Assembly (NCBI GenBank): GCA_965246745.1
Contig: OZ251980.1
Location: 1,444,280 to 1,508,279, forward strand
Origin: Capsulimonadaceae bacterium
GTDB lineage: Bacteria; Armatimonadota; Armatimonadia; Armatimonadales; Capsulimonadaceae
Length of the DNA: 64,000 nt
Direction: 5' to 3'
Shown here: positions 1 to 64,000 of the stretch, piece after piece
Numbering within the stretch: position 1 is the stretch's first letter
How the letters are laid out: every line of letters begins with the position of its first letter
The notes under the pieces: model-generated
Told to the model about the DNA's origin: nothing
Database searches by the model: none
What the model saw: the letters and a program-made list of their open reading frames with translations, nothing else
Program-made: the position numbers and the translations under genes

Positions 1-633
1 GAGGCTTCCCAGGCCGGCCCGGCGGCGCACCGCCCGAAACGGCGGCTGCGGGCGCGGCAGCATGTGTTCGATCCCTTCGCGGGCGCTTAGGGGAACATCT
101 TTCTCGGCGTCCGGCAGCGCCGCCATTTTCTCCCAAAACGCGCCGGGATCAGCCCGGCTTTTCTCGGCGACCTCGCGCAGCCAGGCATGGTCTTCCGCCA
201 GCACAAACGGCCGCCCGCCGGCTTTCAGGCCCGCCGCGTAGCCGGCCAGAATCGCCGTGCAAGCCGCGCCGCGCCGTGTTTGCAGCTCGTCTGCAAGCGA
301 GACGCTGACAGCCAGCCGGACCAAATCTATCGTGTACGGCATCACAGCGGCTTCGTCGAAATCGTTGACTCCCCAAACAAGCCGCCCTTCGGTGTCCCGC
401 CAGGTGCCGAAATTGGCGGCATGCAGGTCGCCGGCCGCCAGCACCCTCGGCGCGTCGGCTTCTTTCGGGCAGATGGCCGGAAACACCTGCGCCCAGCGGT
501 AGAACGTCCCCCGCAGAAACGCAAACGCCCCTGTCGTCATTTGCTGATGCTTGAAGTCCAGGTCGGCCGGCACCAGCGCGGTTTGCTCGCCGAGCCAGGC
601 TTCATACTTCTGAGTCGCGGTTTGGATATTCAT
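1..633 (-). CDS. DUF2252-like (aminoglycoside-phosphotransferase-fold) protein, 3' part; the gene continues beyond the window start
   Basis: Reverse-complement translation from the ATG at 633..631 gives MNIQTATQKYEAWLGEQTALVPADLDFKHQQMTTGAFAFLRGTFYRWAQ...DLHAANFGTWRDTEGRLVWGVNDFDEA. There is no stop before position 1. The FAFLRGT...RW and DLHAANFG motifs are typical of DUF2252 and APH-fold proteins. It is not in the ORF track because it is open-ended. Confidence 0.5.
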   Translation of the reverse strand, partial: MNIQTATQKYEAWLGEQTALVPADLDFKHQQMTTGAFAFLRGTFYRWAQVFPAICPKEADAPRVLAAGDLHAANFGTWRDTEGRLVWGVNDFDEAAVMPYTIDLVRLAVSVSLADELQTRRGAACTAILAGYAAGLKAGGRPFVLAEDHAWLREVAEKSRADPGAFWEKMAALPDAEKDVPLSAREGIEHMLPRPQPPFRAVRRRAGLGSL

Positions 634-684
634 GGGGTGTGGAAAAAAGCGCAGGCGGGGAATTCTGCGGCCTTTTCAGCCCGC

Positions 685-1155
685 TTACCGCAGCAGGTCG
701 GCATACACGCCCGGCACGCTGCCGGGGATGACGATTGCGCCGACGGCTTTTCGGTAAAACTCGACCGGCCCCGCCGCGCCGATGATGGCATACGCATAGC
801 CGAGGTCGTGCAGGCCCCACAGCGATTCAATCAAAAGCGCTTTGCCGATGCCGCGTCCCCGAAAGGCCGGGTCCACGCCGGTCGGGCCGAAGAACGCTTT
901 GCGGGTGGCGTCAAACGCCGCAAAGCCGACAATGGTTTTCCCCGACAGCGCCAGAAAGCTTGACACCGGCTGCCGTGCAAGGGTGACAGCCATTTCGTCG
1001 GCCCAGCTTACGGAGAATTTGCTTTCGACAAACGCCCGCACGGGGGTCAGCTCAAACGAGTTCGGGCGGCGCAGCAGAATGCCGGCGGCGGCGACGCCGG
1101 CCGCGCCGTGGGCGCGGGGCGGCAGGGAATACAAAGGTACGAGAAGGTCGGGCAT
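685..1155 (-). CDS. GNAT family N-acetyltransferase
   Basis: 156 aa ORF. Its acetyl-CoA-binding motif region (FRGRGIGKALL) and fold pattern are typical of GNAT enzymes. Confidence 0.8.
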   Translation of the reverse strand: MPDLLVPLYSLPPRAHGAAGVAAAGILLRRPNSFELTPVRAFVESKFSVSWADEMAVTLARQPVSSFLALSGKTIVGFAAFDATRKAFFGPTGVDPAFRGRGIGKALLIESLWGLHDLGYAYAIIGAAGPVEFYRKAVGAIVIPGSVPGVYADLLR

Positions 1156-1204
1156 AGGCGGCAGTTCAACGCGGGGCGTCGAAAATCCTGCCGGGGCGGT
1201 TTAC

Positions 1205-1440
1205 TCGCCGAAGCCACGGATTGAAAGCTACGGATTAGGAGCCACAGATTAGGAGCCACGGATTGAAATCCGAGGCTGGAACAAACCAGTGTCGAAGCGA
1301 CACAAGAAAGAGGGTACAGGCAATTCCCGCGTCGCGGCGACTGCACGGGCAGACCCGGAGGGCGCTGGTTTATCCGAGCCTCGGATTTCAATCCGTGGCT
1401 TCTAATCCATGGCTTTTGTTTTGCCTCCGTAGCTTTCGTC
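1205..1440. repeat. Large imperfect palindromic intergenic element. It has ~26 bp near-perfect inverted arms (gccacggattgaaatccgaggct at about 1254-1278 and agcctcggatttcaatccgtggc at about 1377-1401), plus additional partial arm copies (ggattaggagccaca x2, gaaagctacgga on both sides).
   Basis: Read directly from the sequence. The arms are reverse complements with a single mismatch and are separated by about 97 bp. Confidence 0.55.
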
Positions 1441-1442
1441 AT

Positions 1443-2024
1443 TTACTCCGCAACCGCGTTCAGTGTTTTCAGCAGCTCCGTCGCCAGCGTGAACGCGGCG
1501 GGGTCCTGCGCGAACAAGTCCGGGTGCAGGGCGCGGGCCAGCAGGCGGCGGGCGCGGCGGCGCTCTTCCGGGGCCAGGCGGGCGGCGACCGCATCCAAAG
1601 CGCCGCCGGCGGTGCTGCGTCCGTGGGCGGCCTGCCGCGCGAGCTTCTGCTCCGCCGCCGCCAGCTTCGCTTCAGCGCTTTTGGCCCGCTCCCGCATCTC
1701 GTCCCAGCTTGCTTCCAGCTCGGCAAGCTGCCGGCGCAGGTCGCGCACTTTGGCCTTCTGCGCGGTGTGCCGGGCGCAGATTTTCTCGTGCAGGGCGGCG
1801 TCTACCGTGCGCGGGCCGTCGCCTTTGGCCCCGATCAATTCCCGCAGGTCTTGGGAGCGGTAAATGGTGGCCCGCGAAACGCCCGCCCGCGCGGCGATGT
1901 CGGCGACGGAAAATGCGGCCCCGATTTTTTCCAGTTCTTTCAATGCGGTTTTGACCCGCAGGCGGCGGGCATCGGGGTCCTGCGGCTTGGCCCCCCGCGC
2001 CCGCACTTCGTTCAGTTTGCTCAC
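1443..2024 (-). CDS. hypothetical DNA-binding protein with an N-terminal HTH and a coiled-coil region
   Basis: 193 aa. The HTH-like segment is AAFSVADIAARAGVSRATIYR, followed by a charged, Ala-rich helical region. There is no clear family match. Confidence 0.4.
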   Translation of the reverse strand: MSKLNEVRARGAKPQDPDARRLRVKTALKELEKIGAAFSVADIAARAGVSRATIYRSQDLRELIGAKGDGPRTVDAALHEKICARHTAQKAKVRDLRRQLAELEASWDEMRERAKSAEAKLAAAEQKLARQAAHGRSTAGGALDAVAARLAPEERRRARRLLARALHPDLFAQDPAAFTLATELLKTLNAVAE

Positions 2025-2081
2025 ACGGTCTATTCTGACACAATCGCGCCCTGAATTCTACCGACCGCTGCTTTCCAGCCG

Positions 2082-3011
2082 TTACTTTCCGCCCAGCACG
2101 GTCATCAGGCGAATCAAACTCGGGCCGAGCAGAACCACGAAAACCGCCGGAAAGATAAAGAAAATCAGCGGAAACAGCAGCGTCACCGGCAGACGCGCGG
2201 CCTGCTCGCGGACGGTCTGAAGCTTAGCGGCGCGGGCCAGGCCGCTTTGCGCCCGCAGCACCCGCCCGATGGGTATCCCAAAGCGGTCGGCCTGCGCCAG
2301 CGCCGCCGTGAATGTCTTGACTTCGCGCATCTCAAGCCGCGCCGCCATGTCCCTTAAAGCCGCCGTGCGGGTCTTGCCGAGCATCGTTTCTTCCCGCGCC
2401 CGTGTCAGCTCGGCCGGCAGCGGCCCGGTCATCTTTTCGGAAACTTTCCCCAGCGCGGCATCGAGGCTCAGGCCGGCTTCGACGCTGACGACGAGTAAAT
2501 CTATCACTTCCGGCAGCGCCCGGCGAATAAGCGCTTCCCGCCGCCGGACCGCCGACTGCACCAGCGACTCGGGCAGCGCCAGGCCGAGCGCCAGACCGAT
2601 CACGACGGCAAGCACGCGCAGATTCGGCGGCAGGCCGGCGCACGCCGCCAAAGCCAGCGAAACGCCGGCCGCCGCGCCGGCCACGCGCAGGGCGGCAAAC
2701 TCGCCGACCCCGAGCTTCGGCAGACCCGCCCGCGCGAGCAGGCCGCGCAGCCGGTCCGACGCCCCCGCCGGGGTCAGGCGCAGGCCCCACGCCGCCAGCC
2801 GCGCCCGCACCGGCAGCCAAAACCGCTCCTGCCAGCCGCCGTCAAGCTGCTCTTCCGCCAGCGACCGCCGGGCCGAGCTTTCGCCGTCGCCGCGCCGCCC
2901 CACTGCCGCCAGCCGGGCGGCCAGCGCCCGCCGCTCGTGTCCGGTGTGTCCGGCCACAGCCCGCGCCAGCCCGGCCCCGCACGCAAAAGCTAAAAGTAAA
3001 AGTAAAAGCAT
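2082..3011 (-). CDS. tadC: Flp pilus assembly protein TadC (T2SSF/GspF-like domain)
   Basis: 309 aa membrane protein. The T2SSF-like C-terminal region is LGKTRTAALRDMAARLE...FGIPIGRVLRAQS...LLFPLIFFIFPAVFVVLLGP. Its position in the tad locus is consistent. Confidence 0.8.
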   Translation of the reverse strand: MLLLLLLAFACGAGLARAVAGHTGHERRALAARLAAVGRRGDGESSARRSLAEEQLDGGWQERFWLPVRARLAAWGLRLTPAGASDRLRGLLARAGLPKLGVGEFAALRVAGAAAGVSLALAACAGLPPNLRVLAVVIGLALGLALPESLVQSAVRRREALIRRALPEVIDLLVVSVEAGLSLDAALGKVSEKMTGPLPAELTRAREETMLGKTRTAALRDMAARLEMREVKTFTAALAQADRFGIPIGRVLRAQSGLARAAKLQTVREQAARLPVTLLFPLIFFIFPAVFVVLLGPSLIRLMTVLGGK

Positions 3012-3017
3012 AGCAGA

Positions 3018-3974
3018 TCAGATTTCCAGCGCGGTCATGCGGCGGATCAGCAGGGCACCGACCCCCTGCCCGGCGACTGCGCCGCCGATCAGCCAATGCC
3101 CAAACGGACTTTGCAGCAGCGGCCCGAAATACTCCGGGCTTTTCAGGGTCAAAATCAGCGCCAGCGCCGGGGCCAGCACAATCAAAATCACCGCCGACAA
3201 GCGCCCTTCGGCAGTCAGCGTCTGCACTTCGCCCGTGACCCGCACCCGCTCGCGGATGGTGTCGGCGATGGCGTCCAAGACTTCCGCCAGGTTGCCGCCG
3301 AGCGGAAGCTGAATCAAAATCGCCGTCCCGACTAAATCAAGGTCGGGCGACGGCACCCGCGCCAGGACCCGGCGCAGCGCGGTTTCCAGCGGGACGCCGA
3401 GCGCGGCTTCGCCCGACGCCCACGCAAACTCGGCCGCCAGCGGCGGCGGCAGCTCGTCGGCGGCGGTCTGCATCGCCGCTGAAAACGAAAGCCCGGCCCG
3501 CAGCGCCGACGACAGAAGCATCAAAGCATCGGGAAGCTGCGTTTCGCACCGCCGAAGCCGTGCCTGCCGCCGCCCCTGCAGCGCCAGCGACGCGCCCAGC
3601 GGCCCAAGCGCGGCCAGGCCGAGCGCGGGAACAAGGCGGCCGGACACGAGCAGCCCGCACAGAAAGCCCGCCACGGTCAGCCCGGCGCACAGCGCCAGCC
3701 ATTCGGCGGGGCGCAGGCGCAGATCGGCTTGCAGCATCGCCAGCCGCAGGCGCGGCTCGAACTCCTGCGCGGACAGCCAGCGGGTCACGGTCGGCAAAGG
3801 GTCGGGCCGCAGGCCGCGCTCGGTTTCCGGCAGGGGCGGCGCGGCGGCGGCGGGCCTGCCGGCGAGGCGGTCCAGCCGCGCTTGCAACCCGGTCCGGCGG
3901 CGGCTGTGGAGGAGCGCAAAAACCCCGCCGAAGGCCGCGACAAAGCTGAGAAGGGCAATAAATAACGGGTTCAT
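3018..3974 (-). CDS. tadB: Flp pilus assembly protein TadB (T2SSF domain)
   Basis: 318 aa protein with TM segments and a T2SSF-like region. It lies directly downstream of cpaF. Confidence 0.8.
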   Translation of the reverse strand: MNPLFIALLSFVAAFGGVFALLHSRRRTGLQARLDRLAGRPAAAAPPLPETERGLRPDPLPTVTRWLSAQEFEPRLRLAMLQADLRLRPAEWLALCAGLTVAGFLCGLLVSGRLVPALGLAALGPLGASLALQGRRQARLRRCETQLPDALMLLSSALRAGLSFSAAMQTAADELPPPLAAEFAWASGEAALGVPLETALRRVLARVPSPDLDLVGTAILIQLPLGGNLAEVLDAIADTIRERVRVTGEVQTLTAEGRLSAVILIVLAPALALILTLKSPEYFGPLLQSPFGHWLIGGAVAGQGVGALLIRRMTALEI

Positions 3975-3995
3975 AAGAGTTTATCAAAAGCGCGT

Positions 3996-5183
3996 TTAGG
4001 CCGGCGTCAGCCTGTCCTGAGTTTCATCCCAGCGAAAAATGTCCGTGACGCGCAGGCTGCCGTGGGCGTCCAGGCCGGCCACCTCGGACACCTGAGTCAC
4101 CCGGCGGCGGCCGTCGGGCAGCCGCTGCTGCTGCACCACCCGCTGCACCGCCGACGCGACCTGCTCGCGGACGGCCCGCAGCGGCAGGTCCGCGCCGGAC
4201 AGCAGGGTCAGCGTTTCCAGCCGCGACAGGGCATCGCGCGGGCTGTTGGCGTGGATCGTAGACAGCGAGCCGTCGTGCCCGGTGTTCAGCGCTTGCAGCA
4301 GGTCCAAAGCCTCGCCGCCGCGCACTTCGCCGAGCAGCAGCCGGTCGGGCCGCATCCGCAGGGCATTGCGGACAAGCTGCCGGATGGACACTTCGCCCCG
4401 GCCTTCCAAATTCGGCGGGCGGCTTTCCAAAGAAACCACATGCGCCTGCTGGAGCTGCAATTCGGCGGCGTCTTCAATCGTGATGATCCGCTCGGCTTCC
4501 GGGATAAACGACGACAGGGCATTGAGCGTCGTGGTCTTGCCGCTGCCGGTGCCGCCGGACACCAGGATATTCAGGCGGCTTTCGACGCTTCGGCGCAGAA
4601 ACTCGGCGGCGGCTTCGGTCAGCGTCCCCAGGCGGATCAAGTCGGCGACGCGCAGCGGCGACCGGGAAAACTTGCGGATCGTCAAGATCGGCCCGCGCAC
4701 CGACAGCGGCGGCAGGCAGATGTTGACCCGGCTGCCGTCGGCCAGCCTCGCATCGGCCATTGGCGACGATTCATCGGCGCGGCGGCCCAACGGGGCGAGA
4801 ATGCGCTCGATAATGCGCCGCAGGTGCGCTTCGTCGTCAAACGCGGTCTCGGTCAAAGTCAAGCGACCGCCGCGCTCGGCGTACACCTGCGCCGGGCCGT
4901 TGACCAGGATTTCGGAAACATCGTCGTCGGCCAGCAGCGGCTCCAGCGGCCCGAGGCCGGTCAGCTCATGCAGGACCGACTGCACCAATGTGTCCCGCTG
5001 CCGCCCGGTCAGCGCGGCGTTTTCCTCGGCCACCAGCCGCGACGCCGCCGCCGCGACCTGCGCGGCAAGCGCTTCGCGGGGCAGGCGGCCCAGGCGCGGG
5101 GCATCGGTCTCGGCCAGCAGCCGGGCATGCACCCGGCGCTTCCACCGCGAAAGCTCCAATGAAATCTCAGCGGCGGGCGGCAT
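3996..5183 (-). CDS. cpaF: CpaF/TadA secretion ATPase (VirB11/GspE family)
   Basis: It contains Walker A (VSGGTGSGKTTTLNALS), Walker B (AHVVSLESRP/ITIEDAAELQL) and a His box. The start is probably the internal Met (MPPAAEISLEL), which gives a short overlap with the cpaE stop. Confidence 0.85.
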   Translation of the reverse strand: MPPAAEISLELSRWKRRVHARLLAETDAPRLGRLPREALAAQVAAAASRLVAEENAALTGRQRDTLVQSVLHELTGLGPLEPLLADDDVSEILVNGPAQVYAERGGRLTLTETAFDDEAHLRRIIERILAPLGRRADESSPMADARLADGSRVNICLPPLSVRGPILTIRKFSRSPLRVADLIRLGTLTEAAAEFLRRSVESRLNILVSGGTGSGKTTTLNALSSFIPEAERIITIEDAAELQLQQAHVVSLESRPPNLEGRGEVSIRQLVRNALRMRPDRLLLGEVRGGEALDLLQALNTGHDGSLSTIHANSPRDALSRLETLTLLSGADLPLRAVREQVASAVQRVVQQQRLPDGRRRVTQVSEVAGLDAHGSLRVTDIFRWDETQDRLTPA

Positions 5184-6297
5184 AAAGGCTCCTCCCCAGC
5201 GCGGACACGGCGCACGCGGCGCGGCTGCTCGGATGCGACAGCACAAACGGAATGCCGCTGTTGACCGATGCCGGGACAATTTTGCCGTCGTTCGGGATTT
5301 GCCAGTCGGCGGGCCGCCCCAGCGCCCGCGCGGCGTCGGCGGGCTGCAATTTATTGGACGGCGCGGCGCGGTTCAAGCCCACCTGCACGGTGTTCAGCGG
5401 GACGGCATCCAGCCACAGCCGGGTCGCCGCCAGCGTCGCCAGGTCAAACAAATTGGCCGTCAGCAGCACGCAGTCGGCTTCTTCGAGCACGCGGCGGGAC
5501 GCTTCGCTCAGCGCCGCCGGCAGGTCCACGACAATGTGGGCGTATTCGCCGCGCAGCAGCGCCAGCAGCCGGTCCAAAAGCGCAAGCGTCAGGCCGTCGG
5601 CGTCCATCGGGGCCGCCGCGCCGGCCAGCAGCGCGAGGCCGCACGCATGCCGCTCGGCGTGGTCTTCCACCAGCGCGGCGTCCCAGTCCGCCGGGTCTGC
5701 CAGCGCCCAGTCCGCGAGAGTTCGGCGCGGAAAAAGGTTCAGCAGCAGGGCGGCGTCCGCAAACTGCGTGTGCAGGTCCAAAAGCACGGTCCGCTCGCCG
5801 GTTTCCGCCGCCAGCGCCGCCGCGAGGTTCACGGCCAGGGTGGTGGTGCCGACCCCGCCTTTCGCGCTCGTGACGGCGACAATCCGGCCCGGCGGCCGGG
5901 CGTCGGCGGCGGGCGTGCTGCGCCGGTGCAGGTCGGCATACACCGACTGCACGGCGGCTTGCAGCGCGGCCGCCCCGGCGGTGCGGCAGACGACTTCCCG
6001 CGCTCCCGCCCGCATCGCCCGCCGCAGGGCGGCGTCGGAGTCGTCGGCGCAGACCAAAATCGTTTCCAGCGGCAGGCCCGCCGCCGAAAGCGCCGCCGCC
6101 GCCGCAAAGCCGCCGTCCGGCGGCAGGTCGTCGGCAATCAAGACCACTTCTGGCCGCAGCACACGCGCCAGCCGCAGGCACTCGCCGCCGTCGCGGGCCG
6201 CGCCGAGGATTTCGATCTGCGCGTCCGAAGACAGCGCGGCTTGAAGCTGATCGCGGCGCTCGGGATGAGGGTCGGCGAGAAGTGTATGGATTGGCAT
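5167..6297 (-). CDS. cpaE: CpaE/TadZ: N-terminal receiver-like domain fused to a ParA/MinD-type ATPase
   Basis: 376 aa. The deviant Walker A is VTSAKGGVGTTTLAVNLAAALA, and the N-terminal region has a CheY-like fold pattern. Confidence 0.8.
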   Translation of the reverse strand: MPIHTLLADPHPERRDQLQAALSSDAQIEILGAARDGGECLRLARVLRPEVVLIADDLPPDGGFAAAAALSAAGLPLETILVCADDSDAALRRAMRAGAREVVCRTAGAAALQAAVQSVYADLHRRSTPAADARPPGRIVAVTSAKGGVGTTTLAVNLAAALAAETGERTVLLDLHTQFADAALLLNLFPRRTLADWALADPADWDAALVEDHAERHACGLALLAGAAAPMDADGLTLALLDRLLALLRGEYAHIVVDLPAALSEASRRVLEEADCVLLTANLFDLATLAATRLWLDAVPLNTVQVGLNRAAPSNKLQPADAARALGRPADWQIPNDGKIVPASVNSGIPFVLSHPSSRAACAVSALGRSLYAARR

Positions 6298-6314
6298 GGC
6301 GGTGTCCCACTATT

Positions 6315-8084
6315 CTACGGCTCCGGCAGATTAACCGGCGGGCCGGGCTTGCCCGTGTCCCCGCCGCCGTGCTGAAGCTCAGGAAAATCTTTGTCGAAAT
6401 CGGTGCGCCCGTCGCCGGGCCGGGCAATCGGCGGGTTTTCGAGGCTGCCGGGCGGCGGCGGAAACGCCTCGGTCGTCGCCGGGGTGACAATCTCGGGCTG
6501 GATCAAAATCAGCAGCTCGCTTTCTTCTTTGCGGGTCTGGGTGTTCTTGAAAAACTCGCCAAGCACCGGGATTTGGCTGAGCAGCGGAATTCGGCTTACC
6601 TGACGCGAGGCCGTGCTGCTGTACAGGCCGCCGATGACCAGTGTTTCGCCGTCGGCCATTTGCAGCGTGGAAGTCGCCCGGCGAACGGTCAGCGCGGGCA
6701 CCGAAAAGCCGGAAAGCTGGAGGCCCGCGCCGTAGTTCAGCTCGCTGACTTCCGGCGTCACGGTCATCTGGACAATTTTGTCGCCGATCAGCGACGCGTT
6801 GACCAGCAGGCGGACGCCGTAAGGCTTGTATTCAATCGCTACCGAGGCGCTTGCGCCGAGGGTGCCGCTGCTGGACTGGGCGACAGGAATAGGAATCTCG
6901 CCGCCGACCAGAATGCTGCCGTCGCAGCCGTCCAGCACCATCAGTCGCGGCTCGCTCAGCACCCGCGCTTTGTTTTCGGCGATTAAAGCGTTGAGCTGGG
7001 CCGCAAACGGCGAAATTCGGTTGAGGCTGCCGCCGCCGAGCAGGCTGGAATACGCCGAATTGACTGCGCCGGATTGGCCGAACAAAATCGGCTGCGGCTG
7101 AAACGTGTAAGTGCTGCCGCCGCGCCCTGCCGACAATCCGCCGGTGCCCCACTCCACGCCGAGGCTTTTTGTCGCGCTGCGGTTGATGTCTATGATCTTG
7201 GCTCGGACAAGTATCTGCCGGGTCGGGCCGCCGCCCAGATTCAGTAAATTGATGACTTTGAGGTCGGGCGGCAGGGAATGAATCAGCGTGTCGAGCGGGT
7301 CCGACGGCGCGGCATCGGACGCCAATCTCCCGCCGCTCGGCTTGCGCGGGTCTTTGGCCGGGTCCGCGTCGTCGGCCGGCTCCGTGCCGGCGCTGTCGCC
7401 CTCGGCTTTGCGCTTGCTGCGGCGGCGCGGCTGCGGCGCGGGCCACTCGGCGGCTTCGGCGGACACGCCCGGCGCGGCGGGGCGGCGTCGGTACTGCCCG
7501 GACAGGGCCAGGGTCTTGTCGCCCACAATTTGCACGGAAATCCCGAGCGGCGCAAGCGGCGGGGTCAGCAGCGCGGCGTAGGTCTCGGCCAGGGTCGGCG
7601 CGGGGACGGACGCGGGCACGACGGCAATCAGATTTTTGATTTTGGGCGCATACACCCCGGCAATCGCGGCGGCCCGCTGGGCGGCGACGGCAGTGGGGAC
7701 GCTGCCTTCCAAAAAAACCGTGTCGCCGTAGGCACGCACGCGGACGCCGGGCAGGCCGACGGCGGCCTGCACGGCGGCGGCGACCGGGGCGAGGCTGACG
7801 GCGGGCGGGCCGACCACTGTGAGGCGCAGGCGGTGAGCGCCGGCATGGTCGCAGACAAACAGCATGGTCTGTCCCAAGCTCTTGGCATTGACCAGCAGCC
7901 GCCGCGATGACAGCGGGACAATATCGGCGACCGCCGGGCTGCCGACAGCGGCGGTGGTCATGCGGTCGAACGTGTAAACCTCGGACTGCCCAACGACCAG
8001 TGTTTTCCGGGCGGTCTGCGTCCGGCCCGGCAGGGCCGTTGACAGAAAGCACAGCAGCAGGCAAAGCGTGATTATGGATTTCAT
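6315..8084 (-). CDS. cpaC: Flp pilus secretin CpaC/RcpA
   Basis: From the internal ATG at 8084 the protein starts MKSIITLCLLLCFLSTALPG (a signal peptide). It has a BON-like N-terminal region and a secretin domain (VLSEPRLMVLDGCDGSILVGGEIPIPV ... LILIQPEIV). The 878 aa ORF in the track extends upstream spuriously across cpaB. Confidence 0.8.
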   Translation of the reverse strand: MKSIITLCLLLCFLSTALPGRTQTARKTLVVGQSEVYTFDRMTTAAVGSPAVADIVPLSSRRLLVNAKSLGQTMLFVCDHAGAHRLRLTVVGPPAVSLAPVAAAVQAAVGLPGVRVRAYGDTVFLEGSVPTAVAAQRAAAIAGVYAPKIKNLIAVVPASVPAPTLAETYAALLTPPLAPLGISVQIVGDKTLALSGQYRRRPAAPGVSAEAAEWPAPQPRRRSKRKAEGDSAGTEPADDADPAKDPRKPSGGRLASDAAPSDPLDTLIHSLPPDLKVINLLNLGGGPTRQILVRAKIIDINRSATKSLGVEWGTGGLSAGRGGSTYTFQPQPILFGQSGAVNSAYSSLLGGGSLNRISPFAAQLNALIAENKARVLSEPRLMVLDGCDGSILVGGEIPIPVAQSSSGTLGASASVAIEYKPYGVRLLVNASLIGDKIVQMTVTPEVSELNYGAGLQLSGFSVPALTVRRATSTLQMADGETLVIGGLYSSTASRQVSRIPLLSQIPVLGEFFKNTQTRKEESELLILIQPEIVTPATTEAFPPPPGSLENPPIARPGDGRTDFDKDFPELQHGGGDTGKPGPPVNLPEP

Positions 8085-9013
8085 GGGGCCACCGTCACCG
8101 TCTGGCTGGCCGTGCCCTTGATCACTGTGATTGAGACCGGCGCAGGCGGGCGGGCCGGGGACATCGGCTTGACGACCGGCAGCGGCGGCTGGGGCAGACG
8201 GGGGGCGGGGCGGCGTGCCGGGGACGGCGTTTTGGGTGCCGGGTCCGCTTCGGCGGGGTCCGGCGGCGGAGCGGGCAGGGCCGGCACCGGGGCTTCCGCG
8301 CCGTCGCCGATGGCCCGCAGGGACAAGTGCAGCCGGCCCCGCGCGGCGGCCAGCACCAGCGCCTGGGCCTGCTTGGGAGAAACGGCGACCGTGACATGGG
8401 CCGCGCCGCCGGCGCTTCCCGCCGGGGCCGGCGGGGGATCGGGGGACGTGCTTCCGCCGACCGCCAGCAGGCGGACATTTTGCAGCACGGTCCGCGCCTG
8501 CATCGGGCCGCGCCCCGGCTCGTCGGTCGCAAGCACGTCCACATGGTCTTCGGGCCGAACAAACAGCTCCGTGCCGTCGGCCGGGTCGGTCGCGACCGTG
8601 ACCGCCCGCAGGGCCGGCGGCAGGGCAAACGCCATGCCGAGCGCGGCGCTCGGCGCGGCCACAGCGCTTTCCGTAATCGCGCTGCCGGCGGCAATCGGCG
8701 CGAGGGTGATTTTGCCGGCAAACACGCCCGGCGTTTTGGCCGCGCCTTCGGGGATGTCCCGCACGGCGACGGCCCGCACGGTCAAAAGCGCGGCGCACAG
8801 CCGGGTCCGGGCAGGCAGGTCGCGGGCGGCGACCACGATCCCCACTGTGTCCGGCGTCCCGGCGGCGGCAGGGGTCCGGTCCCGCACCAGCAGAAACGCC
8901 AGCGCGGCGGCGGCCAGTCCGGCAGCGAGGGCAGGCAGGTATGTCCCCCACGGCGGCTTGGGCCGCAGCGTGTAGGGCCGGGTTGGTGCGGGGCGAAGCG
9001 GCGCAATTTGCAT
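8081..9013 (-). CDS. cpaB: Flp pilus assembly protein CpaB (SAF/RcpC domain)
   Basis: 310 aa. It has an N-terminal TM segment and a SAF-like region (VVAARDLPARTRL...). Its stop forms an ATGA overlap with the cpaC start. Confidence 0.75.
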   Translation of the reverse strand: MQIAPLRPAPTRPYTLRPKPPWGTYLPALAAGLAAAALAFLLVRDRTPAAAGTPDTVGIVVAARDLPARTRLCAALLTVRAVAVRDIPEGAAKTPGVFAGKITLAPIAAGSAITESAVAAPSAALGMAFALPPALRAVTVATDPADGTELFVRPEDHVDVLATDEPGRGPMQARTVLQNVRLLAVGGSTSPDPPPAPAGSAGGAAHVTVAVSPKQAQALVLAAARGRLHLSLRAIGDGAEAPVPALPAPPPDPAEADPAPKTPSPARRPAPRLPQPPLPVVKPMSPARPPAPVSITVIKGTASQTVTVAP

Positions 9014-9017
9014 GTCA

Positions 9018-9080
9018 GGTCTTCCGTGATTTTTCTTCCGTGACTTTTCTTCAGTGACTTTTCTTCCGTGACTTTGGAAC
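9018..9080. repeat. Four tandem copies of the ~14 bp unit CTTCCGTGACTTTT in the tadG-cpaB intergenic spacer
   Basis: The sequence reads tcttccgtgattttt cttccgtgactttt cttcagtgactttt cttccgtgacttt. Confidence 0.7.
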
Positions 9081-9094
9081 TGTCTTAACGGCAG

Positions 9095-10228
9095 CTACTT
9101 GGTCAAATGGGCCGGGGCCTGCGCTCCGGCCTCGGCGCACGCGCCCTGAGTTGCCGACGGCACGACCAGGCTGAGAAAGCGGCCGTAAACAATGGCGTTG
9201 CTCGGCGCGGGATCGGTGGCCGGCTGGCTGATGAAAAATGTTGCAAAGGCAATAATCGAGACGTTTCCGGGCCGGTTTTTGACGGCCTGACTGATCACGG
9301 GAAGCAGCAGCAGGTGGCCGTCGGAAAGCGGCCGGCCGCCATTGAACCAGGCATCGTAGGTCGCGAAGCCGTGCGTAAACTGCGTGCTGCTCGGCGCAAG
9401 CCGGGCCGCAATCCCGGCGCGTGTCAGCGCCGTGCTGTCATAAGCCAGCGCCGTCGTCGCCAGCGTCTGGCCCGCCGACAGCGGCTGGTCCGAAAGATGC
9501 CCGATGGTGCTTTGGTAGCCCGCTCCCATGCCGCTGGTCATCAGCGGATCAAAGCTGCCTTTGGTCGCCAGATTGCCGTTTTGGTCCCACAGATTAAGCC
9601 GCAGCATGACCTGGCTGCCGGCCGGCTGGTACGCGCCCGGCGTCAGCGTTTTCGTTCCATTCAAAAGCGCGGCGACAAGCGCCACGGCAGGGTCGGCGCT
9701 GGCCGGGTCGTCGCCGATCAGCCCGAACGGCGCGACCGGCAGGCCCGGCGGCAGGCCGCAGGCGGCGGGAGCCGACGCAGTGGCGGACGCCGAGACCGTC
9801 ACAGTGTTCGCGGAGCCGTCCGCGCCGTGCGGCGTGAACCCGACGGCCGGGGCAAACGACAGCGGGGCGTTGACGGTGCCGCTGACGGTGACGGCTCCGC
9901 TCGGGTCGGCGCTGACGGCGGTGGTTGTGAACGCCGTTCCGGCGGCGTTGTTGGCGGCGGCGTTGTTGGCGGCGACCACGCCGGCGGCCGCCGCGCTCGG
10001 GGCGGCGGCTCCACCTGCGCCGGCCAGCGCGGCGGCATCGGCGACCGCCTGCGCCCGCTGCCGGGCCAGCCCCATCAAATTCAGGTCAATCGCCAGCGCG
10101 GCGGCGGCCAGCAGGCCGGCCAGCAAGAAAGCGACCAGCGGCAGGGCCGCCCCGGTGCGCGGCGAATGTCGGAAGTGTGGGCGATAGAAGCATGGAATTG
10201 AAATCCCACGCCTAAAATTGTCGTCCAT
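9095..10228 (-). CDS. tadG: TadG-like putative pilus-associated protein (Flp pilus-assembly TadE/G-like N-terminus)
   Basis: The N-terminal TM segment and the motif AIDLNLMGLARQRAQAVADAAALAGA resemble TadE/G-like domains. The large C-terminal region has no clear family match. Confidence 0.55.
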   Translation of the reverse strand: MDDNFRRGISIPCFYRPHFRHSPRTGAALPLVAFLLAGLLAAAALAIDLNLMGLARQRAQAVADAAALAGAGGAAAPSAAAAGVVAANNAAANNAAGTAFTTTAVSADPSGAVTVSGTVNAPLSFAPAVGFTPHGADGSANTVTVSASATASAPAACGLPPGLPVAPFGLIGDDPASADPAVALVAALLNGTKTLTPGAYQPAGSQVMLRLNLWDQNGNLATKGSFDPLMTSGMGAGYQSTIGHLSDQPLSAGQTLATTALAYDSTALTRAGIAARLAPSSTQFTHGFATYDAWFNGGRPLSDGHLLLLPVISQAVKNRPGNVSIIAFATFFISQPATDPAPSNAIVYGRFLSLVVPSATQGACAEAGAQAPAHLTK

Positions 10229-10247
10229 CGTTTTGCTTTCTTGCCCC

Positions 10248-10679
10248 TCACTCCCGCTGCATGACCAGCTTGGAAGTCAGCAGCCGCGTGCTGCCCGAGA
10301 AAACCAGCGTCGTCACCAGCGGGTGATTATATGCCGCCGTCGCCCGGACCAAGTTCCCGGCGGCGGCATCGTTGCCGCCGCCTGTGTCCCCGAGCGCTGT
10401 CCACGTCGCGCCGCCGTCGGCGCTTTTTTCCAGCACAATCGCGGCCGGCGATAAATGCAGGCCGGCGGCGGCATTCGCGCCGCGTATCGCGGCGTCTCCG
10501 GTCGTGCTGCCGGCGGCGGCCGCACGGGCGGCTTCCCGCGCGGCGGCCCCGACCTGCGCCCCGTCGCCGAGCAGCAGGCCGACTTCGACAATGCCGAACA
10601 GCAGCAGAAACAGCAGCGTGCTGATCAGCGCGAATTCGACCAGGGCCGCCCCTCGCTGCTGTTTTCGGGTGCGTTTCAT
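10248..10679 (-). CDS. tadE: TadE-like pseudopilin / Flp pilus assembly protein
   Basis: From the internal ATG at 10679 it reads MKRTRKQQRGAALVEFALISTLLFLLLFGIVEVG, which is the TadE-like N-terminal motif. Confidence 0.7.
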   Translation of the reverse strand: MKRTRKQQRGAALVEFALISTLLFLLLFGIVEVGLLLGDGAQVGAAAREAARAAAAGSTTGDAAIRGANAAAGLHLSPAAIVLEKSADGGATWTALGDTGGGNDAAAGNLVRATAAYNHPLVTTLVFSGSTRLLTSKLVMQRE

Positions 10680-10690
10680 TACTCGCCCCT

Positions 10691-11131
10691 TCAATGCAGA
10701 TGCCAGAACGCATACAGCGCCCCGGCAGCGACCGCCGGGGCGAACGGCAGCCGGGCGGCCTGGGCACGGGGCGGCAGCGAGAAGCGGCCCCGGCGGATCA
10801 CAAAGATCAGCGCGAGCAGGCCGGCGGCCGGCAGCGCCGCGAGCAGGGTCCAAGCTAAAAAAAGCGGCCCGGCCAGCGCTCCGACCGCCGCCAGCAGCTT
10901 GACATCGCCCGCGCCGAACACGCGGGCGGCATACAGCCCGAGCAGCGGCAGGGCGGCGGCGATCCCGAGCAGCGACTGCTCCAGGCCGGGCAGGCCGCCG
11001 AGCCGCGCCTGGCCCGCCAGGCCCGCCAGCATCCCGGCGGCGGCCAGCGCGTTCGGAATGCGGCGGGTGCGGAGGTCATATGCCGAGGCCCCCAGCAGGA
11101 GCACGGCCAGCAGGGCAGATAAAACGCTCAT
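10691..11131 (-). CDS. cpaA: Prepilin peptidase CpaA/TadV (A24 family)
   Basis: 146 aa polytopic membrane protein with catalytic Asp motifs (AYDLRTRRIPN ... GAGDVKLLAA). Confidence 0.8.
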   Translation of the reverse strand: MSVLSALLAVLLLGASAYDLRTRRIPNALAAAGMLAGLAGQARLGGLPGLEQSLLGIAAALPLLGLYAARVFGAGDVKLLAAVGALAGPLFLAWTLLAALPAAGLLALIFVIRRGRFSLPPRAQAARLPFAPAVAAGALYAFWHLH

Positions 11132-11149
11132 CGGCTTGATTTGTCGGCG

Positions 11150-11359
11150 TTATTTGAGCGAAGTGGCGGCGGTGTTCAGCTTGGTGTTCGCCGACGTGCC
11201 GAGCAGGGTGACCGCGCCGACGCAGACTGCCCCGATAAGGGCCACGAGCAGGACATACTCGACCAACGTGGCCCCCTCTTCGTCCGCCCAAAAGCGGCGA
11301 ACAGACGAGCATACAGAAAACGACGCGGAAGCAAGCGCAGTAGTGAAAGCAGCAGTCAT
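11150..11359 (-). CDS. flp: Flp family type IVb pilin (copy 1)
   Basis: The Flp motif EEGATLVEYVLLVALIGAVCVGAV is present. Confidence 0.8.
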   Translation of the reverse strand: MTAAFTTALASASFSVCSSVRRFWADEEGATLVEYVLLVALIGAVCVGAVTLLGTSANTKLNTAATSLK

Positions 11360-11408
11360 GGATGGTTCCCTCCCTGGGAAGCGAGCTGGGTGAATTGGGT
11401 GAACGAAG

Positions 11409-11597
11409 TTACTGAAGCGACGCAGCGGCCGAATTCAGCTTGGCGCTGGCGCCGGTGCCGAGAACGGCAATCGCGCCGACGCAGACGGCGGCTACAAGCG
11501 CCACGAGGAGGATGTATTCGGCAAGGGTTGCGCCGTCTTCGTTCCGCCAAAAGCGGGCGACAGACAGAAGAAGCGTGAAGTGTGCTGAGGACAGCAT
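11409..11597 (-). CDS. flp: Flp family type IVb pilin (copy 2)
   Basis: Taking the internal Met gives MLSSAHFTLLLSVARFWRNEDGATLAEYILLVALVAAVCVGAIAVLG. The G/ATxxEY processing motif is present. Confidence 0.8.
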   Translation of the reverse strand: MLSSAHFTLLLSVARFWRNEDGATLAEYILLVALVAAVCVGAIAVLGTGASAKLNSAAASLQ

Positions 11598-11830
11598 GGC
11601 GAAGTTCCTTCCCTGGTTCGTGGGCACTCGGTCCGTGAGATTTGTCTTGCGCGGCTATTATACAGCAGAAATGCGCGGGAGTCCAGTGTTTTCGCGCCCG
11701 CGAAAAAATAATTTTTTATTTTTGGAGCAGCGCCAGCCCGATCAATGTCAGCAAACTCAAAACCGCCATCAAGCCGCCGGGCATTGAGGAAAGCGAGAAG
11801 CGTAACTGTCCCGTTCCCCCAATGGTTTGC

Positions 11831-12322
11831 TTATTCTTCCGTCGCTCGGCGGCGCAGTTCTTCCTGAACCCATTCCAGCGCTTCGTAGGGCGTCATTACC
11901 CGGCAGCGTGTCGCCGGCGGTCCGATCAAAGGATTGCCTAAAAAATGCTGTTTGTCGGTGGTCACAAAAATGTCGGCATCACAATCAATCGCGCAGGCCA
12001 AAACACGCGCGTCAGGACGGTAAGCCGTCATCGCCATGCAAACTTTAACCGTCTTCGGGGCAGGCTGTGCGGCTTCGCCGACAAAATCGGCCCGGTCCAA
12101 AGTCAGCGCAAGCTCCGGCATCAGTTCGGGTCGGCTTTTTTGGACCAGAAACTCAATGTCCCGCACCACATCGCGGCAGTAGCGCATCTCGACAAACCCA
12201 AGATCGCCAAGCTGTAAAAGCTGACGTGCCGCTGAGTCCGATTTCTTCGCGTAGATCGCTGTGATGATCCCGCTGCTGTCCCAAAAGACGCGCGGCTTGG
12301 CAGGGCGAAGGTCACTCGGCAT
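11831..12322 (-). CDS. PIN-domain ribonuclease toxin (VapC-like)
   Basis: It has a PIN acidic-residue pattern (VFWDSSGII...; DIFVTTD). Its probable start (MPSDLRP) overlaps the antitoxin stop. Confidence 0.65.
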   Translation of the reverse strand: MPSDLRPAKPRVFWDSSGIITAIYAKKSDSAARQLLQLGDLGFVEMRYCRDVVRDIEFLVQKSRPELMPELALTLDRADFVGEAAQPAPKTVKVCMAMTAYRPDARVLACAIDCDADIFVTTDKQHFLGNPLIGPPATRCRVMTPYEALEWVQEELRRRATEE

Positions 12323-12569
12323 CGTCGGTTTCACGCTTCCGGCGCAAATCTCCCAGCATGTCTTCAAGTGTCACGCCGGCGGCCAGCAAGCCGTCACGGA
12401 GCGCGTCGGCGTGTGCATCTACCCGGATTTGGCGAGGGCTGACAAGAAACACGCCGCCGATGTCCACAACGGTCATTTTTTGCCCCTCCGTGAGCTGATA
12501 TAAATCGCGCAAAGGTTTCGGAATGGTAAGCTGCCCGCGCTGGGCAAGCTCAACAGCTGCAATCGTCAT
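12312..12569 (-). CDS. AbrB/MazE/SpoVT-family antitoxin
   Basis: 85 aa. The swapped-hairpin motif region is RGQLTIPKPLRDLYQLTEGQKMTVVDIGGVFLVSP. Confidence 0.7.
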   Translation of the reverse strand: MTIAAVELAQRGQLTIPKPLRDLYQLTEGQKMTVVDIGGVFLVSPRQIRVDAHADALRDGLLAAGVTLEDMLGDLRRKRETDDAE

Positions 12570-12572
12570 GGG

Positions 12573-12612
12573 CGTCTCCTGATTTCAGAAAAATACTGCT
12601 TTCTGATTTCTG
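12573..12612. promoter_or_regulatory. Palindromic putative operator upstream of the antitoxin gene
   Basis: The inverted repeats are gatttcagaaa ... tttctgatttctgaaat, and the region is AT-rich. Confidence 0.4.
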
Positions 12613-12659
12613 AAATTATTATGCCAAGATGCAGGGCAAAAGTCAACTGTGCGGGAAGG

Positions 12660-14999
12660 TTATGCGGCCAGCAGCAGGGGGAGCAGGCCGCCGTCTTCGG
12701 GTTCGGGGCGCGGAGGGCGCAGCGGGCCGGTCATCAGCGAAAGAAACGCGGCGACAACCTCGGGGTCGAAATGGGTGCCGGACAGGGAGCGGATATGGTC
12801 CAAAACGCGCCCTTCGGGCCAGGCCGCGCGGTACGGGCGGTCGGAGCGCAGGGCGTCCCACACATCCACCACGGCGAACAAGCGGGCGGCCAGCGGGATT
12901 TCCTCGCCGCGCAGGCCGCGCGGGTAGCCGGTGCCATCCCATTTTTCATGGTGGCAGTAGGGAATATCGAGCGCGGGGCGCAGAAACGCAATCGGGGACA
13001 GCATCTCGTAGGCGTCCTGCGGGTGACGGCGCATGACCCGCCACTCGGTCGGGGTCAGGTTGTCGGTTTTCAGGAGAATGCGGTCAGGGACGCCCATTTT
13101 GCCGATGTCGTGCAGCAGCGCCCCGCGCCGGACCGGCACCAGCTCCGCTTCGCTGAAGCCCAGGGTGCGGGCCAGCCGCACGGCGAGGTCGGTAACCCGG
13201 CGGGAATGGCCTTCGGTTTCCTGGTCGCGCAGGTCCAGGGCGCGGCCCCAGCCTTCAATGGTGGCATCGTAGGCTTCCATCAGCTCGCGGTTGGAGCGCT
13301 GGATATCCTGAAACATCGCGGCGCTGTCCAGGGCGATGGCGGCTTGACCGGCAAGAATGTCTAAGCGCTCGTGCCAGGACGCGTCAGGACAAAGCGGCGA
13401 GCGGTGAAACACTTCCAGCACCCCTTTCAGCGTGCCTTTGGCAATCAGCGGCACGGCCCAGTAGGATGCGACGCCTTCGGCGGCCAGCAGGGGCACATCG
13501 GCGAGCAGCTCCGGGGTCCAGCTCAGGTTCGACAGGGACACGGCGCTGCGCTGCCGGGCCGCGCCGCCGGCCGGCCCGGCCCCGAGGGCCTGCGGCGGCA
13601 GCGCGTCCACCGCCCGGCGCAGGCCGGCCCCGGCGGCGTAGCACAGCTCTTCGCGCTCCGGGGCATACGTCAGCACCGCCGCGCCGTCCACCCCGAGCTG
13701 CGCCCGAAGCTGCTCCAGCACCAGAGCGAGCGTTTCCACGATGTCCGGGCCGGCGATGATCGCCAGGTCAATTTGATGCAGGGCGGCGATCTCCTGAAGC
13801 CGCTGCTGCAAATGCTCGTTCAGCGCGAGAATTTTCTGCTGGGCCTGCCGGCTTTGGGTCACGTCTTCCACCACGGCGATAGAAAACAGCGGCCGTCCGG
13901 CGGAGTCCCGCACCAGCGACATGGTCAGGTCCGCCCACAGCAGCGTGCCGTCGGCGCAGCAATAGCGCTTTTCGGCTTGGTAGCTGTCGCGCAGCCCTTC
14001 CTGAAGCTCCCATTGAAGCTGAAGGTTCGCCGGCGCATCGTCCGGGTGGGTCAGCCGGGCCAGCGCCGTGCCGTGCAGCTCGTCCGCCGTGCAGCCGAGC
14101 ATGTTTTGAAACGCCGAGTTGGTCCGGGACAGCCGTCCGTTCATTTCGACCCGCGCGATGCCGACCGCCGCCGCATCGAAGATCATTTGAAGCTGGTCTT
14201 CGCTTTCCCGCAGGGCGTCTTCGGTGACCCGCCGGGCGGAGATGTCCCGCACCGTCCCTTCGTAGTGGAGCAGACGGCCATCTTCGGCGCGAACCGCGCG
14301 GGCATCTTCCGAAATCCACAGCCGGGTGCCGTCGCACCGCCGAACCTGCGACTCAAACCCGGTCACCGTGTCGGCCAGATGCAGGCAGCGCTGAAACTCG
14401 GCCCGCCGCAGCGGGTCCACATACAGGTCGCGGCCGGTTTCCACCTGCTGCGCGATCAGCGCTTCGGGGGTTTCGTAGCCGTAAATCTGCGCCAGCGCGG
14501 CATTGGCCCGCAGGAAATACCCGTCGGGCGACGTTTGAAACATGCCGATCAGCGCCCGCTCGAACCAGCCCCGGTGGTCGGCCTCGGAGCGGCGCAGCTT
14601 TTCTTCCTCGGGCTGATGGCGGCTGCACACCAGCAAAAGGCCGCTCCACACCGCGTCGCCGCCGGCCGAGACGCGCGAAAGCGCGAGGTCTACGGCAACA
14701 CGCGAGCCGTCGCGCGGGCAGGCGTCGAGCCGCAGCAGCCGGCCGCCGCGCTCGTCGAGCAGCCGGCGCGGAAATTCCGGCAGCAGCGACCAGACTTCTT
14801 CGCCGAGAACATCACCCGCCCGGCAGTGAAACAAGCGCTCGGCTTCGGCATCAAACGACAGGATGCGGCCTGTCGGGCCGAACGTCAGCGTCGGCGCGGA
14901 AAGCGTCGGCGCGGGGGCGGACGGGGCGGTGATGGAGGAAATAGCAGGCATTAATTTCACGGCTAATGTTGTATCGGCAGTTTCGGGTTTTGTCTTCAC
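12660..14999 (-). CDS. Multi-sensor signalling protein: PAS domains plus a GAF domain plus an HD-GYP phosphodiesterase domain
   Basis: 779 aa. The C-terminal region carries LLHDIGKMGVP and HHEKWDGTGYPRGL (the HD-GYP signature), with PAS-like repeats and a GAF-like region in the middle. Confidence 0.8.
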   Translation of the reverse strand: MKTKPETADTTLAVKLMPAISSITAPSAPAPTLSAPTLTFGPTGRILSFDAEAERLFHCRAGDVLGEEVWSLLPEFPRRLLDERGGRLLRLDACPRDGSRVAVDLALSRVSAGGDAVWSGLLLVCSRHQPEEEKLRRSEADHRGWFERALIGMFQTSPDGYFLRANAALAQIYGYETPEALIAQQVETGRDLYVDPLRRAEFQRCLHLADTVTGFESQVRRCDGTRLWISEDARAVRAEDGRLLHYEGTVRDISARRVTEDALRESEDQLQMIFDAAAVGIARVEMNGRLSRTNSAFQNMLGCTADELHGTALARLTHPDDAPANLQLQWELQEGLRDSYQAEKRYCCADGTLLWADLTMSLVRDSAGRPLFSIAVVEDVTQSRQAQQKILALNEHLQQRLQEIAALHQIDLAIIAGPDIVETLALVLEQLRAQLGVDGAAVLTYAPEREELCYAAGAGLRRAVDALPPQALGAGPAGGAARQRSAVSLSNLSWTPELLADVPLLAAEGVASYWAVPLIAKGTLKGVLEVFHRSPLCPDASWHERLDILAGQAAIALDSAAMFQDIQRSNRELMEAYDATIEGWGRALDLRDQETEGHSRRVTDLAVRLARTLGFSEAELVPVRRGALLHDIGKMGVPDRILLKTDNLTPTEWRVMRRHPQDAYEMLSPIAFLRPALDIPYCHHEKWDGTGYPRGLRGEEIPLAARLFAVVDVWDALRSDRPYRAAWPEGRVLDHIRSLSGTHFDPEVVAAFLSLMTGPLRPPRPEPEDGGLLPLLLAA

Positions 15000-15096
15000 C
15001 TGAGCGTCTGCTCAGGGCCAGTGTCGAAACACGGCGGAAAGTGGGTAAAATGAGGCTCAATGAGCCAAAAAGTGAGAACACTGCGGGAGGCCGACT

Positions 15097-15723
15097 TTGG
15101 ATGATGCCGCTCCGCGCCCGGCCCGGCCCCGCGCAACCGTTTCCGCCGAAGAGCGGGCGCTGATCGAGCGCTGCAAGCGCGGCGACATCGGGGCGTTCAA
15201 CGACCTTGTCCGCAGGTACGAAAAGCAGGTGTACAACTTCGCGTACCGCTTGACGGGCAACTACGACGACGCCAATGATGTCGCGCAGGACGCGTTTCTG
15301 CGCGTCTTCAACGCCATCGGGACCTTTCGCGGCGACTCGTCGTTTTCCACCTGGCTGTTTCGGATCACCACCAATGTCTTTCTGGACGAGCGCAAAAAAG
15401 CCAAAGCGCATCCGCAGACTTCGCTGGACGAGTACCTGGAGCTGGGCGAGTCGAGTGTCGCCCGGCAGATTGAAGACCCGTCGCCGTCGCCGGAAGCCGT
15501 GCTGGAAGAATCCGAGCGGGCGCAGATTTTGCGTCAAGCCGTCGGCGGCCTGCCCGAGTACCAGCGGGCGATGGTGACGCTGTACCACACGCAGCAAAAG
15601 TCGTATGAAGAAATCGCCGAGATCATGGACCTGCCCATCGGCACGGTGAAAAGCCGGCTGAACCGGGCGCGGCTGGCTTTGAAAGAGAAACTTTCCGGCA
15701 TCCGGGAACTTTTCAACTCGTAG
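15097..15723 (+). CDS. ECF-type sigma-70 family RNA polymerase sigma factor
   Basis: Region 2 (YNFAYRLTGNYDDANDVAQDAFLRVF) and region 4 (SYEEIAEIMDLPIGTVKSRLNRAR) are both present. The gene uses a TTG start. Confidence 0.85.
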   Translation: MDDAAPRPARPRATVSAEERALIERCKRGDIGAFNDLVRRYEKQVYNFAYRLTGNYDDANDVAQDAFLRVFNAIGTFRGDSSFSTWLFRITTNVFLDERKKAKAHPQTSLDEYLELGESSVARQIEDPSPSPEAVLEESERAQILRQAVGGLPEYQRAMVTLYHTQQKSYEEIAEIMDLPIGTVKSRLNRARLALKEKLSGIRELFNS

Positions 15724-15837
15724 CGTCGTCGCACACGCAGACAGGCTTGCGCCTGCGGGAAATTTCCGAACATCACCTGTGTTTCAGACGGTGATTTTTT
15801 ATAGCGTCACTGCCGGCGGGTGACGAGGACGACTGCC

Positions 15838-16824
15838 ATGAAGCTTGAACGCGCCCAAGAATTGTATTCCGATTATGCCGAAGAAACGCTGACTCCCGCT
15901 TTGCGGCAGGCGCTGGAGCAGCACTTCGACGCCGACCCGGCGGCGCGGGCCGATTACGCCCGATTTTCGTCGGTCTATGCCCTGCTGAGTTTGCCGGCGG
16001 GCGATGAGGCCGAAGTGCCGCACGGCTTCCGGGCCAAAGTCTTGGAGCGGGCATCCGCCGAAGCCGACCGGCGCAGCGCGGCGAAAAGCGCCGGCTGGCT
16101 GGCCCGGCTGGTGCCGCCCGCGTACCGCCGGGCCGCCGGCGGCGCTCTCGCCGCGCTGGCCGCCGTCACAGTGGCCGCCGTGCTGACCGTGCCGCCGAGC
16201 CGGCCGGGAGCGTCCCAAAGCGGCGTTCTGCCGTCGCTTGCCGCCCCGCCGCCGACGCCGGCGACGCTGGTTCAGGGCGTGGACATGCAGGCCGGCACCA
16301 GCTACCGTCAGTTTCATCTGCACCTGCCGCCGAGCGTTCCCGCCGCCACGGTGACGGCGTATGTGATCACGGCCACCGAGCAGATCACCGACCCGGCGCA
16401 TCTGGCCGACGCCACGCCGGCCGTTTCGGGGCAGCACTTGACCAACCATCAGGGCCTGCAAATCCCGATTGCGCCGGTCGCCGCGCCGCCGGCGGGGAGC
16501 ACGCTGACACTGCTGGCGGCTTACAAGCCCGATGCGGCGGGGCAGCCCGCCGGGGCCGAAGCGGTCTTTACGCCGTTTGGGGCCGCCGACCCCGCCACCG
16601 CCGCGCCGGTGAACACGAGTTTTCTGGACGGCATGCAGGCGGTCGCCGCGCACTACGGCACCACGGTGATTGTGGACGTTTCGGCGGCTCCGACCCAGGC
16701 CGTCACCGCAAGCTTTGCCGCCGCCGACCCGGCGGTTCCGCTGGCGGACATGGCAAGCGCCGCCGGCTGCACGGTGCGTAAAGTGTCCGACAACACCTAT
16801 TATGTCGGGCGGAATCAACCGTAG
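15838..16824 (+). CDS. anti-sigma factor (N-terminal anti-sigma helix, one TM segment, extracytoplasmic C-terminal domain)
   Basis: It lies immediately downstream of the ECF sigma gene. It has a TM segment (ALAALAAVTVAAVLTV) and an Ala/Pro-rich periplasmic part. Confidence 0.55.
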   Translation: MKLERAQELYSDYAEETLTPALRQALEQHFDADPAARADYARFSSVYALLSLPAGDEAEVPHGFRAKVLERASAEADRRSAAKSAGWLARLVPPAYRRAAGGALAALAAVTVAAVLTVPPSRPGASQSGVLPSLAAPPPTPATLVQGVDMQAGTSYRQFHLHLPPSVPAATVTAYVITATEQITDPAHLADATPAVSGQHLTNHQGLQIPIAPVAAPPAGSTLTLLAAYKPDAAGQPAGAEAVFTPFGAADPATAAPVNTSFLDGMQAVAAHYGTTVIVDVSAAPTQAVTASFAAADPAVPLADMASAAGCTVRKVSDNTYYVGRNQP

Positions 16825-16835
16825 AAAAACACAGC

Positions 16836-16871
16836 AAAAAAGCCCGGCACTTTCCGTGCCGGGCTTTTTTT
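16836..16871 (+). terminator. Rho-independent terminator
   Basis: The sequence aaaaaagcccggcactttccgtgccgggcttttttt is a GC-rich hairpin followed by a T-tract. Confidence 0.65.
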
Positions 16872-16928
16872 GCGTGTGCTGAAACTTTTCCCCATTCCGG
16901 CACTCCAAACACACCGGAGGCCCGGTTT

Positions 16929-18659
16929 ATGCGCGTCTGCGCCGCACTCACAACCCAGTTTTTCGCCGCCCTTTTTCTGCTTTTGACGCTTACCGCGCTT
17001 TGCCGCGCCGCGCCGCCGGTGCAGGACATCTTTGTCGGCGGCGGCACGCCCGGCCCGTTTGCCCTGCGCTGGAGCGCCGTGGAAGTCGGCACCGAGCAGG
17101 TCTCGGTCAACGGGCAGGCGCAGCTTCGCGGAATTGACTACACGCTCGACAGCGCGGCGGGAACCGTGACATTTACCCGTGCCGTTCCCGTGAGTTCCGC
17201 CGTGTCGGTCGCGTACACGCTTGTCCCCGGACGCTCTCAGCGCAGCGGCGGCGGGCAGACGATCCCGCTGTCGCTGGATTTGCTCCGCACCGGGCACGGG
17301 TATTTTTCGCTGGACGCGCTCGGCAGGCAGGCCGCCGATGCGCCGAGCAGCCTCACGCTCGGCTTCGGGCTGGGCTGGCAGAACGGGTCCCGCAGCCAGT
17401 TTTCGTCCCGCTTCGTTTTTGCGCCGTCCGCCGCCGGCAGCGGCGCGGACGGACGGACCGACCGAACAGGGCTGCGGCTCGGCGGGTCGGCGTCGGCCGG
17501 AAGCTGGGGCCGGTTTTCGCTCGGCTTTTCCCGCGCCGGGGCGGGGCTTGACCCCGGCGCAGGCGACGGCCTGGAAGCCGGGCGGCAGGTGCTCTCGCTT
17601 GGCGGCAGTCTCACGCCTGCAAACTCCGTCCAAGCCCAAATTTCGGTGTCGCGCACCGACCCTCTGCCTCATGCCGACGCGGAAGCGGGCGTCACCCGCG
17701 CCGCCCTGTCGCTGTCGGCGACGCCGGGTCAGGCCACCAAGCTGGCGGCGAATTTCTCGGAAACGGACACGGACGGACGCGGCGCGACCCAAACCGTCGC
17801 GCTGTCGGCGGACACGCAGCCGACAAAAACGCTCGGGGTCAGCGCGGCGTTTCGCGCCCGAAACGCGCCCGGCGCTGCCGGGGACACGTCTGTCATCAGC
17901 CTCAAAACCGTGCTGACGCCGAGCCGAGCTTACACCGTGCAGGCCGGGGCGGAGCAGGCCCAAAGCGGGCCGGCCACGGTCAGCCGCGAGTCGGTGACGG
18001 TGTCGCTGACTCCCGAGCCGCGCGTTTCGCTGCAAGCCGGGATCGCCCTGCGCCAAACGGCGGGGCCGCCGGCGGCAGGCGGCGCGGGCGTCCCGCTCGG
18101 CACGTCCACCGCCACGGTCGGCGGGACCCTGCGGCCTGCGCCGATGCTGGAGCTGTCGGGAACCTACAAAAGCCGCACGGCCTCGGGTGCCGAGACCAAC
18201 TCCAGTGCTCTGCTTGACACCAGCGCCGCGCGGATCGCGTTCGCGCCGGTCGGCACGCTGAAGCTGGTCGGCACCTACGCGCAGAACCCCGACGACGGCG
18301 GGGACACCGTGCAGCGGGTCGCCCGGCGCGGCCTCAGCCTGGAAACCCGTGTCGGCGCACTCGGCCTGTCCGGCGGCTGCGACTGGTCCCGCGCGTTCGG
18401 GGACACCGCCGATGCCCAGACCCTTCGCGCCGACCTCGGCCTGCGCTTTTCCGCCGCCACTCGTCTTTCGCTCGGCTACGCCGCCCAGCAGGCCGCCCGC
18501 GACCCGTCGGCCCCGCCCGCGACGGTCTACACGGTCGGCTTCACGCACACCCTCGGCGACCGCTTTTCCCTTAGCCTCACCGGCAAGCGCCGCCAGGACG
18601 CCGCCTCGTCCGCCACCCCCGACTACAACGCCGCAGCCAGCCTCGGCATGAAGTTCTAG
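16929..18659 (+). CDS. putative outer-membrane beta-barrel protein
   Basis: 576 aa. It has a signal peptide, alternating amphipathic beta strands rich in Gly/Ser/Thr/Ala, and ends in F (...ASLGMKF), which is typical of an outer-membrane barrel. Confidence 0.5.
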   Translation: MRVCAALTTQFFAALFLLLTLTALCRAAPPVQDIFVGGGTPGPFALRWSAVEVGTEQVSVNGQAQLRGIDYTLDSAAGTVTFTRAVPVSSAVSVAYTLVPGRSQRSGGGQTIPLSLDLLRTGHGYFSLDALGRQAADAPSSLTLGFGLGWQNGSRSQFSSRFVFAPSAAGSGADGRTDRTGLRLGGSASAGSWGRFSLGFSRAGAGLDPGAGDGLEAGRQVLSLGGSLTPANSVQAQISVSRTDPLPHADAEAGVTRAALSLSATPGQATKLAANFSETDTDGRGATQTVALSADTQPTKTLGVSAAFRARNAPGAAGDTSVISLKTVLTPSRAYTVQAGAEQAQSGPATVSRESVTVSLTPEPRVSLQAGIALRQTAGPPAAGGAGVPLGTSTATVGGTLRPAPMLELSGTYKSRTASGAETNSSALLDTSAARIAFAPVGTLKLVGTYAQNPDDGGDTVQRVARRGLSLETRVGALGLSGGCDWSRAFGDTADAQTLRADLGLRFSAATRLSLGYAAQQAARDPSAPPATVYTVGFTHTLGDRFSLSLTGKRRQDAASSATPDYNAAASLGMKF

Positions 18660-18927
18660 CCCTGCCCCAAGACACAAAAACGCCCGGCCCTGCGCTTACG
18701 CGTAAGGCCGGACGTACCGCCGCGCGTGGGCTTTAGTGCCGACGATGGGGAAAGCTGCCGTCGAGCCGGACGGAGACATCGTTCGGGATGGAAGGGCGAC
18801 AATCTTTGCAGGGAGCGGGCTTGCCGTTATCCGTGACGCTGCCGCCGATGTTTGTGATGCGGCAGGAGCCGGCGCGGTCGCTCGGCAGCGAGTGCTGCAT
18901 TCATTGCAGCACCGCCTGCGCTCGGTG

Positions 18928-19710
18928 TCAAGGGATGTTTTTGCTGTTTTTCGAATCCGCCGCTTTGGCGGCGCGGCGGACGGCCATCACGGCGACATCG
19001 TCGGAGAAGCGGCCTCGGCAGAAGGCGGACACTTGACGCAGGAGGCTTTGGATCAGGCGGCGGGGGGGCAGCGCGGCGAGACGGGCGAAGAGGGCTTTGA
19101 GGCGGGGCAGGCCGAGCCAGTCGAGGCGCGACTGCGGCGGGCGGGCATCGGACACGCCGTCGGTGTAAAGCAGCAGCGTGCCGCCGGGCGGCAGGGTGGC
19201 CGAGTGCTCCTCAAAGCGGGTCATGGCGGGCGGGAACGCCCCGACCGGCGGGCCGGTGCCTTCCAGCTCCTGCACGGCGTCGGGGCTTTGGGCATCGGCG
19301 GGGGCGATCAAGGCCGGCTCGTGGCCGCCGCTGGCGTAGACCAATCGGCCGGTGCCGGACTCAAGGGTCCCGACAAACACGGTGCCGAAGCCCTCAAAGT
19401 TCGGGTCCGGCTCGATCATGGCATTGACGGCGGACAGGGTTTGGGCGGGGGAAAAGCCGACCGAAAGGCAGTCGGACAGCAGCTCGCGCATGTGCTCGGC
19501 CTGCAATGCCTGCTCGGGGCCGTGCCCGGCCACGTCGCCGATGACTACGGCGACCTCGCTGCTCGCCCCGGCGTCCAGCAGAAACGCCGCGTGGAAGTCG
19601 CCGCCCGACGGCGGGGTGGCGGGGATGTCGGCATACGCCGCGCTGTATTCGGGGGTTAAAGTCTGCGCTCCCGGAGTCAGCGGTATATCGGTCGTGGGAG
19701 GCGTGTCCAT
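18928..19710 (-). CDS. PP2C-family serine phosphatase (SpoIIE/RsbU-like)
   Basis: From the internal ATG at 19710 it reads MDTPPTT... The motifs FLLDAGASSEVAVVIGDVAGHGPEQALQAEHMRE and GTLLLYTDGV are present. The longer 473 aa ORF in the track is a GC artefact that overlaps the upstream GT2 gene. Confidence 0.8.
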   Translation of the reverse strand: MDTPPTTDIPLTPGAQTLTPEYSAAYADIPATPPSGGDFHAAFLLDAGASSEVAVVIGDVAGHGPEQALQAEHMRELLSDCLSVGFSPAQTLSAVNAMIEPDPNFEGFGTVFVGTLESGTGRLVYASGGHEPALIAPADAQSPDAVQELEGTGPPVGAFPPAMTRFEEHSATLPPGGTLLLYTDGVSDARPPQSRLDWLGLPRLKALFARLAALPPRRLIQSLLRQVSAFCRGRFSDDVAVMAVRRAAKAADSKNSKNIP

Positions 19711-19718
19711 GTCTTTGA

Positions 19719-20864
19719 TTATAACACAGGTTCGGTGATTGTGCCAGCGGCGAACAAAACGCGCGTCAGGGCGGCCCCGGAGCCAAGCTCGGCTTGAGCG
19801 CCTTCCAGATACCGGACATTGTAAATCACCGACAGCGCGGCAAAGGCCGGGCCGGCCCGGCGCAGGCGGTAGGCGGCGCGGGCGGCCGGCAGCAGCAGCG
19901 CCCGCAGCGGTGCGCCGAGGCGCGGGGCGGCCAGAACGACGCGGGCCAGCAGGCGGGTGGCGCGATTGCGGGCGGCGTAGCCGTGCCGCACGGTGTCCCA
20001 CGACGTGTCCCCGCGCTGCGCCCGGACCACATCCAGGCGGCCATACGCAAACGGCACGGCGAGCCACGACGCAAACTTCCGGCGGGGCCGGTGGATGCCC
20101 CGCGCGTCGGGCGCGTACACAAACTCGACGCCGCGCTGTTTTTCGAGCCGCACGGCCAGCTCGACATCTTCCTGACGCGGGAACTGCTCGTCGAAGCCCC
20201 CGACGGCGACCAGGTGCCGGCGGCGCACGGACGCATTTCCCGAGTAAAAGTGATGCGGCCCGCAGCCGTCCCACTCGCCGGTGCGCCAGGCCGTGTACTG
20301 CTTTTCCAGCATCGCGTGCTCCCACGCAATCCACACCGGCTCCTGCCACAAAAGCGCCGGGTCGGGCACCATCGGCGCAATCACGACTGCCGTGTCGCGG
20401 CCGGCATGCCGGGCGGCATGGACCGCTAGAAACTCGGGGGCCGGCTCCACATCGTCGTCGAGAAACACGACAATCTCGCCCTGCGCTTCTTCAATGCCGT
20501 GGTTGCGGGCGCGGGCCGGACCGGCGTTCGCTTGGAACACGGGTCGCAGCGCAAACGGCGCGGCGCGGGCGTACTCGGCCAGAAACGCGTCGGTGCCGTC
20601 CGTGCTGCCGTCGGAAACCACCACCGCCTCAAACTGCGCGGCGGGAAACGTCTGCCGGGCCAGGCCGTCCAGCGTTTTTTGCAGGCTGTCCCGGCGGTTG
20701 AAAGTCGGGATGACGACGGACAGGAGCGGCCCCCCCGCCCCAATTCTGGGGAGCCGGAGAGGAAACGAGGCTTCCACTGACTCTGTATTGCTCCCCAGAA
20801 TTGGGGTTTTATTGGGGTGGGCGGGGGGGCTATCTCCAAAAACAGGGAAGTTTGGGTCGCTCAT
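19719..20864 (-). CDS. Family 2 glycosyltransferase (GT2)
   Basis: The motifs LSVVIPTFNRRDSLQKTLDGLARQ and AVVVSDGSTDGTD and the DxD region are present. The start ATG at 20864 overlaps the stop of the upstream acyltransferase gene. The N-terminal 40 codons span a palindromic element. Confidence 0.85.
   Translation of the reverse strand: MSDPNFPVFGDSPPAHPNKTPILGSNTESVEASFPLRLPRIGAGGPLLSVVIPTFNRRDSLQKTLDGLARQTFPAAQFEAVVVSDGSTDGTDAFLAEYARAAPFALRPVFQANAGPARARNHGIEEAQGEIVVFLDDDVEPAPEFLAVHAARHAGRDTAVVIAPMVPDPALLWQEPVWIAWEHAMLEKQYTAWRTGEWDGCGPHHFYSGNASVRRRHLVAVGGFDEQFPRQEDVELAVRLEKQRGVEFVYAPDARGIHRPRRKFASWLAVPFAYGRLDVVRAQRGDTSWDTVRHGYAARNRATRLLARVVLAAPRLGAPLRALLLPAARAAYRLRRAGPAFAALSVIYNVRYLEGAQAELGSGAALTRVLFAAGTITEPVL
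20727..20830. repeat. GC-rich palindromic element, copy 1 (TIR family GCCCCCCCGCCCCAATTCTGGGGAG), inside the GT2 N-terminal coding region
   Basis: The left arm is gcccccccgccccaattctggggag and the right arm is ctccccagaattgggg...ggggtgggcgggggggc. This is the same family as the copies at 59979-60107 and 60620-60749. Confidence 0.75.
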
Positions 20865-21427
20865 GGGGTATCCAGGGTCCGAATAAACTTTGCGGGAATG
20901 CCGCCGACCAGGGTATGCGGGGCCACGTCTTTGGTGACCACCGCGCCCGCCGCCACCACTGCGCCCGCGCCGATTGTCACGCCCGGCAGGATCGTCACCG
21001 ACGCCGCAATCCACGCGCCGTCTTCAATCCGCACCGGGGCGGTTTCAACATCGCCCGCCCGAAACAGCGCCGGGCCGAGCGCATGGCCGGTCGTCACGAT
21101 CACCACATGGTGCCCGACCGCGACCCCGCTGCCGAGCGTCACCGGCCCGGCGGCGTCCAAAAACAGCGGGCTGTTGAGAAAGCAGCCTTCGCCGATTTGC
21201 AGCGTCCGGCGTGGGTCGCCGGACAAGCCGAATTGCAGCGGCCCGGCGATCAAAGTCCGCGCTCCGATCTGAAACCCCGCCAGCCGGTACAAGCGAGTCC
21301 GCAGCCGGCAGCCGACGCCGAGCGGCAGGGCATGAATGATCCCGTCCATCACGCGCAGCGTCAAAGGCCGGGTGCCGAGTTCCGAGCGCAGAACGCGCAG
21401 CAGTTTGGAAAGCCGGGTGCGGCTCAT
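20861..21427 (-). CDS. Hexapeptide-repeat (left-handed beta-helix) acyl/acetyltransferase
   Basis: The hexapeptide repeats run IGEGCFL...LGSGVAVGHHVVIVTTGH...IEDGAWIAASVTILPGVTIGAGAVVAAGAVV. Confidence 0.8.
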   Translation of the reverse strand: MSRTRLSKLLRVLRSELGTRPLTLRVMDGIIHALPLGVGCRLRTRLYRLAGFQIGARTLIAGPLQFGLSGDPRRTLQIGEGCFLNSPLFLDAAGPVTLGSGVAVGHHVVIVTTGHALGPALFRAGDVETAPVRIEDGAWIAASVTILPGVTIGAGAVVAAGAVVTKDVAPHTLVGGIPAKFIRTLDTP

Positions 21428-21451
21428 GGCTTGTCTTTCACGGCTTGTCTT

Positions 21452-21991
21452 TCACGGCTTGTCTAAAACCCGGATCAGCCGCGCCGGGACGCCCCCGACC
21501 AGAGTGTTCGGGGCTACGTCTTTGGTCACCACCGCGCCGGCCGCCACCACCGCGCCGCGCCCGACAGTGACGCCTTTCAGAACCGTCACCCGCGCCGCCA
21601 GCCAGACATCGTCTTCAATAATCACCGGCCGGGCTTCCGGCGGAACCGTGTGGTCATGGGTGGAGTGAAAATCCGTGTCCATAATCAGCGTCATGTTGCC
21701 GACCGCGCAGCGAGCGCCGATCTTGACATGCTTGGCGGCGCACAGCGACGCCCCGCTGTTGATATACGTCCCGTCGCCGATTTCCAGCACGCCGCCGGGC
21801 ATCGCCGCCAGCTCCACCGGCAGGTGGGTGGCGCGAATTCGCACTTTGCTGCCGAGGCGGATGGTGCCGGCGTTTTCCACCAATAATTTGCCCTGCACGC
21901 GCGGCCAGCGGCCCACCGATGAGCACCGGCGGGTTTTCCAGCGGCTCGACACCAGCAGCACAACGAGAGACACGGCGGCGGCAGGGGTCAT
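21452..21991 (-). CDS. Hexapeptide-repeat acetyltransferase (second copy)
   Basis: From the internal ATG at 21991 it reads MTPAAAV... The repeats are IGDGTYINSGASL...IEDDVWLAARVTVLKGVTVGRGAVVAAGAVVTKDV. Its start overlaps the GT2 stop (ATGA). Confidence 0.8.
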   Translation of the reverse strand: MTPAAAVSLVVLLVSSRWKTRRCSSVGRWPRVQGKLLVENAGTIRLGSKVRIRATHLPVELAAMPGGVLEIGDGTYINSGASLCAAKHVKIGARCAVGNMTLIMDTDFHSTHDHTVPPEARPVIIEDDVWLAARVTVLKGVTVGRGAVVAAGAVVTKDVAPNTLVGGVPARLIRVLDKP

Positions 21992-22917
21992 CGGGTCCCT
22001 TCCGGCAGCCGGTACAAGCGGGTGCGGCGGTCCACGCCGTGCCGCAGGCTCAGGGCCAGGCCCGCGCAGACGCCGCGCAGCAGGGTCAGGTCGGTGTTGG
22101 TCCGGCGCAGGGCCGCCTTCGCCCCGGCCCGCGCGGACAAATGCACCAGGGTTTGAAGGAGCCGGCGCAGCGCCCAGCCGTCGCCGCAGCGGGCATGCTT
22201 GGCAAAAAACGCCGCTTCCCCCACCCCGTAGCCGTGCAGCACCGCCAGCCAGCGGGCGGGGGTCCGCCAGGCCCGGTGGTACAATCGCAGAGACGGGCGC
22301 AGCACCGCCCGCGCCCCGGCGAGGCGCAGCCGGTACACAAAGTCCCCTTCCTCGCCTGCCGGAAACGACGCCCCCGGCCCCATCGCCGGGTCGAACAACC
22401 GCGCCCCGGCCGGCAGGCGGGCCAGCGCCGACCGGCGCAGAGCCATGTTCGCGCCCATGCCGCAGACTTCGCCGGGCCGCAGGTCGCGGGCCTCGGTGAA
22501 CGACCACGCGGGGACGCACACGCTGTCGAGGTCGGGAATGGCCGGCGACGGCAGCACCGGGCCGAACAAAATGTCGGCGTCGGGGGCGGCGGCAAACGCG
22601 GCGGCGATCTGCTCCAGCCAGTCCGGCGGCGCTTCGCAGTCGTCGTCGGTGAACGCCAGCAGGGGAGCGTCGGTCTCGGCGATGCCGAGGTCGAGGGCGC
22701 GGGACTTGCCGACGGTCGTGGTCGGCAGGTAGCGCAGCGCGGGCCGGTCCGCCGCAAGGCGCTCGGCGACCTGCCGGGTCTCGTCGTTGTCGCTTTGGTC
22801 CACCAGCACCAGGTCCCAGTCGCCGCGCAGGCAGGCCAGCACGGTCGGCAGGCACAGCGCCACATCTTCGGGCCGGTTTCGGGTGCAGATGATCACGGAA
22901 AGTTTCGGCGTCGTCAT
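21988..22917 (-). CDS. Family 2 glycosyltransferase (GT2), second copy
   Basis: It starts MTTPKLSVIICTRNRPEDVALCLP and also carries LLAFTDDDCEAPPDWL. The start is at 22917. Confidence 0.85.
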   Translation of the reverse strand: MTTPKLSVIICTRNRPEDVALCLPTVLACLRGDWDLVLVDQSDNDETRQVAERLAADRPALRYLPTTTVGKSRALDLGIAETDAPLLAFTDDDCEAPPDWLEQIAAAFAAAPDADILFGPVLPSPAIPDLDSVCVPAWSFTEARDLRPGEVCGMGANMALRRSALARLPAGARLFDPAMGPGASFPAGEEGDFVYRLRLAGARAVLRPSLRLYHRAWRTPARWLAVLHGYGVGEAAFFAKHARCGDGWALRRLLQTLVHLSARAGAKAALRRTNTDLTLLRGVCAGLALSLRHGVDRRTRLYRLPEGTR

Positions 22918-24371
22918 GCCCCGGCCTTTCTTTTGAGTATCTGCTGCACCATCTGGACATCCGACGGGTGCAGGCAGCGCAGCAGCCAGCACAGCGGCAC
23001 ATACGCAAGCAGGCCGGGCGTTAAAAACACCAGGTCGCTGCGGGAATGAACAAAATAAAACAAGCCGACCAGCGGCAGCGCCGCCGCCGACGCCTTGCCG
23101 AGCGTGCCGAGGTTTTGCAGCGTCACAAAGCCCGGCGGCAGGGCACGCAGGTATGCCGCCACCATGTACGCTTCAATCAGCGCGTCGCCCAAAATCGCCC
23201 CGAGAGCGCCGTTGTGCAGCCAGCGCTGGGACGCATAAATCAGCGCCCCGGTCAGCGGAATGCAGATCACCGCCGAGATCGCCGTCACGCGGCTCAGGGC
23301 CGCCTGCCGGTCGCTGGCGATCAGCGCAGTTCCGACCGCCTGGCTCAGAAACCACAAAATAATCGCCGCGCCGAGGATCATCAGCACCGGCGCGGCGGGC
23401 GCAAACCCGGCCATGTCGTGCGTCACCAGCGCAATGATCCGGCCCGGCGCCATCACCAGCACGGCGGCGAACGGCACGGCGCAGATCACGATAAAATTGA
23501 ACATCCGCTGGGTTGCGCCCTCAAACGCCGCCCGGTCTTCGTGGTACGCCCGCGACAAGGCCGGCAGCATCGCCCCGGTCAGCGCCACCGGCAAAAACAG
23601 CGTGGTCCCGCCCAGCCGCTTCGCCAGCCCGTACCAGCCGATGGCGTCCAAAGAGCTGAGCTGCTTCAAAAGCAACGCGTCGCAGTTGCCGTACACCGCA
23701 ATAAACACGGCGGTCGTTAAAAACGGCAGTCCTTGACGCGTCAGCGACATCAGCGCCGCCCGCGTCGGCCAGGCGACGGATTTCCAGTACGGGCCGAACG
23801 CCGACGCATTCACGGCCAGCGCGACCAGGGCGCTGACCCCGGCGGCCCCGGCAAAGGCCCACAGCGGGGCGTGCCGGTAGACCAAAAAGACGCTCAGCGC
23901 CGACAGCACCGCTTTGTCCGCCAGCGCGGCGGCGTTCTGACGCGGCACTTCCTGAAGGCCGCGCAGGGCTGACGCCAGGGCGTCGCTGAGCAGTCCGACC
24001 AAGAGCGCGGCCAGCGCGACCGTGATCAGCAAGCGCAGCGAGGCGGAGTAGCCGAGCGCCCGCGCCGCCGCCCAGCCGAGGCCGATGCAGGCCAGCCCGA
24101 GCGGCAGCCGCAGGGCCAGCGCCGCCAGGGTCAGCTCGGCAGTGCGCGACGTGTCCCGCGCAATGTCGCGGGTCAGCACCGTGGAAGTCCCGAGCGCCAT
24201 GCCGATCCCGAACACGCCGGCAAACGACGCCGCCAGGGTCAGCGCTCCCAGCCCGGCGGCCCCGACGTAGCGGGTGACGACAATCATCACGCCGAAGCTC
24301 ATGGCCCACGACAGCACCTGCGCCGCCAGGGTCGTGAGCACGTTCCGCGCCACCCGCCCCGACCGGGTCAT
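22914..24371 (-). CDS. wzx: Polysaccharide flippase (Wzx/MOP superfamily)
   Basis: About 485 aa from the ATG at 24371 (MTRSGRVARNVLTTLAAQVLSW...), with many TM helices. The 958 aa ORF in the track is an artefactual fusion with the region upstream. Confidence 0.75.
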   Translation of the reverse strand: MTRSGRVARNVLTTLAAQVLSWAMSFGVMIVVTRYVGAAGLGALTLAASFAGVFGIGMALGTSTVLTRDIARDTSRTAELTLAALALRLPLGLACIGLGWAAARALGYSASLRLLITVALAALLVGLLSDALASALRGLQEVPRQNAAALADKAVLSALSVFLVYRHAPLWAFAGAAGVSALVALAVNASAFGPYWKSVAWPTRAALMSLTRQGLPFLTTAVFIAVYGNCDALLLKQLSSLDAIGWYGLAKRLGGTTLFLPVALTGAMLPALSRAYHEDRAAFEGATQRMFNFIVICAVPFAAVLVMAPGRIIALVTHDMAGFAPAAPVLMILGAAIILWFLSQAVGTALIASDRQAALSRVTAISAVICIPLTGALIYASQRWLHNGALGAILGDALIEAYMVAAYLRALPPGFVTLQNLGTLGKASAAALPLVGLFYFVHSRSDLVFLTPGLLAYVPLCWLLRCLHPSDVQMVQQILKRKAGA

Positions 24372-24409
24372 TCCGGCATTTTCGGCGCCGGCACTGCGAA
24401 TTTCTGCGC

Positions 24410-26047
24410 TCAACGCCGGGCCTCCCGCGCCGGCGGCGCGGCAGGAGTCGGCAGGGCCGGAAGGCTCGGCAGGACAGCGACAATGCCGGACCACAGCCCG
24501 GCGAACAGCATGTCGCGGAAATTCGAGAACTGCAAGTCCAGCAGGCCGAAGATCATCAGCGCCCCGACAATCAGCATGCCGCCGAGGGCCAGCGCCTTGA
24601 TCTCCGGGTCCGCCCGCTCGCTGCGGACGGTGCGGGCGGCGCAGATCAAAATCGCCGACACCATCATCCAGAACGCCAAAAAGCCGAATGTTCCGACCCG
24701 CATCCAGACCCACAGCACTTGGTTGTGGGTCATAATGTCCCACCATTCGTACTTGGTGCTGATGTCGGCAATCGGCACGGCATGAATCATCCGCTTGCCG
24801 TAGCCGTAGCCGAGCGGCGCGGAATGGATGGTCGCCATCAGGTCGGCGTTTTCCGCATCCCGGTAAGCGTTCGAGGACGCATCGCGCGGGTCCGGCGAGA
24901 ACTGCGACTTGATGGCGCGGGCCGGCTGGGCATAGATCGCCTCGCTGTTTTTGAACGCTGAATAATAGCCGATAAACAAGGCGACCCCGAGCGCGGACAG
25001 CCAGGCAATCATTCGCCGCCGCTTCGGCAGGGCCTGGTAGGCGGCCAGCACCAGCACCGGCACAATAATGATAAACGCCGCCGTGCCCGCCCGGCGGTTG
25101 CAGGCCAGGCTGCCCAGGATCACAAACGGCAGCAGAAACAGCATCACGCGCCGCAGTTTGGGAAACACGCCGCAAACGGCGAACGCCAGCAGCAGGGCGA
25201 CAAACGCATCGAAAAAGTACACTTCCTCGTGCGCCCCGACCCCCTGGTCGGGCAAAGGAAGGCCGTGCAGGGTGACATAGCGGCGCACGGTCAGCAGCAC
25301 GCCTTTGAGGCCGATGCAGACCACGGAAATCCACAGCAGGCCGACAAGCTGCCGGCGCTCGCGGATCATGTTGTACGCAATCAGATACGCCAGCGCGAAG
25401 TAAAGCTGCGACCGTATCTCCTGCAAAGAAATCTTGAAATCGCCGCCGGTCGCCATGCCGGCGATCCAGCCGGCCAGCACAAACCCGGTGTAAATCCCGA
25501 CCGGCCAGATCAAGGGTCCCAGCCGCACGCCCCCGGCTTTGGTGTATGCCGCCCGGAGCAGGGCGCAGACCCCGGCGATCAGCAGCACCACTTCCAGCAG
25601 GTTCAGCGGGACGGCCTTGAAATCGTTGTGCGTGTACACTTGAAAGATCGTGTTGACATTCCAAAACACCGGAATGCTGTCGGTCAGCGCGTCGGCATAC
25701 GGCTTGCCGTGCGGCCCGCTCATCTGCACCAGCTCCACCGAGCAGACGGACGCCAGCACAAAGTACAGCACCAAGCGCGGAAAGCGCCACAGCAGGATCG
25801 GCAGCAGCAGCAGGACCAGCACGATCACCGGCACGGAAATATCGTCCAGGGTCGCAAATGCCGTCGCCGCCAGCGCCGCCAGGGTGACGCCGCCGATCAG
25901 GTATTTGCGCCGCCGCTGCCGTCCGGCAGCGGCAAACTCGTCCGCCGTCGGCAGGCGCGACAGCGGAGCGCCCGCGTCCACCGCGTCGGGGATCGGCTCC
26001 CGGTCCGGCGGCGGCGCGGCAGGTTGATCGGAAAGTGTTGAGTTCAT
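24410..26047 (-). CDS. O-antigen ligase / polymerase family membrane protein (Wzy/WaaL-like)
   Basis: 545 aa polytopic membrane protein with a large loop. Its context in the polysaccharide operon supports the call. Confidence 0.65.
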   Translation of the reverse strand: MNSTLSDQPAAPPPDREPIPDAVDAGAPLSRLPTADEFAAAGRQRRRKYLIGGVTLAALAATAFATLDDISVPVIVLVLLLLPILLWRFPRLVLYFVLASVCSVELVQMSGPHGKPYADALTDSIPVFWNVNTIFQVYTHNDFKAVPLNLLEVVLLIAGVCALLRAAYTKAGGVRLGPLIWPVGIYTGFVLAGWIAGMATGGDFKISLQEIRSQLYFALAYLIAYNMIRERRQLVGLLWISVVCIGLKGVLLTVRRYVTLHGLPLPDQGVGAHEEVYFFDAFVALLLAFAVCGVFPKLRRVMLFLLPFVILGSLACNRRAGTAAFIIIVPVLVLAAYQALPKRRRMIAWLSALGVALFIGYYSAFKNSEAIYAQPARAIKSQFSPDPRDASSNAYRDAENADLMATIHSAPLGYGYGKRMIHAVPIADISTKYEWWDIMTHNQVLWVWMRVGTFGFLAFWMMVSAILICAARTVRSERADPEIKALALGGMLIVGALMIFGLLDLQFSNFRDMLFAGLWSGIVAVLPSLPALPTPAAPPAREARR

Positions 26048-26071
26048 AAAGTTGAGTTCATAAAAGCGTTT

Positions 26072-28294
26072 CTACTGTTTCGCCGCAATCCGCACCAGGG
26101 TCACCGACTGCGGGGGCAGGGCCAGCGAGCGCTTCAGCGGGGACGGCGGCAGCGCCGACACGCGGGCGGGGGCATTCTCACCGGGATTGTCGGCGGTCAA
26201 GCGCCACATCTTTACCGGGCCGGACGGCGAAAAGCCCTGCACGGTCAGCGGCGCGGTGATGGTCGCTTTTGCGGTTTTGTTGACCAAAATCAGCGTCAAG
26301 TCGCCCGTGCGGCTGTCGGTGGCGGCGTAGCACGACAGCTTGCCGGGGTCGGCGCTTGCCGCCGCGCAGGCGACATCGCCGAAGCCGGCCCCCTGCCCGT
26401 CGGCATTGCGGTACAGCTTAAACACTAAATAGGCCGGCGAGTTTTTGGGCGGGTACGCCCAGTAGTTCGCCAAAAAGATGTTTTCGCGCCCGAACACGCC
26501 CAGCGCGTCGGCGGCGGCGAGGCCGCCGCTGATGTCTTTTTCGCCGCCGAAGCTCCATTCGGTCAGCCCGATCCGTGTGCCGGGGTAGCCTGCCGCGATC
26601 CAGGTTTTGAGCCGGGGGATCAGCATGACCGGCTCGCCGATCCAGCTTTCATCGGGGTACGCCGGGTCGAACAAAGCGCGGGTGGAGCGCTCCCGCAAGG
26701 CCCGCGTCGCTTTGTCCGCCTGCCCGCCGTAGACCCCGCTGCCCTGCGGGTAGAAATGGACATCCAAAACATCGAGCGTGCGGGTCTTGGCGCGAAGGTC
26801 GTGGGCATGGACTTGTTTCAGAAACCACAGCAGAAACGGGTCGCCGCCGTGGGCTTTGCGGTCGGCAAACGAATGGAAATTGTCGTCGCCCCGGTCGAGC
26901 GCCGAATAATTGTACCCGGTCCAGCCCCACGACACCGGCCCGGTGACCAATGCCGCCGGGTCCACGGCTTTGGTCGCCGAAGCATAGTCCAAGTAATTAT
27001 GCAGGACATCGCCGTAGCCCATGCGGGCGGGGTGAACATCGGTGTGGGTCACATCCCACAAATCCGGCTCGTTGTCCATGGCGTAAAACTGCACGCCGCC
27101 GCTGCCCGCCGGGCCGAACGTCTTTTTCAGGTGCGCGATCCATTCGTCCTGGTAAACAATCTCGCCGGCCGCCGGGGGGGCGTCCGAAAACGGCGCGTTT
27201 TTGCGGGCGACGGACTGTACACTGGTGCGGCGGCGGTTTTCGGACGGATTGTACCCGGCGGTTTTGTCGGACGGCGGCACCCCGGCGGACTGGTGGCTGT
27301 TGTCGCTGTCGCGGGCCACCCAGCCCAGGGTCGGCACGGTCAGCAGCGTCGCCGCGCCCCGCGCCTTGTTGCCCTGCACAAACCTGTCGGCGGCGGACGA
27401 CGGCCCCGGCGGGACGGACGCGTCGGACGCGTACCGATTGCGGAATTCCCAGTCCCGCGCGGCGTTGTCGGCGTTGCCCTGCACCCAGTTGTAGCGCGAC
27501 TTGTCGTTGCCGCCCCAGCGGTTCACGGTGAGCTTCAGGTCGGCCAGGTAATCATCGGGCGCAAACGCCATGCCGTAAATATAGGGCGAGATCGGGTGCC
27601 GGCCCGCGCCGGCATTGACCGTGACGGCCACAGTCGCCGCCGTCGGCGCAGGCGGAATGGAGAAATCGGGCAGCAGCGAAATCTCGTCGAGAACCACCGG
27701 CTCGGACGCATCCTGCCGGGGCTGAAAAACAAGGCCGGTGATGGCCTCGCCGCCGCGCGGAGCGCCGAGGTCGGCCAGCGGCACCCGGAGCCGGTGCCAG
27801 CCGGGCAGATGATTGGGGTCCGGGGACAGATACCGGCTCATCGGCACGGCGTCGCCGAACTTGCCGCTGCTGTCTACCAAACACACTTTCGCGGTCGTGT
27901 CGCCCGCAACAAACGCCGTCAGGGCCGCGTACCCGCCGGTGCTGTACGGGTCATGGTGCAGGTACACCCCCCGGTTGCCGCCGGGCGAGAGCGAAATCGC
28001 AAACTGCCCCGTGTGGACAGGCGAAGTGGATTTCAGCGTGCGCGTTCCCCACGACCAGTCCTGCCAACCGTCGCCAAGCGCATCGGTGTAAACGGTCAGC
28101 GGCCCGTCGGCCCGCTCCGCCGGCAGCGCCGCCGCCATCGCCCCCTGCCCCTTGACCGCGTGATACAGCTGCGCCGCCGCCTGGTGCCAGCGCCCGTGCC
28201 CGCCGACCGCCCGCCGCCCCACCTCGGCCCCGGTTCCCAGCACCAGCACGCCGAGACCCAAACCCACCGCTACCGAAAACCGTTTTGCTGCCAT
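26072..28294 (-). CDS. Secreted glycoside hydrolase, GH-A clan (GH44-like) with additional beta-rich domains
   Basis: 740 aa with a signal peptide. It has a putative acid/base motif (YAMDNEPDLW) and a nucleophile motif (IGLTEWSFGG). Confidence 0.55.
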   Translation of the reverse strand: MAAKRFSVAVGLGLGVLVLGTGAEVGRRAVGGHGRWHQAAAQLYHAVKGQGAMAAALPAERADGPLTVYTDALGDGWQDWSWGTRTLKSTSPVHTGQFAISLSPGGNRGVYLHHDPYSTGGYAALTAFVAGDTTAKVCLVDSSGKFGDAVPMSRYLSPDPNHLPGWHRLRVPLADLGAPRGGEAITGLVFQPRQDASEPVVLDEISLLPDFSIPPAPTAATVAVTVNAGAGRHPISPYIYGMAFAPDDYLADLKLTVNRWGGNDKSRYNWVQGNADNAARDWEFRNRYASDASVPPGPSSAADRFVQGNKARGAATLLTVPTLGWVARDSDNSHQSAGVPPSDKTAGYNPSENRRRTSVQSVARKNAPFSDAPPAAGEIVYQDEWIAHLKKTFGPAGSGGVQFYAMDNEPDLWDVTHTDVHPARMGYGDVLHNYLDYASATKAVDPAALVTGPVSWGWTGYNYSALDRGDDNFHSFADRKAHGGDPFLLWFLKQVHAHDLRAKTRTLDVLDVHFYPQGSGVYGGQADKATRALRERSTRALFDPAYPDESWIGEPVMLIPRLKTWIAAGYPGTRIGLTEWSFGGEKDISGGLAAADALGVFGRENIFLANYWAYPPKNSPAYLVFKLYRNADGQGAGFGDVACAAASADPGKLSCYAATDSRTGDLTLILVNKTAKATITAPLTVQGFSPSGPVKMWRLTADNPGENAPARVSALPPSPLKRSLALPPQSVTLVRIAAKQ

Positions 28295-28488
28295 ACAGGC
28301 ATTTTACCACGACTCGCGCCGAAGTCGCACACGCTAAAAGACAGACTACGGCGTTTTTGGAGGCGGAAAGAGGCGTGTCTGCGCGGCAGCGACCGGGTAT
28401 CGGCCAGCGATTTGCAAAGCGCGGCGCTCCAACAGCCGGTCCGGGGCATTCAAGCCGAGGAGGCGAGAGGTCACTTCACCGATTTCGG

Positions 28489-29127
28489 TCAGCGGCACAA
28501 TGACCATGCCGTTCGGCTCGTCCAAGTGAAAAGCTGATGCCATAAATCGCGGCGCGGCGAGTAAAAGCGCGTTAATGTGCTGGTTTGCACCGCCAAAGAG
28601 CCGAGGTCACTGCCTTTGCTGCGATTACAGGGAAGACAGGTGTACGCAAGATTGTCTTTTTGCGTCAAGCCGCCATGCTTTTCGCTGACGATGTGGTCAA
28701 CTTCGCTGCTGAACAGCATGTCGTCTTCGTGGAGAAGGCAGTATTCGCAGAGAAAGTCCGCCCGCGCGATGACAAGGCGGCGCAATTCCGCCCGGATATA
28801 AGAAGTGCTCATTTGCCGGCCAAAAATTGCCGTGCCCGGTACGGGAATTATAGGCCACAAGACACACAGACACAATACGATACGGTTCTGATCACTTTTA
28901 AGCCGAGGCACTACTCGCAGCCATACCCACAGGTACATTCCGCCGACAGCCATGACACAGGCGGCGACAAGCGGCGAAAACCGAGAGAAATACCACAAAC
29001 AAAAGACGGTTAGCAGCAGGCAAACGATTAGGTCAATGATCTGCGGTTGGCGGCGGGCTGTGAGCAGCAGTTGCTCTGCCTCCTCAGAAACGAGCCACGA
29101 GCCTTTGCGGGCGGACAGCGGCATCAT
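28489..29127 (-). CDS. HNH endonuclease with an N-terminal transmembrane region
   Basis: The C-terminal region CEYCLLHEDDMLFSSEVDHIVSEKHGGLTQKDNLAYTCLPCNRSKG has an HNH signature. The gene lies in the low-GC segment next to the attC array. Confidence 0.7.
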   Translation of the reverse strand: MMPLSARKGSWLVSEEAEQLLLTARRQPQIIDLIVCLLLTVFCLWYFSRFSPLVAACVMAVGGMYLWVWLRVVPRLKSDQNRIVLCLCVLWPIIPVPGTAIFGRQMSTSYIRAELRRLVIARADFLCEYCLLHEDDMLFSSEVDHIVSEKHGGLTQKDNLAYTCLPCNRSKGSDLGSLAVQTSTLTRFYSPRRDLWHQLFTWTSRTAWSLCR

Positions 29128-29175
29128 TATCTCGGCTCCATCAAGCTGCTTTGTCCTTAACAGGCGTTCCGTCCA

Positions 29176-29278
29176 GCGGCCTAACGGCCAAGCTCACCTG
29201 CGACACCGCAAGCAACCGAAACGGCTGACGACGAAACAACGGCGCGGTGGCGTCGGCTGCAGCGCATTGTTAGGCCGC
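29176..29278. mobile_element. Integron attC site 1
   Basis: The inverse core (GCCTAAC) is at 29179-29185 and the core (GTTAGGC) at 29269-29275. Both sit within the ~103 bp imperfect palindrome GCGGCCTAACGG...GCATTGTTAGGCCGC. Confidence 0.8.
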
Positions 29279-29285
29279 AGACAGG

Positions 29286-29558
29286 TCAGCGCCGGTTACG
29301 CTGACGAGCGGTGGCATAACAGCCCGCGCAAAGATAGGTGATCTGTGCAAATGCTTCTGTCTCATCATCCCATTCTCCTCCTGCCGCAAGCAAACGTCTG
29401 TCGCATTCCCCACACCAGGCATCCGGGCAGGGATCATCACCTGTATCGTCTGCGTGGAAGAAGCCTAGCCCAACACCCCGGACTAGATGCTTACAGACAA
29501 AGGTAACATAGCTTTCCCCATGAACGGGGCAGATTACTAGCTTGGTTTTGTCACTCAT
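29286..29558 (-). CDS. Cys/His-rich small cassette protein, hypothetical
   Basis: 90 aa with CPVH, CKH and CPDAWCGEC...CAGC motifs. It is followed at its 3' end by attC-1. Confidence 0.5.
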   Translation of the reverse strand: MSDKTKLVICPVHGESYVTFVCKHLVRGVGLGFFHADDTGDDPCPDAWCGECDRRLLAAGGEWDDETEAFAQITYLCAGCYATARQRNRR

Positions 29559-29595
29559 CTTTGCAACGTTCCGCCGACTGCGATGGCTATGTTCT

Positions 29596-29699
29596 GCGGC
29601 CTAACGGCAGCGCTCACCGGCGACACCTGACTGCACAGCCTTCCGACCTTGCAGAGCAAAGAGACAGGTGGCGTCGGCTGCAACGCATTGTTAGGCCGC
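29596..29699. mobile_element. Integron attC site 2
   Basis: It reads GCGGCCTAACGGCAG...GCATTGTTAGGCCGC and overlaps the stop of the ankyrin gene. Confidence 0.8.
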
Positions 29700-30014
29700 A
29701 CCATGTTCGGCGAACGCCAATAATACCTCTTGATGAAGTAAACCGCGCGTCAAATCTTGTGCTAATTCCTGCGCTAACTCTTGTGCTGTTTTACCAAAAA
29801 GATCTCGTGCTGTCGTGTCCGCCCCAAACTCAAGCAATAAACGTACTAAGTTAGCCTGTCCCGTGTAAGCTGCTGCCATTAAAGGAGTAGAACCAAGAGG
29901 GTCTTTGCCGTTGACATCTGCTCCCTGTTCCAGTAGCTGACGTACAATCTCTAGGTGGCCCATGTTGACTTCGTCATGGAGTTTAGATATAAGCCACTTT
30001 TCATTTGCTTCCAT
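29691..30014 (-). CDS. Ankyrin-repeat protein (cassette ORF)
   Basis: The ANK repeats are GADVNGKDPLGSTPLMAAAYTGQANLVRLLLEFGAD. Confidence 0.8.
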   Translation of the reverse strand: MEANEKWLISKLHDEVNMGHLEIVRQLLEQGADVNGKDPLGSTPLMAAAYTGQANLVRLLLEFGADTTARDLFGKTAQELAQELAQDLTRGLLHQEVLLAFAEHGAA

Positions 30015-30035
30015 TTTTTGTTCCGGCTACGCGGT

Positions 30036-30137
30036 GCGGCCTAACGGCAAAGCTCAGCCGCGCTACCGCCTGCACAGCCACCCAATCTCGCTGAGGCAAT
30101 GGCGGCGGTGGCGTCGGCTGCAGCGCATTGTTGGGCC
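30036..30137. mobile_element. Integron attC site 3 (core variant GTTGGGC)
   Basis: It reads GCGGCCTAACGGCAAAG...GCATTGTTGGGCCG, with the same architecture as sites 1 and 2. Confidence 0.75.
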
Positions 30138-30180
30138 GTGACGGTTCCGCTCTCGAACGCTAGAAGTCCACCGACAAACG

Positions 30181-30603
30181 CTAGAAGTCAACCGACAGAT
30201 GAAACTGAGCCTGATGTTCTTGGGCCAAGACCAGCACACGTTCTAAGTCTGATAAGTCAGCCCTTAGCCCCTCGAAAAACTCTGCCCTCTCCCAACCACT
30301 CGGTGCGCTGACAAGAGAATTCGGATGAGAACGCACCCGCTCCAAAAGCGGACGTATAACCTCTAGCCCCTCTTCTGGGGCAAACCATTCTTCGGCGGGC
30401 ACGACAATTTCGTCTGGGTCTTGTCCCGTCTGGTCGGAGATGAAGCCTCTCAATTCGTCTGCATTGGTGCTGTTGAAACGGAGCAAAGGCTCGAAGAGGC
30501 TGCCTTCCTCAAAAAGAACGTCTGCCAATGCCTTTCCCGAAACCTCTGTGACATCAAATCCGGCTACTTCTTTATTAAAAACGGGATAGACACTGACACC
30601 CAT
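30181..30603 (-). CDS. acidic hypothetical protein (cassette ORF)
   Basis: About 140 aa from MGVSVYPVFNKEV..., Asp/Glu-rich. Its 3' end abuts attC-3. Confidence 0.45.
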   Translation of the reverse strand: MGVSVYPVFNKEVAGFDVTEVSGKALADVLFEEGSLFEPLLRFNSTNADELRGFISDQTGQDPDEIVVPAEEWFAPEEGLEVIRPLLERVRSHPNSLVSAPSGWERAEFFEGLRADLSDLERVLVLAQEHQAQFHLSVDF

Positions 30604-30991
30604 GATTTCCTCCTCGCGTTTCCGACGACTGTGCGGCACTTTTTCATCGGCCCAACAAGTATTTTACCGCGTTATGCCGTTGGACGTTTGACGTAAAATA
30701 CGCGCATTTGGCGGCAATTACCGCACTTTTTTCGCGGCTTGCGGCATAACACCGCACAGAGCGCATTTTTACCGCACCGCAATGTGTCAGCCTCGATTAA
30801 TTGCTTCACTGCTGTTGTATCACAATTCTTTTCTTTCCTACCCATCCTCATTTTTTGCCCACGCCCCCGAGTCACTTCGTTCCGCAGCAGAAAGGCGGCC
30901 ACTCTGCCTGCGGCATTGCTGCGTCTCTGACGCTTCGCCCCAGGGCGTAGACCTTTAGTTCCACGCTCTGGGGTGCCCTCCAATGTGCCCC

Positions 30992-33010
30992 CTATTTCTT
31001 GTCGGCGACTGCCGCCAAGGGATAGGCGGCTGCGCCGGCGGGCGGGGCGGCGGTCGGCTCGGTTTCGGCGAGGGCGTCGGCGATGGCTTGGAGGGCCTGC
31101 GGGTTCGACGCCAGGGCGTTGGCGATGGCGTCGGCCTGCGCGGGGCTGGTGCCGCTTTGGCCGGTCATCTTTTCAATCGCGGGCGTCAGAAGCCGCCCGA
31201 GATTGCCCAAGAGCGTGTCCACTTGGGACGCCCCGCTTGGAGAATGGCCGTTGCCGTTGCTGCCATCGGCGGGCGACGATGCGCCGCCGAGAAAGCCTTC
31301 GGCCATGGCGCGGATGCCGAAGCCTTTGGCCATGTTGTCCATCATCTTTTGCGCGGTTTCCGGCGTGCCGTACAGGGTCATGTTGCCTTTCGATAAAAAC
31401 AGGCCGAGGGCGCGGGCGAATTCCTGCTGGACTTCCTTGTCGGCCTGAATTCTCAGTTTTTCGATTTCGAGGCGGATGCCCGCTTCGGCGAACTCCTGGC
31501 GGTTCGCGAGCTGGTTGCGCTCGACATCCACCCGCGCCTGCTCGACCCCGACATTCTCGCGGGCCACTTCCACCGGGACAAGCTGCTGCGCCCGCTCGCC
31601 CCGCGCGACCAGCTCGCGCGACTGGGCTTCCGCCTGGGCAAGCTGAAGGCGAGCCTCGGCCTGCTTGGCGGCGGCTTCCTGCTCGCCCTGGGCATTGGTG
31701 ACGCGGGTAAACGCCGACACCTGCGCTTCGGTCTGCTGGCGGATTTTGTCGCGCTCGATTTCCTGACGCGCCGCGATCAGCTTTTTGTTGGCGTCGCGCT
31801 CGGCTTCGGCGATCTGGGTCACGGTGATGACCTCTTGAGTCGCTTTCTCCTGCGCGGCCTGGGCGATGAGGGCTTTTTCTTCGGCCCGCGCCCGCTCGGC
31901 TTCCTGGTTGGCGACAGCGATCTGCTTGAGGCGCTCGGCCAGCGCCACGGCCTGGTCGCGCCCGACGGCTGCCGTTTGGAGTTCCTGCTCACGGGCGATG
32001 GTGGCGGTCCGCACGGCTTTTTCCTGACCGACGCGGGCGACTTCGACGGCCTGCTGGCGGCCGATTTCGGCGGTCTCGACCGCCTGCTGCTTTTCAATCT
32101 GCGACGTTTCCACGGCCCGCTGCTGGGCGATCACCGCCTGCTGCGATTCTTGGTCTTTGCCGGCCCGGATTTTGGCAATTTCGGTGCTTTGGTTCGCTTC
32201 TGCCTCAGCCTGGTTGCGCTCCAAGTTCAGAATATACTGACGCGTGGTCACGTCCTGGTTTTTGCGGGCCTGCTCCGCCGCCCGCTCCAAGTTGTTGCGC
32301 TCGACCATCGCCGCTGCCGTGATTTCGGTGATTTTGCGCTTGCCCTGGGCATCGAACACGTTGTTGTCGGACAGCTCCGACGGGTCGGTCTGGTCCAGCT
32401 CGGAGATCGTAACGCTTTCCAAAAGCAGGCCGTTTGCTTCGAGGTCCGACTTGACATGCTCTTTGACCCGCTCGGCAAACTCGTCGCGCTTGGTGTGAAT
32501 CTCAAACAAGTACATCTGCGACGCAATGGCCCGCAGCGCGGACACCAGTTTCTCGCTGACCAGGTTCTCGACATTTTCGGCGTTGACCGAGTTGTCGCCG
32601 AGCGACCGGGCGGCGTTCAGAATATGCTCCCGATCCGCTTGGACGCGAATATAAAACTGAGCCAGAATATCCGACCGCAAATTGTCGTGGGTAATCAGCG
32701 CATTCGGCCCGTGCGGGTTGACTCCGAGCTTCATCGTCCGCAGATTGACTTCGGTAATCCGGTGGAAGATCGGAATGACGAGCGCCCCGCCGTCGAGCAC
32801 GACCCGCGAGCCGCCCTGCCCGGTCATCACAAACGCCTGGTCCGCCGACGTTTTCTTATACAGCGAAGTCCAGACCGTGATGACCAGCCCCAGCAGAAAC
32901 AAAATCAGGCCGGCGACGCCGAGCACGGCCTTGCCGGCGAACCCAATCACCGGCAGAAACAGCGGGCCGACCATCAAGGCCGCACCGGCGATCAGCAAAG
33001 CAGCTCCCAT
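30992..33010 (-). CDS. Flotillin / SPFH (band 7) family protein, YqiK-like
   Basis: 672 aa. It has an N-terminal TM segment, an SPFH domain, and a long E/A/Q-rich coiled coil (…AEAEANQSTEIAKIRAGKDQESQQAVIAQQRAVETSQIEKQQAVETAEI…). GC is high, so it looks native. Confidence 0.85.
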   Translation of the reverse strand: MGAALLIAGAALMVGPLFLPVIGFAGKAVLGVAGLILFLLGLVITVWTSLYKKTSADQAFVMTGQGGSRVVLDGGALVIPIFHRITEVNLRTMKLGVNPHGPNALITHDNLRSDILAQFYIRVQADREHILNAARSLGDNSVNAENVENLVSEKLVSALRAIASQMYLFEIHTKRDEFAERVKEHVKSDLEANGLLLESVTISELDQTDPSELSDNNVFDAQGKRKITEITAAAMVERNNLERAAEQARKNQDVTTRQYILNLERNQAEAEANQSTEIAKIRAGKDQESQQAVIAQQRAVETSQIEKQQAVETAEIGRQQAVEVARVGQEKAVRTATIAREQELQTAAVGRDQAVALAERLKQIAVANQEAERARAEEKALIAQAAQEKATQEVITVTQIAEAERDANKKLIAARQEIERDKIRQQTEAQVSAFTRVTNAQGEQEAAAKQAEARLQLAQAEAQSRELVARGERAQQLVPVEVARENVGVEQARVDVERNQLANRQEFAEAGIRLEIEKLRIQADKEVQQEFARALGLFLSKGNMTLYGTPETAQKMMDNMAKGFGIRAMAEGFLGGASSPADGSNGNGHSPSGASQVDTLLGNLGRLLTPAIEKMTGQSGTSPAQADAIANALASNPQALQAIADALAETEPTAAPPAGAAAYPLAAVADKK

Positions 33011-33036
33011 GTGTTTTCTCCTCTACAGTGAACTTC

Positions 33037-33720
33037 TTACACAATGCTTTCAACAATCAGCTGGTCGCGGGACGCATCATAGTCCGCGATCAGCACGCTT
33101 CGGCCCCGGCCAATCGCTGCCTGCCCCGGCCCGGTCCGGGCGGACACATCGTGCAGCGACCCGTGGGCATCGTAGACATGCACCCGCCCCCGCGCATCGT
33201 TTATGGGAAACACGACGGTTCCGGTCAGCCCGCAGAGGTCCACGGCGCTGACCGCAAACGACTCGTCGCCCGGCAGAAAGCGCGACACGGCCTCGACGGT
33301 CAGCTTTTCGGTCAGAAACGCCCCCAAAACCGCTGTCGCCAGCGCCGCCGCAAATGCCGCGCCGGGCGCAGGCAGCAGCTCGCGCCAAAGCGGCGTCCCC
33401 CAGAACCCGAAGACGCCCCAGCCGAGCAGAGCGCTCCCCCAGACCAGCGGCCCCGGCGCTCGCCCCAGCCCAAAAAACGCCGCGATTCCCGGCGCTCTCG
33501 CCGCCGACCCCGCGTGCTTCTGCCCGCCGCCGTGCTTGACGCCCCCGCCGTGCCGCATCCCGCCGCCATGATGCCCGCCCGTGCCGTGGTGCCCTGCGCT
33601 GTGGTGCCCTCGGTGCATCCCGCCGCCGAGCGCCGACAGCAGCAGCACGAGCAGCGCGGCCCCGCCCGGCAGCGCGTACATCAGTTCATCCCAGCGCCCG
33701 ATTCCCGTCCAGTCCGTCAT
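33037..33720 (-). CDS. NfeD-like / YqiJ-like membrane protein, partner of flotillin
   Basis: It has N-terminal TM helices, a His/Gly-rich loop, and a C-terminal OB-fold-like region (GTVVFPINDARGRVHV). It lies immediately upstream of the flotillin gene, as in yqiJK. Confidence 0.65.
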   Translation of the reverse strand: MTDWTGIGRWDELMYALPGGAALLVLLLSALGGGMHRGHHSAGHHGTGGHHGGGMRHGGGVKHGGGQKHAGSAARAPGIAAFFGLGRAPGPLVWGSALLGWGVFGFWGTPLWRELLPAPGAAFAAALATAVLGAFLTEKLTVEAVSRFLPGDESFAVSAVDLCGLTGTVVFPINDARGRVHVYDAHGSLHDVSARTGPGQAAIGRGRSVLIADYDASRDQLIVESIV

Positions 33721-33784
33721 CTTTGCGCCCCTGTAGTTTCTCTGACCCGGCGGCCCGCGAAAAGTTGCACGGCTGTTAAAAAAA

Positions 33785-33911
33785 GCGAGGGAGTGAACTC
33801 CTCTCGCTAGTTATAGTCGTCCTTCGGACGAAAGACTGCAACCGTTTGGCTGCTTCTCGTCCGCAGGGCGACATTTTACAGCGAGAGGAGTTCACTTCCT
33901 CGCTTGCTCCC
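33785..33911. repeat. ~125 bp structured repeat, copy A (terminal inverted repeats gcgagggagtgaactcctctcgct / agcgagaggagttcacttcctcgc; internal cgtccTTCGgacg hairpin)
   Basis: Read directly from the sequence. It is homologous to the copy at 41531-41655. Confidence 0.7.
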
Positions 33912-34390
33912 TCTTGCCCCGTGGTTGTGTTTCCCTACGACCTGCCGCGCCGCCCGGAGCCGAATCGATTCGTCGCTGCGTTTCCCGGCGAGACTGTGCT
34001 GCAATTCCGCCACCATGTTGTCCAGCTTAACCGCCTGCCGTGGCGTAGATTTATCCGCCAGGAAAACCCGGTGGCAAGCGCACTCATGGCGAAGATGAAG
34101 CAGTACGAACGCGCCATTGAGCAGTTTATGCCGACAGAAAGAACATCGTGGAAATCCTGACCGACTGGGAATGTAAGGGTATCGCACAAGGCATCGTGGA
34201 GGGCATCTCCCAGGGTTTGACGCAGGGCAAAGAAGCGCTGGTCGTTCCCCTGCTCCGCCGCCGCCTCGGCCCCGACACTCTCACCGCCCGCCTCGACACC
34301 CTCACCGCCGCCCATCTCGACGACCTCGGCGAAGCGTTGTTGGACTTCCGCACCGCCGCCGATTTACAGCAGTGGCTTGACCGGAATTAG
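33904..34390 (+). pseudogene. 3' remnant of an Rpn-family (PD-(D/E)XK) recombination-promoting nuclease / putative transposase gene (DUF4351 C-terminus), frameshifted
   Basis: Two adjoining frames encode ...AKMKQYERAIEQFMPTERTSWKS and EILTDWECKGIAQGIVEGISQGLTQGKEALVVPLL...LLDFRTAADLQQWLDRN. The QG-rich repeat followed by a helical tail is typical of DUF4351. A second 3' fragment (…LLDFRTIADLEQWLDQH) lies at about 35430-35497. Confidence 0.5.
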
Positions 34391-34405
34391 CGCAGCAGCG
34401 GCCTG

Positions 34406-34645
34406 TTAGACTTGATCATAAGCCGCCAAGAACTCGTCCCGCGAAATCCCGCTCTGGGTCAAAACCGTTCGCAGCGTAGACCCCTTAATCACTTTGTGGT
34501 TCGGCAATGTCAGTGGAGTCCTACTCCCATCGGCGTTCTCCCGCAGAAGCGCCAGATGATTGCCTTCCCGCACCAGCCGAAACCCCAGAAGCGCCAGCGC
34601 TTTGATCACCTTCTCACGCGGCGCATCCACCGGAAAGCGCGGCAT
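34406..34645 (-). CDS. hicA: HicA-family mRNA interferase toxin
   Basis: 79 aa. The segment KVIKALALLGFRLVREGNHLALLRENADGSRTPLTLPNHKVIKGSTLRTVL matches the YcfA/HicA fold pattern. Confidence 0.75.
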   Translation of the reverse strand: MPRFPVDAPREKVIKALALLGFRLVREGNHLALLRENADGSRTPLTLPNHKVIKGSTLRTVLTQSGISRDEFLAAYDQV

Positions 34646-34869
34646 CAGGCCGCCACCGCAAGCTCGGCGACAAAGGCTTCCAGCACCGGCGTTTCGGTTT
34701 CAATTACGTCCGGCCCGAACGTCTCCAAATGAAACGCAATCGCCGACTTCACATCCGCCAGCGCCTCCTCATACGTCTCGCCTTCCCCCACCACACCCCC
34801 CGCAATGCCGAGCGGATACGCCACATACCCGTCGCTGTGCCGCTCCACCACAATCTTAAACTGCCTCAC
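34645..34869 (-). CDS. hicB: HicB-family antitoxin (UPF0150)
   Basis: 74 aa. The segment FKIVVERHSDGYVAYPLGIAG…GETYEEALADVKSAIAFHLE matches the HicB N-terminal domain pattern. Confidence 0.75.
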   Translation of the reverse strand: MRQFKIVVERHSDGYVAYPLGIAGGVVGEGETYEEALADVKSAIAFHLETFGPDVIETETPVLEAFVAELAVAA

Positions 34870-35143
34870 GTTTCGCCTCCTCCAAGTGGCCCTTTCCTGC
34901 CCCGTAGGGCGTAGGGCATGCCCCTACCCTCCTCTCCGGGTCAAGAAGCTGCGTCAAGCCTGCCCGATACTCCGTAAGCACTTCCTCCGCCAGCCGGACC
35001 AGAGCCGGTGACGACTGCGTAAAAGATCGCTGCCAGCGCTGCTCGTCTTCCAGTTCTTCTAAAATCAGAGCCGCAATCGCATCTTGATCGGGTTCCGCCA
35101 GTTGCTGCACCTGAGCATAAGCGCGTTCTAATAATTGGGTCAT
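34856..35143 (-). CDS. hypothetical acidic helical protein (antitoxin-like)
   Basis: 95 aa with no motif recognised. It is overlapped by the hicB start. Confidence 0.3.
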   Translation of the reverse strand: MTQLLERAYAQVQQLAEPDQDAIAALILEELEDEQRWQRSFTQSSPALVRLAEEVLTEYRAGLTQLLDPERRVGACPTPYGAGKGHLEEAKREAV

Positions 35144-35181
35144 CTCAAAGCCTCACAATATCTCATCTGCGGCAGGTTCCC

Positions 35182-35340
35182 CTATTCAATCCGGTCTGCC
35201 GGCACCCGCAGGGCAAGCACCTGGGCGCGAACCACGGACTCCGACCGCCTCTGACCATAGGCAAGCCCCCTCGGCAATTCAGGAACTTCACTCAGCCACC
35301 GGCCATCTTCTTCTTGTTCGACTTCAATGGAAAGCGGCAC
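35182..35340 (-). CDS. small HicB-like (UPF0150) ORF that is not in the ORF track (under 60 aa, GTG start)
   Basis: Reverse-complement translation gives MPLSIEVEQEEDGRWLSEVPELPRGLAYGQRRSESVVRAQVLALRVPADRIE. This matches the HicB N-terminal consensus (IE.E.EEDGRW.AEVPELPGC.A.G.T.EEA...). Confidence 0.45.
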   Translation of the reverse strand: MPLSIEVEQEEDGRWLSEVPELPRGLAYGQRRSESVVRAQVLALRVPADRIE

Positions 35341-35593
35341 AATTTCACCTCACAGACAAGATAACGACATGATACCCGGTCTCTTCTTGGTCTTGATGAC
35401 AAGAAAGCGAATGCCAGACGCCCCAGTGCCATCGCTCACCGCCCTTCTCGACTTCCGCACCATTGCCGATTTAGAACAGTGGCTTGACCAGCATTAGCGG
35501 GGAGTAATCGAGAGGCTTTGGTTAAGCTGGCCCACCCGTGTCGGTGTAGCGCATTGTTCGACCGCAAATAGCGCTCGCAGCGTGTTTAGAGAG

Positions 35594-36328
35594 TTACTCT
35601 GGTTGCCTCTGTGTTATGAGAAAGTCATCGGTAAGCTCTTCAATGGGTAGATAGGCTCTTATGATAGCAAAAGCGTCTGGTATAGTAATCTGCCCATCTA
35701 TACGAAAATGCTTCGTGTAACCTGTTCCCTTAATTTTGTTCCCGTCTGCAAACAGACGCAGTTTGTCTTCGGGGCTAAAAGATATAGTAGCCCCGTCCAG
35801 ATGAATAAATGTAGTCGCGTCAGGTGTCAATCGACCATGTACATAAAAAACCTCTGGCGATTGTGCAATATCTTCCCAAGCTTCTAATTCAACTGCGCTA
35901 TCTTTCCGGTCTACTGCGATGTGAACGAGGAGATCTGCAACAAAACCAGTAGCGCTAAATCGCTCAGGCATAGGAACCTGAAACCTAGCCTTTATCAGTT
36001 TTTGCAGGCGTACCTCTTGTAGAGCACGCTCAAAAGGCACTCCATACAATGTCGCACGGCCCATGATTGGAGGAAAAGCCTTTACGCTTATAGCTGCCGC
36101 TTCCCATAGGTCAAGCTTTTGGACAAGAATATCTACGACTCTGTTGATATACGGGACAGGGTAGACCTGAAAATCGCTTCGATGCTTTAAGTGTAGCGAA
36201 TAATCTGCGGCCTGCTGCTGATGCACAATCCTTAGATCATTGGCCTGGACAAGTCCATCGTGATTTAGAAGTTCTGAAAGTGTGACAGCATTTTGTCTTC
36301 GCATTCTTTGTTGCTCTATCTTATTCAT
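35594..36328 (-). CDS. hypothetical protein (244 aa) with no recognisable domain; last gene of the AT-rich three-gene operon
   Basis: GC is about 42-45%, against a ~69% host. It shares the minus strand with the two ORFs upstream at short spacing. Confidence 0.5.
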   Translation of the reverse strand: MNKIEQQRMRRQNAVTLSELLNHDGLVQANDLRIVHQQQAADYSLHLKHRSDFQVYPVPYINRVVDILVQKLDLWEAAAISVKAFPPIMGRATLYGVPFERALQEVRLQKLIKARFQVPMPERFSATGFVADLLVHIAVDRKDSAVELEAWEDIAQSPEVFYVHGRLTPDATTFIHLDGATISFSPEDKLRLFADGNKIKGTGYTKHFRIDGQITIPDAFAIIRAYLPIEELTDDFLITQRQPE

Positions 36329-36439
36329 ATCGATTAGGATTTACACGGTTGAAGCCAAACCAAGAGATTTTAATGCCTTGTTCTCGCGATTCTACTCAAA
36401 GATCGCATGGAAACATCCAGCGAAGCAAGCATTGGAGTA

Positions 36440-36730
36440 TTAGACCCAGAAGAATAACTTTATGATAAGATCACAGAAGGCCTGTTTACGAGCCAGCTTG
36501 TCGGCTTCGATTTTTCTTAGGCGCTGACTTTCCTCTTCCGCAATGCGAGATTCTTCTCTAACCGCGTCTTTGTACGCCCGGTAAGCAGGATCGGCTGCTT
36601 CCCGTTCCTCCTCTTTTCTTATCTCAGCTTCCCGGTAGGCTATTTCACTTGCTCTCACGCTGTCGCGGATAGCGTTTTCAGTTAATGAAACGGCTTTCTT
36701 AATTGCCCATTTTGCAATAGGTCCTATCAT
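36440..36730 (-). CDS. small hypothetical protein (96 aa): amphipathic charged helix plus a C-terminal hydrophobic tail (FCDLIIKLFFWV)
   Basis: It is the middle gene of the AT-rich operon. Confidence 0.4.
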   Translation of the reverse strand: MIGPIAKWAIKKAVSLTENAIRDSVRASEIAYREAEIRKEEEREAADPAYRAYKDAVREESRIAEEESQRLRKIEADKLARKQAFCDLIIKLFFWV

Positions 36731-36757
36731 TAGCAGGTCTCGCTTTCTATTGAAGCG

Positions 36758-37969
36758 TTAAGGTAGTGTCTGAGGTATGAGCAGAAATATATTTGCAGCC
36801 TGCCCTTTAGGGGCATTTTTAGGCCGAAGTTGTTGCCACTCGTTTAGGCTGATGCCTGTTTGTTGAAGTGCCGCAACTTCGTCCCGGTATGCTTCAAACC
36901 GCCTCATGTCCTCAATAACGCCTTCTGCCTTCGTGAGCAACTCCGGCAAAGTTTGGGCGTAATACTCTTGCTTCTTCACTCTATATTCTTTTATTTTCTT
37001 TCTTGTCCTGTTCACTGCATCCTTATTGGACGCTACTTCAATGTTCCAGTATGTAACCTTGGCAAAGGCGGAAAAGCCTGTCTGGGCCTGGGCCTGAGCT
37101 TGATTATTTTTGCTTGAGATAAGTATATTCTCAACCCTCTCCAATTCCGCTTGTTGTTTCTTGCAGATATCTGAGTCGGATGCCTTCACAGATGACATTT
37201 CAAGTCTTCGGACATCTTTTTCCAAAGAATCTTCAAGCCGCCATATCCTAGCCACGAGGTCTGTGCATTGAGATAAGTCTATACACCATAGATGATTTGT
37301 ATCGAAAGCTGTATATTTCTTCTTCAAGTAGGCATGCACAAGTGTTCTCATGGTTTCAGAATACTGCTCTAGCTTTGATGTAGCAAGAACCATTTCGCCT
37401 AGTTCTATATGGCATCTAATTTCGGCAGTATAAGCGAGGAACAATGTCGAAATCAGCTTGTCTGCAATCTCACTGCCGGCAGCGATCTGGGCATCGCATT
37501 CTGCCTCGAAATAATGCTGTGCCTCCAACATACGATTGACCGCGTGAGTTGCAGTAATTCGCTTTGTGTCCGGGCTTTGCGTCATCATTGCATCGTTCGC
37601 TTGCCGAATTGCGGCCACAAAGTTTCCATAGAAACTCAAATCAAGTTTTCGATCTATCTGGGTTAAGAGAGCATTTTGTTCGGAGATGGACGTTTCCAAA
37701 AGCTTGATGCGGTTGAGAATGATTGTAAAGCCCGTCACAGAAACACCAAGATTAAGCACACCTACGACATCGCCAAACTTCAACAATCGCGAGGCTGAAC
37801 TAAGCATCTGTCCTGGTGAGACCTGAGTAAAGTCAGTTTCGCGTAGCCAGGCAACAACTGATTTAGAGTCAACTTCACGAATGACACCGCCAACTCTCTC
37901 ATAGTTGCCATTGTCTAAGCCATTCGCAATCCAATCGGGTATCTGAAAAACTGCTTCAACTGTATTCAT
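36758..37969 (-). CDS. hypothetical protein (403 aa), mostly alpha-helical, with one N-proximal hydrophobic segment (VVGVLNLGVSVTGFTIIL); first gene of the AT-rich operon
   Basis: GC is about 42%. No family motif was recognised. Confidence 0.5.
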   Translation of the reverse strand: MNTVEAVFQIPDWIANGLDNGNYERVGGVIREVDSKSVVAWLRETDFTQVSPGQMLSSASRLLKFGDVVGVLNLGVSVTGFTIILNRIKLLETSISEQNALLTQIDRKLDLSFYGNFVAAIRQANDAMMTQSPDTKRITATHAVNRMLEAQHYFEAECDAQIAAGSEIADKLISTLFLAYTAEIRCHIELGEMVLATSKLEQYSETMRTLVHAYLKKKYTAFDTNHLWCIDLSQCTDLVARIWRLEDSLEKDVRRLEMSSVKASDSDICKKQQAELERVENILISSKNNQAQAQAQTGFSAFAKVTYWNIEVASNKDAVNRTRKKIKEYRVKKQEYYAQTLPELLTKAEGVIEDMRRFEAYRDEVAALQQTGISLNEWQQLRPKNAPKGQAANIFLLIPQTLP

Positions 37970-38187
37970 CTTATTCTCCTTGATCTACCTTACACCATTA
38001 ACACTACTGCCGCAGAATGAAAAGCGGAAACTCAAACCCGTTTTTCTGCCTTGATCTTCGCATACCGTTTCGCCGCCCGCTTGCTATTTTCCTGCAAACA
38101 TTTTCGCCACAAATCCTAAATCCTTGCCCGCGAAGGCGGCCACTCGGCGCTTCGCCCCACAGCGTAGAACTTCAGTTCCACGCCCCA

Positions 38188-38216
38188 TTGACAACCCTAT
38201 CGCTTCTTTGCGATAA
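38188..38216 (+). promoter_or_regulatory. sigma70-like promoter (TTGACA, 18 bp spacer, GATAAT) upstream of the XRE gene
   Basis: The sequence is ttgacaaccctatcgcttctttgcgataatg. Confidence 0.5.
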
Positions 38217-38222
38217 TGCCCC

Positions 38223-38525
38223 ATGCCGCACACTACCAGCGACGCCGCCGAAATCATGGACATTGAGTTCGGCGCTGACCCCAACTATCAGAAGATTCGC
38301 GCCGAGCAGCGGATCAAGTCTCAGGCGGCGCAGGCGATCTATGACGCCCGCACTGCCGCCGGGCTGTCCCAAACCCAGCTTGCTAAGATTGCCGGGACGA
38401 CGCAATCCGTAATCTCGCGCTTGGAAGACGGCGACTATGACCGGCATTCGCTGGCGACACTGGGACGGATCGCCGCCGCGCTGGGTCGCCGGGTGGAAGT
38501 GCTTTTTGTTCCCATCTTGCCGTGA
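38223..38525 (+). CDS. XRE-family helix-turn-helix protein (HigA/antitoxin-like)
   Basis: The HTH is LSQTQLAKIAGTTQSVISRLEDG. Confidence 0.7.
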   Translation: MPHTTSDAAEIMDIEFGADPNYQKIRAEQRIKSQAAQAIYDARTAAGLSQTQLAKIAGTTQSVISRLEDGDYDRHSLATLGRIAAALGRRVEVLFVPILP

Positions 38526-38609
38526 CGCCGACTGCGTGGTACAATAAATATTATTGTGAGTGCTTCTTTCGCGATAAAAAGCTTGCCAGAGAATAGGAGA
38601 TGAACAAGA

Positions 38610-39410
38610 GTGGTTTACGAATGCGAAAAATGCAATGTGCCGCTACCGCCAGGAGTAAGAGCTTGCCCAAATTGCGGGGAAGCTTTTGATGATGTAGTGC
38701 CGGCTGATGCTGAAGTTCCTCAGCGTGGTTTTCGTCCCAGCAATGCTTCGGCAGGTTCAACACAATATCAAGCGCCAACGCCGCCGATGCCTCAGCCTCC
38801 AAATCCTATTCCGGTTTATGCCGCCCCCGCAACCACTACCCCTGCTCTGGCACGGGGATGGGTGATGGTCCTTACATTCCTCTTCTGCTTCCCGCTGTTT
38901 ATTATCGGTGTTTGGCAACGGCCCGATTGGTCGCGTGGCGCAAAGGCTTTGGCGACTGTTGCTTTCGTTATCATGCTATGTATAATTGCCGGCATCAACA
39001 ATGCTACAAGCAATAATACTTCTCCATCCTCATCTTCAGCGCCGTTGATGCCAACGCAACACAGCCCAAGTTCAGCTAAGTACAGTCCACCTGCGGCACC
39101 GGACACAGCACCGTCTCCTGCACCTGACGCCAGTGATACAGAATCAAAGCCGGATTTAGAAGTAATAGATCACAAGTCGGTCTCAGAGGAATATGGGCGC
39201 TCAGTTGTTGGCACAGTTCGCAACAACACGGACCATAATTACGGTTACGCCCAAGTAGAGATCAATCTCTATGACAAAAGCGGAAGTCAAGTCGGGTCTA
39301 CGGTCGCCAACATTAACAACTTAGCACCCCATAGCCTCTGGAAATTCAAAGCTCCTATCTTAGAAGATAGTGCAGTTCGCTTTGAGATTAAAGATGTAAC
39401 AGGGTTTTAG
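38610..39410 (+). CDS. zinc-ribbon, TM segment, FxLYD-domain protein
   Basis: The N-terminal C-x2-C…C-x2-C ribbon is CEKCNVPLPPGVRACPNCGE. It has one TM segment and a Ser/Pro-rich linker. The C-terminal region YAQVEINLYDKSGSQVG carries the FxLYD motif. Confidence 0.55.
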   Translation: MVYECEKCNVPLPPGVRACPNCGEAFDDVVPADAEVPQRGFRPSNASAGSTQYQAPTPPMPQPPNPIPVYAAPATTTPALARGWVMVLTFLFCFPLFIIGVWQRPDWSRGAKALATVAFVIMLCIIAGINNATSNNTSPSSSSAPLMPTQHSPSSAKYSPPAAPDTAPSPAPDASDTESKPDLEVIDHKSVSEEYGRSVVGTVRNNTDHNYGYAQVEINLYDKSGSQVGSTVANINNLAPHSLWKFKAPILEDSAVRFEIKDVTGF

Positions 39411-39452
39411 AAGCGTCTTCGAGACCGGCAGCGGTATAAATGCCGCCTTGCC

Positions 39453-41504
39453 GTGAGCCGCGCGATATGGTACAATGGTGATTATCGTGAGCAGTTTCCT
39501 TTCGCGGAAAGAGTGACGCAACCTATGGCAGACGACAAACAGACTTCACACGCACAGACGCCGTACCGGGTGAAAGTCCCGGATATTGATTACTGGCGCG
39601 GCAAGATCGGCTGCCAGACCGGGTGCCCGGTCAAGACCGACGCGCGGGGCTATGTGATCGCTATCGCCGAAGGGCGCTACGACGATGCGTATGCCATCGC
39701 CCGCGCTCCGAACCCGTTTGCTTCGATGTGCGGGCGCATCTGCGGCGCTCCCTGTGAGGTCAAGTGCACACGCGGCAATATCGGGTCGGACACGTCCGGG
39801 CCGGTCTCCATCCGGGCGTTGAAGCGGTTCGCGACCGAGCAGTACGGGGTCGAGAACTTGAAGAACCTGCACAAGTCTTTGGAGTATTCCAATGCGCGGG
39901 GGTCGGCGTACCCGGTGCAGGACAAGGAAAAGATTGCGGTGGTCGGCGCGGGCGTTGCCGGCATGACGGCGGCGCACGATTTGGCGCGGCTCGGCTACCA
40001 GGTCACGGTCTTTGAGGAGCTGGAAGTCCCCGGCGGGCAGATGGCGACGGGGGTTCCCATTTACCGTTTGTCGCGCGAGCTGATGAACTTAGAGATCGCG
40101 GCCATCTGCGAGCTGGGCGTGGATTTGAAACTCGGCGTCTCGGTCGGCAAAGACGTGACCATCCCCGAGCTGCGCGAGCAAGGGTACAAGGCGTTTATTG
40201 TCGCGGCGGGCTACATGCAGGGGCGGCCGCTCACGATCCCCGGCTCGGACAAAAAAGGCGTCCATATCGGCATCAATCTGCTGCGAGAAGTGAATTTAGG
40301 CAAGCCGTACACGGTCGGCGAGAAGTGCGTGGTCATCGGCGGCGGCAATGTCGCGATGGATGTGGTCCGAATGACGGTGCGTACTCCCGTCGTGGCGGGA
40401 TTGTCCAACTTGGGCAAGCCGAAAAACTACGCGATGACCGATATTGCCCGGACTTTGGCGCTGACGGCCAAGTCCATTGACTGCATCTTCGGCGAGTCCC
40501 GCGCCCAGATGAACGCCGACGAGTACGAGATCGAAGAAGCGGTCTTGGAAGGGGTCAAGCTCTGGCCCCAGCGGCTGCCGATTGAAATACTCGGCGACGA
40601 GCATGTCACCGGCATACAAACGAAGAAAGTCAAGTCGCTGATTGACGCCCAGGGGCGCTTCAACCCGCAGTATATTGACGGCTCCGAAGAAGTCTTCCCG
40701 TGCGACTCGGTGATTGTTTCCATCGGCCAGATGGTGAACTGGAACTTTGTGACGGGCATTGAAGACCTGAAGCGCACGCCCCGAGGCACGATTGAAGTGG
40801 ACCCCGAAACTTTGCAGTCTACGAGCCACCCGGACGTGTTCGCGGTCGGCGATATTGCGCTCGGGGCGCGATTGTTTATTGACGGCATCGCGTCGGCGCA
40901 GAAATGCGCGGTTGGGGTAGACGAGCACCTCTCGGGCGTGACCCAAAAGCTGATCAAGCGCGGCTACATGCGGGCGCTGCCGATTGTCAACTACGCCATG
41001 CCGCAGAAGTACGACAACTTCATTCGCCAGGAGCCGCCGGAGCGGGACATCGCCAACCGCTCGGCGGGCTTTGATTTGGTGGAATTCAATTACACCGAAA
41101 AAGCCGCGCGGGAACAAGGCATGCGCTGTTTGCGTTGTCATGTTAACGTGGTCTTCGATGCCGAGAAGTGCATTCTCTGCGGCCTCTGCATCAATATCTG
41201 CCCGGAAAGCATCCTGAAGATGGTCCCGGTCACCGATGTGGTCGGCGACGAGGAAGTGGCCCGGCTGATTGAAGCCAAGTACGGCGTCCCGCAGGACGAA
41301 TTAAAGCCCGACGACGGGACTATCATGCTGATGGACGGCACCAAGTGCATCCGCTGCGCCCTGTGCGCCAAAATCTGCCCGATGGACTGCATTTCGATGG
41401 AAGCGTTTGAATACGAGGAAGAATTGGTCCCCATTTCGACCCGCACGCGAACGTCCCGCCCGCCGGAGCCGTCGCTCATCGGATACAAGGGTGTTGGGGT
41501 ATAA
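39453..41504 (+). CDS. FAD/NAD(P)-dependent oxidoreductase (glutamate synthase small-subunit-like) fused to a 2x[4Fe-4S] ferredoxin domain
   Basis: Two Rossmann motifs (IAVVGAGVAGMTAA; CVVIGGGNVAMD) are present. There is an N-terminal Cys cluster (CGRICGAPCEVKC). Two C-terminal motifs (CILCGLCINICP and CIRCALCAKICP) are 4Fe-4S signatures. The start is either 39453 or the Met at 39525. Confidence 0.75.
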   Translation: MSRAIWYNGDYREQFPFAERVTQPMADDKQTSHAQTPYRVKVPDIDYWRGKIGCQTGCPVKTDARGYVIAIAEGRYDDAYAIARAPNPFASMCGRICGAPCEVKCTRGNIGSDTSGPVSIRALKRFATEQYGVENLKNLHKSLEYSNARGSAYPVQDKEKIAVVGAGVAGMTAAHDLARLGYQVTVFEELEVPGGQMATGVPIYRLSRELMNLEIAAICELGVDLKLGVSVGKDVTIPELREQGYKAFIVAAGYMQGRPLTIPGSDKKGVHIGINLLREVNLGKPYTVGEKCVVIGGGNVAMDVVRMTVRTPVVAGLSNLGKPKNYAMTDIARTLALTAKSIDCIFGESRAQMNADEYEIEEAVLEGVKLWPQRLPIEILGDEHVTGIQTKKVKSLIDAQGRFNPQYIDGSEEVFPCDSVIVSIGQMVNWNFVTGIEDLKRTPRGTIEVDPETLQSTSHPDVFAVGDIALGARLFIDGIASAQKCAVGVDEHLSGVTQKLIKRGYMRALPIVNYAMPQKYDNFIRQEPPERDIANRSAGFDLVEFNYTEKAAREQGMRCLRCHVNVVFDAEKCILCGLCINICPESILKMVPVTDVVGDEEVARLIEAKYGVPQDELKPDDGTIMLMDGTKCIRCALCAKICPMDCISMEAFEYEEELVPISTRTRTSRPPEPSLIGYKGVGV

Positions 41505-41530
41505 TAAGCTAGGACACAATGCACGCAGGG

Positions 41531-41655
41531 AGCGAGGGAATAAATTCCTCTCGCTGAATGGCATCCTTCGGATGTAGGACTAGCACGCGTTTGGCTTTCT
41601 TCTCATCCGAAGGATGCCATTCAGCGAGAGAAGTTTACTTCCCCGCTTCTCGCTC
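41531..41655. repeat. ~125 bp structured repeat, copy B (gcgagggaataaattcctctcgct … cagcgagagaagtttacttccccgcttctcgctcc) with perfect 21 bp internal inverted arms bearing TTCG/GAAG loops
   Basis: It reads ctgaatggcatccTTCGgatg … catccGAAGgatgccattcag. It is homologous to copy A at 33785-33911. Confidence 0.7.
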
Positions 41656-41711
41656 CTAATATCGCTCTCGCACGACCAGCGGGCTTTGAACCCGCCTAGA
41701 AGGAAACAAAC

Positions 41712-42164
41712 ATGCCCGCAACTTTAGAAATGCCGACCTCGGCACCGACTTTTATGCCTGAAACCCTGCCCGCGCCGCTGAGCCTCACCGACGCCGCGGC
41801 GGCGGAAGTGACCGCGCTGATCGCCCAGCAGGACCGCACCGACCTCGCCCTGCGCGTGTATGTCGCCGGCGGCGGCTGCTCCGGCCTGCAATACGGCATG
41901 GCTTTGGACGAGAATATCGAGCCGGGCGACGAGACCTTCGCCTTCGGCCCGATTACTCTGGTCGTGGACTCGACCTCGCTGCGCTACCTGACCGGCGCGG
42001 TTGTGGACTACATCCACACCGACATGGGCGGCGGGTTTAAGATCGAGAACCCCAATGCCACCAAGTCCTGCGGCTGCGGCTCGAGCTTCAGTGCCGGCGA
42101 CGACGAGGCCGCCGGCCTCGACACCAAAGCCGGCGGCGGCTGCGGCTCCTGCGGCTGCCACTAA
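41712..42164 (+). CDS. erpA: Iron-sulfur cluster insertion protein ErpA/IscA (HesB family) with a Cys-rich C-terminal extension
   Basis: The HesB signature …SCGCGSSF is present. The tail GGGCGSCGCH is unusual. Confidence 0.8.
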   Translation: MPATLEMPTSAPTFMPETLPAPLSLTDAAAAEVTALIAQQDRTDLALRVYVAGGGCSGLQYGMALDENIEPGDETFAFGPITLVVDSTSLRYLTGAVVDYIHTDMGGGFKIENPNATKSCGCGSSFSAGDDEAAGLDTKAGGGCGSCGCH

Positions 42165-42237
42165 GCCGAAGCGATACGCGCACACAGACAGGGGCGGGCC
42201 AAACGGCCCGCCCCTGTTTTCTTTTTAGGAGATCATT

Positions 42238-42548
42238 GTGTCTGTTACTCTATGGGAGCCAGGCCCGAATTATGTTTGGGTCGAGCCGGAAAACGTAGAC
42301 AAAGTGACGGAAGACGACTACCGCTACGGCGTCATCTGGGCAAACCCGCCGCGTGTGAGCGGAACCCCGTGTTTCACTGGACCCGCGTCCCCATCCGCAA
42401 TCTTTGGAATTATTTGGAGAGCGGAGAAACCACGGCCGCCTTCTTGGACGACTTCGAGGGCGTCACGCAGGAGCAGGGGTTGGCGGTTCTTCTGCTGGCC
42501 CGTACCAAGCTGCTCGAAGGGTTGCCGCCGGATACCTGCCACGAGTAA
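42238..42548 (+). pseudogene. DUF433-family gene disrupted by a -1 frameshift near 42377
   Basis: Frame 1 reads …ANPPRVSGTPCFTG and then runs off. Frame 2 continues (G)TRVPIRNLWNYLESGETTAAFLDDFEGVTQEQGLAVL. Joined, they give the DUF433 consensus (C.G.P...GTR.PV..IL..L..G.s.eei...yp.lt.e.i..al.ya). Confidence 0.6.
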
Positions 42549-42663
42549 AGCAGACAAAAATTTTATTTTGATTGTTTTCCGGTTTGTGAGCGGCGGCGAG
42601 AGTATAAAGACGTAGACCTCACTTTCACCGTGAGCATTCTAAAATCGCCGACAGGAGACTTTT

Positions 42664-45288
42664 ATGCTGCTGAAAGAAACATTGCTAGACTCTGGCTGGA
42701 ACCTTGCTCACACCGTGACGTTGCCGTCGCGTGAGAAACAAACCTTTGAGAGCAGCGGGCTGGCTTTATCCGAAGTGACCCACCGCTTTTTGGCAGCATC
42801 AAAGACTGGGCTTTACCTGCACCAGCGGGAGGCTGTGAGCAGGTTTCTTGACGGGTCGAATGTCTGCATGACAACCGGCACGGCTTCGGGGAAAAGTCTG
42901 CCGTTTTATCTTGCCGGCATTGATCAACTGGCGCGAAATCCCAGTTCCAAAATTATCGCTGTTTATCCGATGAAGGCGCTCGGCTATGAGCAGGAAGAGC
43001 GCTGGAAGCAGGCGCTGGCGCAAGCCGGACTGACCGCACACGTCGGGCGCATTGACGGTCAAGTCTCGACAAAAGCACGGCCGGAGATTTTACGCCGCTC
43101 GAGCGTTGTGATTTTGACGCCGGATGTCATTCACGCATGGCTCTTGAACAATCTCGGCGACAAAGCGGTCTTGACGTTTCTGAGGCAGGTCGCGCTGATG
43201 ATTGTTGATGAAGTCCACAGCTACACCGGCGTATTCGGCTCCAATTCCGCATTTTTGTTCCGTCGGCTTCAGCACGCGATGACTATGCTGCGAAGCAAGC
43301 CGAGCTATATCTGCGCGTCGGCGACAATCGCAAATCCGCAGGCGCATTTGGCAAAGCTGTTCGGCGCGGAGTTCGCGCTGATCGGCTCTGATTCGGATAC
43401 CTCGCCTCGCCATGCCGTTGAAGTTCAGCTCGCTACTCCTCGCCCAGAGGCTGATATGCTGTCGCAAGTGACCGATCTCCTACAGCAGATTGCCGAAAAA
43501 TCAGATTCCAAGTTTATTGCGTTTGTAGACAGCCGCAAGCAGGCGGAGCATATTTCTTCAATCCTGGCGCGAAGTCAGGACCAGTCACAGGACGAGGAGC
43601 AGGAGACGGAAGCGCATTTCGACTTTGACTTTCTGCGACGGCTGAACGTGTTGCCGTTCCGCTCGGGCTTTGAGGAACATGACCGCTCTATTATCCAGGA
43701 GCGGCTGAAAAGCGGCAGCCTGCGCGGCGTGGTCAGCACAAGCGCTTTGGAACTCGGCATGGACATTTCCCAACTTGGGACGGGAATTCTTGTCGGCGTT
43801 CCACGCTCCTCGACCAGCCTGTTTCAGCGAATCGGACGCATCGGGCGTCATGGCTCCGGCACGGTGGTCATTGTCAACACCGGAACCATCTATGATGAAG
43901 CTATTTTCAGAAACCCGCAGGAGCTGTTAAACCGGCCGATGGCGGAAAGCTCGCTGTACCTAGAAAACACGCGAATTCAATATATTCATGCGCTCTGTCT
44001 TGCCCGTCAGGGCGGCGAACATGATAAAGTACGAAGCGCGGTCAGCGGGGAAGAAACGACGGAGATGGAAACAGAAGTCGCCTGGCCGGCCGGCTTTCTC
44101 GACATCTGCCGCCGTGAGCGGCTCGGCGAAGTGCCTGCCGATTTGCAGAATATGAAAGCAGAAGCCGGCGAGGAGCCAAACCATACCTTTCCGCTTCGGG
44201 ATGTTGAGAGTCAATTTAAGATTGAGTTCAAGCAAGGCCCGGAACAGCGTCAGCTCGGCGCGGTTTCGCACGGCCAAATGATGCGCGAAGCCTATCCCGG
44301 CGCAATTTATTACTACATCACTAAGCCTTACCGTATCTATAGTGTTGACATGCGAAGCCGCGTGATCCGCGCTCGCGCCGAAAAGCACTACACGACAAAC
44401 CCTCAGAACTTGCCTACCTGTGTCTTCCCGAACTTATCTGAAGGAAACATACACCGCGCCAAAAGCCATGATACACTTTCAGCGGTCGAGTGCAACTTGC
44501 AAATTCGTGAAGCCGTCTGCGGATACAAAGAGCGGCGTGGGCCGAACAAGGCTTTCCACGGATACCCCATACTATCAACGACTTCGGGAATTTCGTTCGG
44601 GCTAGATCGGTTTGTTCGTAACTATTTCACGACCGGCATTATCGTGACGCATCCTGCACTGAATTGGGACGGGGTTGACTGCAATTTGATGGCAAGCCTG
44701 ATTTATGAAGGGTTTTTGATGCTTGTTCCGTTTGAGCGTCAAGATATGGGCGTCGCTGTAGATAAACATCGAACCCCGCGCGAGGGAATCGAGCAAGGCA
44801 GCAAATTTATTGCTCTGCACGATCAGACCTACGGCAGCCTGCGCCTTTCGGGAAGGCTTTTGGAAGAGCAGTGGCTTAGGGGGACACTGGCGAAGGCAGT
44901 GGAGCTTTGCCGAGAACAAGAAGTCACGTCGGAACACCCAAACACGCTGGCAGCGCTTGAAGCAGTGTCCGCGTCGGCAAACCAAGCGGAAACCGCTTCT
45001 GTGTTCGGCACAGATAGTGCATCGGCGTCCGCACCGGAAGATTGTGCGCTGGTCATTTTGCCCGGCAGCCGGGGGCTAAAGATAGATACCGGTGCCGTGG
45101 AAGAGTTTGAGGTAGAAGATGTGTTTTATCATCCTTCGTTCAACGGATTGAGCTACCGGGGCAGACGACATTCCTTGAAGGGAGAAACGAGCAAAAATGT
45201 CGTTCCTATCTCTGCGCTAAAAGAAATCCCTGGAGAGAGCCTGATGGGCTACTACGATTTCAACACTGGAGAAATCGCGCCTATATAG
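42664..45288 (+). CDS. DEAD/DEAH-box superfamily 2 helicase, YprA/MrfA-like (probable C-terminal Zn-binding/DUF1998-like region)
   Basis: Motif I (TGTASGKSL), motif II (DEVH), motif III (SAT) and motif VI (QRIGRIGRHG) are all present. The C-terminal 300 aa carries scattered Cys residues. GC is about 50%, against a ~69% host. Confidence 0.75.
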   Translation: MLLKETLLDSGWNLAHTVTLPSREKQTFESSGLALSEVTHRFLAASKTGLYLHQREAVSRFLDGSNVCMTTGTASGKSLPFYLAGIDQLARNPSSKIIAVYPMKALGYEQEERWKQALAQAGLTAHVGRIDGQVSTKARPEILRRSSVVILTPDVIHAWLLNNLGDKAVLTFLRQVALMIVDEVHSYTGVFGSNSAFLFRRLQHAMTMLRSKPSYICASATIANPQAHLAKLFGAEFALIGSDSDTSPRHAVEVQLATPRPEADMLSQVTDLLQQIAEKSDSKFIAFVDSRKQAEHISSILARSQDQSQDEEQETEAHFDFDFLRRLNVLPFRSGFEEHDRSIIQERLKSGSLRGVVSTSALELGMDISQLGTGILVGVPRSSTSLFQRIGRIGRHGSGTVVIVNTGTIYDEAIFRNPQELLNRPMAESSLYLENTRIQYIHALCLARQGGEHDKVRSAVSGEETTEMETEVAWPAGFLDICRRERLGEVPADLQNMKAEAGEEPNHTFPLRDVESQFKIEFKQGPEQRQLGAVSHGQMMREAYPGAIYYYITKPYRIYSVDMRSRVIRARAEKHYTTNPQNLPTCVFPNLSEGNIHRAKSHDTLSAVECNLQIREAVCGYKERRGPNKAFHGYPILSTTSGISFGLDRFVRNYFTTGIIVTHPALNWDGVDCNLMASLIYEGFLMLVPFERQDMGVAVDKHRTPREGIEQGSKFIALHDQTYGSLRLSGRLLEEQWLRGTLAKAVELCREQEVTSEHPNTLAALEAVSASANQAETASVFGTDSASASAPEDCALVILPGSRGLKIDTGAVEEFEVEDVFYHPSFNGLSYRGRRHSLKGETSKNVVPISALKEIPGESLMGYYDFNTGEIAPI

Positions 45289-45299
45289 AACGGCAGCGA

Positions 45300-47750
45300 C
45301 TATTTCCTCTCGCCGGGCTTTTTCTCGTCTTTCTTCTCGTCGTCGGTCTTGTCCGCCGCCGGGACCTCGAGGGTGATTGGGGGGAAGCCGAATGCCGTGA
45401 ACTGGTAGGTTCCGCCCGTAGAAGGCAGGCGGAAGGTGAGGGCGAACGGGGCGGCGAGGGCGCGGTCGTCTTTGCCGGGGACGTAGGGGACGGACCAGCT
45501 TGCGGTCTCGGCCAGCGCTTTTTGGCCCAAAACGCTGACCGGCAGGCCGGCGGGGCGTATCGGGCGGCTGGGCGGGACGGTGCGGGTCAAGCGGAAGTCG
45601 GCGGGCTTTAGCGTCAAGGGGCGGCGGGTTTCCGCCGTGTCGCGCAGAACAAACGCGATCTCGACATACCGTGGGCCATTATCGGGGCGGCCGGCGTAGG
45701 TTTCGAGAGTCGCCGATGTGACAGTCAGCTCCCAGCCGTTTTGGACTAATTTATCGCCGGTGCGGTGAACGGTATTCGCCCCGTGGTTCAGGTGCTTGTC
45801 GAACCAGGACACGCAGCGGCGCAGCTCGTCGAGCCGGTGCTCCGGCTCGCCGAGTCCGTGGCCTTCGCGGGGGTAGTGGACAAACTCGGCGGGCTTGCCT
45901 AAGAGGTGCAGGGCCTGGTACATCTCCTGGGAATTGGCGATAAACGTGTTCGGGTCCTGGTCGCCGTGCATGATCAAGACGGGCGTCTCGATGTCTGTGA
46001 CGTAAGACGACGGCGAGCGGTCGGCGTACAGCGCGGGCTGCTCCCAGGGAAAGCCACCGAGATACTCGGTTTCCCAGCGCGGGGCCTGCGAATTGGAAAA
46101 ATCGGTGGTGAGCGAGAAGATGCCGAACTGCGACACCGCCGCGCGGAACCGCTTGGTCCGGGCAATCAGCCAGTTCACTAAATAGCCGCCGTAGGACGAG
46201 CCGATGACGGCCAAACGGTCCGGGTCGGCAATTTTTTCGGCGACAGCCTGGTCAATGCCGGCCAGAATGTCGGACACGTCCCCGCCGCCGAGGTCGCCGC
46301 GATTGGCGGTGCTGAACGCGTTCCCGTAGCCTTCGCTGCCCCGGTAATTGGGGGACAAAACCGCGTACCCGGCGGCGGCCCACGTCTGCCACGCGGTGTA
46401 GGGCGACAGGGCCTGCACGCTGCGGCCATGCGGGCCGCCGTGCAGGTTGACAATCAGCGGCAGTTGTCCGCCGCCGCCGTCGGGCGTGCCCGGCGGCAGG
46501 GTCAGCAGGCCCTCGATTTCCAGGCCGTCGGGGGCTTTCCAGGTCACCAATTGGGTCGGGGCGAGGGCGTACTTGTCGGCCCAGTCTTGGTTCAGATCGG
46601 TCAGCGTTTCCGGGCGTTTTTTCCCCGGAGCCAGCCAGCACAATTCGGGGGCGTCCACTGTCGAGCTGGACACATACGCCAGCCCGCCGCTCGGGGCGAC
46701 CGCATAGTCGTGCAGATGCTCGTCGTTTTCGACCATGCTTTCCCACACGGTGCCGTCATAACGAAAAATCGCCGTGGTCGTGCCGAGGGCGGCGAGCGCG
46801 TAGATGTTACCGGCGGCGTCGGTGCGAACCCCGCGCCACCCGGTCAGGTCGTGCGGAAAGCCGGCGGTGAGACAGACGGGGTCAGCTTTTTCCCCTGTCG
46901 CCGCCGCCGCGTACAAATTGGGCTGGGAATACGACAGCGCGGGGTCGAGCGGGGCGACATACAAAACTTTTGAGCCGTCCAGGGTCCAGACGGGATGGAG
47001 CTTGCCGCCGGGGCCGCCCGCAATCGCCCGTGCGTCCCCGCCGTCCATCCCGACCACCCAGACATCGCACTTGTGGTAATCGTTGACTTCGCCGGTGTAG
47101 TTGGTCGTAAATGCGACGCTTTGGCCGTCCGGCGAGGCCGCGATCTCGCCTAATCCGAAATCGCCGGGATAAATCAATTTCGGCTTTTTGCCTTCGCGGT
47201 CAATCCGCCAAATCTGCTGCCGGAACTTTTCCTCGCGCTCGACCACGGCATCGTCTTTGCGCTCGTGTTTGTCTTCGCGGTATTCTTCCAGCGGCTTCGG
47301 GCGCGGCTCGGGGGCCAGATAAACCACGCCCGACGAATCGGGCAGCCAGTCGTAGGCGCTTACGCCCTCGGGCGCATCGGTCAATCGCTCCGCTTCGCCG
47401 CCCATGCCATCGGTCGGCAGCAGCCAGACTTGAGCCTTCGGCTCGTCGTCCTCCGCGCCGTCGCTTTCGTCGTCGCGGTCCGACAAAAACGCCAGCCAAA
47501 GGCCGTCGGGGGACCAGCGCGGCTCGGTTTCATTGCCCCGCCCGCGCGTGATTTGGCGCGGGTCGGCGTCGGACCCGACTTTGAGCAGCCACAGGTGCTG
47601 CGTGACACTGTTTTCGTCCCAATTCGTTTCGCTGACCGCGTAGGCGATGCGCTCGCTGTCCGGGGCAATCTGCACTTCGCCCGGCATTTTCAGCTCCAGC
47701 AGAGCGCGGGGAGTAATCTTCTCGGTCTTCTTCTGCGTCCGTCTTGCCAT
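45300..47750 (-). CDS. S9-family serine peptidase (prolyl oligopeptidase / acylaminoacyl peptidase-like) with an N-terminal beta-propeller
   Basis: The nucleophile motif is GSSYGGY and there is a DPN…H region. From the internal ATG at 47750 it reads MARRTQKK…. Confidence 0.85.
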   Translation of the reverse strand: MARRTQKKTEKITPRALLELKMPGEVQIAPDSERIAYAVSETNWDENSVTQHLWLLKVGSDADPRQITRGRGNETEPRWSPDGLWLAFLSDRDDESDGAEDDEPKAQVWLLPTDGMGGEAERLTDAPEGVSAYDWLPDSSGVVYLAPEPRPKPLEEYREDKHERKDDAVVEREEKFRQQIWRIDREGKKPKLIYPGDFGLGEIAASPDGQSVAFTTNYTGEVNDYHKCDVWVVGMDGGDARAIAGGPGGKLHPVWTLDGSKVLYVAPLDPALSYSQPNLYAAAATGEKADPVCLTAGFPHDLTGWRGVRTDAAGNIYALAALGTTTAIFRYDGTVWESMVENDEHLHDYAVAPSGGLAYVSSSTVDAPELCWLAPGKKRPETLTDLNQDWADKYALAPTQLVTWKAPDGLEIEGLLTLPPGTPDGGGGQLPLIVNLHGGPHGRSVQALSPYTAWQTWAAAGYAVLSPNYRGSEGYGNAFSTANRGDLGGGDVSDILAGIDQAVAEKIADPDRLAVIGSSYGGYLVNWLIARTKRFRAAVSQFGIFSLTTDFSNSQAPRWETEYLGGFPWEQPALYADRSPSSYVTDIETPVLIMHGDQDPNTFIANSQEMYQALHLLGKPAEFVHYPREGHGLGEPEHRLDELRRCVSWFDKHLNHGANTVHRTGDKLVQNGWELTVTSATLETYAGRPDNGPRYVEIAFVLRDTAETRRPLTLKPADFRLTRTVPPSRPIRPAGLPVSVLGQKALAETASWSVPYVPGKDDRALAAPFALTFRLPSTGGTYQFTAFGFPPITLEVPAADKTDDEKKDEKKPGERK

Positions 47751-47799
47751 AGACGCAGATTGTACCCGATAGGAACAAGCATCCGCCGCCGAACCGTCC

Positions 47800-47846
47800 C
47801 GGCACAAAAACACCCGGCCCCTGATGATTGGGGCCGGGTGTTTCTA
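47800..47846 (-). terminator. Rho-independent terminator (hairpin cacccggcccc…ggggccgggtg followed by a T-tract on the minus strand)
   Basis: It lies downstream of the PEP-CTERM gene. Confidence 0.55.
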
Positions 47847-47865
47847 TGGCACAAGCCGGGAACGA

Positions 47866-48567
47866 CTAAGCGGCAGCGCTGCGCTTGCGGCGAGCCGAGA
47901 CAGCCCCGCCGAGGCCGAGGGCCAGCAGGAGGGCGAACGAGACGGTGGTGGAGGCTTCGGGCACGGGGTCAATCGCCGGGCCGACGGTGCCGGAAACGCC
48001 GGAAACGCGCAGGCCGGTGGAGCTTTGGCCGTCGTCGAGCACCACAAAGTCCAGCGTGTTGAGGCCGGCGTGGAACCCGGAGCCGATAGAAAACGCGCTG
48101 TAGGCGTTGTTGGCGTTCGACACGTTGCCGGTCGAAAGGCCGTTGATCAAGATGTCGGTGCCGAAGTTGTCGGTGGCCCAGAAGCCCGACAGCGACGCGG
48201 CGGCGGGGTCCAGGCCGGTCAGGTCGAACGTTGTCTGGTAGTCATAATAGCCGGCCACGCCGGCGGTTTGCAGGAACGGGTCGTTGGTCGGGGCGATCCA
48301 CGCCGAATCGGGCGCGTCGGCCAGCCAGCCGTTGGAAACCAGCGGAAAGCCGTAGGCGGAGGTCAGCACTTGCAGGCTGCCGGACGTGCCGGCGGGATGC
48401 TGGGTCAGGGTGTAATGCGGGTCGCCGAGCGTACCGCTGGGCAGGGACGCCCCGGCGGAGTCAACGCCGGTGCTGTAGACCGTAAAGGTCTGCGCCGAGG
48501 CGGCGTGGGCGCTCAGCAGGCCGAGAGCGGCGAAAGCGAGCAGGGTCGGGCGATAAGTATTATTCAT
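47866..48567 (-). CDS. PEP-CTERM sorting-domain secreted protein
   Basis: It has a signal peptide. The C-terminal VPEASTTVSFALLLALGLGGAVSARRKR is the PEP-CTERM motif, followed by a TM segment and a basic tail. Confidence 0.8.
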   Translation of the reverse strand: MNNTYRPTLLAFAALGLLSAHAASAQTFTVYSTGVDSAGASLPSGTLGDPHYTLTQHPAGTSGSLQVLTSAYGFPLVSNGWLADAPDSAWIAPTNDPFLQTAGVAGYYDYQTTFDLTGLDPAAASLSGFWATDNFGTDILINGLSTGNVSNANNAYSAFSIGSGFHAGLNTLDFVVLDDGQSSTGLRVSGVSGTVGPAIDPVPEASTTVSFALLLALGLGGAVSARRKRSAAA

Positions 48568-49017
48568 AACGGCATGTCCTTTGTATGCGAAAGCCCGGCA
48601 GAGTTTGTGCGAACGTCACCGTATTATACTGCACAAACCATGCCGAAGGCAAGAGCAGGCAGGCGGCGGAGCGAATAACCCGGTATCTTTACCGGAGAAA
48701 AGAGCGTTTCGGGCGGTTCCGGCGCAGAAAAGCCGGTATTTGTCGGGGTAACTGTTTAGCGCCCCCTGCCGATAATCTTGAATGTCTGACACGCCAATCG
48801 CTGCTCGACAAAGGCAAACCTGGGGAAACGCAGGGACGCAAAGCACAGGGCCTTCGCATGTAAACAATCACCGTGCATGGCAGCCTGGCCTCCGAAAGTG
48901 CGACAGCATGAATATACACGCAACGCGCCCGGTCCCCTTCTAGAAAGGACCGGGCGTTTTGGCGTCCGCGTCCGCATCGCCCTACAGCCCGGTAATCGCC
49001 GTGCCGATAACAACGGC

Positions 49018-49740
49018 ATGAAAGTTCTCCGGCACCCGCGTCATGCCGACAAAATCATGCGGATTGAAGGAACGCTGGCGGTCGGCGGGGTCGGCGGCGG
49101 CGTTTTGCTGTGGACCCAGGCCGCCCATTTCGGCGGCTACGCGTTCGCTGCCGCTGCATTCTTAAGCCTCGGCGGGGTGCAGGCCGGAGTCCGCGCCCTC
49201 AGAAACCACAACCGCTGGCACCGGGGCACGAGCGGGGAAGACGCGGTGCTCCAGACCCTGCGCGGCCTGCCGGACGGCTACACGGCGGTCGCCAATTTTG
49301 TCGCGCCGGGCACCCGGCAGGGCGACATGGACCTGCTGGTGCTCGGCCCCGCCGGGGTGCTCGTGATTGAAGTCAAATCGTACACAGGCCGCTTCGCCTG
49401 CGCGGGCGACCTGTGGTTCACGGTGGAGGCAGACGGCGTCCGCCGCCCCTTGAAAGGCAGCGTCTCGCGCCAGCTTAAACGCGCCGGCAAGACCGCCGGG
49501 CATTATTTGGTGGACTGCGACGTAAGCATCCCTGTCCACACCGCCGCCGTGTTCCGCGCCGGAGCCGAGCTGGAGCTGACCCGCCCGACGGTTCCCATCG
49601 TCCGCGAAGACGCCCTCCTCGCCCATATTTTGGCGCTGCCCCCCGCCCCCGTCCCCTGCGCCCTCTCCGAAATCGAGCCGCTGTTCGCCCCTGACCCGCC
49701 CGCCCGCCGCCTCGCCCTGCCCCTGCTGCCGTCGCGCTAG
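49018..49740 (+). CDS. NERD (nuclease-related domain) protein with N-terminal TM helices
   Basis: The NERD motif region is DLLVLGPAGVLVIEVKSYTG. Confidence 0.7.
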   Translation: MKVLRHPRHADKIMRIEGTLAVGGVGGGVLLWTQAAHFGGYAFAAAAFLSLGGVQAGVRALRNHNRWHRGTSGEDAVLQTLRGLPDGYTAVANFVAPGTRQGDMDLLVLGPAGVLVIEVKSYTGRFACAGDLWFTVEADGVRRPLKGSVSRQLKRAGKTAGHYLVDCDVSIPVHTAAVFRAGAELELTRPTVPIVREDALLAHILALPPAPVPCALSEIEPLFAPDPPARRLALPLLPSR

Positions 49741-49772
49741 AAGCGCAGGGCGGTCTCGGGTACAATCGCGTT

Positions 49773-52658
49773 ATGCCGATGACAACGTATTCCGATTTGA
49801 CGCCGGACGCGCTGGCGGGGCTGGGCTTTGACGACCCCGCGCATGCCTGCCGGACGCTGCAAGGCATGGCGGGGCAGGGAGTCCCCGACCGCGCGTTTGA
49901 GGCGCTTTTGGCGGTGATCGTGCCGGCGCTCGGGCGCAGCGCGGACCCGGACCGAGCAGTCGCCAATCTCGGACGCTGGATGGACGCCGCCGGCAGCCGG
50001 ACCGCCGCTTACGGGACGCTTTCGGCCTACCCGGCCGCCGCCGAGATGCTGCTGACATTGTTTGCGGCGTCGCAGTTTTTCGCCGAGCTGCTCCTTGCCA
50101 ACCCGGAGTATTTGGAGATTTTGACCAACCCGGCCATCCGCGACCGGGGCCGGACGCCGGACGATTTATGGCGCGATCTTGCGCGGCGGGTCGGGATCGG
50201 AAAGACGCCCAACGCGCGGCGGGACGCCCTGCGGCGGTTCAAGCCGCCCGAAATACTGAGGATCGGGGCGCGGGACCTGCTCGGCTTTGCGGACGTGCCC
50301 GAGACCATCGCCGCGATCAGCGACTTCGCCGATGCCTGCGTTCAAATGGCCCTGCAAATCTGCGCGGACGAGCGCGGACTGGCCGATGCGCCGTTTGCCG
50401 TGTTTGCGCTCGGCAAGCTCGGCGGGCGGGAGCTGAATTATGCGTCGGACATTGACCTGGTGTTTGTTCACGGCGACCACATGCCGGCGGCGGCCGCCGT
50501 GAAGCTCGGCGAGGCGGTGCGGGACACGCTGGCGAAGCCGACCGACGCCGGGTTTGTGTTTCGGGTGGACCTGCGCCTGCGGCCCGAAGGCCGGTTCGGG
50601 CCGGTCTCGCGGTCGCTGGCCGCCTGCCGGGCGTACTACGAATCGTGGGCGGAACCCTGGGAGCGGCAGGCGCTGCTGAAAGCCCGGTTTGTGGCCGGCG
50701 ACCCGGCCGTCGGCGCGGCGTGGACGGCGCTGGCGGAAGCGTTTGCCTACCGGGGACGGGTGGAAGAGTCGTTTGTCGAAAGCATCCAAGCGGGCAAGCG
50801 GCGCATCGAGCAAAAAATCGCGCGGGCGGGCGAAGCCGAGATCAATGTCAAAGAGGGCGTGGGCGGCATCCGGGATGTCGAGTTCGCGGTGCAGCTTTTG
50901 CAGCTTCTCGCCGGCGGGGCAACCCCGGAGCTGCGGACCGGCCGCACGCTGCGGGCGCTGGACGCACTGTCCGGCGCGAGCCTGCTGACGCCCGCCGAGC
51001 GGGACACTCTGCGCGAGTCGTATTTGTTTCTGCGGAACGCCGAGCACCGGCTTCAGCTTCGCGACGAGCTGCCGGTCCGCACCCTGCCGCGCGACCCCGC
51101 CGAGATGGACAAGTTCGGCCGGCGACTCGGCTACGCGGGCGGAGCGGCGTTTTTGTCGGAGTACACGGGGCACACGGCCCGCACCCATGCGCTGTTCACC
51201 CGGCTTTTTTACGGCGCGGCCCCGGCCCGCCCGCCTTCGCCGGCCGTTTCCCCCCTGGCAGACTGGGCGCTGGCCCCTGAAGACGACCCCGTCGCTTCAG
51301 CGGCGCTGCGCCGGGCGCTGGCCGAGCGCGGCTTTTCGGACCCCGATTCGGCGGGGCAAACACTGCGGCGGTCGGTCTCGGGCACCGACTACGGCGCGGT
51401 GTCCCCTGCCGACCGGGCGGCGTTTGCCGCGCTGATGCCCGCCCTGCTGGACGCCGCCGAACAGACCGAAAATCCCGATGCCGCCCTGCACGGCCTGGAC
51501 CGGCTCGCCGACGCCGTGCCGTCCCGCGCGGCCTTGTTCGGGTCGCTGGCGGACAGCAAGACTTTTCTGCCGCGCCTGGCCGCGCTCGCCGCCGGCAGCC
51601 CGCATTTGTGGCAGATGCTTCTCGGGCATTTGGAGCTGCTGGATTTGCTGGCTGACGACGGCGCGATGGACACGCCGCCGCGCTTCCGGCCCGCCCCCAC
51701 CCTCCTCGAGATCGCCGCGCTGGTCCGCCGCGCCCGGCTGCACACCGGCGCACGCGATCTTTGGGGCCTGGCGGATACGGCGGCGGTTTTGGCCGAAACA
51801 ACGCAGGCCGCCGAAGCCGCGCTGTCGTCGGCCCTGGCGCTGACGCGTTCCGAGCTGGGCTTCGGGGGAGAGTTCGCCGTCATCGGCCTGGGCAAGCTCG
51901 GCGGCGCGGAGCTGGGATACGGCTCGGATTTAGACGTGGTTTATGTCGCCGGCCCCGACCAATTGGCCGACGCCGCCCGGCTGGCCGAGCGGACTCAGCG
52001 GCTTTTGAAGGACGATTTAGGCCGCTTCGGGGTGCGCCTGGAAACCGACCCCCGCCTGCGCCCTGAAGGCCGCAAGGGTCAGCTTGTCCTGGACCTGGCT
52101 TCCTATGCGGCGTACTATGCCCGGTCGGCGCAGACGTGGGAGCGGCAGATGCTCGTGAAAGCCCGCTTTGTCGCCGGCGATCCCGCCCTCGGCGCGGCCT
52201 GGGAGCGTCTTGCGGCGGAAACCGTCTACGGCCTGCCGTGGACCGAAGCCGCTTTGGCCGAAGTGCAGGCGATGAAGCGGCGGATCGAAGCCGAGCGTGT
52301 CCACGACCCGCGCGACATAAAGCTCGGCCCCGGCGGCCTCTCGGACATCGAGTGGACCGCCCAAATGCTTCAGCTCCGCTTCGGCCCCCAGCGCCCGCGC
52401 CTGCGGACGGCAAGCACCCTGGACGCCCTGCGCCGCCTGCGCGACGACGCCCGGCTGACTCAGGCCGATTGGGAAACTTTGTCTGAGACTTATCTGGCCC
52501 TCGCGCAGTTTCGCAACCGGCAGTTTCTGCGCTCGGGCCGGGCATCAAGCGCCCCTGCCGACGTGCCGGACACGCTCTCGGCGCAGCGGGCGGCAGCGCG
52601 GGACATCTGCCTGCGCGTGTTTTATGAACTCACTCCGGCACCGGGCGCAGGGCCGTGA
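49773..52658 (+). CDS. glnE: Bifunctional glutamine synthetase adenylyltransferase / adenylyl-removing enzyme GlnE
   Basis: 961 aa. It has two nucleotidyltransferase modules (LGKLGGRELNYASDIDLVFV and IGLGKLGGAELGYGSDLDVVYV). Confidence 0.9.
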   Translation: MPMTTYSDLTPDALAGLGFDDPAHACRTLQGMAGQGVPDRAFEALLAVIVPALGRSADPDRAVANLGRWMDAAGSRTAAYGTLSAYPAAAEMLLTLFAASQFFAELLLANPEYLEILTNPAIRDRGRTPDDLWRDLARRVGIGKTPNARRDALRRFKPPEILRIGARDLLGFADVPETIAAISDFADACVQMALQICADERGLADAPFAVFALGKLGGRELNYASDIDLVFVHGDHMPAAAAVKLGEAVRDTLAKPTDAGFVFRVDLRLRPEGRFGPVSRSLAACRAYYESWAEPWERQALLKARFVAGDPAVGAAWTALAEAFAYRGRVEESFVESIQAGKRRIEQKIARAGEAEINVKEGVGGIRDVEFAVQLLQLLAGGATPELRTGRTLRALDALSGASLLTPAERDTLRESYLFLRNAEHRLQLRDELPVRTLPRDPAEMDKFGRRLGYAGGAAFLSEYTGHTARTHALFTRLFYGAAPARPPSPAVSPLADWALAPEDDPVASAALRRALAERGFSDPDSAGQTLRRSVSGTDYGAVSPADRAAFAALMPALLDAAEQTENPDAALHGLDRLADAVPSRAALFGSLADSKTFLPRLAALAAGSPHLWQMLLGHLELLDLLADDGAMDTPPRFRPAPTLLEIAALVRRARLHTGARDLWGLADTAAVLAETTQAAEAALSSALALTRSELGFGGEFAVIGLGKLGGAELGYGSDLDVVYVAGPDQLADAARLAERTQRLLKDDLGRFGVRLETDPRLRPEGRKGQLVLDLASYAAYYARSAQTWERQMLVKARFVAGDPALGAAWERLAAETVYGLPWTEAALAEVQAMKRRIEAERVHDPRDIKLGPGGLSDIEWTAQMLQLRFGPQRPRLRTASTLDALRRLRDDARLTQADWETLSETYLALAQFRNRQFLRSGRASSAPADVPDTLSAQRAAARDICLRVFYELTPAPGAGP

Positions 52659-54030
52659 TTTTGTGGTCTTTGTCCACCGCAATCAGCCAGACAACTGCGG
52701 TTGTCCCGTACAGCGCCCGGTACTTGGCAAGGCCGGAAGCCGGGTCCCGGCGCAGCAGGGAAAGCGAAGTCAGCGGGCCGAGCGGAGCCAAAAGGGCGTG
52801 AGCGGGACCCACCGCCGCCGGCGTCAGCGCGTCCCGGAGCGCCGGGGCGAACAGCGCATGGTCGAGCGTGCCCGACGCGATCTGCGCGGAGACGGTTTTG
52901 AGCAGCGCGGCGGTCTGCGGGTCGGTGTTAAGGACGGCGGCTTCGGCAGGCGGCGCGGGCAAAAATTGTTTGGCGACTCCGAGCGCCAGCGGCTGAGTTA
53001 GCTCCGGATCGGCCTGGTCAAACAGATTGCACAAGACAACGACAGCCAGGCGGCTGTCCATAAAATAAGCAATCGTGGCGGCGTAGCCGGGAGTCGCGCC
53101 GGTGTGGGTCACCAGCGCCTGCCCCCGGTAAGGGGCGACGACAAAGCCGAAGCCGTAAGAAGTCGGGGTGCTGTCCGGCAGCCGCCCCGGCGTAATCATC
53201 TGCTTCAAGGTCGCGGCGCTGACAAGCCGCCCGGCGGAAAGCGCCGTGGTCCATTTGGCCAGGTCGCCGGCGGTAGACATCAGGCCGTCGTCGCCGAAGT
53301 CCAGGGCGCGAGGCAGAAAAGTTTTGTTGACGACGCGCTCCGTGCCGTTCCAGTTGTATCCGGCCGCCTGACCGGGCAGCGGTGCCGGCCCTGTCGCCAG
53401 GCCGGTCGCGGTCATCCCGGCGGCGTGGAATTGATGCGTCGCCAGGTACGCCTCGTAACTCTGCCCGGAAACTTTTTCGATAATCTGCCCGAGCAGGTGG
53501 TAGTTCGTGTTGCTGTACTCGAACTTGGTCCCCGGCGCAAAATGAAGCGTTTTGCCCGCCAGCAGCGCGGTGACGCTGTTCGGCCTGACATAATTCGGGT
53601 CGGCCAGCGTGTTGTAATCCAGAAACTCCCGGTAATTCGGCAGGCCCGACGTGTGCGTCAAAAGCTGCCGCACAGTGATCCGGATCCACGCCGCCGGCAG
53701 GCCGGGCAGGTAGCGCGAGGCTGAGGCGTCGAGGTCCACTTTGCCTGCTTCCTGAAGCTGAAGCACGGCGACGGCAGTAAACGGCTTGGTACAGGAGCCG
53801 AGAATAAACCGCGTGCTTAAAGTCGCCGGTGTCTTTGCGGCAACATCGCTGACTCCGTAAGCCGCCGCTTTGACCACCGCGCCGTCCTGCACGACCGCGA
53901 CCGACAGGCCCGGAATATGCCGCGCGGCCATCTGCGCTTTGAGAAAGTCGTCCGTGCTGTCCGCACGGGCCGGCAGAACAGGCGCAAGGAGCGCAGCGGT
54001 AACAAGCAGAATTCGGCGTAGGTATCTCAT
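52630..54030 (-). CDS. Serine hydrolase of the beta-lactamase / class C family
   Basis: The catalytic SxxK motif is LGSCTKPFTAV. There is a signal peptide after the internal ATG at 54030 (MRYLRRILLVTAALLAP). Confidence 0.8.
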   Translation of the reverse strand: MRYLRRILLVTAALLAPVLPARADSTDDFLKAQMAARHIPGLSVAVVQDGAVVKAAAYGVSDVAAKTPATLSTRFILGSCTKPFTAVAVLQLQEAGKVDLDASASRYLPGLPAAWIRITVRQLLTHTSGLPNYREFLDYNTLADPNYVRPNSVTALLAGKTLHFAPGTKFEYSNTNYHLLGQIIEKVSGQSYEAYLATHQFHAAGMTATGLATGPAPLPGQAAGYNWNGTERVVNKTFLPRALDFGDDGLMSTAGDLAKWTTALSAGRLVSAATLKQMITPGRLPDSTPTSYGFGFVVAPYRGQALVTHTGATPGYAATIAYFMDSRLAVVVLCNLFDQADPELTQPLALGVAKQFLPAPPAEAAVLNTDPQTAALLKTVSAQIASGTLDHALFAPALRDALTPAAVGPAHALLAPLGPLTSLSLLRRDPASGLAKYRALYGTTAVVWLIAVDKDHKITALRPVPE

Positions 54031-54068
54031 GCTGCCATGATACCCCCAGACATCGGAATTTGCACTCG

Positions 54069-54725
54069 TCACACCGCTTCTTCGCGGCCGCTCCCGCCCT
54101 GCCTGAACAGTCGGTACGAGTAGGCGATGGGAACAGCGAGCAGCACCGCGAAGACGACGGGAAGCAGAAGAGCGGGCGAGAGGCCGAGCCAGAGCAGCGC
54201 TGCGCCGAGCAGGGACACGCCGACCCAGAGGCGTCCGGCGAACCGATGGGTCGCGATCCAGTTGGCATCCGACGCCAGCGTCCACGGGAGTCGAATTCCG
54301 GTCCACGGGTTACGGCGCGTTTTGCCCAGCACGTTGCCGAGCAGCACAAACAACAGCAGCATTCCCGTGAGGATCAGCTTTGAGATCGGCAGGCCGGGAT
54401 GCAGCACGATTTGGAGGGTGACGACGTTGACATACGCCATCAAAATTGCGGTCACAACGGAGATATAATTTCCGATGGCAGTTGATGGGTTCATCCCAGT
54501 GGGCACGCGCAGGCGCGGCAGGAGAGTGATAAGAAGTGCAATAATGAGCAGCGGGAGCAGGCTGAGAAAATACACAGTCCCTTTGGGGCTGAAGCCGTCG
54601 GCCTGCCCGTAGATGTTCCAGTGGCTTGGAATGACGGCGGGCAGGTGCGGATTAAGCAGGTAATCGTACACAAGCGTCGCGGCGATCAGCGCGAAGAGGG
54701 TCAAGTTTGCGTGCCGGGTTTCCAT
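54069..54725 (-). CDS. SdpI/YhfL-family membrane protein (DUF1648 + SdpI)
   Basis: Polytopic membrane protein. It is adjacent to an ArsR-family regulator, matching the SdpR/SdpI pair. Confidence 0.65.
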   Translation of the reverse strand: METRHANLTLFALIAATLVYDYLLNPHLPAVIPSHWNIYGQADGFSPKGTVYFLSLLPLLIIALLITLLPRLRVPTGMNPSTAIGNYISVVTAILMAYVNVVTLQIVLHPGLPISKLILTGMLLLFVLLGNVLGKTRRNPWTGIRLPWTLASDANWIATHRFAGRLWVGVSLLGAALLWLGLSPALLLPVVFAVLLAVPIAYSYRLFRQGGSGREEAV

Positions 54726-55015
54726 TGGGGTTCCTCTTGTGCTTTTATCTCTGCTGTCGGCAGCAGCTCCATCACGGCGGCGACGACTTCCTGAAAAACC
54801 GTCGTGTTAAGCGAGTAATAAATCTGCTGGCCGCCGCGCCGGGACGCGATGAGATCGGCCTGCTTCAAGACGCTGAAATGGTGGGACATGGACGGGGCCG
54901 AGATGTCGAACTGCTCCGCCAGTTCCCCCGCCGTCAGTTCCCGGCCTTCGAGAAGCTGCAAGATGCGCCGCCGTGTCGGGTCCGCCAGCGCCTTGAAGAC
55001 GCTGTCACTCTTCAT
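54701..55015 (-). CDS. ArsR-family transcriptional regulator (SdpR-like)
   Basis: The HTH is LADPTRRRILQLLEGRELTAGELAEQFDISAPSMSHHFSVL. Confidence 0.8.
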   Translation of the reverse strand: MKSDSVFKALADPTRRRILQLLEGRELTAGELAEQFDISAPSMSHHFSVLKQADLIASRRGGQQIYYSLNTTVFQEVVAAVMELLPTAEIKAQEEPQWKPGTQT

Positions 55016-56067
55016 TGGGAGACGCCCATTTTCCAGGTCACGCGCAGCCAGCCGCACAGCGCAGAAAGCGCTTCCGGCGCGACCGGACCGGCCATTCCTA
55101 GATCGGCTTCATTGGTGACGGACTTCAAGTTGTGGCTTGCATTTGGAATCAGCGACACTTGATAGGTGCCATGCGTCCGGCTGCTCAGCGCAGCTTTTAG
55201 CACGGGCAGATCACGCTCGGCGGAGACTTGGACATCTTTTTGGCCTTGAATGACAAGCACCGGGCCGGAAAACTGGGCGGCAAGCTTTGCGGGGTCTGCC
55301 AACTGGACACTGCGGTAGAATTTGCCGATATAAGCAGGATAAAGGGCAGCAAGGCCGGCTGGCACATCGTCCGGCACGACGCCGGTGCGCTCGATAGCGG
55401 CGGCAATCTCGCGGTTCTTGGAGAGAAAATAGTTTGTCTGCGCCGGGGTTGCCCCCTGAAGCCTCAGAATACGGACAAGCTGGTCGTTGACAACGACATC
55501 GTAGGTTCGGCCTGCGGTAGACACGAGCACCAGAAGGCTCGGCGGCTGAGAGCCGCTGATCTGCTGCGTGGCCTGCAAAGCGATCAGACCGCCCTCGCTG
55601 TGGCCGAGAAAGCCGGTGCGCCGGGCATCTATACCGGGCTGCTGCTGCAAGTCGCGCAGGGCGGCAGTAGCGTCACCGACAAAGTTCTCCCAGGCGGCGT
55701 AGTCTGCTAAGTTTGCCTGGTCGGCAGGGGACATGACGCTGCCGCCGACCCCGCGCTTATCGTAGCGCAGACTGGCAATGCTTTTCGACGCCAGCCGCTG
55801 GGCGATCTGCTTCAGCAGGTCTGTCTGCACCGGCCCGGAGTTGCCGTCCCGGTCGGTCGGTCCGCTCCCGGCAATTAAGACTAGCCCCGGCACGGCAGAC
55901 TGACCGGAATGAACCGGCAGGGTGAGCGTTCCCGTCAGTACAGCGCCGCCGACGCCCGTGAAAGTCACCGGCTTCTCCGTGTACGGCGGTTGGTTTGTCT
56001 GGGAACAGCCGGGCAGAGAAGCCAGCAGCAGTAACAGCGGGAGGCTTAAGAAAGCATGCCGCTTCAT
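55012..56067 (-). CDS. alpha/beta hydrolase (lipoprotein signal peptide)
   Basis: The nucleophile motif is GHSEGG and there is a lipobox (LASLPGCS). Confidence 0.7.
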   Translation of the reverse strand: MKRHAFLSLPLLLLLASLPGCSQTNQPPYTEKPVTFTGVGGAVLTGTLTLPVHSGQSAVPGLVLIAGSGPTDRDGNSGPVQTDLLKQIAQRLASKSIASLRYDKRGVGGSVMSPADQANLADYAAWENFVGDATAALRDLQQQPGIDARRTGFLGHSEGGLIALQATQQISGSQPPSLLVLVSTAGRTYDVVVNDQLVRILRLQGATPAQTNYFLSKNREIAAAIERTGVVPDDVPAGLAALYPAYIGKFYRSVQLADPAKLAAQFSGPVLVIQGQKDVQVSAERDLPVLKAALSSRTHGTYQVSLIPNASHNLKSVTNEADLGMAGPVAPEALSALCGWLRVTWKMGVSQ

Positions 56068-56150
56068 TTTCGTTCTCTCCTGTTTTGTATATTTAGCCAA
56101 TTATCTAATTATAATAGTTTAGGCTGGGTTTGTCAAGAGGCAAAAAGCAG

Positions 56151-56310
56151 GGCGAACACAAGGTTCGCCCCTACGGGGTACAGAATAGGATTAGGAACGG
56201 GATGTAGGGCGCGAACCTTGTGTTCGCCCTTCTGGTTTATGTTCGCCCTTCGGGGCTGTTATTTACGCCCTTCTGGTTTATGTTCGCCCTGCTTATTGTG
56301 TTCGCCCTCC
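56151..56310. repeat. Cluster of short direct and inverted repeats built on TTCGCCC (ggcgaacacaaggttcgcc palindrome; TTCTGGTTTATGTTCGCCCT x2; GTGTTCGCCC x3)
   Basis: Read directly from the sequence. The cluster lies upstream of the radical-SAM gene. Confidence 0.55.
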
Positions 56311-56347
56311 CTTTCCTATCTGGTGCGGGCCTGCTCGCTGCTCTGCC

Positions 56348-57481
56348 TCACGTCCAGTACAAAATCCGGCCCTGCGGGAAGCGGCGGGCGATCTCGGACT
56401 CGAAAAAGCGGCGCAGGGTCTTCATCATGTCTTTTTTGTAGACGTACTTGACGCCGCCGAACTTGTTGCGCTTTTCGTCGCGCGTGTCTTCAATCATATC
56501 CAGCGTCGTCTTCGGATACCATGACTGCAAGACTTCTTTCGAGCCGGGGGTGAACCGATGCGTGATCAGCTCAAATGTAATGTCAGGCGCAAAGCCCACG
56601 GCGGCTTCAGCGTCGTCGAGAAGCTGCGTGTACTGCGCTTCCCAGTCGTCTACGGGGATAATCGGCGCGATGACGACCCCGATGGGATAGCCGCCGCCGC
56701 CTTCGGACCGAGGCAGCGCCAGGCGGCGCAGGGCATGAAGACGCGCAGACACCGGCGCGACCCCGCCTTCGAGGCGACGCGCAACCGTGTCGGCATTGAC
56801 CGAGGCGCGGGGGCGTGTGTGGCCGTTGTGCGGCAGGTCCAGCAGCGGCTCAACGGCGTCAAACTTGGTGGTGTACCGCAGGTACGCGTTCTCACGCGTG
56901 CCGAACCAGCGGATCGTCTCGGCCAGCGACCCCGTCAGGTGCTCCAAAGACAGCGGATCGGTATAGCACGATGCTTCAAACGTCGTCCCTAAGTCTTCGT
57001 TGCGGCCCGCGCCGGGCTTTTCGTAGTGCGCTAGATTGTCCAGGATAAACGGCAGATTGGCAAAGGCTCGGATAACCGGCGGGCCGGCGAGGCTGCCTGC
57101 CAAATAACAATACTGACAGTGCGCGGGGCAGCCCTCAGCGAGGTGAAACTGCCAGTCGGCGCTCGGCGGGATCGGCTGAAGCTTGGCCGCGCCGGGGGCG
57201 GCATTGACCACGGCCAGGGTGCGCTTGGCTTTGTTGTACGTCGCCCGCGCATCGTCCCCGCGCAGATTAGTCAAACGATTGCTTTTCAGGACTTCGACGG
57301 GAACGCCGAGCGCTTCGACGCGGCTGCGTATCTGCCGCCCCCACGCCCCTTCCAGGGCGGCGGGCGTAAACTGGGCCGTCTGCGGCATCCACAAGCGCGG
57401 CTTCGGCGGCGCGGCCGGGGCCGCTGAGATCGGAGCCATTAAAACCGGGGACACAATCGGGAGTTCTTGTGTGCTGTTCAT
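56348..57481 (-). CDS. Spore-photoproduct-lyase-family radical SAM protein (SplB-like DNA repair)
   Basis: The radical SAM CxxxCxxC motif is CPAHCQYC. The overall SP-lyase family pattern continues through the C-terminal region …RFFESEIARRFPQGRILYW. Confidence 0.7.
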   Translation of the reverse strand: MNSTQELPIVSPVLMAPISAAPAAPPKPRLWMPQTAQFTPAALEGAWGRQIRSRVEALGVPVEVLKSNRLTNLRGDDARATYNKAKRTLAVVNAAPGAAKLQPIPPSADWQFHLAEGCPAHCQYCYLAGSLAGPPVIRAFANLPFILDNLAHYEKPGAGRNEDLGTTFEASCYTDPLSLEHLTGSLAETIRWFGTRENAYLRYTTKFDAVEPLLDLPHNGHTRPRASVNADTVARRLEGGVAPVSARLHALRRLALPRSEGGGGYPIGVVIAPIIPVDDWEAQYTQLLDDAEAAVGFAPDITFELITHRFTPGSKEVLQSWYPKTTLDMIEDTRDEKRNKFGGVKYVYKKDMMKTLRRFFESEIARRFPQGRILYWT

Positions 57482-57649
57482 ACTTATTGAACAGCCGCGT
57501 GCCCTTCGGCGTTCCTCAGTTCGCTCCAAAATTGCCTGATTGTCCGAAAAGCGCTCATGTTTGGCGGCAGGCAGGCGATGGATATAATGAGACGAATATG
57601 CTGAAACCGGCAGAGCTTTTCTGCTGCTGACAAATACAAGGAAAAATCA

Positions 57650-57931
57650 ATGATTGCCTCAATACTGATGTGGCTGGTGGTCGGCTTTCTTGCCGGCCTG
57701 CTTGCCAAAGCAATTGTGCCCGGCGGCGCGGCCAAGCCGAGCGGCTTTCTCGGGACGGCCCTTCTCGGCATTGTCGGCGCGATTGTCGGGGGCGCGATTT
57801 ATTATCTCGTGTCCGGCGGCAACACCGGCTTCCGCACCCATTTCGACCTTGCCAGCATTTTGTGGGCGACACTCGGCGCGATTGTCGTGGTTGCGATTGA
57901 GCGGGCCGTCGCCGGCCGCCGCGCGATTTAG
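57650..57931 (+). CDS. GlsB/YeaQ/YmgE-family small membrane protein
   Basis: 93 aa, Gly-rich, with TM helices (LVVGFLAGLLAKAIVPG…IVGAIVGGAIY). Confidence 0.8.
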   Translation: MIASILMWLVVGFLAGLLAKAIVPGGAAKPSGFLGTALLGIVGAIVGGAIYYLVSGGNTGFRTHFDLASILWATLGAIVVVAIERAVAGRRAI

Positions 57932-57952
57932 TTTTCTCGCGCAGACGAAAAG

Positions 57953-57987
57953 CGCCGGGAGCCTTGATTGGCTCCCGGCGTTTTTTT
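57953..57987 (+). terminator. Rho-independent terminator
   Basis: The sequence is cgccgggagccttgattggctcccggcgttttttt. Confidence 0.65.
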
Positions 57988-57994
57988 GGGACTG

Positions 57995-59095
57995 CTACTC
58001 CATCCGCCACAGAAAATAGACGCCGAGGCCCATAAACAGCAGGGCCGGGGACCAGGCGGCCAGGGCGGGCGGCATCCGGCCCGCCACCCCCAAAATCTTG
58101 GTCAGCAGCAGCGTGTTCCAGGCCACCCAGACCATGATGATGCTTAAAAAGATGCCCATGTACGCCCCCGCGCGAGCGAACCGCAAAGCCAGCGGCGGGG
58201 CGCACAGCGCAAAGCCGAGGCACAGCAGCGGCAGGCCGAGCTTGGCGTAGTAGTTGAATGCCACACGGGTCGTGTCCTGCCCGGTGCGCTCTAAAGCGGC
58301 CATCTGCTCCCCAAGCTGGGCCATCGACAGGGTGTCGGGGGTATCCGCCGCCGCGCCCGCCATGCTGCCGAGCGGCACCTGCAAGTTCAGCGTGATTGTC
58401 TTCGCCTGCGTTTCGGTCGCGACAAAGCCGGTCTTGTCGAACGTGATCAAATGCGCGGCGTGGAGGGTCCAGACATCGTGCTCGTAATCGGCGCTTTGGG
58501 CGGTCATCAAGGTCGCCAGGGAATCGGGACCGACGGGGTTCTCATAGATAATCAGGCCCGAGAGCTGCAATTTATCGGCGCGTCCGCTGGGGTCTTTTTG
58601 GATTTGCCGGATATGAAACGAGTAGTCCTGGAACGTAAACACTTTGTTGGCGGCCACGGTCGGCGACGCTTGCAGGGCGTAGGCGAACAATTGGCCCTGA
58701 GTTTTCTGGAACTCGCGCCAGGCGGCGGGGACCACCCGGTCGCCGACAAAAAACGACGCCGCGCTGGCGAGGACGCCGACGCAGACAATCGGGAAAAACA
58801 GGCGGCGCAAGGACACGCCCGCCATGCGGATGGCCGTGATTTCCGAGTCCCGCGCCAGGCGGTTGACGGCCCACGCCGAGGCCAGCGCGACCCCCGGCGG
58901 CAGGGTCAGGGGAACAAGAATGGGCAGGTTGAAGACAATCAGCCGCAGGACGATCATCGGCGGGATGCCGTTTTTGACGATGTCCTCAATCAGCGGAAAC
59001 AAGGTGTTGCCGACCAGCATGACGACAATCAGCAGAATGCCCCCGACAAACGGCAGCACCATCTCCCCCAGCAGATAACGGTCCAAGCGTTTCAT
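57995..59095 (-). CDS. LptF/LptG-family LPS export permease
   Basis: 366 aa with six TM segments and a periplasmic beta-jellyroll region, matching the YjgP/YjgQ pattern. Confidence 0.75.
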   Translation of the reverse strand: MKRLDRYLLGEMVLPFVGGILLIVVMLVGNTLFPLIEDIVKNGIPPMIVLRLIVFNLPILVPLTLPPGVALASAWAVNRLARDSEITAIRMAGVSLRRLFFPIVCVGVLASAASFFVGDRVVPAAWREFQKTQGQLFAYALQASPTVAANKVFTFQDYSFHIRQIQKDPSGRADKLQLSGLIIYENPVGPDSLATLMTAQSADYEHDVWTLHAAHLITFDKTGFVATETQAKTITLNLQVPLGSMAGAAADTPDTLSMAQLGEQMAALERTGQDTTRVAFNYYAKLGLPLLCLGFALCAPPLALRFARAGAYMGIFLSIIMVWVAWNTLLLTKILGVAGRMPPALAAWSPALLFMGLGVYFLWRME

Positions 59096-59144
59096 GGCAT
59101 CAGCTCTTCATAGCGTAATCCCGGTGGCCTCGGGTATAATCCGC

Positions 59145-59942
59145 TTACTGCGCCGTAAGCTGAATGCTCCAGCCGGTGATGTCGAGATCGGGGGTCGTGA
59201 TGCCCTCGGCGGTCGTGCCGCCGACAATGATGGGGACGCCGTTGACATACTGCGCCACATCCCCGGCGCTTTCGCCGACCCCCGACGTGGAATTGTTGAA
59301 TGTGTTCGCGAGCAGCGTCCCGCCGGCATCGCGGATGATCAAAGTAACATAGCTGTTGCCGGCCTGCTGCGGCGGGTAGAGCGCATCAAAATACTTCGGG
59401 ACCGTGATGTTCTGCCCGTTCGGCGGGACGACATTGGTGGCGATGAAATTGACCTCGAGGCTGTTGATCTGCGCGGCGGTAGTCGCGGTCGTGGTCGTCA
59501 GATAGGCCAGCGGAAGCTGAAAGGTCAGCGTGTTTCCGACCGCCTGCTTTTGGACCAGCCGGTCCTGCCCGAGCACCTGCGAGTTGAACAGGGTCGAGTC
59601 CACGGCGAAATAATTGAAACTGGTTCCGCCGGGCAAAGCGCCGTTGTATTCCACATAATTGGTGAACGCCCCCGCTGCGTAGCCGTTGCCGTAAGGCGCG
59701 GCGACCACGGGGATCGGCCCGGTGATGCTGGAATTGTTCGGCCCCGGCGTGTTGTTCACATTGAACAGCACATAATAATAATAATTCGGGTTGATGTTCC
59801 CGGCGACCGTCATGGTCACGAGAAGCTGCGGCCCGGACACCGGGCTGGTCCCGCCGCCGCTCGGCGACTTGGCGCATCCGGCGGGCAGAAGCAGCAGCGC
59901 GGTCAGCAGCGGCCAAAGACGAAGGCGTAGGGCGTGGTGCAT
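59145..59942 (-). CDS. putative lipoprotein, Asn/Thr/Gly-rich, hypothetical
   Basis: From the ATG at 59942 it reads MHHALRLRLWPLLTALLLLPAGCAK, a lipobox. The rest is low-complexity and beta-rich. Confidence 0.45.
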   Translation of the reverse strand: MHHALRLRLWPLLTALLLLPAGCAKSPSGGGTSPVSGPQLLVTMTVAGNINPNYYYYVLFNVNNTPGPNNSSITGPIPVVAAPYGNGYAAGAFTNYVEYNGALPGGTSFNYFAVDSTLFNSQVLGQDRLVQKQAVGNTLTFQLPLAYLTTTTATTAAQINSLEVNFIATNVVPPNGQNITVPKYFDALYPPQQAGNSYVTLIIRDAGGTLLANTFNNSTSGVGESAGDVAQYVNGVPIIVGGTTAEGITTPDLDITGWSIQLTAQ

Positions 59943-59971
59943 ACGCGTAGTATAGCAGGATTGAGCGTGTC

Positions 59972-61708
59972 TTGACAAGCAGAAGCGGCCCCCCCGCCCC
60001 CAATAATGGGGGAGTCCGAAAAGACATATCTGTGAGGGCGCGGCTTGCCGCGCCCTCTGTTCCTCGTCTGACTCCCCCATTATTGGGGGCGGGGGGGCCG
60101 CTTCTGCGGACGGCCCTCTCCGGCCTGCTGCTGGCGGGGGCGCTGCCGCACCTGGACTGGGGCTGGCTGGCGTGGGTCGGCCTTGCGCCGTTTCTCGCGC
60201 TGTTTCCGTTTCGCAGCAAGCGGGCGGCGTTTGGGCATGGGTTTCTGCTCGGCGTGTGTTACCTGGGCGGAATGGCCTACTGGGTCGCCGTTTTTGCCGC
60301 GCCCATTCTCGGCCCGGCCCTGGGCGTGCTCGGCTGGGCATTGGTGACGGCGTATCAGGCGTTTTACCTTGCCGTCTGGGCGCTCGGGGCGCAGTGGCTG
60401 GCGGGGCGCGGGGTCTGGGCGTGGCGACTAGGCGTGCCGGCGCTGTGGGCGGTGGTGGAATGGTGGCGGCAGTCGGGCGACCTCGGCTTCGGCTGGGGGG
60501 ACCTCGCGTACACGCAGCACCTGGCCCTGCCGGTGCTTCAGCTCACGAAGCTCTCGGGCATTTGGGGCCTGGCGTTTTTGATTGTTCTGGTGAATGTCGC
60601 GCTGGCGGAAGTGGTGAAGGCCCCCCCGCCCCAATTCTGGGGAAAAGCCCCCCCGCCCCAATTCTGGGGAGCCATATGGATAAGAAGGGCGCAGCAAGCA
60701 GCGCCCCTACGGGTTCTTTTCCGGCTCCCCAGAATTGGGGCGGGGGGGCAATTTCCCCTGGCCGTGGCCGCGCTGCTTGTCACTGTTCTAGCCTGCGGCG
60801 GCGTCAGCCTGCGGACCGAGCATCTTGCGCCGACTTTTACAGCGGCGGCTTTGCAGGGCAACATCTCGCAGAATGTCGAGCAGGACGCGGCGTACAAAGC
60901 GCGGGTGACTGCGACGTTCGGTGCCCAAACGCGAAGCGCGGCAGCGCGGGGGGCGACTTTGGTGGTCTGGCCGGAAACAGCGTATCCGGGCTATTTGCAG
61001 AGGGCGGACACAAGCCGCGCCCAAGTCGCGGGGGTTCTCGGCGAAACAGGGCAGACGGCGCTGATTGGGGGGGTGGACTTCGACCCGGCGGAGCGCAAAA
61101 ACGCCAATGCGCTGTTTGCGCTTTCCCCAAGCGGGGCCGTCACAGGCGTCTACCGCAAGCAGCACTTGGTGCCGTTCGGCGAGTTTGTGCCGGGGCGGAA
61201 ATGGCTGCCGTTTCTCGCGGCGCTGCATGTCACAAACTTCGACATGGCGGCCGGCACAGGGGAGCAGGGGCTGCTGGGCGGCGGGCCGGGCATCGGCAAG
61301 ATCGGCGCGGCAATCTGCTTTGAGTCGTCGTACCCGCGCGTCCTGCGCGAGCAGGTGCGGCAGGGGGCGGGGCTGCTGGCGATTTCGACCGACGACGCTT
61401 GGTTCGGGCGGACGGCGGCGGCGCGGCAGCATGCGGCGATTGCGGCGGTGCGGGCGGCGGAAACCGACCGTTATTTAGTCCGCAGCGCGGCGACCGGCGT
61501 GTCGCAGATTGTTGATCCGACCGGGCGGGTGCTGGCCGAAGCGGACTTGTTTCAAGCGTCGGTCGTCAGCGCCCCGGTGCAGTCCCGGTCCACCGTGACG
61601 CCGTATGTCCGCTGGGGCGACTGGTTTATCGGCGTCTGCGTCGTTTTAATTCTCGCCGTTAGTGCTCGTGCTCGCCGCGCAGGAACCGCTCGTAGTTCGG
61701 GCCGCTGA
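59972..61708 (+). CDS. lnt: Apolipoprotein N-acyltransferase Lnt, carrying two in-frame palindromic-element insertions
   Basis: The TM N-domain is LLLAGALPHLDWGWLAWVGLAPFLAL… The CN-hydrolase domain carries …LVVWPETA…ICFESSYP… (E/K/C triad context). The annotated TTG start lies inside element copy 2. Confidence 0.85.
   Translation: MTSRSGPPAPNNGGVRKDISVRARLAAPSVPRLTPPLLGAGGPLLRTALSGLLLAGALPHLDWGWLAWVGLAPFLALFPFRSKRAAFGHGFLLGVCYLGGMAYWVAVFAAPILGPALGVLGWALVTAYQAFYLAVWALGAQWLAGRGVWAWRLGVPALWAVVEWWRQSGDLGFGWGDLAYTQHLALPVLQLTKLSGIWGLAFLIVLVNVALAEVVKAPPPQFWGKAPPPQFWGAIWIRRAQQAAPLRVLFRLPRIGAGGQFPLAVAALLVTVLACGGVSLRTEHLAPTFTAAALQGNISQNVEQDAAYKARVTATFGAQTRSAAARGATLVVWPETAYPGYLQRADTSRAQVAGVLGETGQTALIGGVDFDPAERKNANALFALSPSGAVTGVYRKQHLVPFGEFVPGRKWLPFLAALHVTNFDMAAGTGEQGLLGGGPGIGKIGAAICFESSYPRVLREQVRQGAGLLAISTDDAWFGRTAAARQHAAIAAVRAAETDRYLVRSAATGVSQIVDPTGRVLAEADLFQASVVSAPVQSRSTVTPYVRWGDWFIGVCVVLILAVSARARRAGTARSSGR
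59979..60107. repeat. GC-rich palindromic element, copy 2: perfect 37 bp TIRs (gcagaagcggcccccccgcccccaataatgggggagt) flanking a 55 bp core that contains its own hairpin (gagggcgcggcttgccgcgccctc)
   Basis: Read directly. It overlaps the lnt 5' end. Confidence 0.8.
60620..60749. repeat. GC-rich palindromic element, copy 3: duplicated left arm (gcccccccgccccaattctgggga x2) and right arm ctccccagaattggggcgggggggc
   Basis: It lies inside lnt and is translated in frame as KAPPPQFWGKAPPPQFWG…LPRIGAGG. Confidence 0.8.
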
Positions 61709-62114
61709 CCCCGCAGTCGTAGCGGGCATCGCCCCGGTAGATTTCCAGCCCCGCGCGGAGGCCGCCGGGCGGGTAAAACGAGACAAACCGGAACATTCCC
61801 GACTTGCCGGGCAGGAGCGTTCCCGATGACACCAAATACGTCGGCGATTCGGCTTCGTCAAGCGCCACCTGCCAGCGCAGGCGGGACCAGCCGGGCGGGA
61901 CCGACTTGTGCATCCAAAAGGCGTTTTCGGGGCCGCCGCGTGTCAGCCCGAGCGCCAGCGGCTTCGGCTGATACTCGGGCGTGAAATAATACGGGCCGAG
62001 CCGGATTTGCGTGACTGCCGCCTGGCCTTCGCCGGCCCGCAGCAGCAGCTCGTACAAAAAGCCGTCGTTGCCTGCGGTGCAGGTCAGCATCGGCGCGGTT
62101 TCAGGAATAATCAT
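61659..62114 (-). CDS. hypothetical protein
   Basis: About 151 aa from the internal ATG at 62114 (MIIPETAPMLTCTAGNDGF…). No motifs were recognised. Confidence 0.35.
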   Translation of the reverse strand: MIIPETAPMLTCTAGNDGFLYELLLRAGEGQAAVTQIRLGPYYFTPEYQPKPLALGLTRGGPENAFWMHKSVPPGWSRLRWQVALDEAESPTYLVSSGTLLPGKSGMFRFVSFYPPGGLRAGLEIYRGDARYDCGVSGPNYERFLRGEHEH

Positions 62115-62390
62115 TGGGTGCGGCCTATCGGAGTGTAAAGTTGAAAGCCTGGGAAAATCCGGGGCACCTAACCCTGGGCAGCGGCGGTGCGCCATATCAC
62201 AGCAATTGCTATTATAACAACCTCTATCATAACACACTTTCCGGGAATTTGCGCCGGGACACACGGGAATTCTCAGCGAGGCGGCACGCAAAAAAAGGCC
62301 GGCCCCTGGCGGGGGCCGGCCTCGGCGATTAGCCTTCCCAAGTGATCCGGCGGACGGACCGGACCGGGCGCGGTGCGTTAGTCATGCGCG

Positions 62391-64000
62391 TTATTCTCCT
62401 GTCAGCACCGTCGAGGTCAGGTCCACGGCGGACGATGCGCTGCCCCACATGGCCCGGTCGGCCCAAACGGAGCTGCCCCACATGGCGCGGCTGGCCGACG
62501 GGTCATTGCTGCCCCACATGGCGCGGCTGAAAGTCAGTGCGCTGGACCCCCACATCGCGCGGTCGGCGCTGACCGACGCGCTGCCCCACATGGCGCGGCT
62601 GCCCCACATGGCCCGCAGGTCGGTCACTCCCGTGCCCCACAGGCTCGATCCCCACATCGCGCGGCCCATCACCACCGAAACGCTGCCGTCGGTGTTCAGC
62701 GCAAGCGCCGGGGACACCGCCGGTCCCAGCGCGGTCGCTTTGGACGACAGGGCGGCGGGAATGTTCAGGTAGCCCGCGCCGTAGGTCAGCGGGTCCTCGG
62801 TGCCGTCGGGCGCATACCACTTGTCGGCGGACAGCATCAAGCGGGCCTTGATCGTGTCGGGGGTCAGCGACGGGTCGGCTTGCAGCATCAGCGCCGCTGC
62901 GCCGGAAACGACGGGAGCGGCCATGGAAGTCCCCGACAGCCGGAAGTAGTCGGCGGAGTTGCCGTTTAGAAGGCTTTGGGAGGTCGGCGACGGGATCACA
63001 TAGCAGCTATACGGAATATCGTTCGCCCCGCCGGCATAGTTGTCCAAAGTCGAGCCGTGGGCATCCAGCGAGATCACTTTGTTGCCCGGCGCGATGATGT
63101 CGGGCTTCATCACCAGGTCCAGACGGCTCGGCCCCCGGCTGGAATAAGTGGCGATTTTGTCGTTGCTGCGATTGCCGTCGGTGCTTTTGGTCGCGCCGAC
63201 CGTGATCACAAACGGATCGTTGCCGGGGCTTTGGATGGAGCCGTAAGCCGTGCCCCAGCCTTCGTTGTCTTTGCCCGGCGTGTTGGTGCAGCCGCTGGTC
63301 CGTCCCTGATTGCCGGCGGCGCAGACGACGACGATTTTGGCCTGCCACAACGCTTCGGCGGCCTGGCAGATCGGGTCGGTGGTGTAGGACTCGCTGACCG
63401 GGTGGCCGAGCGAAAGATTGACGACCCGGATCGGTGCTTTTTTGTCGTCATTTTGGTGACGCAGCACCCATTGCAGGCCGCTGACGACGGTGGAAACCGT
63501 GGAGCCGCCGTCCTGGTCGAGCACCCGGACATCCACCAGGCCGGCATCCGGCGCGATGCCCATAAACGTGTGCGTGCAGACAGGAATGGAGAACAGGGGG
63601 GACAGCGGGAACGCCTGCGGCGAGCGGCTGCCGTTGCCGCCGATGATTCCGGCGACGTGGGTGCCGTGCCCGCAGGGGTCGGCGGCGTTGCTGCTGGATA
63701 CTCCGAGCGGCAGGCCGCTGAGGGCAACGTTTTTATCGTTTTTGTCGTTTCCTTTGCCGCTGTTCTTTTTGCCGAACAGCGAGCCGCTCACCGAGCCGCT
63801 CGGCAGCGGCGTTGAAAGGTTGACGCTTTGGGAAACGCGCGATTTGGCGAGGTTGAAATAATCGTCATGGCCGGTGCTGAGGTCTGCGACCGGCGAGACG
63901 CCGCTGTCAACCACCGCCACGGTGATGCCGGCTCCGGTGAGCTTGTAGGTCTGCGGATTTTTGCCTTTTTTGTCGTAGGTGGTGACGAATGCCTGGGAAG
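62391..64000 (-). CDS. S8-family subtilisin-like serine peptidase with C-terminal tandem RAMWGS repeats; the 5' end runs beyond the window edge
   Basis: The catalytic triad motifs are VAVVDSGV (Asp), HGTHVAGIIGG (His) and GTSMAAPVVSGAAAL (Ser). The reading frame stays open through position 64000 (…FVTTYDKKGKNPQTYKLTGAGITVAVVDSG). Confidence 0.85.
   Translation of the reverse strand, partial: SQAFVTTYDKKGKNPQTYKLTGAGITVAVVDSGVSPVADLSTGHDDYFNLAKSRVSQSVNLSTPLPSGSVSGSLFGKKNSGKGNDKNDKNVALSGLPLGVSSSNAADPCGHGTHVAGIIGGNGSRSPQAFPLSPLFSIPVCTHTFMGIAPDAGLVDVRVLDQDGGSTVSTVVSGLQWVLRHQNDDKKAPIRVVNLSLGHPVSESYTTDPICQAAEALWQAKIVVVCAAGNQGRTSGCTNTPGKDNEGWGTAYGSIQSPGNDPFVITVGATKSTDGNRSNDKIATYSSRGPSRLDLVMKPDIIAPGNKVISLDAHGSTLDNYAGGANDIPYSCYVIPSPTSQSLLNGNSADYFRLSGTSMAAPVVSGAAALMLQADPSLTPDTIKARLMLSADKWYAPDGTEDPLTYGAGYLNIPAALSSKATALGPAVSPALALNTDGSVSVVMGRAMWGSSLWGTGVTDLRAMWGSRAMWGSASVSADRAMWGSSALTFSRAMWGSNDPSASRAMWGSSVWADRAMWGSASSAVDLTSTVLTGE

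Follow-up and report, generated by a model that had tools for sequence, protein, structure and literature searches.

Does a run of AT-rich, closely spaced genes in a GC-rich bacterial genome encode one multi-component system, or do its members owe their proximity to separate histories? The question is raised by a locus in the 64,000-nucleotide stretch of DNA analyzed here (the window), where an initial annotation had picked out three co-directional minus-strand open reading frames of 403, 96, and 244 aa (gA, gB, and gC; Table 1) and had read them as a three-gene operon and a candidate novel defense system. The frames are exactly as it described, and the segment that they occupy is compositionally foreign, as it had also proposed: GC content is 44.8% in gA, 46.7% in gB, and 44.6% in gC, against 60–73% in 1-kb windows outside the island. 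We find that the locus is composite and not a three-gene system. Our preferred reading, which we consider moderately probable, is that it joins a JukA-less, JukB-like effector (gA) to a decayed partner (gB) and an unrelated passenger (gC).

Table 1. Positions of the genes, protein segments, and inserted segments at the locus, in window coordinates.
Feature	Position	Strand	Description
gA	36758-37969	(-)	403 aa, full length and intact; predicted JukB-like alpha-helical membrane-active protein
gA residues 8-45	37835-37948	(-)	conserved N-terminal beta-module, GL..G.YERVGGVIRE..VVAWLRE
gA residues 66-88	37706-37774	(-)	Gly/Ser-rich hydrophobic helix (GDVVGVLNLGVSVTGFTIILNRI); JukB-profile match
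gA residues 349-381	36827-36925	(-)	conserved C-terminal helix, IED.RRFEAY..EV
gB	36440-36730	(-)	96 aa; truncated at the 3' end; the full-length form is a small protein with a charged helix and TM helices
gC	35594-36328	(-)	244 aa; orphan accessory gene; its family has 17 clusters
Replacement segment	35499-36487	(.)	989 bp: new 15-codon tail of gB, 111 bp spacer, and gC
XRE-family HTH regulator	38223-38525	(+)	divergent from gA; Pfam HTH_3/HTH_37
Neighboring insertion	34343-35499	(.)	1.1 kb; HicA (34406-34645) and HicB-like ORFs

Co-occurrence and origin of the three genes

The initial annotation had staked its three-gene system on the genes occurring together in other genomes. A tblastn search of gB and gC against 86 gA-containing loci found gB in L001/L007 only and gC in none; the sole gC match, L006, is a locus without gA that had been retrieved by way of a gC homologue. 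L089 carries gB and no gC, and gA and gB are absent from all of the gC contexts examined. Because no other genome examined brings the three together, the three-gene system is refuted by that annotation's own criterion. That gA, gB, and gC nonetheless form one novel three-component defense system, as their shared direction, close spacing, similar GC content, and placement in an island with toxin-antitoxin (TA) genes and a helicase had suggested, is very improbable: the trio was found in no other genome examined, a full-length gB and orf157 take the place of gC both in the sister genome and in the closest relative, other close relatives have different genes 3' of gA, and the neighbors of gC homologues are unrelated to one another.

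gB accompanies gA in three close lineages only (this genome, L001/L007, and L089), with a conserved spacing of 27–70 bp (27 bp in the window), and the two are not obligatorily paired in the manner of a type II toxin-antitoxin system. In the other two lineages gB is full length, with 172–199 aa and 2–3 TM helices, whereas the window copy has no TM helix and is homologous to the full-length versions over codons 1–81 only (36488–36730), where the protein is 85% identical to gB of L089; its identity to gB of L001 is 50%. These codons are still under constraint (dN/dS 0.14 against L089). We infer that gB serves gA as a small membrane partner in these lineages only, built from an N-terminal charged helix and 2–3 TM helices. 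DNA homology between the window and L001 and L089 breaks off at 36488/36489 and at 35498 (blastn), and the 989 bp segment stands where the relatives have the TM half of gB and orf157, the latter a remnant in L089. Judged from these alignments, the breakpoints show that gC arrived on the segment that truncated gB, an event that replaced both the membrane half of gB and the downstream orf157.

This arrangement recalls cassette replacement at polymorphic toxin/immunity loci (CdiA-CT/CdiI, Rhs-CT), in which a conserved 5' part is likewise kept while the 3' end and the next gene are swapped as a block, here the gB tail and gC for the TM half of gB and orf157. It differs in that gB is a very small protein with a new tail of only 15 residues, in that a toxin domain and a delivery apparatus are absent, and in that only one swap is seen. 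A simple insertion with truncation explains the gB/gC junction better.

gC itself is an unrelated single-gene accessory element. The clusters of its family lie in mutually unrelated islands, where gC occurs alone among TA, Dnd, and integrase genes. When a recurrent partner was sought among its neighbors, the 370–511 aa genes beside it in L006, L093, L097, and L101 proved mutually unrelated and absent from the window. The family profile (A6) retrieved only noise from PDB sequences, and the fold has no assignment. Residues W151, F161, Y162, H164, H176, D178, K198, and F208 are invariant, and the conserved His/His/Asp plus Lys/Arg set suggests that gC is possibly an enzyme.

gA and its family

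Scans of gA, gB, and gC against Pfam, NCBIfam, and PHROG found no significant family, and a search for records identical in sequence to the gA of the window returned none. In these collections, the claim that the proteins have no recognizable domains thus stands; for gA it does not survive the use of the whole family and of a structure model. gA is under purifying selection (dN/dS 0.10–0.22 against four relatives) and is therefore a real gene rather than a chance open reading frame. Its AF2 model is confident (pLDDT 82, pTM 0.80) and has three parts: a small β-module, a Gly/Ser-rich hydrophobic helix, and a long helical bundle. In the β-module, R25, G27, G28, and R43 are invariant and R31 is near-invariant (alignments A1 and A5), with strands at residues 23–26, 29–32, and 38–44 in the model; the module is common to distant relatives whose central regions differ. 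The hydrophobic helix, a candidate membrane-inserting element, has a hydropathy of 1.56 across residues 66–84 and invariant L72, L74, and G80. The C-terminal helix, with invariant E353, R357, and E364, is also kept in distant relatives and is followed in the model by a strand at 394–397 that may complete the N-terminal sheet.

The family is large: clustering at 50% identity gives at least 1,397 clusters, most of them from filamentous Cyanobacteria and Chloroflexota (57/80 and 16/80 of the reference-genome loci, respectively), and homologues occur in 232 species. It is unannotated, with no Pfam or NCBIfam model. Elsewhere its members lie among TA and defense genes; a conserved neighbor sought across the 80 loci was not found, and the clusters that recur near gA (chlN/chlL, TA pairs, and XisH/XisI) are Nostoc-specific synteny rather than partners. 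Some relatives are fused to an LRAT-type acyltransferase/phospholipase domain (5.6e-25) or lie 30 bp upstream of a gene for a class-3 lipase (Lipase_3, 8.6e-19)/EcsC-like protein; these fusions and neighbors suggest membrane lipid as the target of gA. Carriage as prophage cargo was considered and rejected because the family was not found in phage records (INPHARED) or in 2.9 M viral contigs (IMG/VR).

Remote relationship to JukB

The closest known protein is JukB (PDB 9jht; PADLOC PDLC04114), a pore-forming tetramer (PMC13434031, PMC13282480) and the effector of Juk (jumbo phage killer) in Pseudomonas aeruginosa PA14. In experiments on PA14 JukAB, the pore permeabilizes the early phage vesicle and protects against nucleus-forming jumbo phages. 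A PADLOC check, one of the follow-ups proposed with the initial annotation, was informative at the level of the family, with the JukB model matching 34 of 36 members (best 3.7e-11, and locally only) and 63 of 113 members in a diverse set (best 4.8e-11), but much less so for the window's own gA, which gave a weak match over residues 71–105 only (35 residues, E=0.0018). Matches always lie on the hydrophobic helix and the segment that follows it, in a constant register at profile positions of about 100–137; they cover about 40–90 residues and profile positions of about 70–190 of 323. Since the scores plateau near 1e-11, we regard the gA family as a sister family and not as JukB proper. Searches of the PDB with the gA family profiles (A1 and A5) and the single best member (P0029) gave noise, and PA14 JukB was not retrieved at E<=10. 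Structure prediction was likewise proposed at the outset: the JukB structure ranks 1 and 2 for the gA model by two independent structure-comparison methods, and the model shares the fold of the crystal structure, although the Foldseek match itself is modest (E=0.027, TM-scores 0.29/0.40). After JukB, the structural matches of gA are alpha-pore-forming toxins (AhlC, SmhB, and MakA). Taken together, gA appears to be remotely related to JukB, in sequence profile and in modeled fold.

The two proteins are alike in being all-alpha, in having a helical bundle that comes after a hydrophobic helix, and in residing in defense and TA islands. Their taxonomic ranges overlap (cyanobacteria, Chloroflexi): members of the JukB family are reported from proteobacteria as well as from cyanobacteria and Chloroflexi, in some cases unlinked to JukA (10.1101/2022.09.17.508391). 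The wider JukB network also shares the association of gA with phospholipase and EcsC-like genes, JukA neighborhoods being reported to include EcsC-like genes and phospholipase fusions (10.1101/2022.09.17.508391). They differ in that gA is about 130 residues longer, in that the JukB model does not match its conserved N-terminal β-module and C-terminal helix, in that some members of its family are LRAT-fused or have tandem paralogues, and in that gA has no adjacent JukA sensor gene. JukA (Cbp3-like PF03981 with DUF3944 PF13099) was not found within 8–10 kb of gA homologues in L001, L002-4, L087, and L088, and the best 25 PADLOC families for the 58 window ORFs included no JukA match stronger than about 3e-10, a scope that, because it takes in only those 25, excludes strong matches only. 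R31 is essential in PA14 JukB, where R31A abolishes immunity; the near-invariant R31 of gA shares its number, a coincidence between unaligned positions that serves as a lead only.

The suggestion that the locus belongs to defense therefore holds to the extent that gA is related to an anti-phage effector and that its homologues lie among TA and defense genes, but "novel system" was too strong: Juk is the closest known kind, and relatives of JukB had already been reported in cyanobacteria and Chloroflexi.

Possible modes of action

In the mechanism that we consider most likely, gA, as a diverged, stand-alone member of a large JukB sister family, would keep its hydrophobic helix packed or inactive in uninfected cells. 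A trigger, perhaps some component of the phage or an unlinked sensor such as a JukA-type protein, would act on the conserved β-module; gA would then oligomerize, the hydrophobic helix would enter a lipid bilayer, either the phage-derived vesicle of early infection or the cell membrane, and infection would stop. More speculatively, the family may be a branch of the JukB superfamily that acts autonomously, without JukA, and in which an N/C-terminal β-module of its own senses infection and the hydrophobic helix forms pores, sometimes in company with an LRAT domain or class-3 lipase, and thus a widespread single-gene membrane-attack effector of filamentous Cyanobacteria, Chloroflexota, and Armatimonadota; this generalization we hold only tentatively.

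The same protein could instead serve abortive infection, with a triggered gA pore depolarizing the host cytoplasmic membrane and gB, bound through its N-terminal helix, acting as a membrane-resident inhibitor or immunity factor whose truncation changes or relaxes control. The gA-gB pairing and its spacing, the constraint on codons 1–81 of gB, the TA modules around the locus, and the alpha-pore-forming toxins among the structural matches of gA are all consistent with such a toxin-immunity arrangement. It is nevertheless unlikely in our view. Downstream of gA, about 75 of the 80 reference-genome loci show neither a gB-like gene nor any other conserved one, and because most loci have no such partner, an obligatory immunity partner for gA is unlikely; gA also stays intact beside a gB that has lost its TM half, and canonical Juk is reported to be non-abortive and to act on the phage vesicle. 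Nor is the likeness to the tripartite/ClyA-type toxins (AhlC, SmhB, MakA, Hbl-B) close. These are elongated helical bundles with a hidden hydrophobic element that is inserted on oligomerization, but their matches to gA are much weaker than that of JukB (Foldseek prob 0.2-0.75, TM <0.25), and they are secreted and act on foreign cells, whereas gA has no signal peptide feature and lies in an island of intracellular conflict genes.

Somewhat more doubtful still is the view that the resemblance to JukB is spurious, the product of a generic hydrophobic helix and helical repeat, and that gA serves as a TPR-like scaffold anchored in the membrane and has a non-defense role, for example in the envelope or cell-cell biology of filamentous bacteria. 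Some members are annotated as TPR by JGI, the JukB matches are short and take in the hydrophobic helix, and most of the family comes from filamentous Cyanobacteria and Chloroflexota. Yet among the 5,027 PADLOC models, which include many for TM proteins, JukB alone matched consistently and in a fixed register, and it came first in one structure comparison and second in the other; moreover, the patchy distribution, low GC content, island setting, variable neighbors, and lipid-enzyme fusions are more in keeping with a conflict gene than with a housekeeping one. We retain the reading of gA as a JukB-like effector encoded without JukA.

To our knowledge, Juk is the only characterized defense directed against the membrane vesicle that marks early infection by nucleus-forming jumbo phages, and we know of studies of it in Proteobacteria only, always with the JukA sensor. 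If confirmed, a sister family of JukB that is encoded alone would widen the reach of vesicle attack and supply candidates for single-gene membrane-targeting immunity; an autonomous branch, if real, would hint that common targets in Cyanobacteria, Chloroflexota, and Armatimonadota are phages that form vesicles or nuclei, or some other stage of infection bounded by a membrane. The locus is also a caution for annotation: shared AT-richness and tight spacing mimicked an operon, where relatives reveal a single conserved gene beside a truncated partner and a passenger that arrived recently.

Flanking genes

The segment sits in a plastic island with TA genes. Most of the flanking genes named by the initial annotation were recovered in Pfam, namely HicA (PF07927, 1.2e-9), two Rpn-associated DUF4351 remnants (1e-15 and 3e-4), the XRE regulator (HTH_3, 3.8e-11), and a helicase (DEAD and Helicase_C), but its two HicB-like open reading frames (74 and 52 aa) had no significant Pfam match, and their labels are plausible ones taken only from position and appearance. 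Scans of the island for tRNAs and Rfam families found no matches, and a promoter/terminator scan was uninformative for gA-gB-gC. A promoter-like site lies near the XRE gene (38188–38217, 11/12 positions matching). This gene is kept beside gA in the sister genome (contexts compared: L001 and L002), and in a third lineage the XRE gene is the antitoxin of a Gp49/HigB pair. The HicA insertion, delimited by repeat search, Pfam, and synteny with L001, carries at each of its ends a 50 bp direct repeat (family D1) of the 3' end of the DUF4351 gene (34343–34392 and 35450–35499, 86% identity).

gA, gB and gC in related genomes

The three minus-strand genes lie exactly where the initial annotation placed them and are, as it described, AT-rich (44.6-46.7% GC, against 60-73% in most 1-kb windows outside the island), with spacers of 27 bp between gA and gB and 111 bp between gB and gC. 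The gA genes of relatives share the low GC (0.44-0.46), so the cassette is older than their divergence. Relatives of gA comprise about 50 homologous clusters in a 90% database, 232 in reference contigs (one genome per species), and 1,397 clusters at 50% identity in an exhaustive profile search. Among 86 gA-bearing loci searched with tblastn, gC was absent from all, and gB was found only in the Capsulimonadaceae MAG that is the sister genome (L001; L001 and L007 are one contig); the sole gC match was L006, a locus retrieved through a gC homologue. The slot downstream of gA is variable: gA is followed by a full-length gB of 199 aa and a 42 aa remnant of orf157, the gene downstream of gB in relatives, in L089 (gA 75% identical), by a gB of 172 aa and an intact orf157 in L001 (73%), by an unrelated 171 aa protein with a HEFIH motif (HExxH-like) in L090 and L091 (73%), and by another, unrelated gene in L005 (67%).

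Compared with L001 and with L089, the window loses DNA homology at 36488/36489 (gB codon 81) and regains it at 35498, where a DUF4351 gene has its 3' end; the intervening 989 bp segment thus took the place of the 3' half of gB and of orf157. The two to three transmembrane helices predicted in full-length gB fall within the missing part, and zero are predicted in the gB of the window. Across the 81 retained codons of gB, dN/dS is 0.14-0.53.

Features of the window and of related loci
Feature	Position	Strand	Size	Remarks
gA	36758-37969	-	403 aa	44.8% GC
gB	36440-36730	-	96 aa	46.7% GC
gC	35594-36328	-	244 aa	44.6% GC
Replacing segment	35499-36487		989 bp	15-codon new gB tail, spacer, gC
Direct repeat	34343-34392 / 35450-35499		50 bp	86% identical; 3' end of DUF4351 gene
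SPFH/Band7 (flotillin-like) gene and Gly/His-rich membrane-protein gene	30992-33720	-	672 and 227 aa	very long coiled-coil region in the flotillin-like protein
Zinc-ribbon gene	38610-39410	+	266 aa	between gltD-like gene and XRE regulator
Helicase	42664-45288	+	874 aa	DEAD/Helicase_C; 54-56% GC
HEFIH gene, L090	1848-2363		171 aa	4 bp downstream of gA
HEFIH gene, L091	1718-2152		171 aa	4 bp downstream of gA
XRE, toxin and 255 aa genes, L002-L004	6190-7690			third lineage
gA-type gene and its downstream gene, L084	7001-8735		348 and 232 aa	348 aa protein 28% identical to gA
gC homologue region, L100	7001-9985			gC homologue 7 bp upstream of methyltransferase

Similarity of gA to JukB

None of the three proteins has a significant family in Pfam, NCBIfam or PHROGs, and to that extent the claim that they lack recognisable domains holds; it fails for the gA family in PADLOC, where the model of JukB, the effector of the anti-jumbo-phage system Juk of Pseudomonas aeruginosa PA14, matches 34 of 36 members (best 3.7e-11) and 63 of 113 diverse representatives (best 4.8e-11). 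With such proportions matched, the JukB signal is, at the level of sequence profiles, systematic, and no other PADLOC model recurs in the family to that extent. For the gA of the window, JukB is the only library signal, and a weak one (E=0.0018). The matches are local: in a fixed register, they span the hydrophobic helix plus the segment that comes after it (about 70-190 of 323 profile positions).

The family alignment starts with a conserved N-terminal module (GL..G.YERVGGVIRE..VVAWLRE; R25, G27, G28 and R43 invariant, R31 nearly so). A variable linker separates this module from a hydrophobic helix rich in Gly and Ser (residues 66-88; L72, L74 and G80 invariant). In the helical region after that, R185-C186 is invariant, and a conserved helix at the C-terminus follows (E353, R357, E364). 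In distant relatives both ends are kept and the middle varies. The AlphaFold model of gA, which is of high confidence (pLDDT 82, pTM 0.80), has an N-terminal sheet of three strands, then a disordered linker, long helices and, at the C-terminus, a further strand. Among 350,542 chains searched with Foldseek, its top match was JukB (PDB 9jht, 'Jumbo phage Killer B'; probability 0.99, E 0.027, TM 0.29/0.40), with almost the entire chain aligned, followed by the alpha-pore-forming toxins AhlC, SmhB and MakA. Searched against the PDB, the gA family profile never recovers the PA14 JukB sequence, even at E<=10. We take the gA family to be a sister family of JukB in one superfamily, not JukB proper, and consider true homology between gA and JukB probable. 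A dN/dS of 0.10-0.22 indicates purifying selection on gA.

In Juk, the Cbp3-like sensor JukA, with a DUF3944 N-terminus, detects a protein made early by phiKZ-like phages and brings in JukB; tetrameric JukB pores then permeabilise the vesicle of early phage infection, and the cell stays alive (10.1101/2022.09.17.508391; PMC13434031; PMC13282480). JukB is reported to form a small family, 'mostly in proteobacteria, cyanobacteria and chloroflexi', with JukA and JukB at separate loci in some cases; other effectors, including patatin-like phospholipases, accompany JukA, and EcsC-like genes form putative operons with jukA (10.1101/2022.09.17.508391). Nostocales genomes often carry JukA.

Distribution and neighbours of the gA family

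These reported taxa and lipase and EcsC-like links agree with the taxa and neighbours of the gA family. Its 80 reference loci include 57 from cyanobacteria (mostly Nostocales), 16 from Chloroflexota and 3 from Armatimonadota. In five Pseudanabaena loci (L067, L071, L074, L077, L082), a protein of about 830 aa with an N-terminal Lipase_3 domain (8.6e-19), a Gly/Ala-rich low-complexity middle and an EcsC-like region (2.1e-6) is encoded about 30 bp downstream of gA, and several gA members carry an N-terminal LRAT domain (PF04970, 5.6e-25). This LRAT/NlpC-P60-type domain, with an NCEHF catalytic motif, is fused ahead of the beta-module in L048 and L085 and in the family proteins P0014, P0016, P0019-P0021 and P0027; tandem gA paralogues or fragments occur in L085, L014, L073 and L079. 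L084, from a second Capsulimonadaceae genome, has a second, divergent gA subtype with its own downstream gene, an unannotated 232 aa gene that it overlaps by 11 bp.

The JukA-type families PF03981 and PF13099 were not found within 8-10 kb of gA homologues in four annotated contexts, nor was there a strong PADLOC JukA match among the matches listed for 58 window ORFs. The homologues have no conserved operon partner and occupy variable islands; in Nostoc the locus adjoins chlN/chlL and, by eye, is full of PIN, YoeB/RelE-like, XisH/XisI and HNH genes, and representatives of gA neighbours match PADLOC models of AriA, AbiD, AbiEii, AbiLi, BrxA and candidate PDC/HEC systems. One gA is on a plasmid, and none was found in phage records or in 2.9 million viral contigs. 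Overall, the gA family is divergent, JukB-like and JukA-less; neither Pfam nor NCBIfam has a model for it, and its lipase and LRAT associations are distinctive.

The gC family

A profile search expands the gC family to 17 clusters, and every context examined differs. The adjoining genes are unannotated in L006 and L093; in L094-96 the gC homologue lies where a dynamin/WD40 cluster ends, next to an integrase/Prim-Pol element; in L097/98 it adjoins HicAB; on a mobilizable Pseudanabaena plasmid it adjoins a Dnd-associated methyltransferase, DUF4007 and XisH/XisI; and one homologue is on an IMG/VR contig. These neighbours are mutually unrelated and none is present in the window; we treat gC as an independent single-gene passenger. 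On the plasmid (L100; Pseudanabaena sp. ABRG5-3 plasmid ABRG53b), with the DUF4007 gene, XisH/XisI, MazF and an integrase nearby, the methyltransferase, annotated 'DNA phosphorothioation-associated putative methyltransferase', gives the family its one indication of a possible functional neighbour. The invariant residues W151, F161, Y162, H164, H176, D178, K198 and F208 suggest a catalytic or metal site. The AlphaFold model of gC is poor (pLDDT 62), the gC profile had no match in the PDB, and neither led to a fold assignment.

Interpretation of the locus

We favor a reading in which the locus would consist of three independent pieces: gA, an intact, stand-alone JukB-like membrane-active effector; gB, what is left of a small membrane partner of gA specific to this lineage; and gC, an unrelated passenger that came in on the segment that truncated gB. 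By analogy with JukB, and from the lipid-enzyme fusions, gA may form pores in a target membrane upon a trigger acting on its conserved beta-module. That gA is an autonomous single-gene membrane-attack effector, widespread in filamentous bacteria, is a bolder proposal that we think fairly unlikely.

The initial annotation proposed a novel three-gene system, to be given up if the genes did not co-occur elsewhere. Their adjacency speaks for it, but the trio was found together in no other genome, with gB confined to the close relatives L001 and L089 and gC in no gA locus, and a single system made of gA, gB and gC is very improbable. Another possibility is that gA and gB are an abortive pore-immunity pair, which we think unlikely. 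The resemblance to JukB could also be spurious and gA a scaffold with a non-defence role; set between the local extent of the profile matches and their recurrence alongside the structural match, this seems decidedly unlikely.

Genes around the island

Of the flanking genes claimed initially, Pfam confirmed HicA (PF07927, 1.2e-9), two DUF4351 (Rpn-type) remnants (1e-15 and 3e-4), an XRE regulator (HTH_3, 3.8e-11) and the helicase, but the 'HicB' ORFs fell below significance. The DUF4351/Rpn-type gene is intact in the sister genome (332 aa); between the direct repeats in the window lies a 1.1 kb segment with HicA, a HicB-like ORF, a 95 aa ORF and a HicB-like fragment, which looks like an insertion into, or a duplication of, the end of this gene. 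In L002-L004, the gA-adjacent XRE has as partners a toxin gene of the Gp49/HigB type and an unannotated gene of 255 aa, and so the XRE beside gA in the window, instead of regulating gA, may be a HigA-type antitoxin that has become an orphan. The syntenic region of L001 lacks the helicase (best PADLOC matches SngC, 6.7e-29, and BrxHI, 6.9e-28), which was probably inserted separately and may be a defence helicase whose partners are missing. The zinc-ribbon protein, which is not at this position in L001 or L002, has an N-terminal zinc ribbon, a transmembrane segment, a Ser/Pro-rich linker and a weak DUF3426-like C-terminus. In L090, gA directly follows a flotillin-like gene (78% identity to window 31067-31246); in the window the two are 4 kb apart, and the flotillin-like gene and the upstream gene for a 227 aa Gly/His-rich membrane protein, NfeD-like by eye, are a membrane-microdomain gene pair adjoining the island.

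Follow-up and report, generated by a model that had tools for sequence, protein, structure and literature searches.

A YprA/MrfA-family helicase branch with a lost zinc site and an added C-terminal tail, represented in a Capsulimonadaceae bacterium

The 874-residue helicase analysed here belongs to a branch of the YprA/MrfA family that is rare and has spread horizontally. Members of this branch have given up the zinc site of the family and acquired a C-terminal tail. The gene for the helicase lies in a 64,000-nucleotide stretch of DNA from a Capsulimonadaceae bacterium, referred to below as the window (Table 1). DISARM, Dpd, Druantia, and ARMADA are all built around YprA helicases (10.1101/2025.09.15.676423), and the contribution of this common motor to immunity is a matter of current study. 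Members of the present clade keep the full MrfA canopy, and they travel alone in defence islands, in integrative elements, and as Tn7-like cargo. This combination of a kept canopy, lost zinc, gained tail, and solo travel makes the clade a natural minimal test case. It bears on whether the drum needs zinc, what a stand-alone YprA motor does in vivo, and where, if anywhere, a real boundary runs between "repair" and "defence" YprA helicases.

Gene integrity, domain architecture, and the zinc site

The helicase ORF is genuine, intact, and under strong purifying selection. A sequence-only reading of the window had placed an 874-codon frame at 42664-45288, and the ORF listing and translation agree with it exactly; a database protein (P0001) is a 100% match to the product. 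Against an 89%-identical syntenic orthologue in a related genome (L001), dN/dS is 0.038 for the whole gene, and no domain exceeds 0.05. The gene has a GC content of 54.3% and a GC3 of 0.606, compared with a window mean GC of 63.8% and with 65-70% (GC3 0.80-0.85) in the host-like flanking genes for ErpA, an S9 peptidase, NERD, and GlnE. The earlier reading was thus right about the direction of this difference, although its figure of about 50% overstated it. A scan for sigma-70-like promoters 5' of the gene gave no convincing site, and the consensus used may not be that of the host.

Table 1. Features of the helicase gene and its upstream flank, in window coordinates
Feature	Residues	Window position	Strand	Basis and remarks
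Terminator-like hairpin, strong, after ErpA		42186..42219	+	15-bp stem, 11 GC pairs, T-rich tail; consensus match only
DUF433 antitoxin-like pseudogene, frameshifted		42304..42548	+	Directly 5' of the helicase; tblastn with the intact L001 orthologue
Complete helicase gene	1-874	42664..45288	+	ATG start, 874 aa plus stop; ORF listing and translation
N-terminal region	1-45	42664..42798	+	One helix and one beta-strand, a probable counterpart of the MrfA NTR; boundaries approximate
RecA1	46-250	42799..43413	+	Pfam DEAD, residues 53-224, E 1.3e-22
Motif I, TGTASGKS	71-78	42874-42897	+	
Motif II, DEVH	182-185	43207-43218	+	
Motif III, SAT	219-221	43318-43326	+	
RecA2	251-430	43414..43953	+	Pfam Helicase_C, residues 272-397, E 4e-14
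Motif VI, QRIGRIGR	388-395	43825-43848	+	
Helical, winged-helix-like region	431-510	43954..44193	+	Model helices 436-446, 452-459, 478-487, 492-501
OB-like barrel and long-stranded connector	511-640	44194..44583	+	Model beta strands 517-633; OB/CON boundary approximate
MZB-like drum without the 4-Cys zinc site	641-775	44584..44988	+	Fold match to full-length MrfA
SH3/Tudor/KOW-like C-terminal beta-barrel	794-874	45043..45285	+	Preceded by a variable linker, residues 776-793

MrfA is the best match in the PDB both by sequence (E 7e-47, 163 bits) and by structure. In a Foldseek comparison, the AlphaFold model aligns to 6znp_A over 820 columns with an E value of 4e-44 and a TM score of 0.78 normalised to the 748-residue MrfA. 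Following the published domain scheme (PMC7797055; PDB 6ZNP/6ZNQ/6ZNS), the model superposes on nearly all of MrfA, from the NTR through RecA1, RecA2, WH, OB, and CON to the MZB, with secondary structure in the same order. The proposal that this is a YprA/MrfA-like SF2 helicase therefore holds at the level of fold, as the predicted structure covers almost all of MrfA. In the DSSP assignment for the model, a helix (residues 3-9) and a strand (13-20) precede RecA1, in keeping with the nearly full-length alignment to MrfA.

All four ATPase motifs named by the earlier reading (I, II, III, and VI) could be located, and all are invariant across 34 relatives (alignment A1). Motif II is followed by YTGVFGSN, as in YprA. 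RecA1 joins RecA2 directly in the model, with no large domain insert; the sole extra element is a disordered acidic loop of about 20 residues in RecA2 (residues 303-325), which is modelled at low confidence (pLDDT <50 at 308-321). The helical region that follows RecA2 occupies the position of the MrfA WH and contains the invariant cysteines C445 and C482. Further conserved motifs in A1 mark the OB/CON segment (FPLRDVESQF, REAYPGAxYYY, ECNLQIRE, and KERRGPN). The drum carries RNYFTTG, PFERxD, and YDQTYGSLRLS, and the tail carries PGSxG, EEFxVE, YRG, IPGES, and YxYxTGE. The SH3/Tudor-like tail domain had gone unnoticed in the sequence-only reading.

The best NCBIfam match is TIGR03817, which we take to be the SftH-type "YprA-only" model (Actinobacteria; M. 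smegmatis MSMEG_6160). It scores 242 bits, far below its 874-bit cutoff, over query residues 15-625, and the match ends at profile position 585 of 742, leaving the DUF1998 part unmatched. The DUF1998/MZB domain suggested by the sequence-only reading gives no Pfam signal: PF09369 does not match the whole helicase at E<=1 or the C-terminal module at E<=10, and a profile of the module searched against PDB sequences does not retrieve MrfA. PF09369 does match weakly in 4 of 20 relatives (best E 0.006). With no DUF1998 sequence signal in the helicase itself, homology of the module rests on the predicted fold together with these weak MZB matches.

The earlier reading had also pointed to several cysteines in the C-terminal region. 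They are present (C482, 586, 610, 619, 673, 749, and 794) and include no CxxC pair. The only family-invariant cysteines are C68, C445, and C482, and the segment spanning residues 650-790 has no conserved cysteine in near or remote members of the clade. The Cys-less MZB and the tail are also both present in relatives as far away as 30-35% identity, that of Thermomicrobium roseum among them. On these alignments, the 4-Cys zinc cluster that defines DUF1998 is absent across the whole clade. A helix-coil-helix at residues 737-772 may have taken the place of the zinc knuckle.

Distribution, local setting, and neighbours

The clade is rare, patchy, and horizontally transferred across phyla. The C-terminal module (residues 510-874) is found in 349 clusters among 1.84 billion protein representatives, and every full-length match among the 150 listed carries it at the C-terminus. 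About 37 of 185,579 species representatives have a copy at >=37% identity, a count limited by the search patterns used, and the closest match in that scan is 53% identical to the helicase. Copies in Nitrospirota, Chloroflexota, Armatimonadota, Bacillota, Cloacimonadota, and archaeal MAGs are 45-55% identical to one another. In many loci the gene's GC content lies 5-15 points under that of its flanks, and in the syntenic relative it lies 11 points under. No full-length copy was found in 50,697 phage records, and 72,556 plasmids yielded one full-length match, on the T. roseum megaplasmid. Natural carriers include T. roseum DSM 5159 (TRD_RS12435), Deinococcus navajonensis, and Alicyclobacillus sendaiensis.

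In the window, the helicase and a DUF433 remnant form a separate small islet between ErpA and the S9 peptidase. The 89%-identical orthologue occupies the same site, and no recombinase adjoins either copy. The sequence-only reading had placed the helicase at an island boundary. A low-GC block does exist at 35.6-39.4 kb, but about 3.2 kb of host-like genes, encoding a GltD-like oxidoreductase and ErpA (GC3 0.79-0.85), separate it from the helicase. The terminator-like hairpin after ErpA marks the upstream edge of the islet. The adjoining DUF433 gene had been called frameshifted, and the tblastn match of the L001 orthologue indeed splits into two frames (42304-42393 and 42363-42548). The window locus lacks the 119-aa partner gene and the SbmA-like ABC transporter present in L001. 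Also on the contig of that relative is a prepilin-type SBP_bac_10 neighbour.

Several local genes were considered as functional partners and rejected. The S9 peptidase gene, convergent with the helicase and 11 bp downstream of it, is kept in the close relative only. An ORF at 47824-48678 (284 aa, no Pfam match) has no counterpart near homologues or in L001, and the NERD ORF at 48877-49740 has none near any homologue or in L001.

Partners were also sought across about 85-90 related loci by BLAST and phmmer clustering of crude ORF calls lying <=6 kb or <=two genes from the helicase. No conserved partner (MrfB, DrmB/C, DruH, an exonuclease, or any other) emerged in the window or in these loci, which extends to the homologues what the earlier reading had seen of DrmB/C and MrfB in the window. 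Apart from generic ABC ATPases, the recurrent neighbours are one protein of 154 aa and one GHKL-like protein of 345 aa, both of them lineage-specific partners. Coupling to lineage-specific partners is tight in some sub-branches; neither of these two is found in the window.

The surroundings of the relatives are frequently defence-related. Nine of about 15 Pfam-annotated contexts, a small, non-random sample without a matched control, contain R-M, BREX, CRISPR, SIR2-HerA, GmrSD, or NERD-UvrD genes or mobile elements. Examples include a type III R-M system with UvrD-PDDEXK, RadC, and recombinases (L002); NERD-UvrD, UvrD, and PDDEXK (L004); Cas6 (L007); an island with multiple methyltransferases, PDDEXK, and AAA_15 (L086); a methyltransferase with UvrD (L090); a toxin-antitoxin pair with PDDEXK, a type III restriction enzyme, and SIR2-HerA (L091); IS elements with a serine recombinase (L092); and an integrase with BREX (L093). 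A further copy is cargo of a Tn7-like element, with TnsAB/TniB/TniQ adjoining and GmrSD and SbcCD alongside. Other copies, such as those of L087 and L089, have housekeeping genes on both sides. Among 134 neighbour ORFs, PADLOC recognised BrxC at E=0, Cas3, a type III methyltransferase, NERD+UvrD, MkoA, and AriA.

The sequence-only reading had proposed a stand-alone defence helicase, to be given up if the DUF1998 signal were missing and the homologues sat in conserved housekeeping contexts. The profile signal is indeed missing, but the contexts vary and are often rich in defence or mobile genes. Since only half of that combination is found, the idea stays plausible. Neighbourhood association thus makes a stand-alone defence role a plausible one, because relatives often sit among anti-phage genes.

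Candidate functions

The explanation we favour, at roughly an even chance, is that the helicase is a mobile, nuclease-free 3'-5' DNA translocase that takes part in conflicts with foreign DNA. If it works as its homologues MrfA and SftH do, single-stranded DNA would most likely be bound in the cleft over RecA1 and RecA2, with the OB-CON-drum canopy closing over the strand. ATP-driven 3'-to-5' movement could then unwind duplex or strip proteins from it, using a drum that in this clade would no longer depend on zinc. The SH3/Tudor-like tail may be an adaptor for a protein partner or a nucleic-acid feature. Such a nuclease-free enzyme might disturb replication or recombination intermediates of invading DNA, either unaided or by passing substrates on to nucleases from other loci. 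That the enzyme acts on DNA, moves with this polarity, uses its tail in this way, and serves immunity is inferred from homology, fold, and neighbourhood.

Several observations weigh against a defence function or in favour of the main rival, a "YprA-only" helicase comparable to mycobacterial SftH with an accessory part in DNA repair or recombination. In that case the same MrfA-like 3'-5' translocase would clear lesions, crosslink intermediates, or stalled forks with the help of the cell's general nucleases. Neither a nuclease nor any other effector domain is present, and no sensor or effector is conserved as a partner. Its scores are highest on the "repair" side, with MrfA at 163 bits and the sub-threshold TIGR03817 at 242 bits (cutoff 874), compared with 31-77 bits for DpdJ, DruE, and DrmA. 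Its compact, MrfA-like architecture has none of the inserts of the defence lineages, and in the survey by Bell et al. YprA proteins without partners fall on the repair side (10.1101/2025.09.15.676423). Some copies have housekeeping contexts, and retention of the window copy at a syntenic site with a dN/dS of 0.04 fits a housekeeping-like function equally well. On this reading, the defence-island locations would only mean that DNA gained by horizontal transfer accumulates in these regions. Against this stand the rarity and very patchy spread of the clade, which are unexpected for a core repair function, its persistently atypical composition, the defence or mobile character of more than half of the annotated contexts, and the coupled partners of some sub-branches. 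On balance, a repair role is a possible but somewhat doubtful explanation. If it is correct, and this is an ordinary accessory repair helicase, the clade is a modest addition to the taxonomy of the family.

Two further explanations are less likely. Several copies lie inside elements bounded by recombinase, integrase, or transposase genes or next to Tn7-like transposition genes, and transfer between phyla is evident. These features could indicate a selfish gene that helps its integrative or Tn7-like carrier elements to replicate, transpose, or become established, perhaps even with an anti-defence role. The fixed position of the window copy and its orthologue between ErpA and the S9 peptidase and the near-absence from phage and plasmid records make this improbable. 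The carrying elements are, moreover, of unrelated types, and the helicase gene therefore behaves like cargo, not like part of the core machinery. An RNA helicase or other housekeeping SF2 enzyme, suggested by the generic DEAD and Helicase_C matches and by the label "ATP-dependent RNA helicase SrmB" on the records of several relatives, is very improbable. Scores for the SrmB, DbpA, and CshA models reach only 24-28 bits, with cutoffs >500, and over the whole chain the fold matches the DNA helicase MrfA, whereas Brr2/Ski2-type enzymes align over the core only. The segment after motif II is likewise of the YprA type.

A bolder version of the conflict-related translocase is that the clade constitutes a single-protein, nuclease-free immune or anti-plasmid system. 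In this scheme the tail of a compact YprA helicase that has dispensed with its zinc drum would sense an invader cue, such as a phage protein, an SSB-coated intermediate, or a modified-DNA feature, and translocation alone would abort foreign replication. We consider this version unlikely. If it is true, the YprA-based defence machines DISARM, Druantia, and ARMADA have their minimal form in this clade.

Relation to known helicases and defence systems

Among characterised proteins, the closest counterpart is MrfA/YprA of Bacillus subtilis. The two share the SF2 DExH core, the YprA-type segment after motif II, and the order of WH, OB, CON, and drum, and the modelled N-terminal helix-strand unit probably corresponds as well. 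They are only ~20% identical, and MrfA has a 4-Cys zinc site and a Pfam MZB signal, both of which the helicase lacks. The helicase in turn has the extra 80-aa SH3/Tudor-like C-terminal domain. Unlike in MrfAB, no MrfB (a DEDDh exonuclease) is adjacent or fused at its locus. Lhr- and Hel308-type enzymes share the RecA1-RecA2-WH core and the logic of a 3'-5' DNA helicase and appear as second-tier PDB matches. They align over the core only (~460-530 columns, TM 0.41-0.47) and lack the OB-CON-drum canopy.

Like the helicase, defence-branch YprA proteins (DrmA/DrmB, DpdJ, DruE, ArmC, and TALON) use the superfamily scaffold and are frequent in defence islands. They are considerably larger, at 1100-2100 aa compared with 874 aa, and score weakly against the helicase (DruE 77, DpdJ 69-72, and DrmA 31-42 bits). 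No PADLOC-DB v2 system model matches the helicase over its full length; the best (SngC, BrxHI, DruE, DpdJ, and Cas3) cover the RecA core, residues ~50-400. None of the defence-branch partners (DrmB/C, DruH, BrxHII-like plus PglX-like, or NERD+TPR-CSD+TBP) is conserved beside it. In contrast to DISARM, the canopy is fused rather than split, DrmA models match the core only, and no DrmB (a separate DUF1998 protein), DrmC (PLD), or methyltransferase is conserved nearby.

The Druantia/ARMADA/BRIGADE/TALON lineage is characterised by a BrxA-like domain after RecA1 and by zinc beta-barrel and MarR-like inserts in RecA2 (10.1101/2025.09.15.676423). The helicase has neither the BrxA-like domain, the zinc-module beta-barrel, and the MarR-like inserts nor a nuclease domain. 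A TALON- or ARMADA-like identity, prompted by the Chloroflexota bias and by NERD and TPR neighbours, was rejected because the BrxA, zinc-module, MarR, and RNase H inserts are absent, and a chain of 874 residues leaves no room for them. In the same survey, the 4-Cys cluster characterises the whole YprA family except Dpd, in which DpdJ has lost it (10.1101/2025.09.15.676423); this loss is thus a feature that DpdJ and the present clade have in common. The portion of the survey's supplementary tables covered here contains no accessions of clade members (10.1101/2025.09.15.676423).

SftH-type helicases resemble the present protein in that both stand alone, with no dedicated partner, and TIGR03817 is the best-scoring curated model for the helicase. 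They differ in that the helicase falls far under the family cutoff, lacks the Cys cluster, and carries the added tail domain. SftH is a monomeric 3'-5' DNA helicase that can replace DruE in a DruH-DruE system (PMC13316683), which suggests that the boundary between repair and defence in this family is porous.

Fold and domain organization of the helicase

The helicase has only two Pfam matches, DEAD (residues 53-224) and Helicase_C (272-397). Motifs I, II, III and VI, described as complete in the sequence-only reading, are all located and are invariant among 34 relatives (Table). The best solved relative by sequence is B. subtilis YprA/MrfA (E 7e-47, residues 46-447 only). Among curated family models TIGR03817, which we take to be of the SftH type, scores highest, with 242 bits where the cutoff is 874 and with profile positions 2-585 of 742 matched; PADLOC models SngC, BrxHI, DruE, DpdJ, DrmA and Cas3 match the RecA core only. 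An AlphaFold2 model built from a 34-sequence alignment (pLDDT 81, pTM 0.72) matches MrfA (6znp_A) with an E value of 4e-44 over 820 aligned columns and a TM score of 0.78 normalised to MrfA, while Lhr, Hel308 and Brr2 reach ~0.4-0.47 in the core only. Since the model superposes on MrfA and its domains can be read off the MrfA scheme of Roske et al. (PMC7797055), the proposed YprA/MrfA-like architecture is right at the fold level, although the DUF1998 signature is absent.

The C-terminal DUF1998/MZB domain suggested earlier finds no support in Pfam, which gives no match at E ≤ 1 for the whole protein or E ≤ 10 for the C-terminal module (residues 510-874); weak MZB matches occur in only 4 of 20 clade members (best E 0.006). 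The four-cysteine zinc cluster is absent. The invariant cysteines of the helicase family are C68, C445 and C482 only, and none is conserved across residues 650-790 in relatives at 45-89% identity or in those at 30-35%, the latter including Thermomicrobium roseum WP_012642891. In the model, helices 737-751 and 759-772, joined by a coil and lacking any cysteine between them, would correspond in position to the MrfA zinc knuckle, for which the clade has evidently, on this predicted structure, swapped a helix-coil-helix. The C-terminal SH3/Tudor/KOW-like beta-barrel tail is a new appendage, which we infer to be an adaptor.

By analogy with MrfA and SftH, ssDNA would lie across RecA1/RecA2, the OB-CON canopy, turning on the drum domain, would roll over it, and 3'-to-5' translocation and unwinding would be powered by ATP hydrolysis. 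Every structural element for such an MrfA-like cycle, the zinc knuckle excepted, appears in the model to be present and conserved.

Table. Features of the helicase, its surroundings and homologous loci (L handles, database contigs)
Feature	Position	Content
Motif I	residues 71-78	TGTASGKS
Motif II	residues 182-185	DEVH
Motif III	residues 219-221	SAT
Motif VI	residues 388-395	QRIGRIGR
NTR	residues 1-45 (putative)
RecA1	residues 46-250
RecA2	residues 251-430
Helical/WH	residues 431-510
OB	residues 511-575
CON	residues 576-640
MZB-like drum	residues 641-775
Variable linker	residues 776-793
Extra beta domain (tail)	residues 794-874
Helicase ORF	42664-45288 (+)	ATG start, 874 aa
DUF433 gene	42304-42393 and 42363-42548	two frames
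Low-GC block	35594-39410	GC 0.45-0.57, GC3 0.38-0.55; ORFs of 244, 96, 403, 131 aa (no Pfam match) and 266 aa (FxLYD domain, N-terminal zinc ribbon)
Second low-GC patch	28285-30983	HNH endonuclease (28489-29127), ankyrin-repeat protein (29691-30014), three small ORFs without family match
SPFH/Band-7 protein adjoining the patch	30992-33010	672 aa
ORF without family match	47824-48678	284 aa, atypical GC3 0.60
NERD-domain protein, after the 284-aa ORF	48877-49740	287 aa, host-like GC3 0.80
L001 orthologue	L001 10001-12625
L001 counterpart of the window's DUF433 region, with 119-aa gene and transporter	L001 7401-9874
153-154-aa protein	L090 2186-2650; L092 7543-8004
340-396-aa protein	L023 12613-13650; L076 8783-9805; L080 8790-9851; L083 8627-9817
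P0044 contig (JGI 3300047160)	415-16628	537-aa protein of unknown function, SbcD, SbcC, 76-aa protein, GmrSD_N; helicase at end
L091 defence island, dense (Bacillota MAG)	4768-18610	PhD/PIN pair, PDDEXK_1 protein with UvrD_C remnants, helicase, 1022-aa ResIII/RE_endonuc protein (type III restriction enzyme), bAvd-like protein, SIR2_2 then DUF87 (HerA-like)
L002		type III R-M, UvrD-PDDEXK, RadC, between serine recombinases
L004		nucleoside deoxyribosyltransferase, NERD-UvrD, UvrD, PDDEXK
L007		Cas6
L086		island: several methyltransferases, PDDEXK_11, HSDR_N, AAA_15
L090		methyltransferase, UvrD
L092		IS21, recombinase, transposases
L093		integrase, then BrxA/B/C

The gene and its genomic islet

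The low GC of the gene is real, but the anomaly is smaller than the "about 50% against 69%" first claimed: the gene has 54.3% GC and a GC3 of 0.606, against 0.80-0.85 in the nearby ErpA, S9 peptidase, NERD and GlnE genes. The frameshift in the upstream, antitoxin-like DUF433 gene is confirmed. The helicase had been placed at an island boundary; it does lie in low-GC DNA, but not adjoining the larger block at 35.6-39.4 kb. With ~3.2 kb of host-like genes lying in between, the helicase and the DUF433 remnant form a small islet of their own, bounded by ErpA and the S9 peptidase. The 284-aa ORF and the NERD protein further downstream have no counterparts near any helicase homologue or in L001.

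L001, a related metagenomic contig, carries an 89%-identical orthologue at the same site, in the order ErpA, DUF433, 119-aa gene, SbmA-like ABC transporter, helicase and convergent S9 peptidase. The window lacks the 119-aa partner gene of DUF433 and the 569-aa SbmA/BacA-like transporter, and this absence, together with the frameshifted DUF433 gene, indicates that its islet is eroding. Between the orthologues, dN/dS is 0.038 overall and at most 0.05 in every helicase domain, the Cys-less drum and tail included; the linker alone is relaxed (0.21). Judged by its sequence, the helicase gene is functional. Synonymous divergence is saturated (dS ~1.7), yet GC3 is still low in both copies (0.61 in the window, 0.52 in L001; neighbours ~0.75-0.85), so there has been no amelioration to host composition. 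A lower GC maintained by selection may explain this, as may gene conversion or transfer that has repeatedly replaced the gene at this site.

Distribution and neighbourhoods

A phmmer search with the C-terminal module against 1.84 billion cluster representatives returns 349 matches at E ≤ 1e-3, 251 of them at E ≤ 1e-10. Among the 150 matches listed, the module is the C-terminus of proteins of ~790-1220 aa, and shorter entries look like fragments. The search does not extend to canonical DUF1998 helicases. When one genome from each of 185,579 species is scanned by pattern, copies at ≥37% identity turn up in ~37 species, which are spread across Chloroflexota, Bacillota, Deinococcota (one Deinococcus species), Pseudomonadota, Myxococcota, Bacteroidota, Armatimonadota, KSB1, WOR-3 and others. 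Thermodesulfovibrio, Chloroflexia, Armatimonadota, Bacillota, Cloacimonas and archaeal MAGs supply database matches at 50-55% identity. In many loci the helicase lies 5-15 GC points under its flanks. Phage records hold no full-length copy, and the only full-length plasmid match is on the T. roseum megaplasmid. Such distribution and composition are typical of an accessory gene that is exchanged horizontally, not of a core one.

Clustering of neighbours from crude ORF calls around ~85 loci reveals no conserved partner gene. No MrfB-like exonuclease, DrmB/C, DruH or BrxHII/PglX pair recurs, in agreement with the earlier remark that DrmB/C and MrfB are missing. Among 134 flanking ORFs no Pfam family stands out by count; PADLOC detections in the same set include BrxC (E=0), BrxB, Cas3, Cas6, a type III methyltransferase, a type I specificity subunit, NERD+UvrD, MkoA and AriA. 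The type of surroundings, by contrast, does recur (Table): defence or mobile-element regions account for 9 of ~15 annotated contexts, a raw count from a small sample that is suggestive of an association with such regions. On the contig of P0044, a database relative, the string of genes abuts Tn7-like TniQ, TniB and TnsA/B-like genes and resembles defence cargo carried by such a transposon. Near the window copy, as in L001, the sole neighbour of this kind is a toxin-antitoxin remnant.

Two sub-branches have their own tightly coupled partners, neither of which occurs in the window. The 153-154-aa protein has no Pfam match, is 69% identical between its two loci, and ends in a stop codon that overlaps the helicase start codon in the ~985-aa variants; within that sub-branch it may serve as a dedicated partner. 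Four proteobacterial loci have the 340-396-aa protein directly beside the helicase, on its downstream side in Hydrogenophaga and upstream in the three alphaproteobacterial ones, and one of the four copies has a significant HATPase_c (GHKL-type) Pfam match.

Possible roles and relation to known systems

A conflict-related function has about an even chance of being the role of the helicase. It is favoured because of the rarity, mobility, composition and neighbourhoods of the gene, the repeated recruitment of the YprA family into immune systems (10.1101/2025.09.15.676423), and the reported ability of SftH to stand in for DruE together with DruH (PMC13316683). Affinity in sequence to MrfA and the TIGR03817 model, a compact architecture without defence-lineage inserts, the lack of an effector and the plain housekeeping contexts of L087 and L089 speak instead for an accessory helicase of the "YprA-only" type that acts in repair, the main alternative, with about one chance in three. 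Selfish mobile-element and RNA-helicase roles are minor candidates. The idea of a stand-alone defence helicase thus holds as to "stand-alone", no partner being found, and is plausible as to defence. The clade would gain much interest if a single nuclease-free helicase confers immunity.

Because the zinc cluster and Pfam signature are missing while the fold is kept, the protein is classed in a Cys-less, Tudor-tailed, stand-alone YprA-like clade. The four-cysteine cluster typifies the entire family and is lost in Dpd (Bell et al., 10.1101/2025.09.15.676423). The helicase clade would be another such loss besides Dpd, in a compact stand-alone protein that keeps the fold of the DUF1998 family without its defining zinc cluster and Pfam signature.

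Follow-up and report, generated by a model that had tools for sequence, protein, structure and literature searches.

How can a gene for an essential enzyme carry palindromic DNA in its coding sequence and still read as one gene? The lnt gene (apolipoprotein N-acyltransferase) raises this question twice, with two palindromic elements, here called A and B, lying within its open reading frame in a 64-kb stretch of Armatimonadota DNA (the window, meaning the whole of the stretch analysed). Lnt is an essential eight-helix membrane enzyme. A preliminary description of the locus compared the elements with the in-frame palindromic elements (RPEs) of Rickettsia. The features concerned are collected in Table 1.

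Table 1. Positions of lnt, the palindromic elements and related repeats (window coordinates unless another locus is given)
Feature	Position	Strand	Remarks
lnt ORF	59972..61708	+	578 codons, TTG start
lnt start codon TTG	59972..59974	+	host sequence, conserved; precedes element A
Element A, palindromic repeat element, 129 bp	59979..60107		N-terminal cytoplasmic tail, codons about 3-45
Element A centre, degenerate REP-like GC hairpin	60034..60057		GAGGGCGCGGC-TT-GCCGCGCCCTC; GTGA instead of GTAG before the hairpin
Element B, palindromic repeat element, 130 bp	60620..60749		TM6-TM7 cytoplasmic loop, codons about 217-259
Element B centre, GTAG-tagged REP hairpin	60687..60710	-	GTAGGGGCGCTGCTTGCTGCGCCC on the minus strand
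Third family copy	20727..20835		5' part of a GT2 glycosyltransferase gene (19719-20864, minus strand)
Second GTAG-REP type, intergenic cluster	56141..56314		GGGCGAACACAAGGTTCGCCCCTAC and partial copies; not part of lnt
RAYT-like ORF of locus L010	5330-5854 (L010 locus)		identical repeat on both sides, as inverted copies

Structure of the two elements

The presence of two palindromic elements in frame inside the Lnt ORF was borne out by their inverted arms, their folds and the open frame of the gene. The arms of element A (59979-60019 and 60067-60107) are 41 nt long and 98% complementary, with a perfect stretch of 38 nt, where 37 had first been given, and they enclose an inner hairpin with an 11-bp stem. 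The earlier picture of two units of about 129 bp, each with terminal inverted repeats and an inner hairpin, holds; in element B the left arm occurs as a tandem duplicate (60620-60643 and 60647-60673), with the right arm at 60723-60749.

Folded as single strands, element A reaches -70.4 kcal/mol (z = -16) and element B -56.1 kcal/mol (z = -10), and a third fold energy given beside them is -32.8 kcal/mol (z = -5). In forming such stable hairpins the elements behave as RPE-like palindromic repeats do. Allowing up to 2 mismatches, the window contains 6 occurrences of the motif GCCCCCCCGCCCCAAT, where 0.21 would be expected, and no shuffle out of 100 had as many as 6. A search of 59800-60900 against Rfam returned only miRNA-precursor hairpin families far below their gathering scores, and no RNA family was found. 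Nothing was detected within either element by a promoter and terminator scan. The sole promoter-like site in that scan lies on the minus strand and would serve the divergent neighbour gene.

A dispersed repeat family

The two elements belong to a high-copy family, as a count of its copies brought out. Scanning public genomes with the arm motif yielded at least 109 stretches, those listed all coming from Armatimonadota MAGs, and the fetched loci contained 245 arms and 62 paired elements; these copy counts rest on the scan stretches and on 8-kb locus samples. The window itself holds three copies in 64 kb. The elements are about 70-170 bp long. Each has a variable centre between two inverted arms, which are built from G/C runs and measure 24-42 nt. 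The core of the arm reads CCCC(C)AAT(AA/TC)TGGGG(G), and the outer arms can also be written CCCCAATWMTGGGG.

The arms contain almost no stop codons. Lengths modulo 3 are unevenly distributed, 36 of the 62 copies falling into one class (p = 6e-5), which is also the class of nearly all in-frame insertions. With nearly stop-free arms and one prevailing length class, a sizeable share of random insertions should leave the host ORF open. Other genes provide examples. The third copy in the window lies in a GT2 gene whose ORF is open from its ATG, which overlaps the upstream stop (ATGA), through the element to a Glycos_transf_2 domain starting at aa 49. In relatives, in-frame copies were found between the domains of ThyX, DsbD (twice), ABC-F, LeuRS and MutS2, and at an acyl-CoA dehydrogenase/PIG-L junction. 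Two further candidate hosts, the plus-strand ORF of L094 and the ORF of L045, were rejected because their translations look non-coding.

Traces of a transposition mechanism for the outer arms were sought at their ends. Across 63 copies, no direct repeat of 2-9 nt exceeded permuted flanks at any offset, a comparison whose power is reduced by the fuzzy ends of the elements. The only distant arm pair (L022), considered as an autonomous parent, encloses SDR and aldo-keto-reductase genes and no transposase.

The REP centre and its link to RAYT genes

The centre of element B is a GTAG-tagged palindrome in the 20-40 nt range of REP sequences, with GTAGGGGCG at 60702-60710 on the minus strand. It is identical over 28 nt (AGAAGGGCGCAGCAAGCAGCGCCCCTAC) to the repeat flanking a RAYT-like tyrosine-transposase gene of a relative (L010). 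The centre of element A resembles the REP GTAGGGGCGCTGCTTGCTGCGCCCTCTGC flanking the same gene; it is regarded as degenerate because GTGA replaces GTAG. About one arm element in four was found to contain a REP in its loop. The architecture is thus composite, with a larger hairpin whose loop contains a REP.

The RAYT-like proteins themselves are divergent. Those of L010 and L027 score 62 and 65 bits against NCBIfam models (E about 1e-17; for L010, NF047646 with E = 6e-17), below the curated cut-off of 80. With Pfam, one had no match at a threshold of 1e-3 and the other fell just below the cut-off, and a PDB sequence search with these ORFs gave no match. A tblastn search with an approximate E. 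coli RayT query gave weak hits (E = 0.14-0.3) that still led to these ORFs. In most of 80 RAYT-like loci, GTAGGGGC flanks the gene or lies within it.

No RAYT gene was found in the 64-kb window. The outer-arm motif was absent from the 80 RAYT-like loci and from L010 and L027. Because none of these 80 loci carries it, the outer arms were rejected, for now, as the REP of this RAYT clade. The second REP type of the window, GGGCGAACACAAGGTTCGCCCCTAC, also occurs in L027, both beside the RAYT-like gene and within it.

Insertion at permissive sites of Lnt

Alignment with Lnt orthologues shows that elements A and B are lineage-specific insertions into lnt. The N-tail site is empty in one relative (L116) and the loop site in another (L111). 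Element B had been placed between the membrane domain and the CN-hydrolase domain; it sits instead within the membrane domain, in the loop between TM6 and TM7. In 121 Lnt sequences, insertions of 20 residues or more occur only in the N-tail, the TM6-TM7 loop and the C-tail, all of them cytoplasmic. Each of the two inserts contributes 6 Lys/Arg and 0-1 Asp/Glu, a charge consistent with the positive-inside rule.

The reading preferred here, to which a probability of roughly 0.8 is given, is that both features are copies of the lineage-specific, high-copy palindromic family, inserted at permissive sites of Lnt and translated, with Lnt remaining functional. Insertion would have taken place at two tolerant cytoplasmic positions, the N-tail just past the conserved TTG and a short TM6-TM7 loop. 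On translation, each insert would add some 42 residues to Lnt, a positively charged, Pro- and Gly-rich stretch that is probably disordered, and selection would then remove all insertions except those in tolerant places. The REP part may have been mobilised by a RAYT acting on single-stranded DNA and have entered the hairpin loop of the larger element.

The same observations may be read as more than passive tolerance, with the recurrence at the same two sites reflecting targeted insertion, in which single-strand transposases insert into existing hairpins, or co-option of the Pro/Gly-rich segments for the benefit of Lnt. The TM6-TM7 loop is short in 62 of 121 sequences and has 29 residues or more in 44, at least four unrelated insert types can be recognised among these 44, and on the core tree proteins with long loops are mixed with ones whose site is empty. 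Nested and tandem arrangements at the Lnt site (L114), the REPs nested in arm loops and the frame PPAPNNGG...PPLLGAGG, which dominates internal insertions, point in the same direction. Yet if tolerance were the only filter, large indels would be expected just where all of them are found, in three cytoplasmic, non-helical segments. Peptides inserted by different families show no relationship, and relatives with empty sites are common. A preferred frame can also arise from stop codons, since the AATAAT arm reads TAA in one of its frames. Targeting or co-option is considered unlikely. It is similarly doubtful that the Lnt N-tail, the TM6-TM7 loop and interdomain linkers are true hot spots of Armatimonadota, in which a first palindrome offers a hairpin as a landing pad that RAYT-type or other single-strand transposases then hit. 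If this were so, palindromic repeats would systematically supply proteins throughout the proteome with new, disordered cytoplasmic segments, and the in-frame REP within a RAYT gene would belong to that circuit of self-targeting or self-regulation.

Start codon and translation of element A

Element A was at first credited with supplying the TTG start of lnt. The orthologues do not agree with this. The sequence TTG-ACA-ACN-AAR-GMR-CAR (MTTKEQ) is host sequence preceding the insertion and is also present in the element-free L116. Its beginning, TTG-ACA-ACN-AAR, is kept in all 11 orthologous loci that were read, and variation in codons 2-6 is found mainly at synonymous third positions (ACT/ACG/ACA, AAG/AAA, CAG/CAA). 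From the conserved TTG, the frame runs open and in register through the N-tail segment in 11 of 11 loci; these loci contain at least eight different versions of the segment, seven of them with an insert. Three of the 11 had been assigned a downstream start by the gene caller, yet their upstream frame is open as well. Such inconsistent calls are attributed to the 5' element.

This evidence disfavours a start downstream of element A, which would make the element an untranslated repeat, in the 5'-UTR or between genes, with a possible influence on expression. Candidate starts of that kind are an in-frame TTG at about 60083, in the right arm, from which the gene caller began the sister strain's lnt, and a GTG at about 60030. 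The idea draws on several observations: the protein of the 96%-identical strain (P0001) was called from MGAGGPLL..., within the right arm of element A; many REPs at the N-termini of ORFs may in fact be extragenic (PMC3733652); no strong Shine-Dalgarno sequence is visible at the lnt TTG; and 7 nt past this codon comes the beginning of a hairpin (about -70 kcal/mol) that should hinder initiation there. A start within the right arm, however, would itself be buried in the stem, and an N-tail of 25-30 residues beginning M-T/A-T/I already exists in element-free relatives, cultured Capsulimonas included. Together with the open frames and synonymous changes, these points make a downstream start quite improbable, and element A, like element B, is probably translated as part of Lnt.

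Integrity of the Lnt protein

The protein has the domains of its family, LNT_N at aa 50-210 (E = 1.8e-27) and CN_hydrolase at aa 290-539 (E = 9.8e-32) by Pfam, and 622 homologues at E<=1e-10. All three positions of the Glu-Lys-Cys triad (E335, K396, C449) are conserved, as expected of a member of the Lnt family; in a comparison of 85 sequences K396 and C449 were invariant and E335 nearly so. The AF2 model has a pLDDT of 83.6 and matches the solved Lnt structures of E. coli and P. aeruginosa with target-normalised TM-scores of 0.78-0.84; Foldseek against the PDB Lnt structures gave E = 1e-24. Low confidence is confined to residues 1-38 and about 217-256, the two inserts, which coincide with loop-like segments of the model. 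pLDDT is 33-44 for residues 1-38, at element A, and 49-59 in the part encoded by element B, between helices 192-216 and 257-282, and the helices flanking the inserts are modelled with confidence. Judged by its intact ORF, domains, catalytic-region residues and predicted fold, Lnt with both inserts presumably stays functional.

Comparison with a sister strain (L110), which was independently assembled, carries these elements and has an Lnt 96% identical to that of the window, leads to the same picture. Outside element B, lnt differs by 27 substitutions, with no frameshift or stop. All indels lie in element B, where one affected region measures 12 nt and the other 15 nt, and each indel is a multiple of 3. 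LptF/G genes lie close to lnt, which indicates a diderm envelope.

A decaying lnt, tolerating palindromes because the gene is no longer needed, is thus highly improbable: two insertions within one gene are unusual, but the ORF is intact, the catalytic residues are conserved, the entire fold is modelled with confidence, the differences from the sister strain spare the frame, the same arrangement recurs across dozens of orthologues, and the LptF/G genes point to an envelope of the diderm type. Least credible of all is the view that the additional stretches belonged to Lnt from the start or are artefacts of assembly, for which it can be said only that most close relatives also have something at these sites, since the empty sites contradict it, the occupants differ by family between relatives, and the elements were found both at an independent locus of the window and in the independently assembled strain.

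Comparison with known repeat systems

The likeness to Rickettsia RPEs proposed at the outset is upheld by the empty sites, the high copy number and the in-frame copies in other genes. As RPEs (Ogata et al. 2000) are summarised in PMC10969869 and PMC3733652, they too are lineage-restricted, high-copy palindromes in frame in housekeeping genes, at loops and linkers, with the host ORF kept intact and the inserted peptides in preferred frames. Measured against those summaries, the present elements differ in having no evident sequence relation to RPEs and in belonging to free-living, GC-rich Armatimonadota and not to a reduced intracellular genome; they are also composite, with G/C-run arms and a nested GTAG-REP, and the same two Lnt sites were hit by several families. 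The resemblance is one of behaviour, not of descent.

Other systems account for parts of the structure. As in the REPtron (PMC3733652, PMC3479197, PMC8266576), element B contains a GTAG tag with a GC stem-loop, identical sequence flanks a RAYT-like gene (L010), and in most of the 80 loci GTAGGGGC flanks such a gene. In the lnt elements, in contrast to the REPtron, the REP makes up no more than the core, the outer arms form a separate module for which no link to RAYT was found, the window has no RAYT, and the RAYT-like proteins fall below curated cut-offs. GTAG-REPs are also typically extragenic, whereas both lnt copies are intragenic. With REPINs (PMC3116915, PMC3337134) the elements share the inverted doublet, in which two short repeats and a spacer form one long hairpin, as well as non-autonomy, many copies and vertical inheritance within a lineage. 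Their arms, however, have only a 4-5-bp mini-hairpin, lack the GTAG tag and do not occur in the RAYT-like loci, and REPINs are by definition extragenic.

Bacterial MITEs (PMC10969869) measure 70-300 bp, have terminal inverted repeats, encode nothing themselves and occasionally form translational fusions with host ORFs. In arm length, element length and the lack of an ORF of their own the present elements agree with them, whereas no target-site duplication was found here, and no insertion sequence that shares their ends and could be the parent.

In-frame insertion of this kind had been thought to be rarely reported outside Rickettsia. The precedent is larger. Intragenic GTAG/CGTC REPs have been described in several phyla, including codogenic REPs in tRNA synthetases and repair genes (PMC3733652), and in-frame MITEs, among them ERIC, BOX, QMITE1 and Anabaena MITEs, have been reviewed (PMC10969869). 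The lnt case is thus a well-documented example of a known phenomenon, intragenic REPs and RPEs being already described, and not a new kind of element.

Implications for Armatimonadota

Selfish DNA inside protein-coding genes, known from Rickettsia and a few other lineages, is extended by these findings to free-living, GC-rich Armatimonadota. Very stable hairpins of this type are hot spots of indels and can disturb the assembly and annotation of MAGs, and the inserts inflate apparent protein diversity. The nesting of a REP in a larger hairpin element, together with the presence of REPs in RAYT genes, offers a testable handle on the insertion sites of single-strand tyrosine transposases. For Lnt itself, the orthologues together map where nature has tolerated insertions in this essential eight-helix membrane enzyme: only three cytoplasmic, non-helical segments accept them.

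Palindromic elements within lnt

Two palindromic elements of one family, A and B, were confirmed within lnt by arm pairs and inner hairpins (see the table). They leave the reading frame intact, as the preliminary description had proposed: the ORF at 59972-61708 keeps its matches to LNT_N (aa 50-210) and CN_hydrolase (aa 290-539). A third copy lies elsewhere in the window, between an ATG overlapping the upstream stop codon (ATGA) and a GT2 domain. The window has 6 occurrences of the arm motif, made of inverted G/C runs, where chance would give 0.21, and the single-strand fold energies of the three copies are -70.4, -56.1 and -32.8 kcal/mol (z = -16, -10 and -5). No match above any gathering score was found in Rfam.

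Features of the repeat family, the associated REP cluster and selected host genes (L, loci fetched from related genomes and metagenomes)
Feature	Position	Details
Element A, arms	59979-60019 and 60067-60107	41 nt, 98% complementary, 38 nt perfect
Element A, inner hairpin	60034-60057	11-bp stem
Element B, left arm	60620-60643 and 60647-60673	tandem duplicate
Element B, inner hairpin	60687-60710	
Element B, right arm	60723-60749	
Third family copy	20727-20835	
Intergenic GTAG-REP cluster	56141-56314	same REP type as flanks the L027 RAYT-like gene
DsbD	L051 2603-2714 and 4022-4112	two copies in one gene
Leucyl-tRNA synthetase	L087 1751-1832	between catalytic and editing domains
MutS2	L094 2631-2712	before Smr domain
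ThyX	L048 4564-4684	

Palindromes unrelated to the lnt family are also present in the window, one with 50-nt arms (88% complementary) at 1240-1414 and another type (AGCGAGGGA..TCCTCTCGCT, arms of 44-49 nt) with copies at 33783-33905 and 41531-41647, so several such families exist in this genome.

Lnt of the sister strain (L110) is 96% identical to that of the window. Outside element B, 27 substitutions separate the two lnt genes, and every indel falls within element B, with 12 nt affected in the left-arm region and 15 nt in the right arm; the L110 arm pair is perfect over 42 nt. Among 62 paired elements of the relatives, a mean of 2.9 of the six frames is open, and one length class modulo 3, which is that of nearly all in-frame insertions, holds 36 (p = 6e-5).

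Position of the inserts in the Lnt protein

An alignment of 85 sequences shows invariant K396 and C449 and a conserved W333-P334-E335-T336. The AlphaFold2 model (mean pLDDT 83.6, pTM 0.84) gives target-normalised TM-scores of 0.78-0.84 with the E. coli and P. aeruginosa Lnt structures. Its only long low-confidence stretches, residues 1-38 and about 217-256, are the two inserts. Element B had been placed between the membrane and CN-hydrolase domains; this placement is incorrect, as alignment to P. aeruginosa Lnt maps it to the junction after the sixth membrane helix, and in the model it is flanked by helices 192-216 and 257-282, that is, in the TM6-TM7 loop. In the solved Lnt structures, which have an 8-TM fold, the N-terminus, this loop and the C-terminus are all cytoplasmic. 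Each insert contains 6 Lys/Arg versus 0-1 Asp/Glu, a charge that fits the positive-inside rule.

Start codon and N-tail

The TTG start was thought to be supplied by element A. It belongs instead to a conserved host block upstream of the insertion, TTG-ACA-ACN-AAR-GMR-CAR (MTTKEQ or MTSKVQ), which was found in 11 of 11 loci, varies mainly at synonymous third positions and is kept in the element-free L116. The corresponding motif opens 54 of 121 Lnt proteins. Because the frame from TTG through the insert to TM1 is open in all 11 loci, three of which were picked for a downstream start chosen by the gene caller, the sequences argue strongly that the N-tail, including its insert, is translated. At least 8 versions of this segment are represented, 7 with an insert. 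Two caveats apply to the putative translation: a very stable hairpin starts 7 nt past the TTG, and the start block overlaps a promoter-like site of the divergent neighbour.

This neighbour (59941-59978 region, minus strand) encodes a predicted lipoprotein (MHHALRLRLWPLLTALLLLPAGC...), and its promoter-like site is TTGTCA-18-TATACT. A leaderless transcript is suggested, since the -10 hexamer ends about 5 nt before the ATG. Nearly all orthologous loci examined keep the block AGTATAGCAGGATTG...TTGACAA, which overlaps the lnt start codon; three have small variants.

Downstream, a conserved gene of about 151 codons (61659-62120, minus strand), for which Pfam gave no match, is convergent with lnt, the last ~50 nt of which it overlaps. 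Gene calls show the overlap in L110, L112-L116, L197 and L199, and in the window it is called as an ORF; in L198 the gene lies about 100 nt downstream without overlap, and in L111 a different gene overlaps the lnt end. A subtilisin-like protease ORF (62391-63920, minus strand), called Peptidase_S8 in L110, ends in near-identical short repeats (...RAMWGS...RAMWGS...).

Insertions in Lnt orthologues

Of 622 Lnt homologues, the top 120 were used for an alignment; the closest homologue with a name is from Capsulimonas. Extra segments of at least 20 residues were found only in the N-tail, the TM6-TM7 loop and the C-tail. The loop is short in 62 of 121 sequences and holds at least 29 residues in 44. 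Empty sites at the DNA level, in L111 for the loop and L116 for the N-tail, bear out the earlier proposal of lineage-specific insertions. At least four unrelated insert types, told apart by their peptides, occupy the loop: the window's family, 'GLNPRASK...FKARGFSP', 'LTPELRSDPLL' and 'THP...PPxxGG'. DNA was inspected for the first three; the loop insert of L112 has 29-nt arms, and in that of L115 the only inverted repeats are short, at 9-11 nt. Since occupants are intermingled with empty sites on a tree of core alignment columns, repeated independent gain is the simplest reading.

The repeat family beyond lnt

In a scan covering one genome per species, the arm motif was found in at least 109 stretches, and all 80 among the matches listed are from Armatimonadota MAGs. 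The conserved inverted repeat extends 9 nt past the core; beyond it the left flank is rich in purines and the right flank in pyrimidines. In 63 copies with full 30-nt flanks, the arm variants CTAG and CCCG combine left and right about as chance predicts, a hint that the arms are independent modules and that selection on the long hairpin does not keep them in pairs. Joint change of both arms does sometimes occur, as in the L113 loop element, where both carry CCCCAAGTTTGGGG. Neither target-site duplications at family copies nor a parent insertion sequence was found.

Nine of 62 elements, one of them the lnt loop copy, are in-frame parts of long ORFs with coding-like sequence on either side. Pfam-confirmed hosts are ThyX, DsbD (two inserts), an ABC-F ATPase, LeuRS, MutS2 and an acyl-CoA dehydrogenase/PIG-L junction. 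The insert lies between matched domains in DsbD, LeuRS, MutS2 and the acyl-CoA dehydrogenase/PIG-L protein, after the second ATPase match in the ABC-F ATPase, and after the best Thy1 stretch in ThyX. Translated in the host frame, most of these inserts give PPAPNNGG...PPLLGAGG. About 12 more copies with an open frame are located at the 5' end of long ORFs, where their translation is putative.

Nested REPs and RAYT-like transposases

On the minus strand, element B has at its centre a GC hairpin with a GTAG tag, AGAAGGGCGCAGCAAGCAGCGCCCCTAC. GTAGGGGCG occurred in 60 copies in the loci then fetched, and a shuffled window gives 0.59 per 64 kb. In L010, from a Capsulimonadaceae chromosome, inverted copies of the element B centre flank both sides of a 174-codon ORF matching the NCBIfam 'REP-associated tyrosine transposase' (RAYT) model (E = 6e-17; 62 bits, under the cut-off of 80). 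A second RAYT-like gene, in L027, is flanked by a different REP type. A metagenome scan gave more than 451 relatives of these proteins, and 80 loci were kept (L117-L196). Within 200 nt of the RAYT-like gene, GTAGGGGC is present upstream in 52 and downstream in 44 of them; the outer-arm motif was found in 0 of 80. Because the longer arm elements, about one quarter of all, have such a REP in their centre, the lnt elements may be read as arm hairpins that would have been in place first and whose loops would later have been invaded by a RAYT-mobilised REP.

The intergenic REP cluster of the window contains GGGCGAACACAAGGTTCGCCCCTAC with one inverted copy, as well as 'TGTTCGCCCT' in three partial repeats, and resembles a BIME-like array; its REP also forms the centre of the L114 N-tail element. 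In 59 of the 80 RAYT-like loci the GTAGGGGC hairpin is found inside the transposase ORF itself, at a similar position shortly after the HUH motif in six examples inspected. The ORF stays open across it in 57 of 59, and the predicted peptide (e.g. '...RGAASSAPTG...') recurs in relatives' Lnt N-tails. A REP at L027 955-985 is likewise embedded in the RAYT-like gene there. Just past the lnt neighbourhood of L197, a TnpB-type gene (OrfB_IS605 / Cas12f1-like_TNB, 2755-2796) indicates that IS200/IS605-type elements are present among these genomes.

Comparison with known systems

In-frame insertion of palindromes is the hallmark of Rickettsia palindromic elements (RPEs). In-frame fusions are also described for ERIC, BOX, QMITE1 and Anabaena MITEs (review PMC10969869). 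GTAG- and CGTC-tagged REPs with their RAYTs are documented, as are codogenic REPs lying within genes of several phyla, tRNA synthetase and repair genes among them; the same work cautions that N-terminal cases are possibly extragenic (PMC3733652). A full-text literature search for Armatimonadetes and palindromic repeats returned no paper linking the two apart from CRISPR. From this comparison, the Armatimonadota repeats therefore behave like RPEs and intragenic REPs but form a new family in a new phylum. Unusual features are their composite architecture, how densely two sites of a single essential membrane enzyme are hit, and how many unrelated families take part. The observation of in-frame palindromic insertion in lnt is thus confirmed, and its RPE-like interpretation is supported, apart from the origin of the start codon and the placement of element B. 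Such inserts are already known as a kind; the Armatimonadota family is new.
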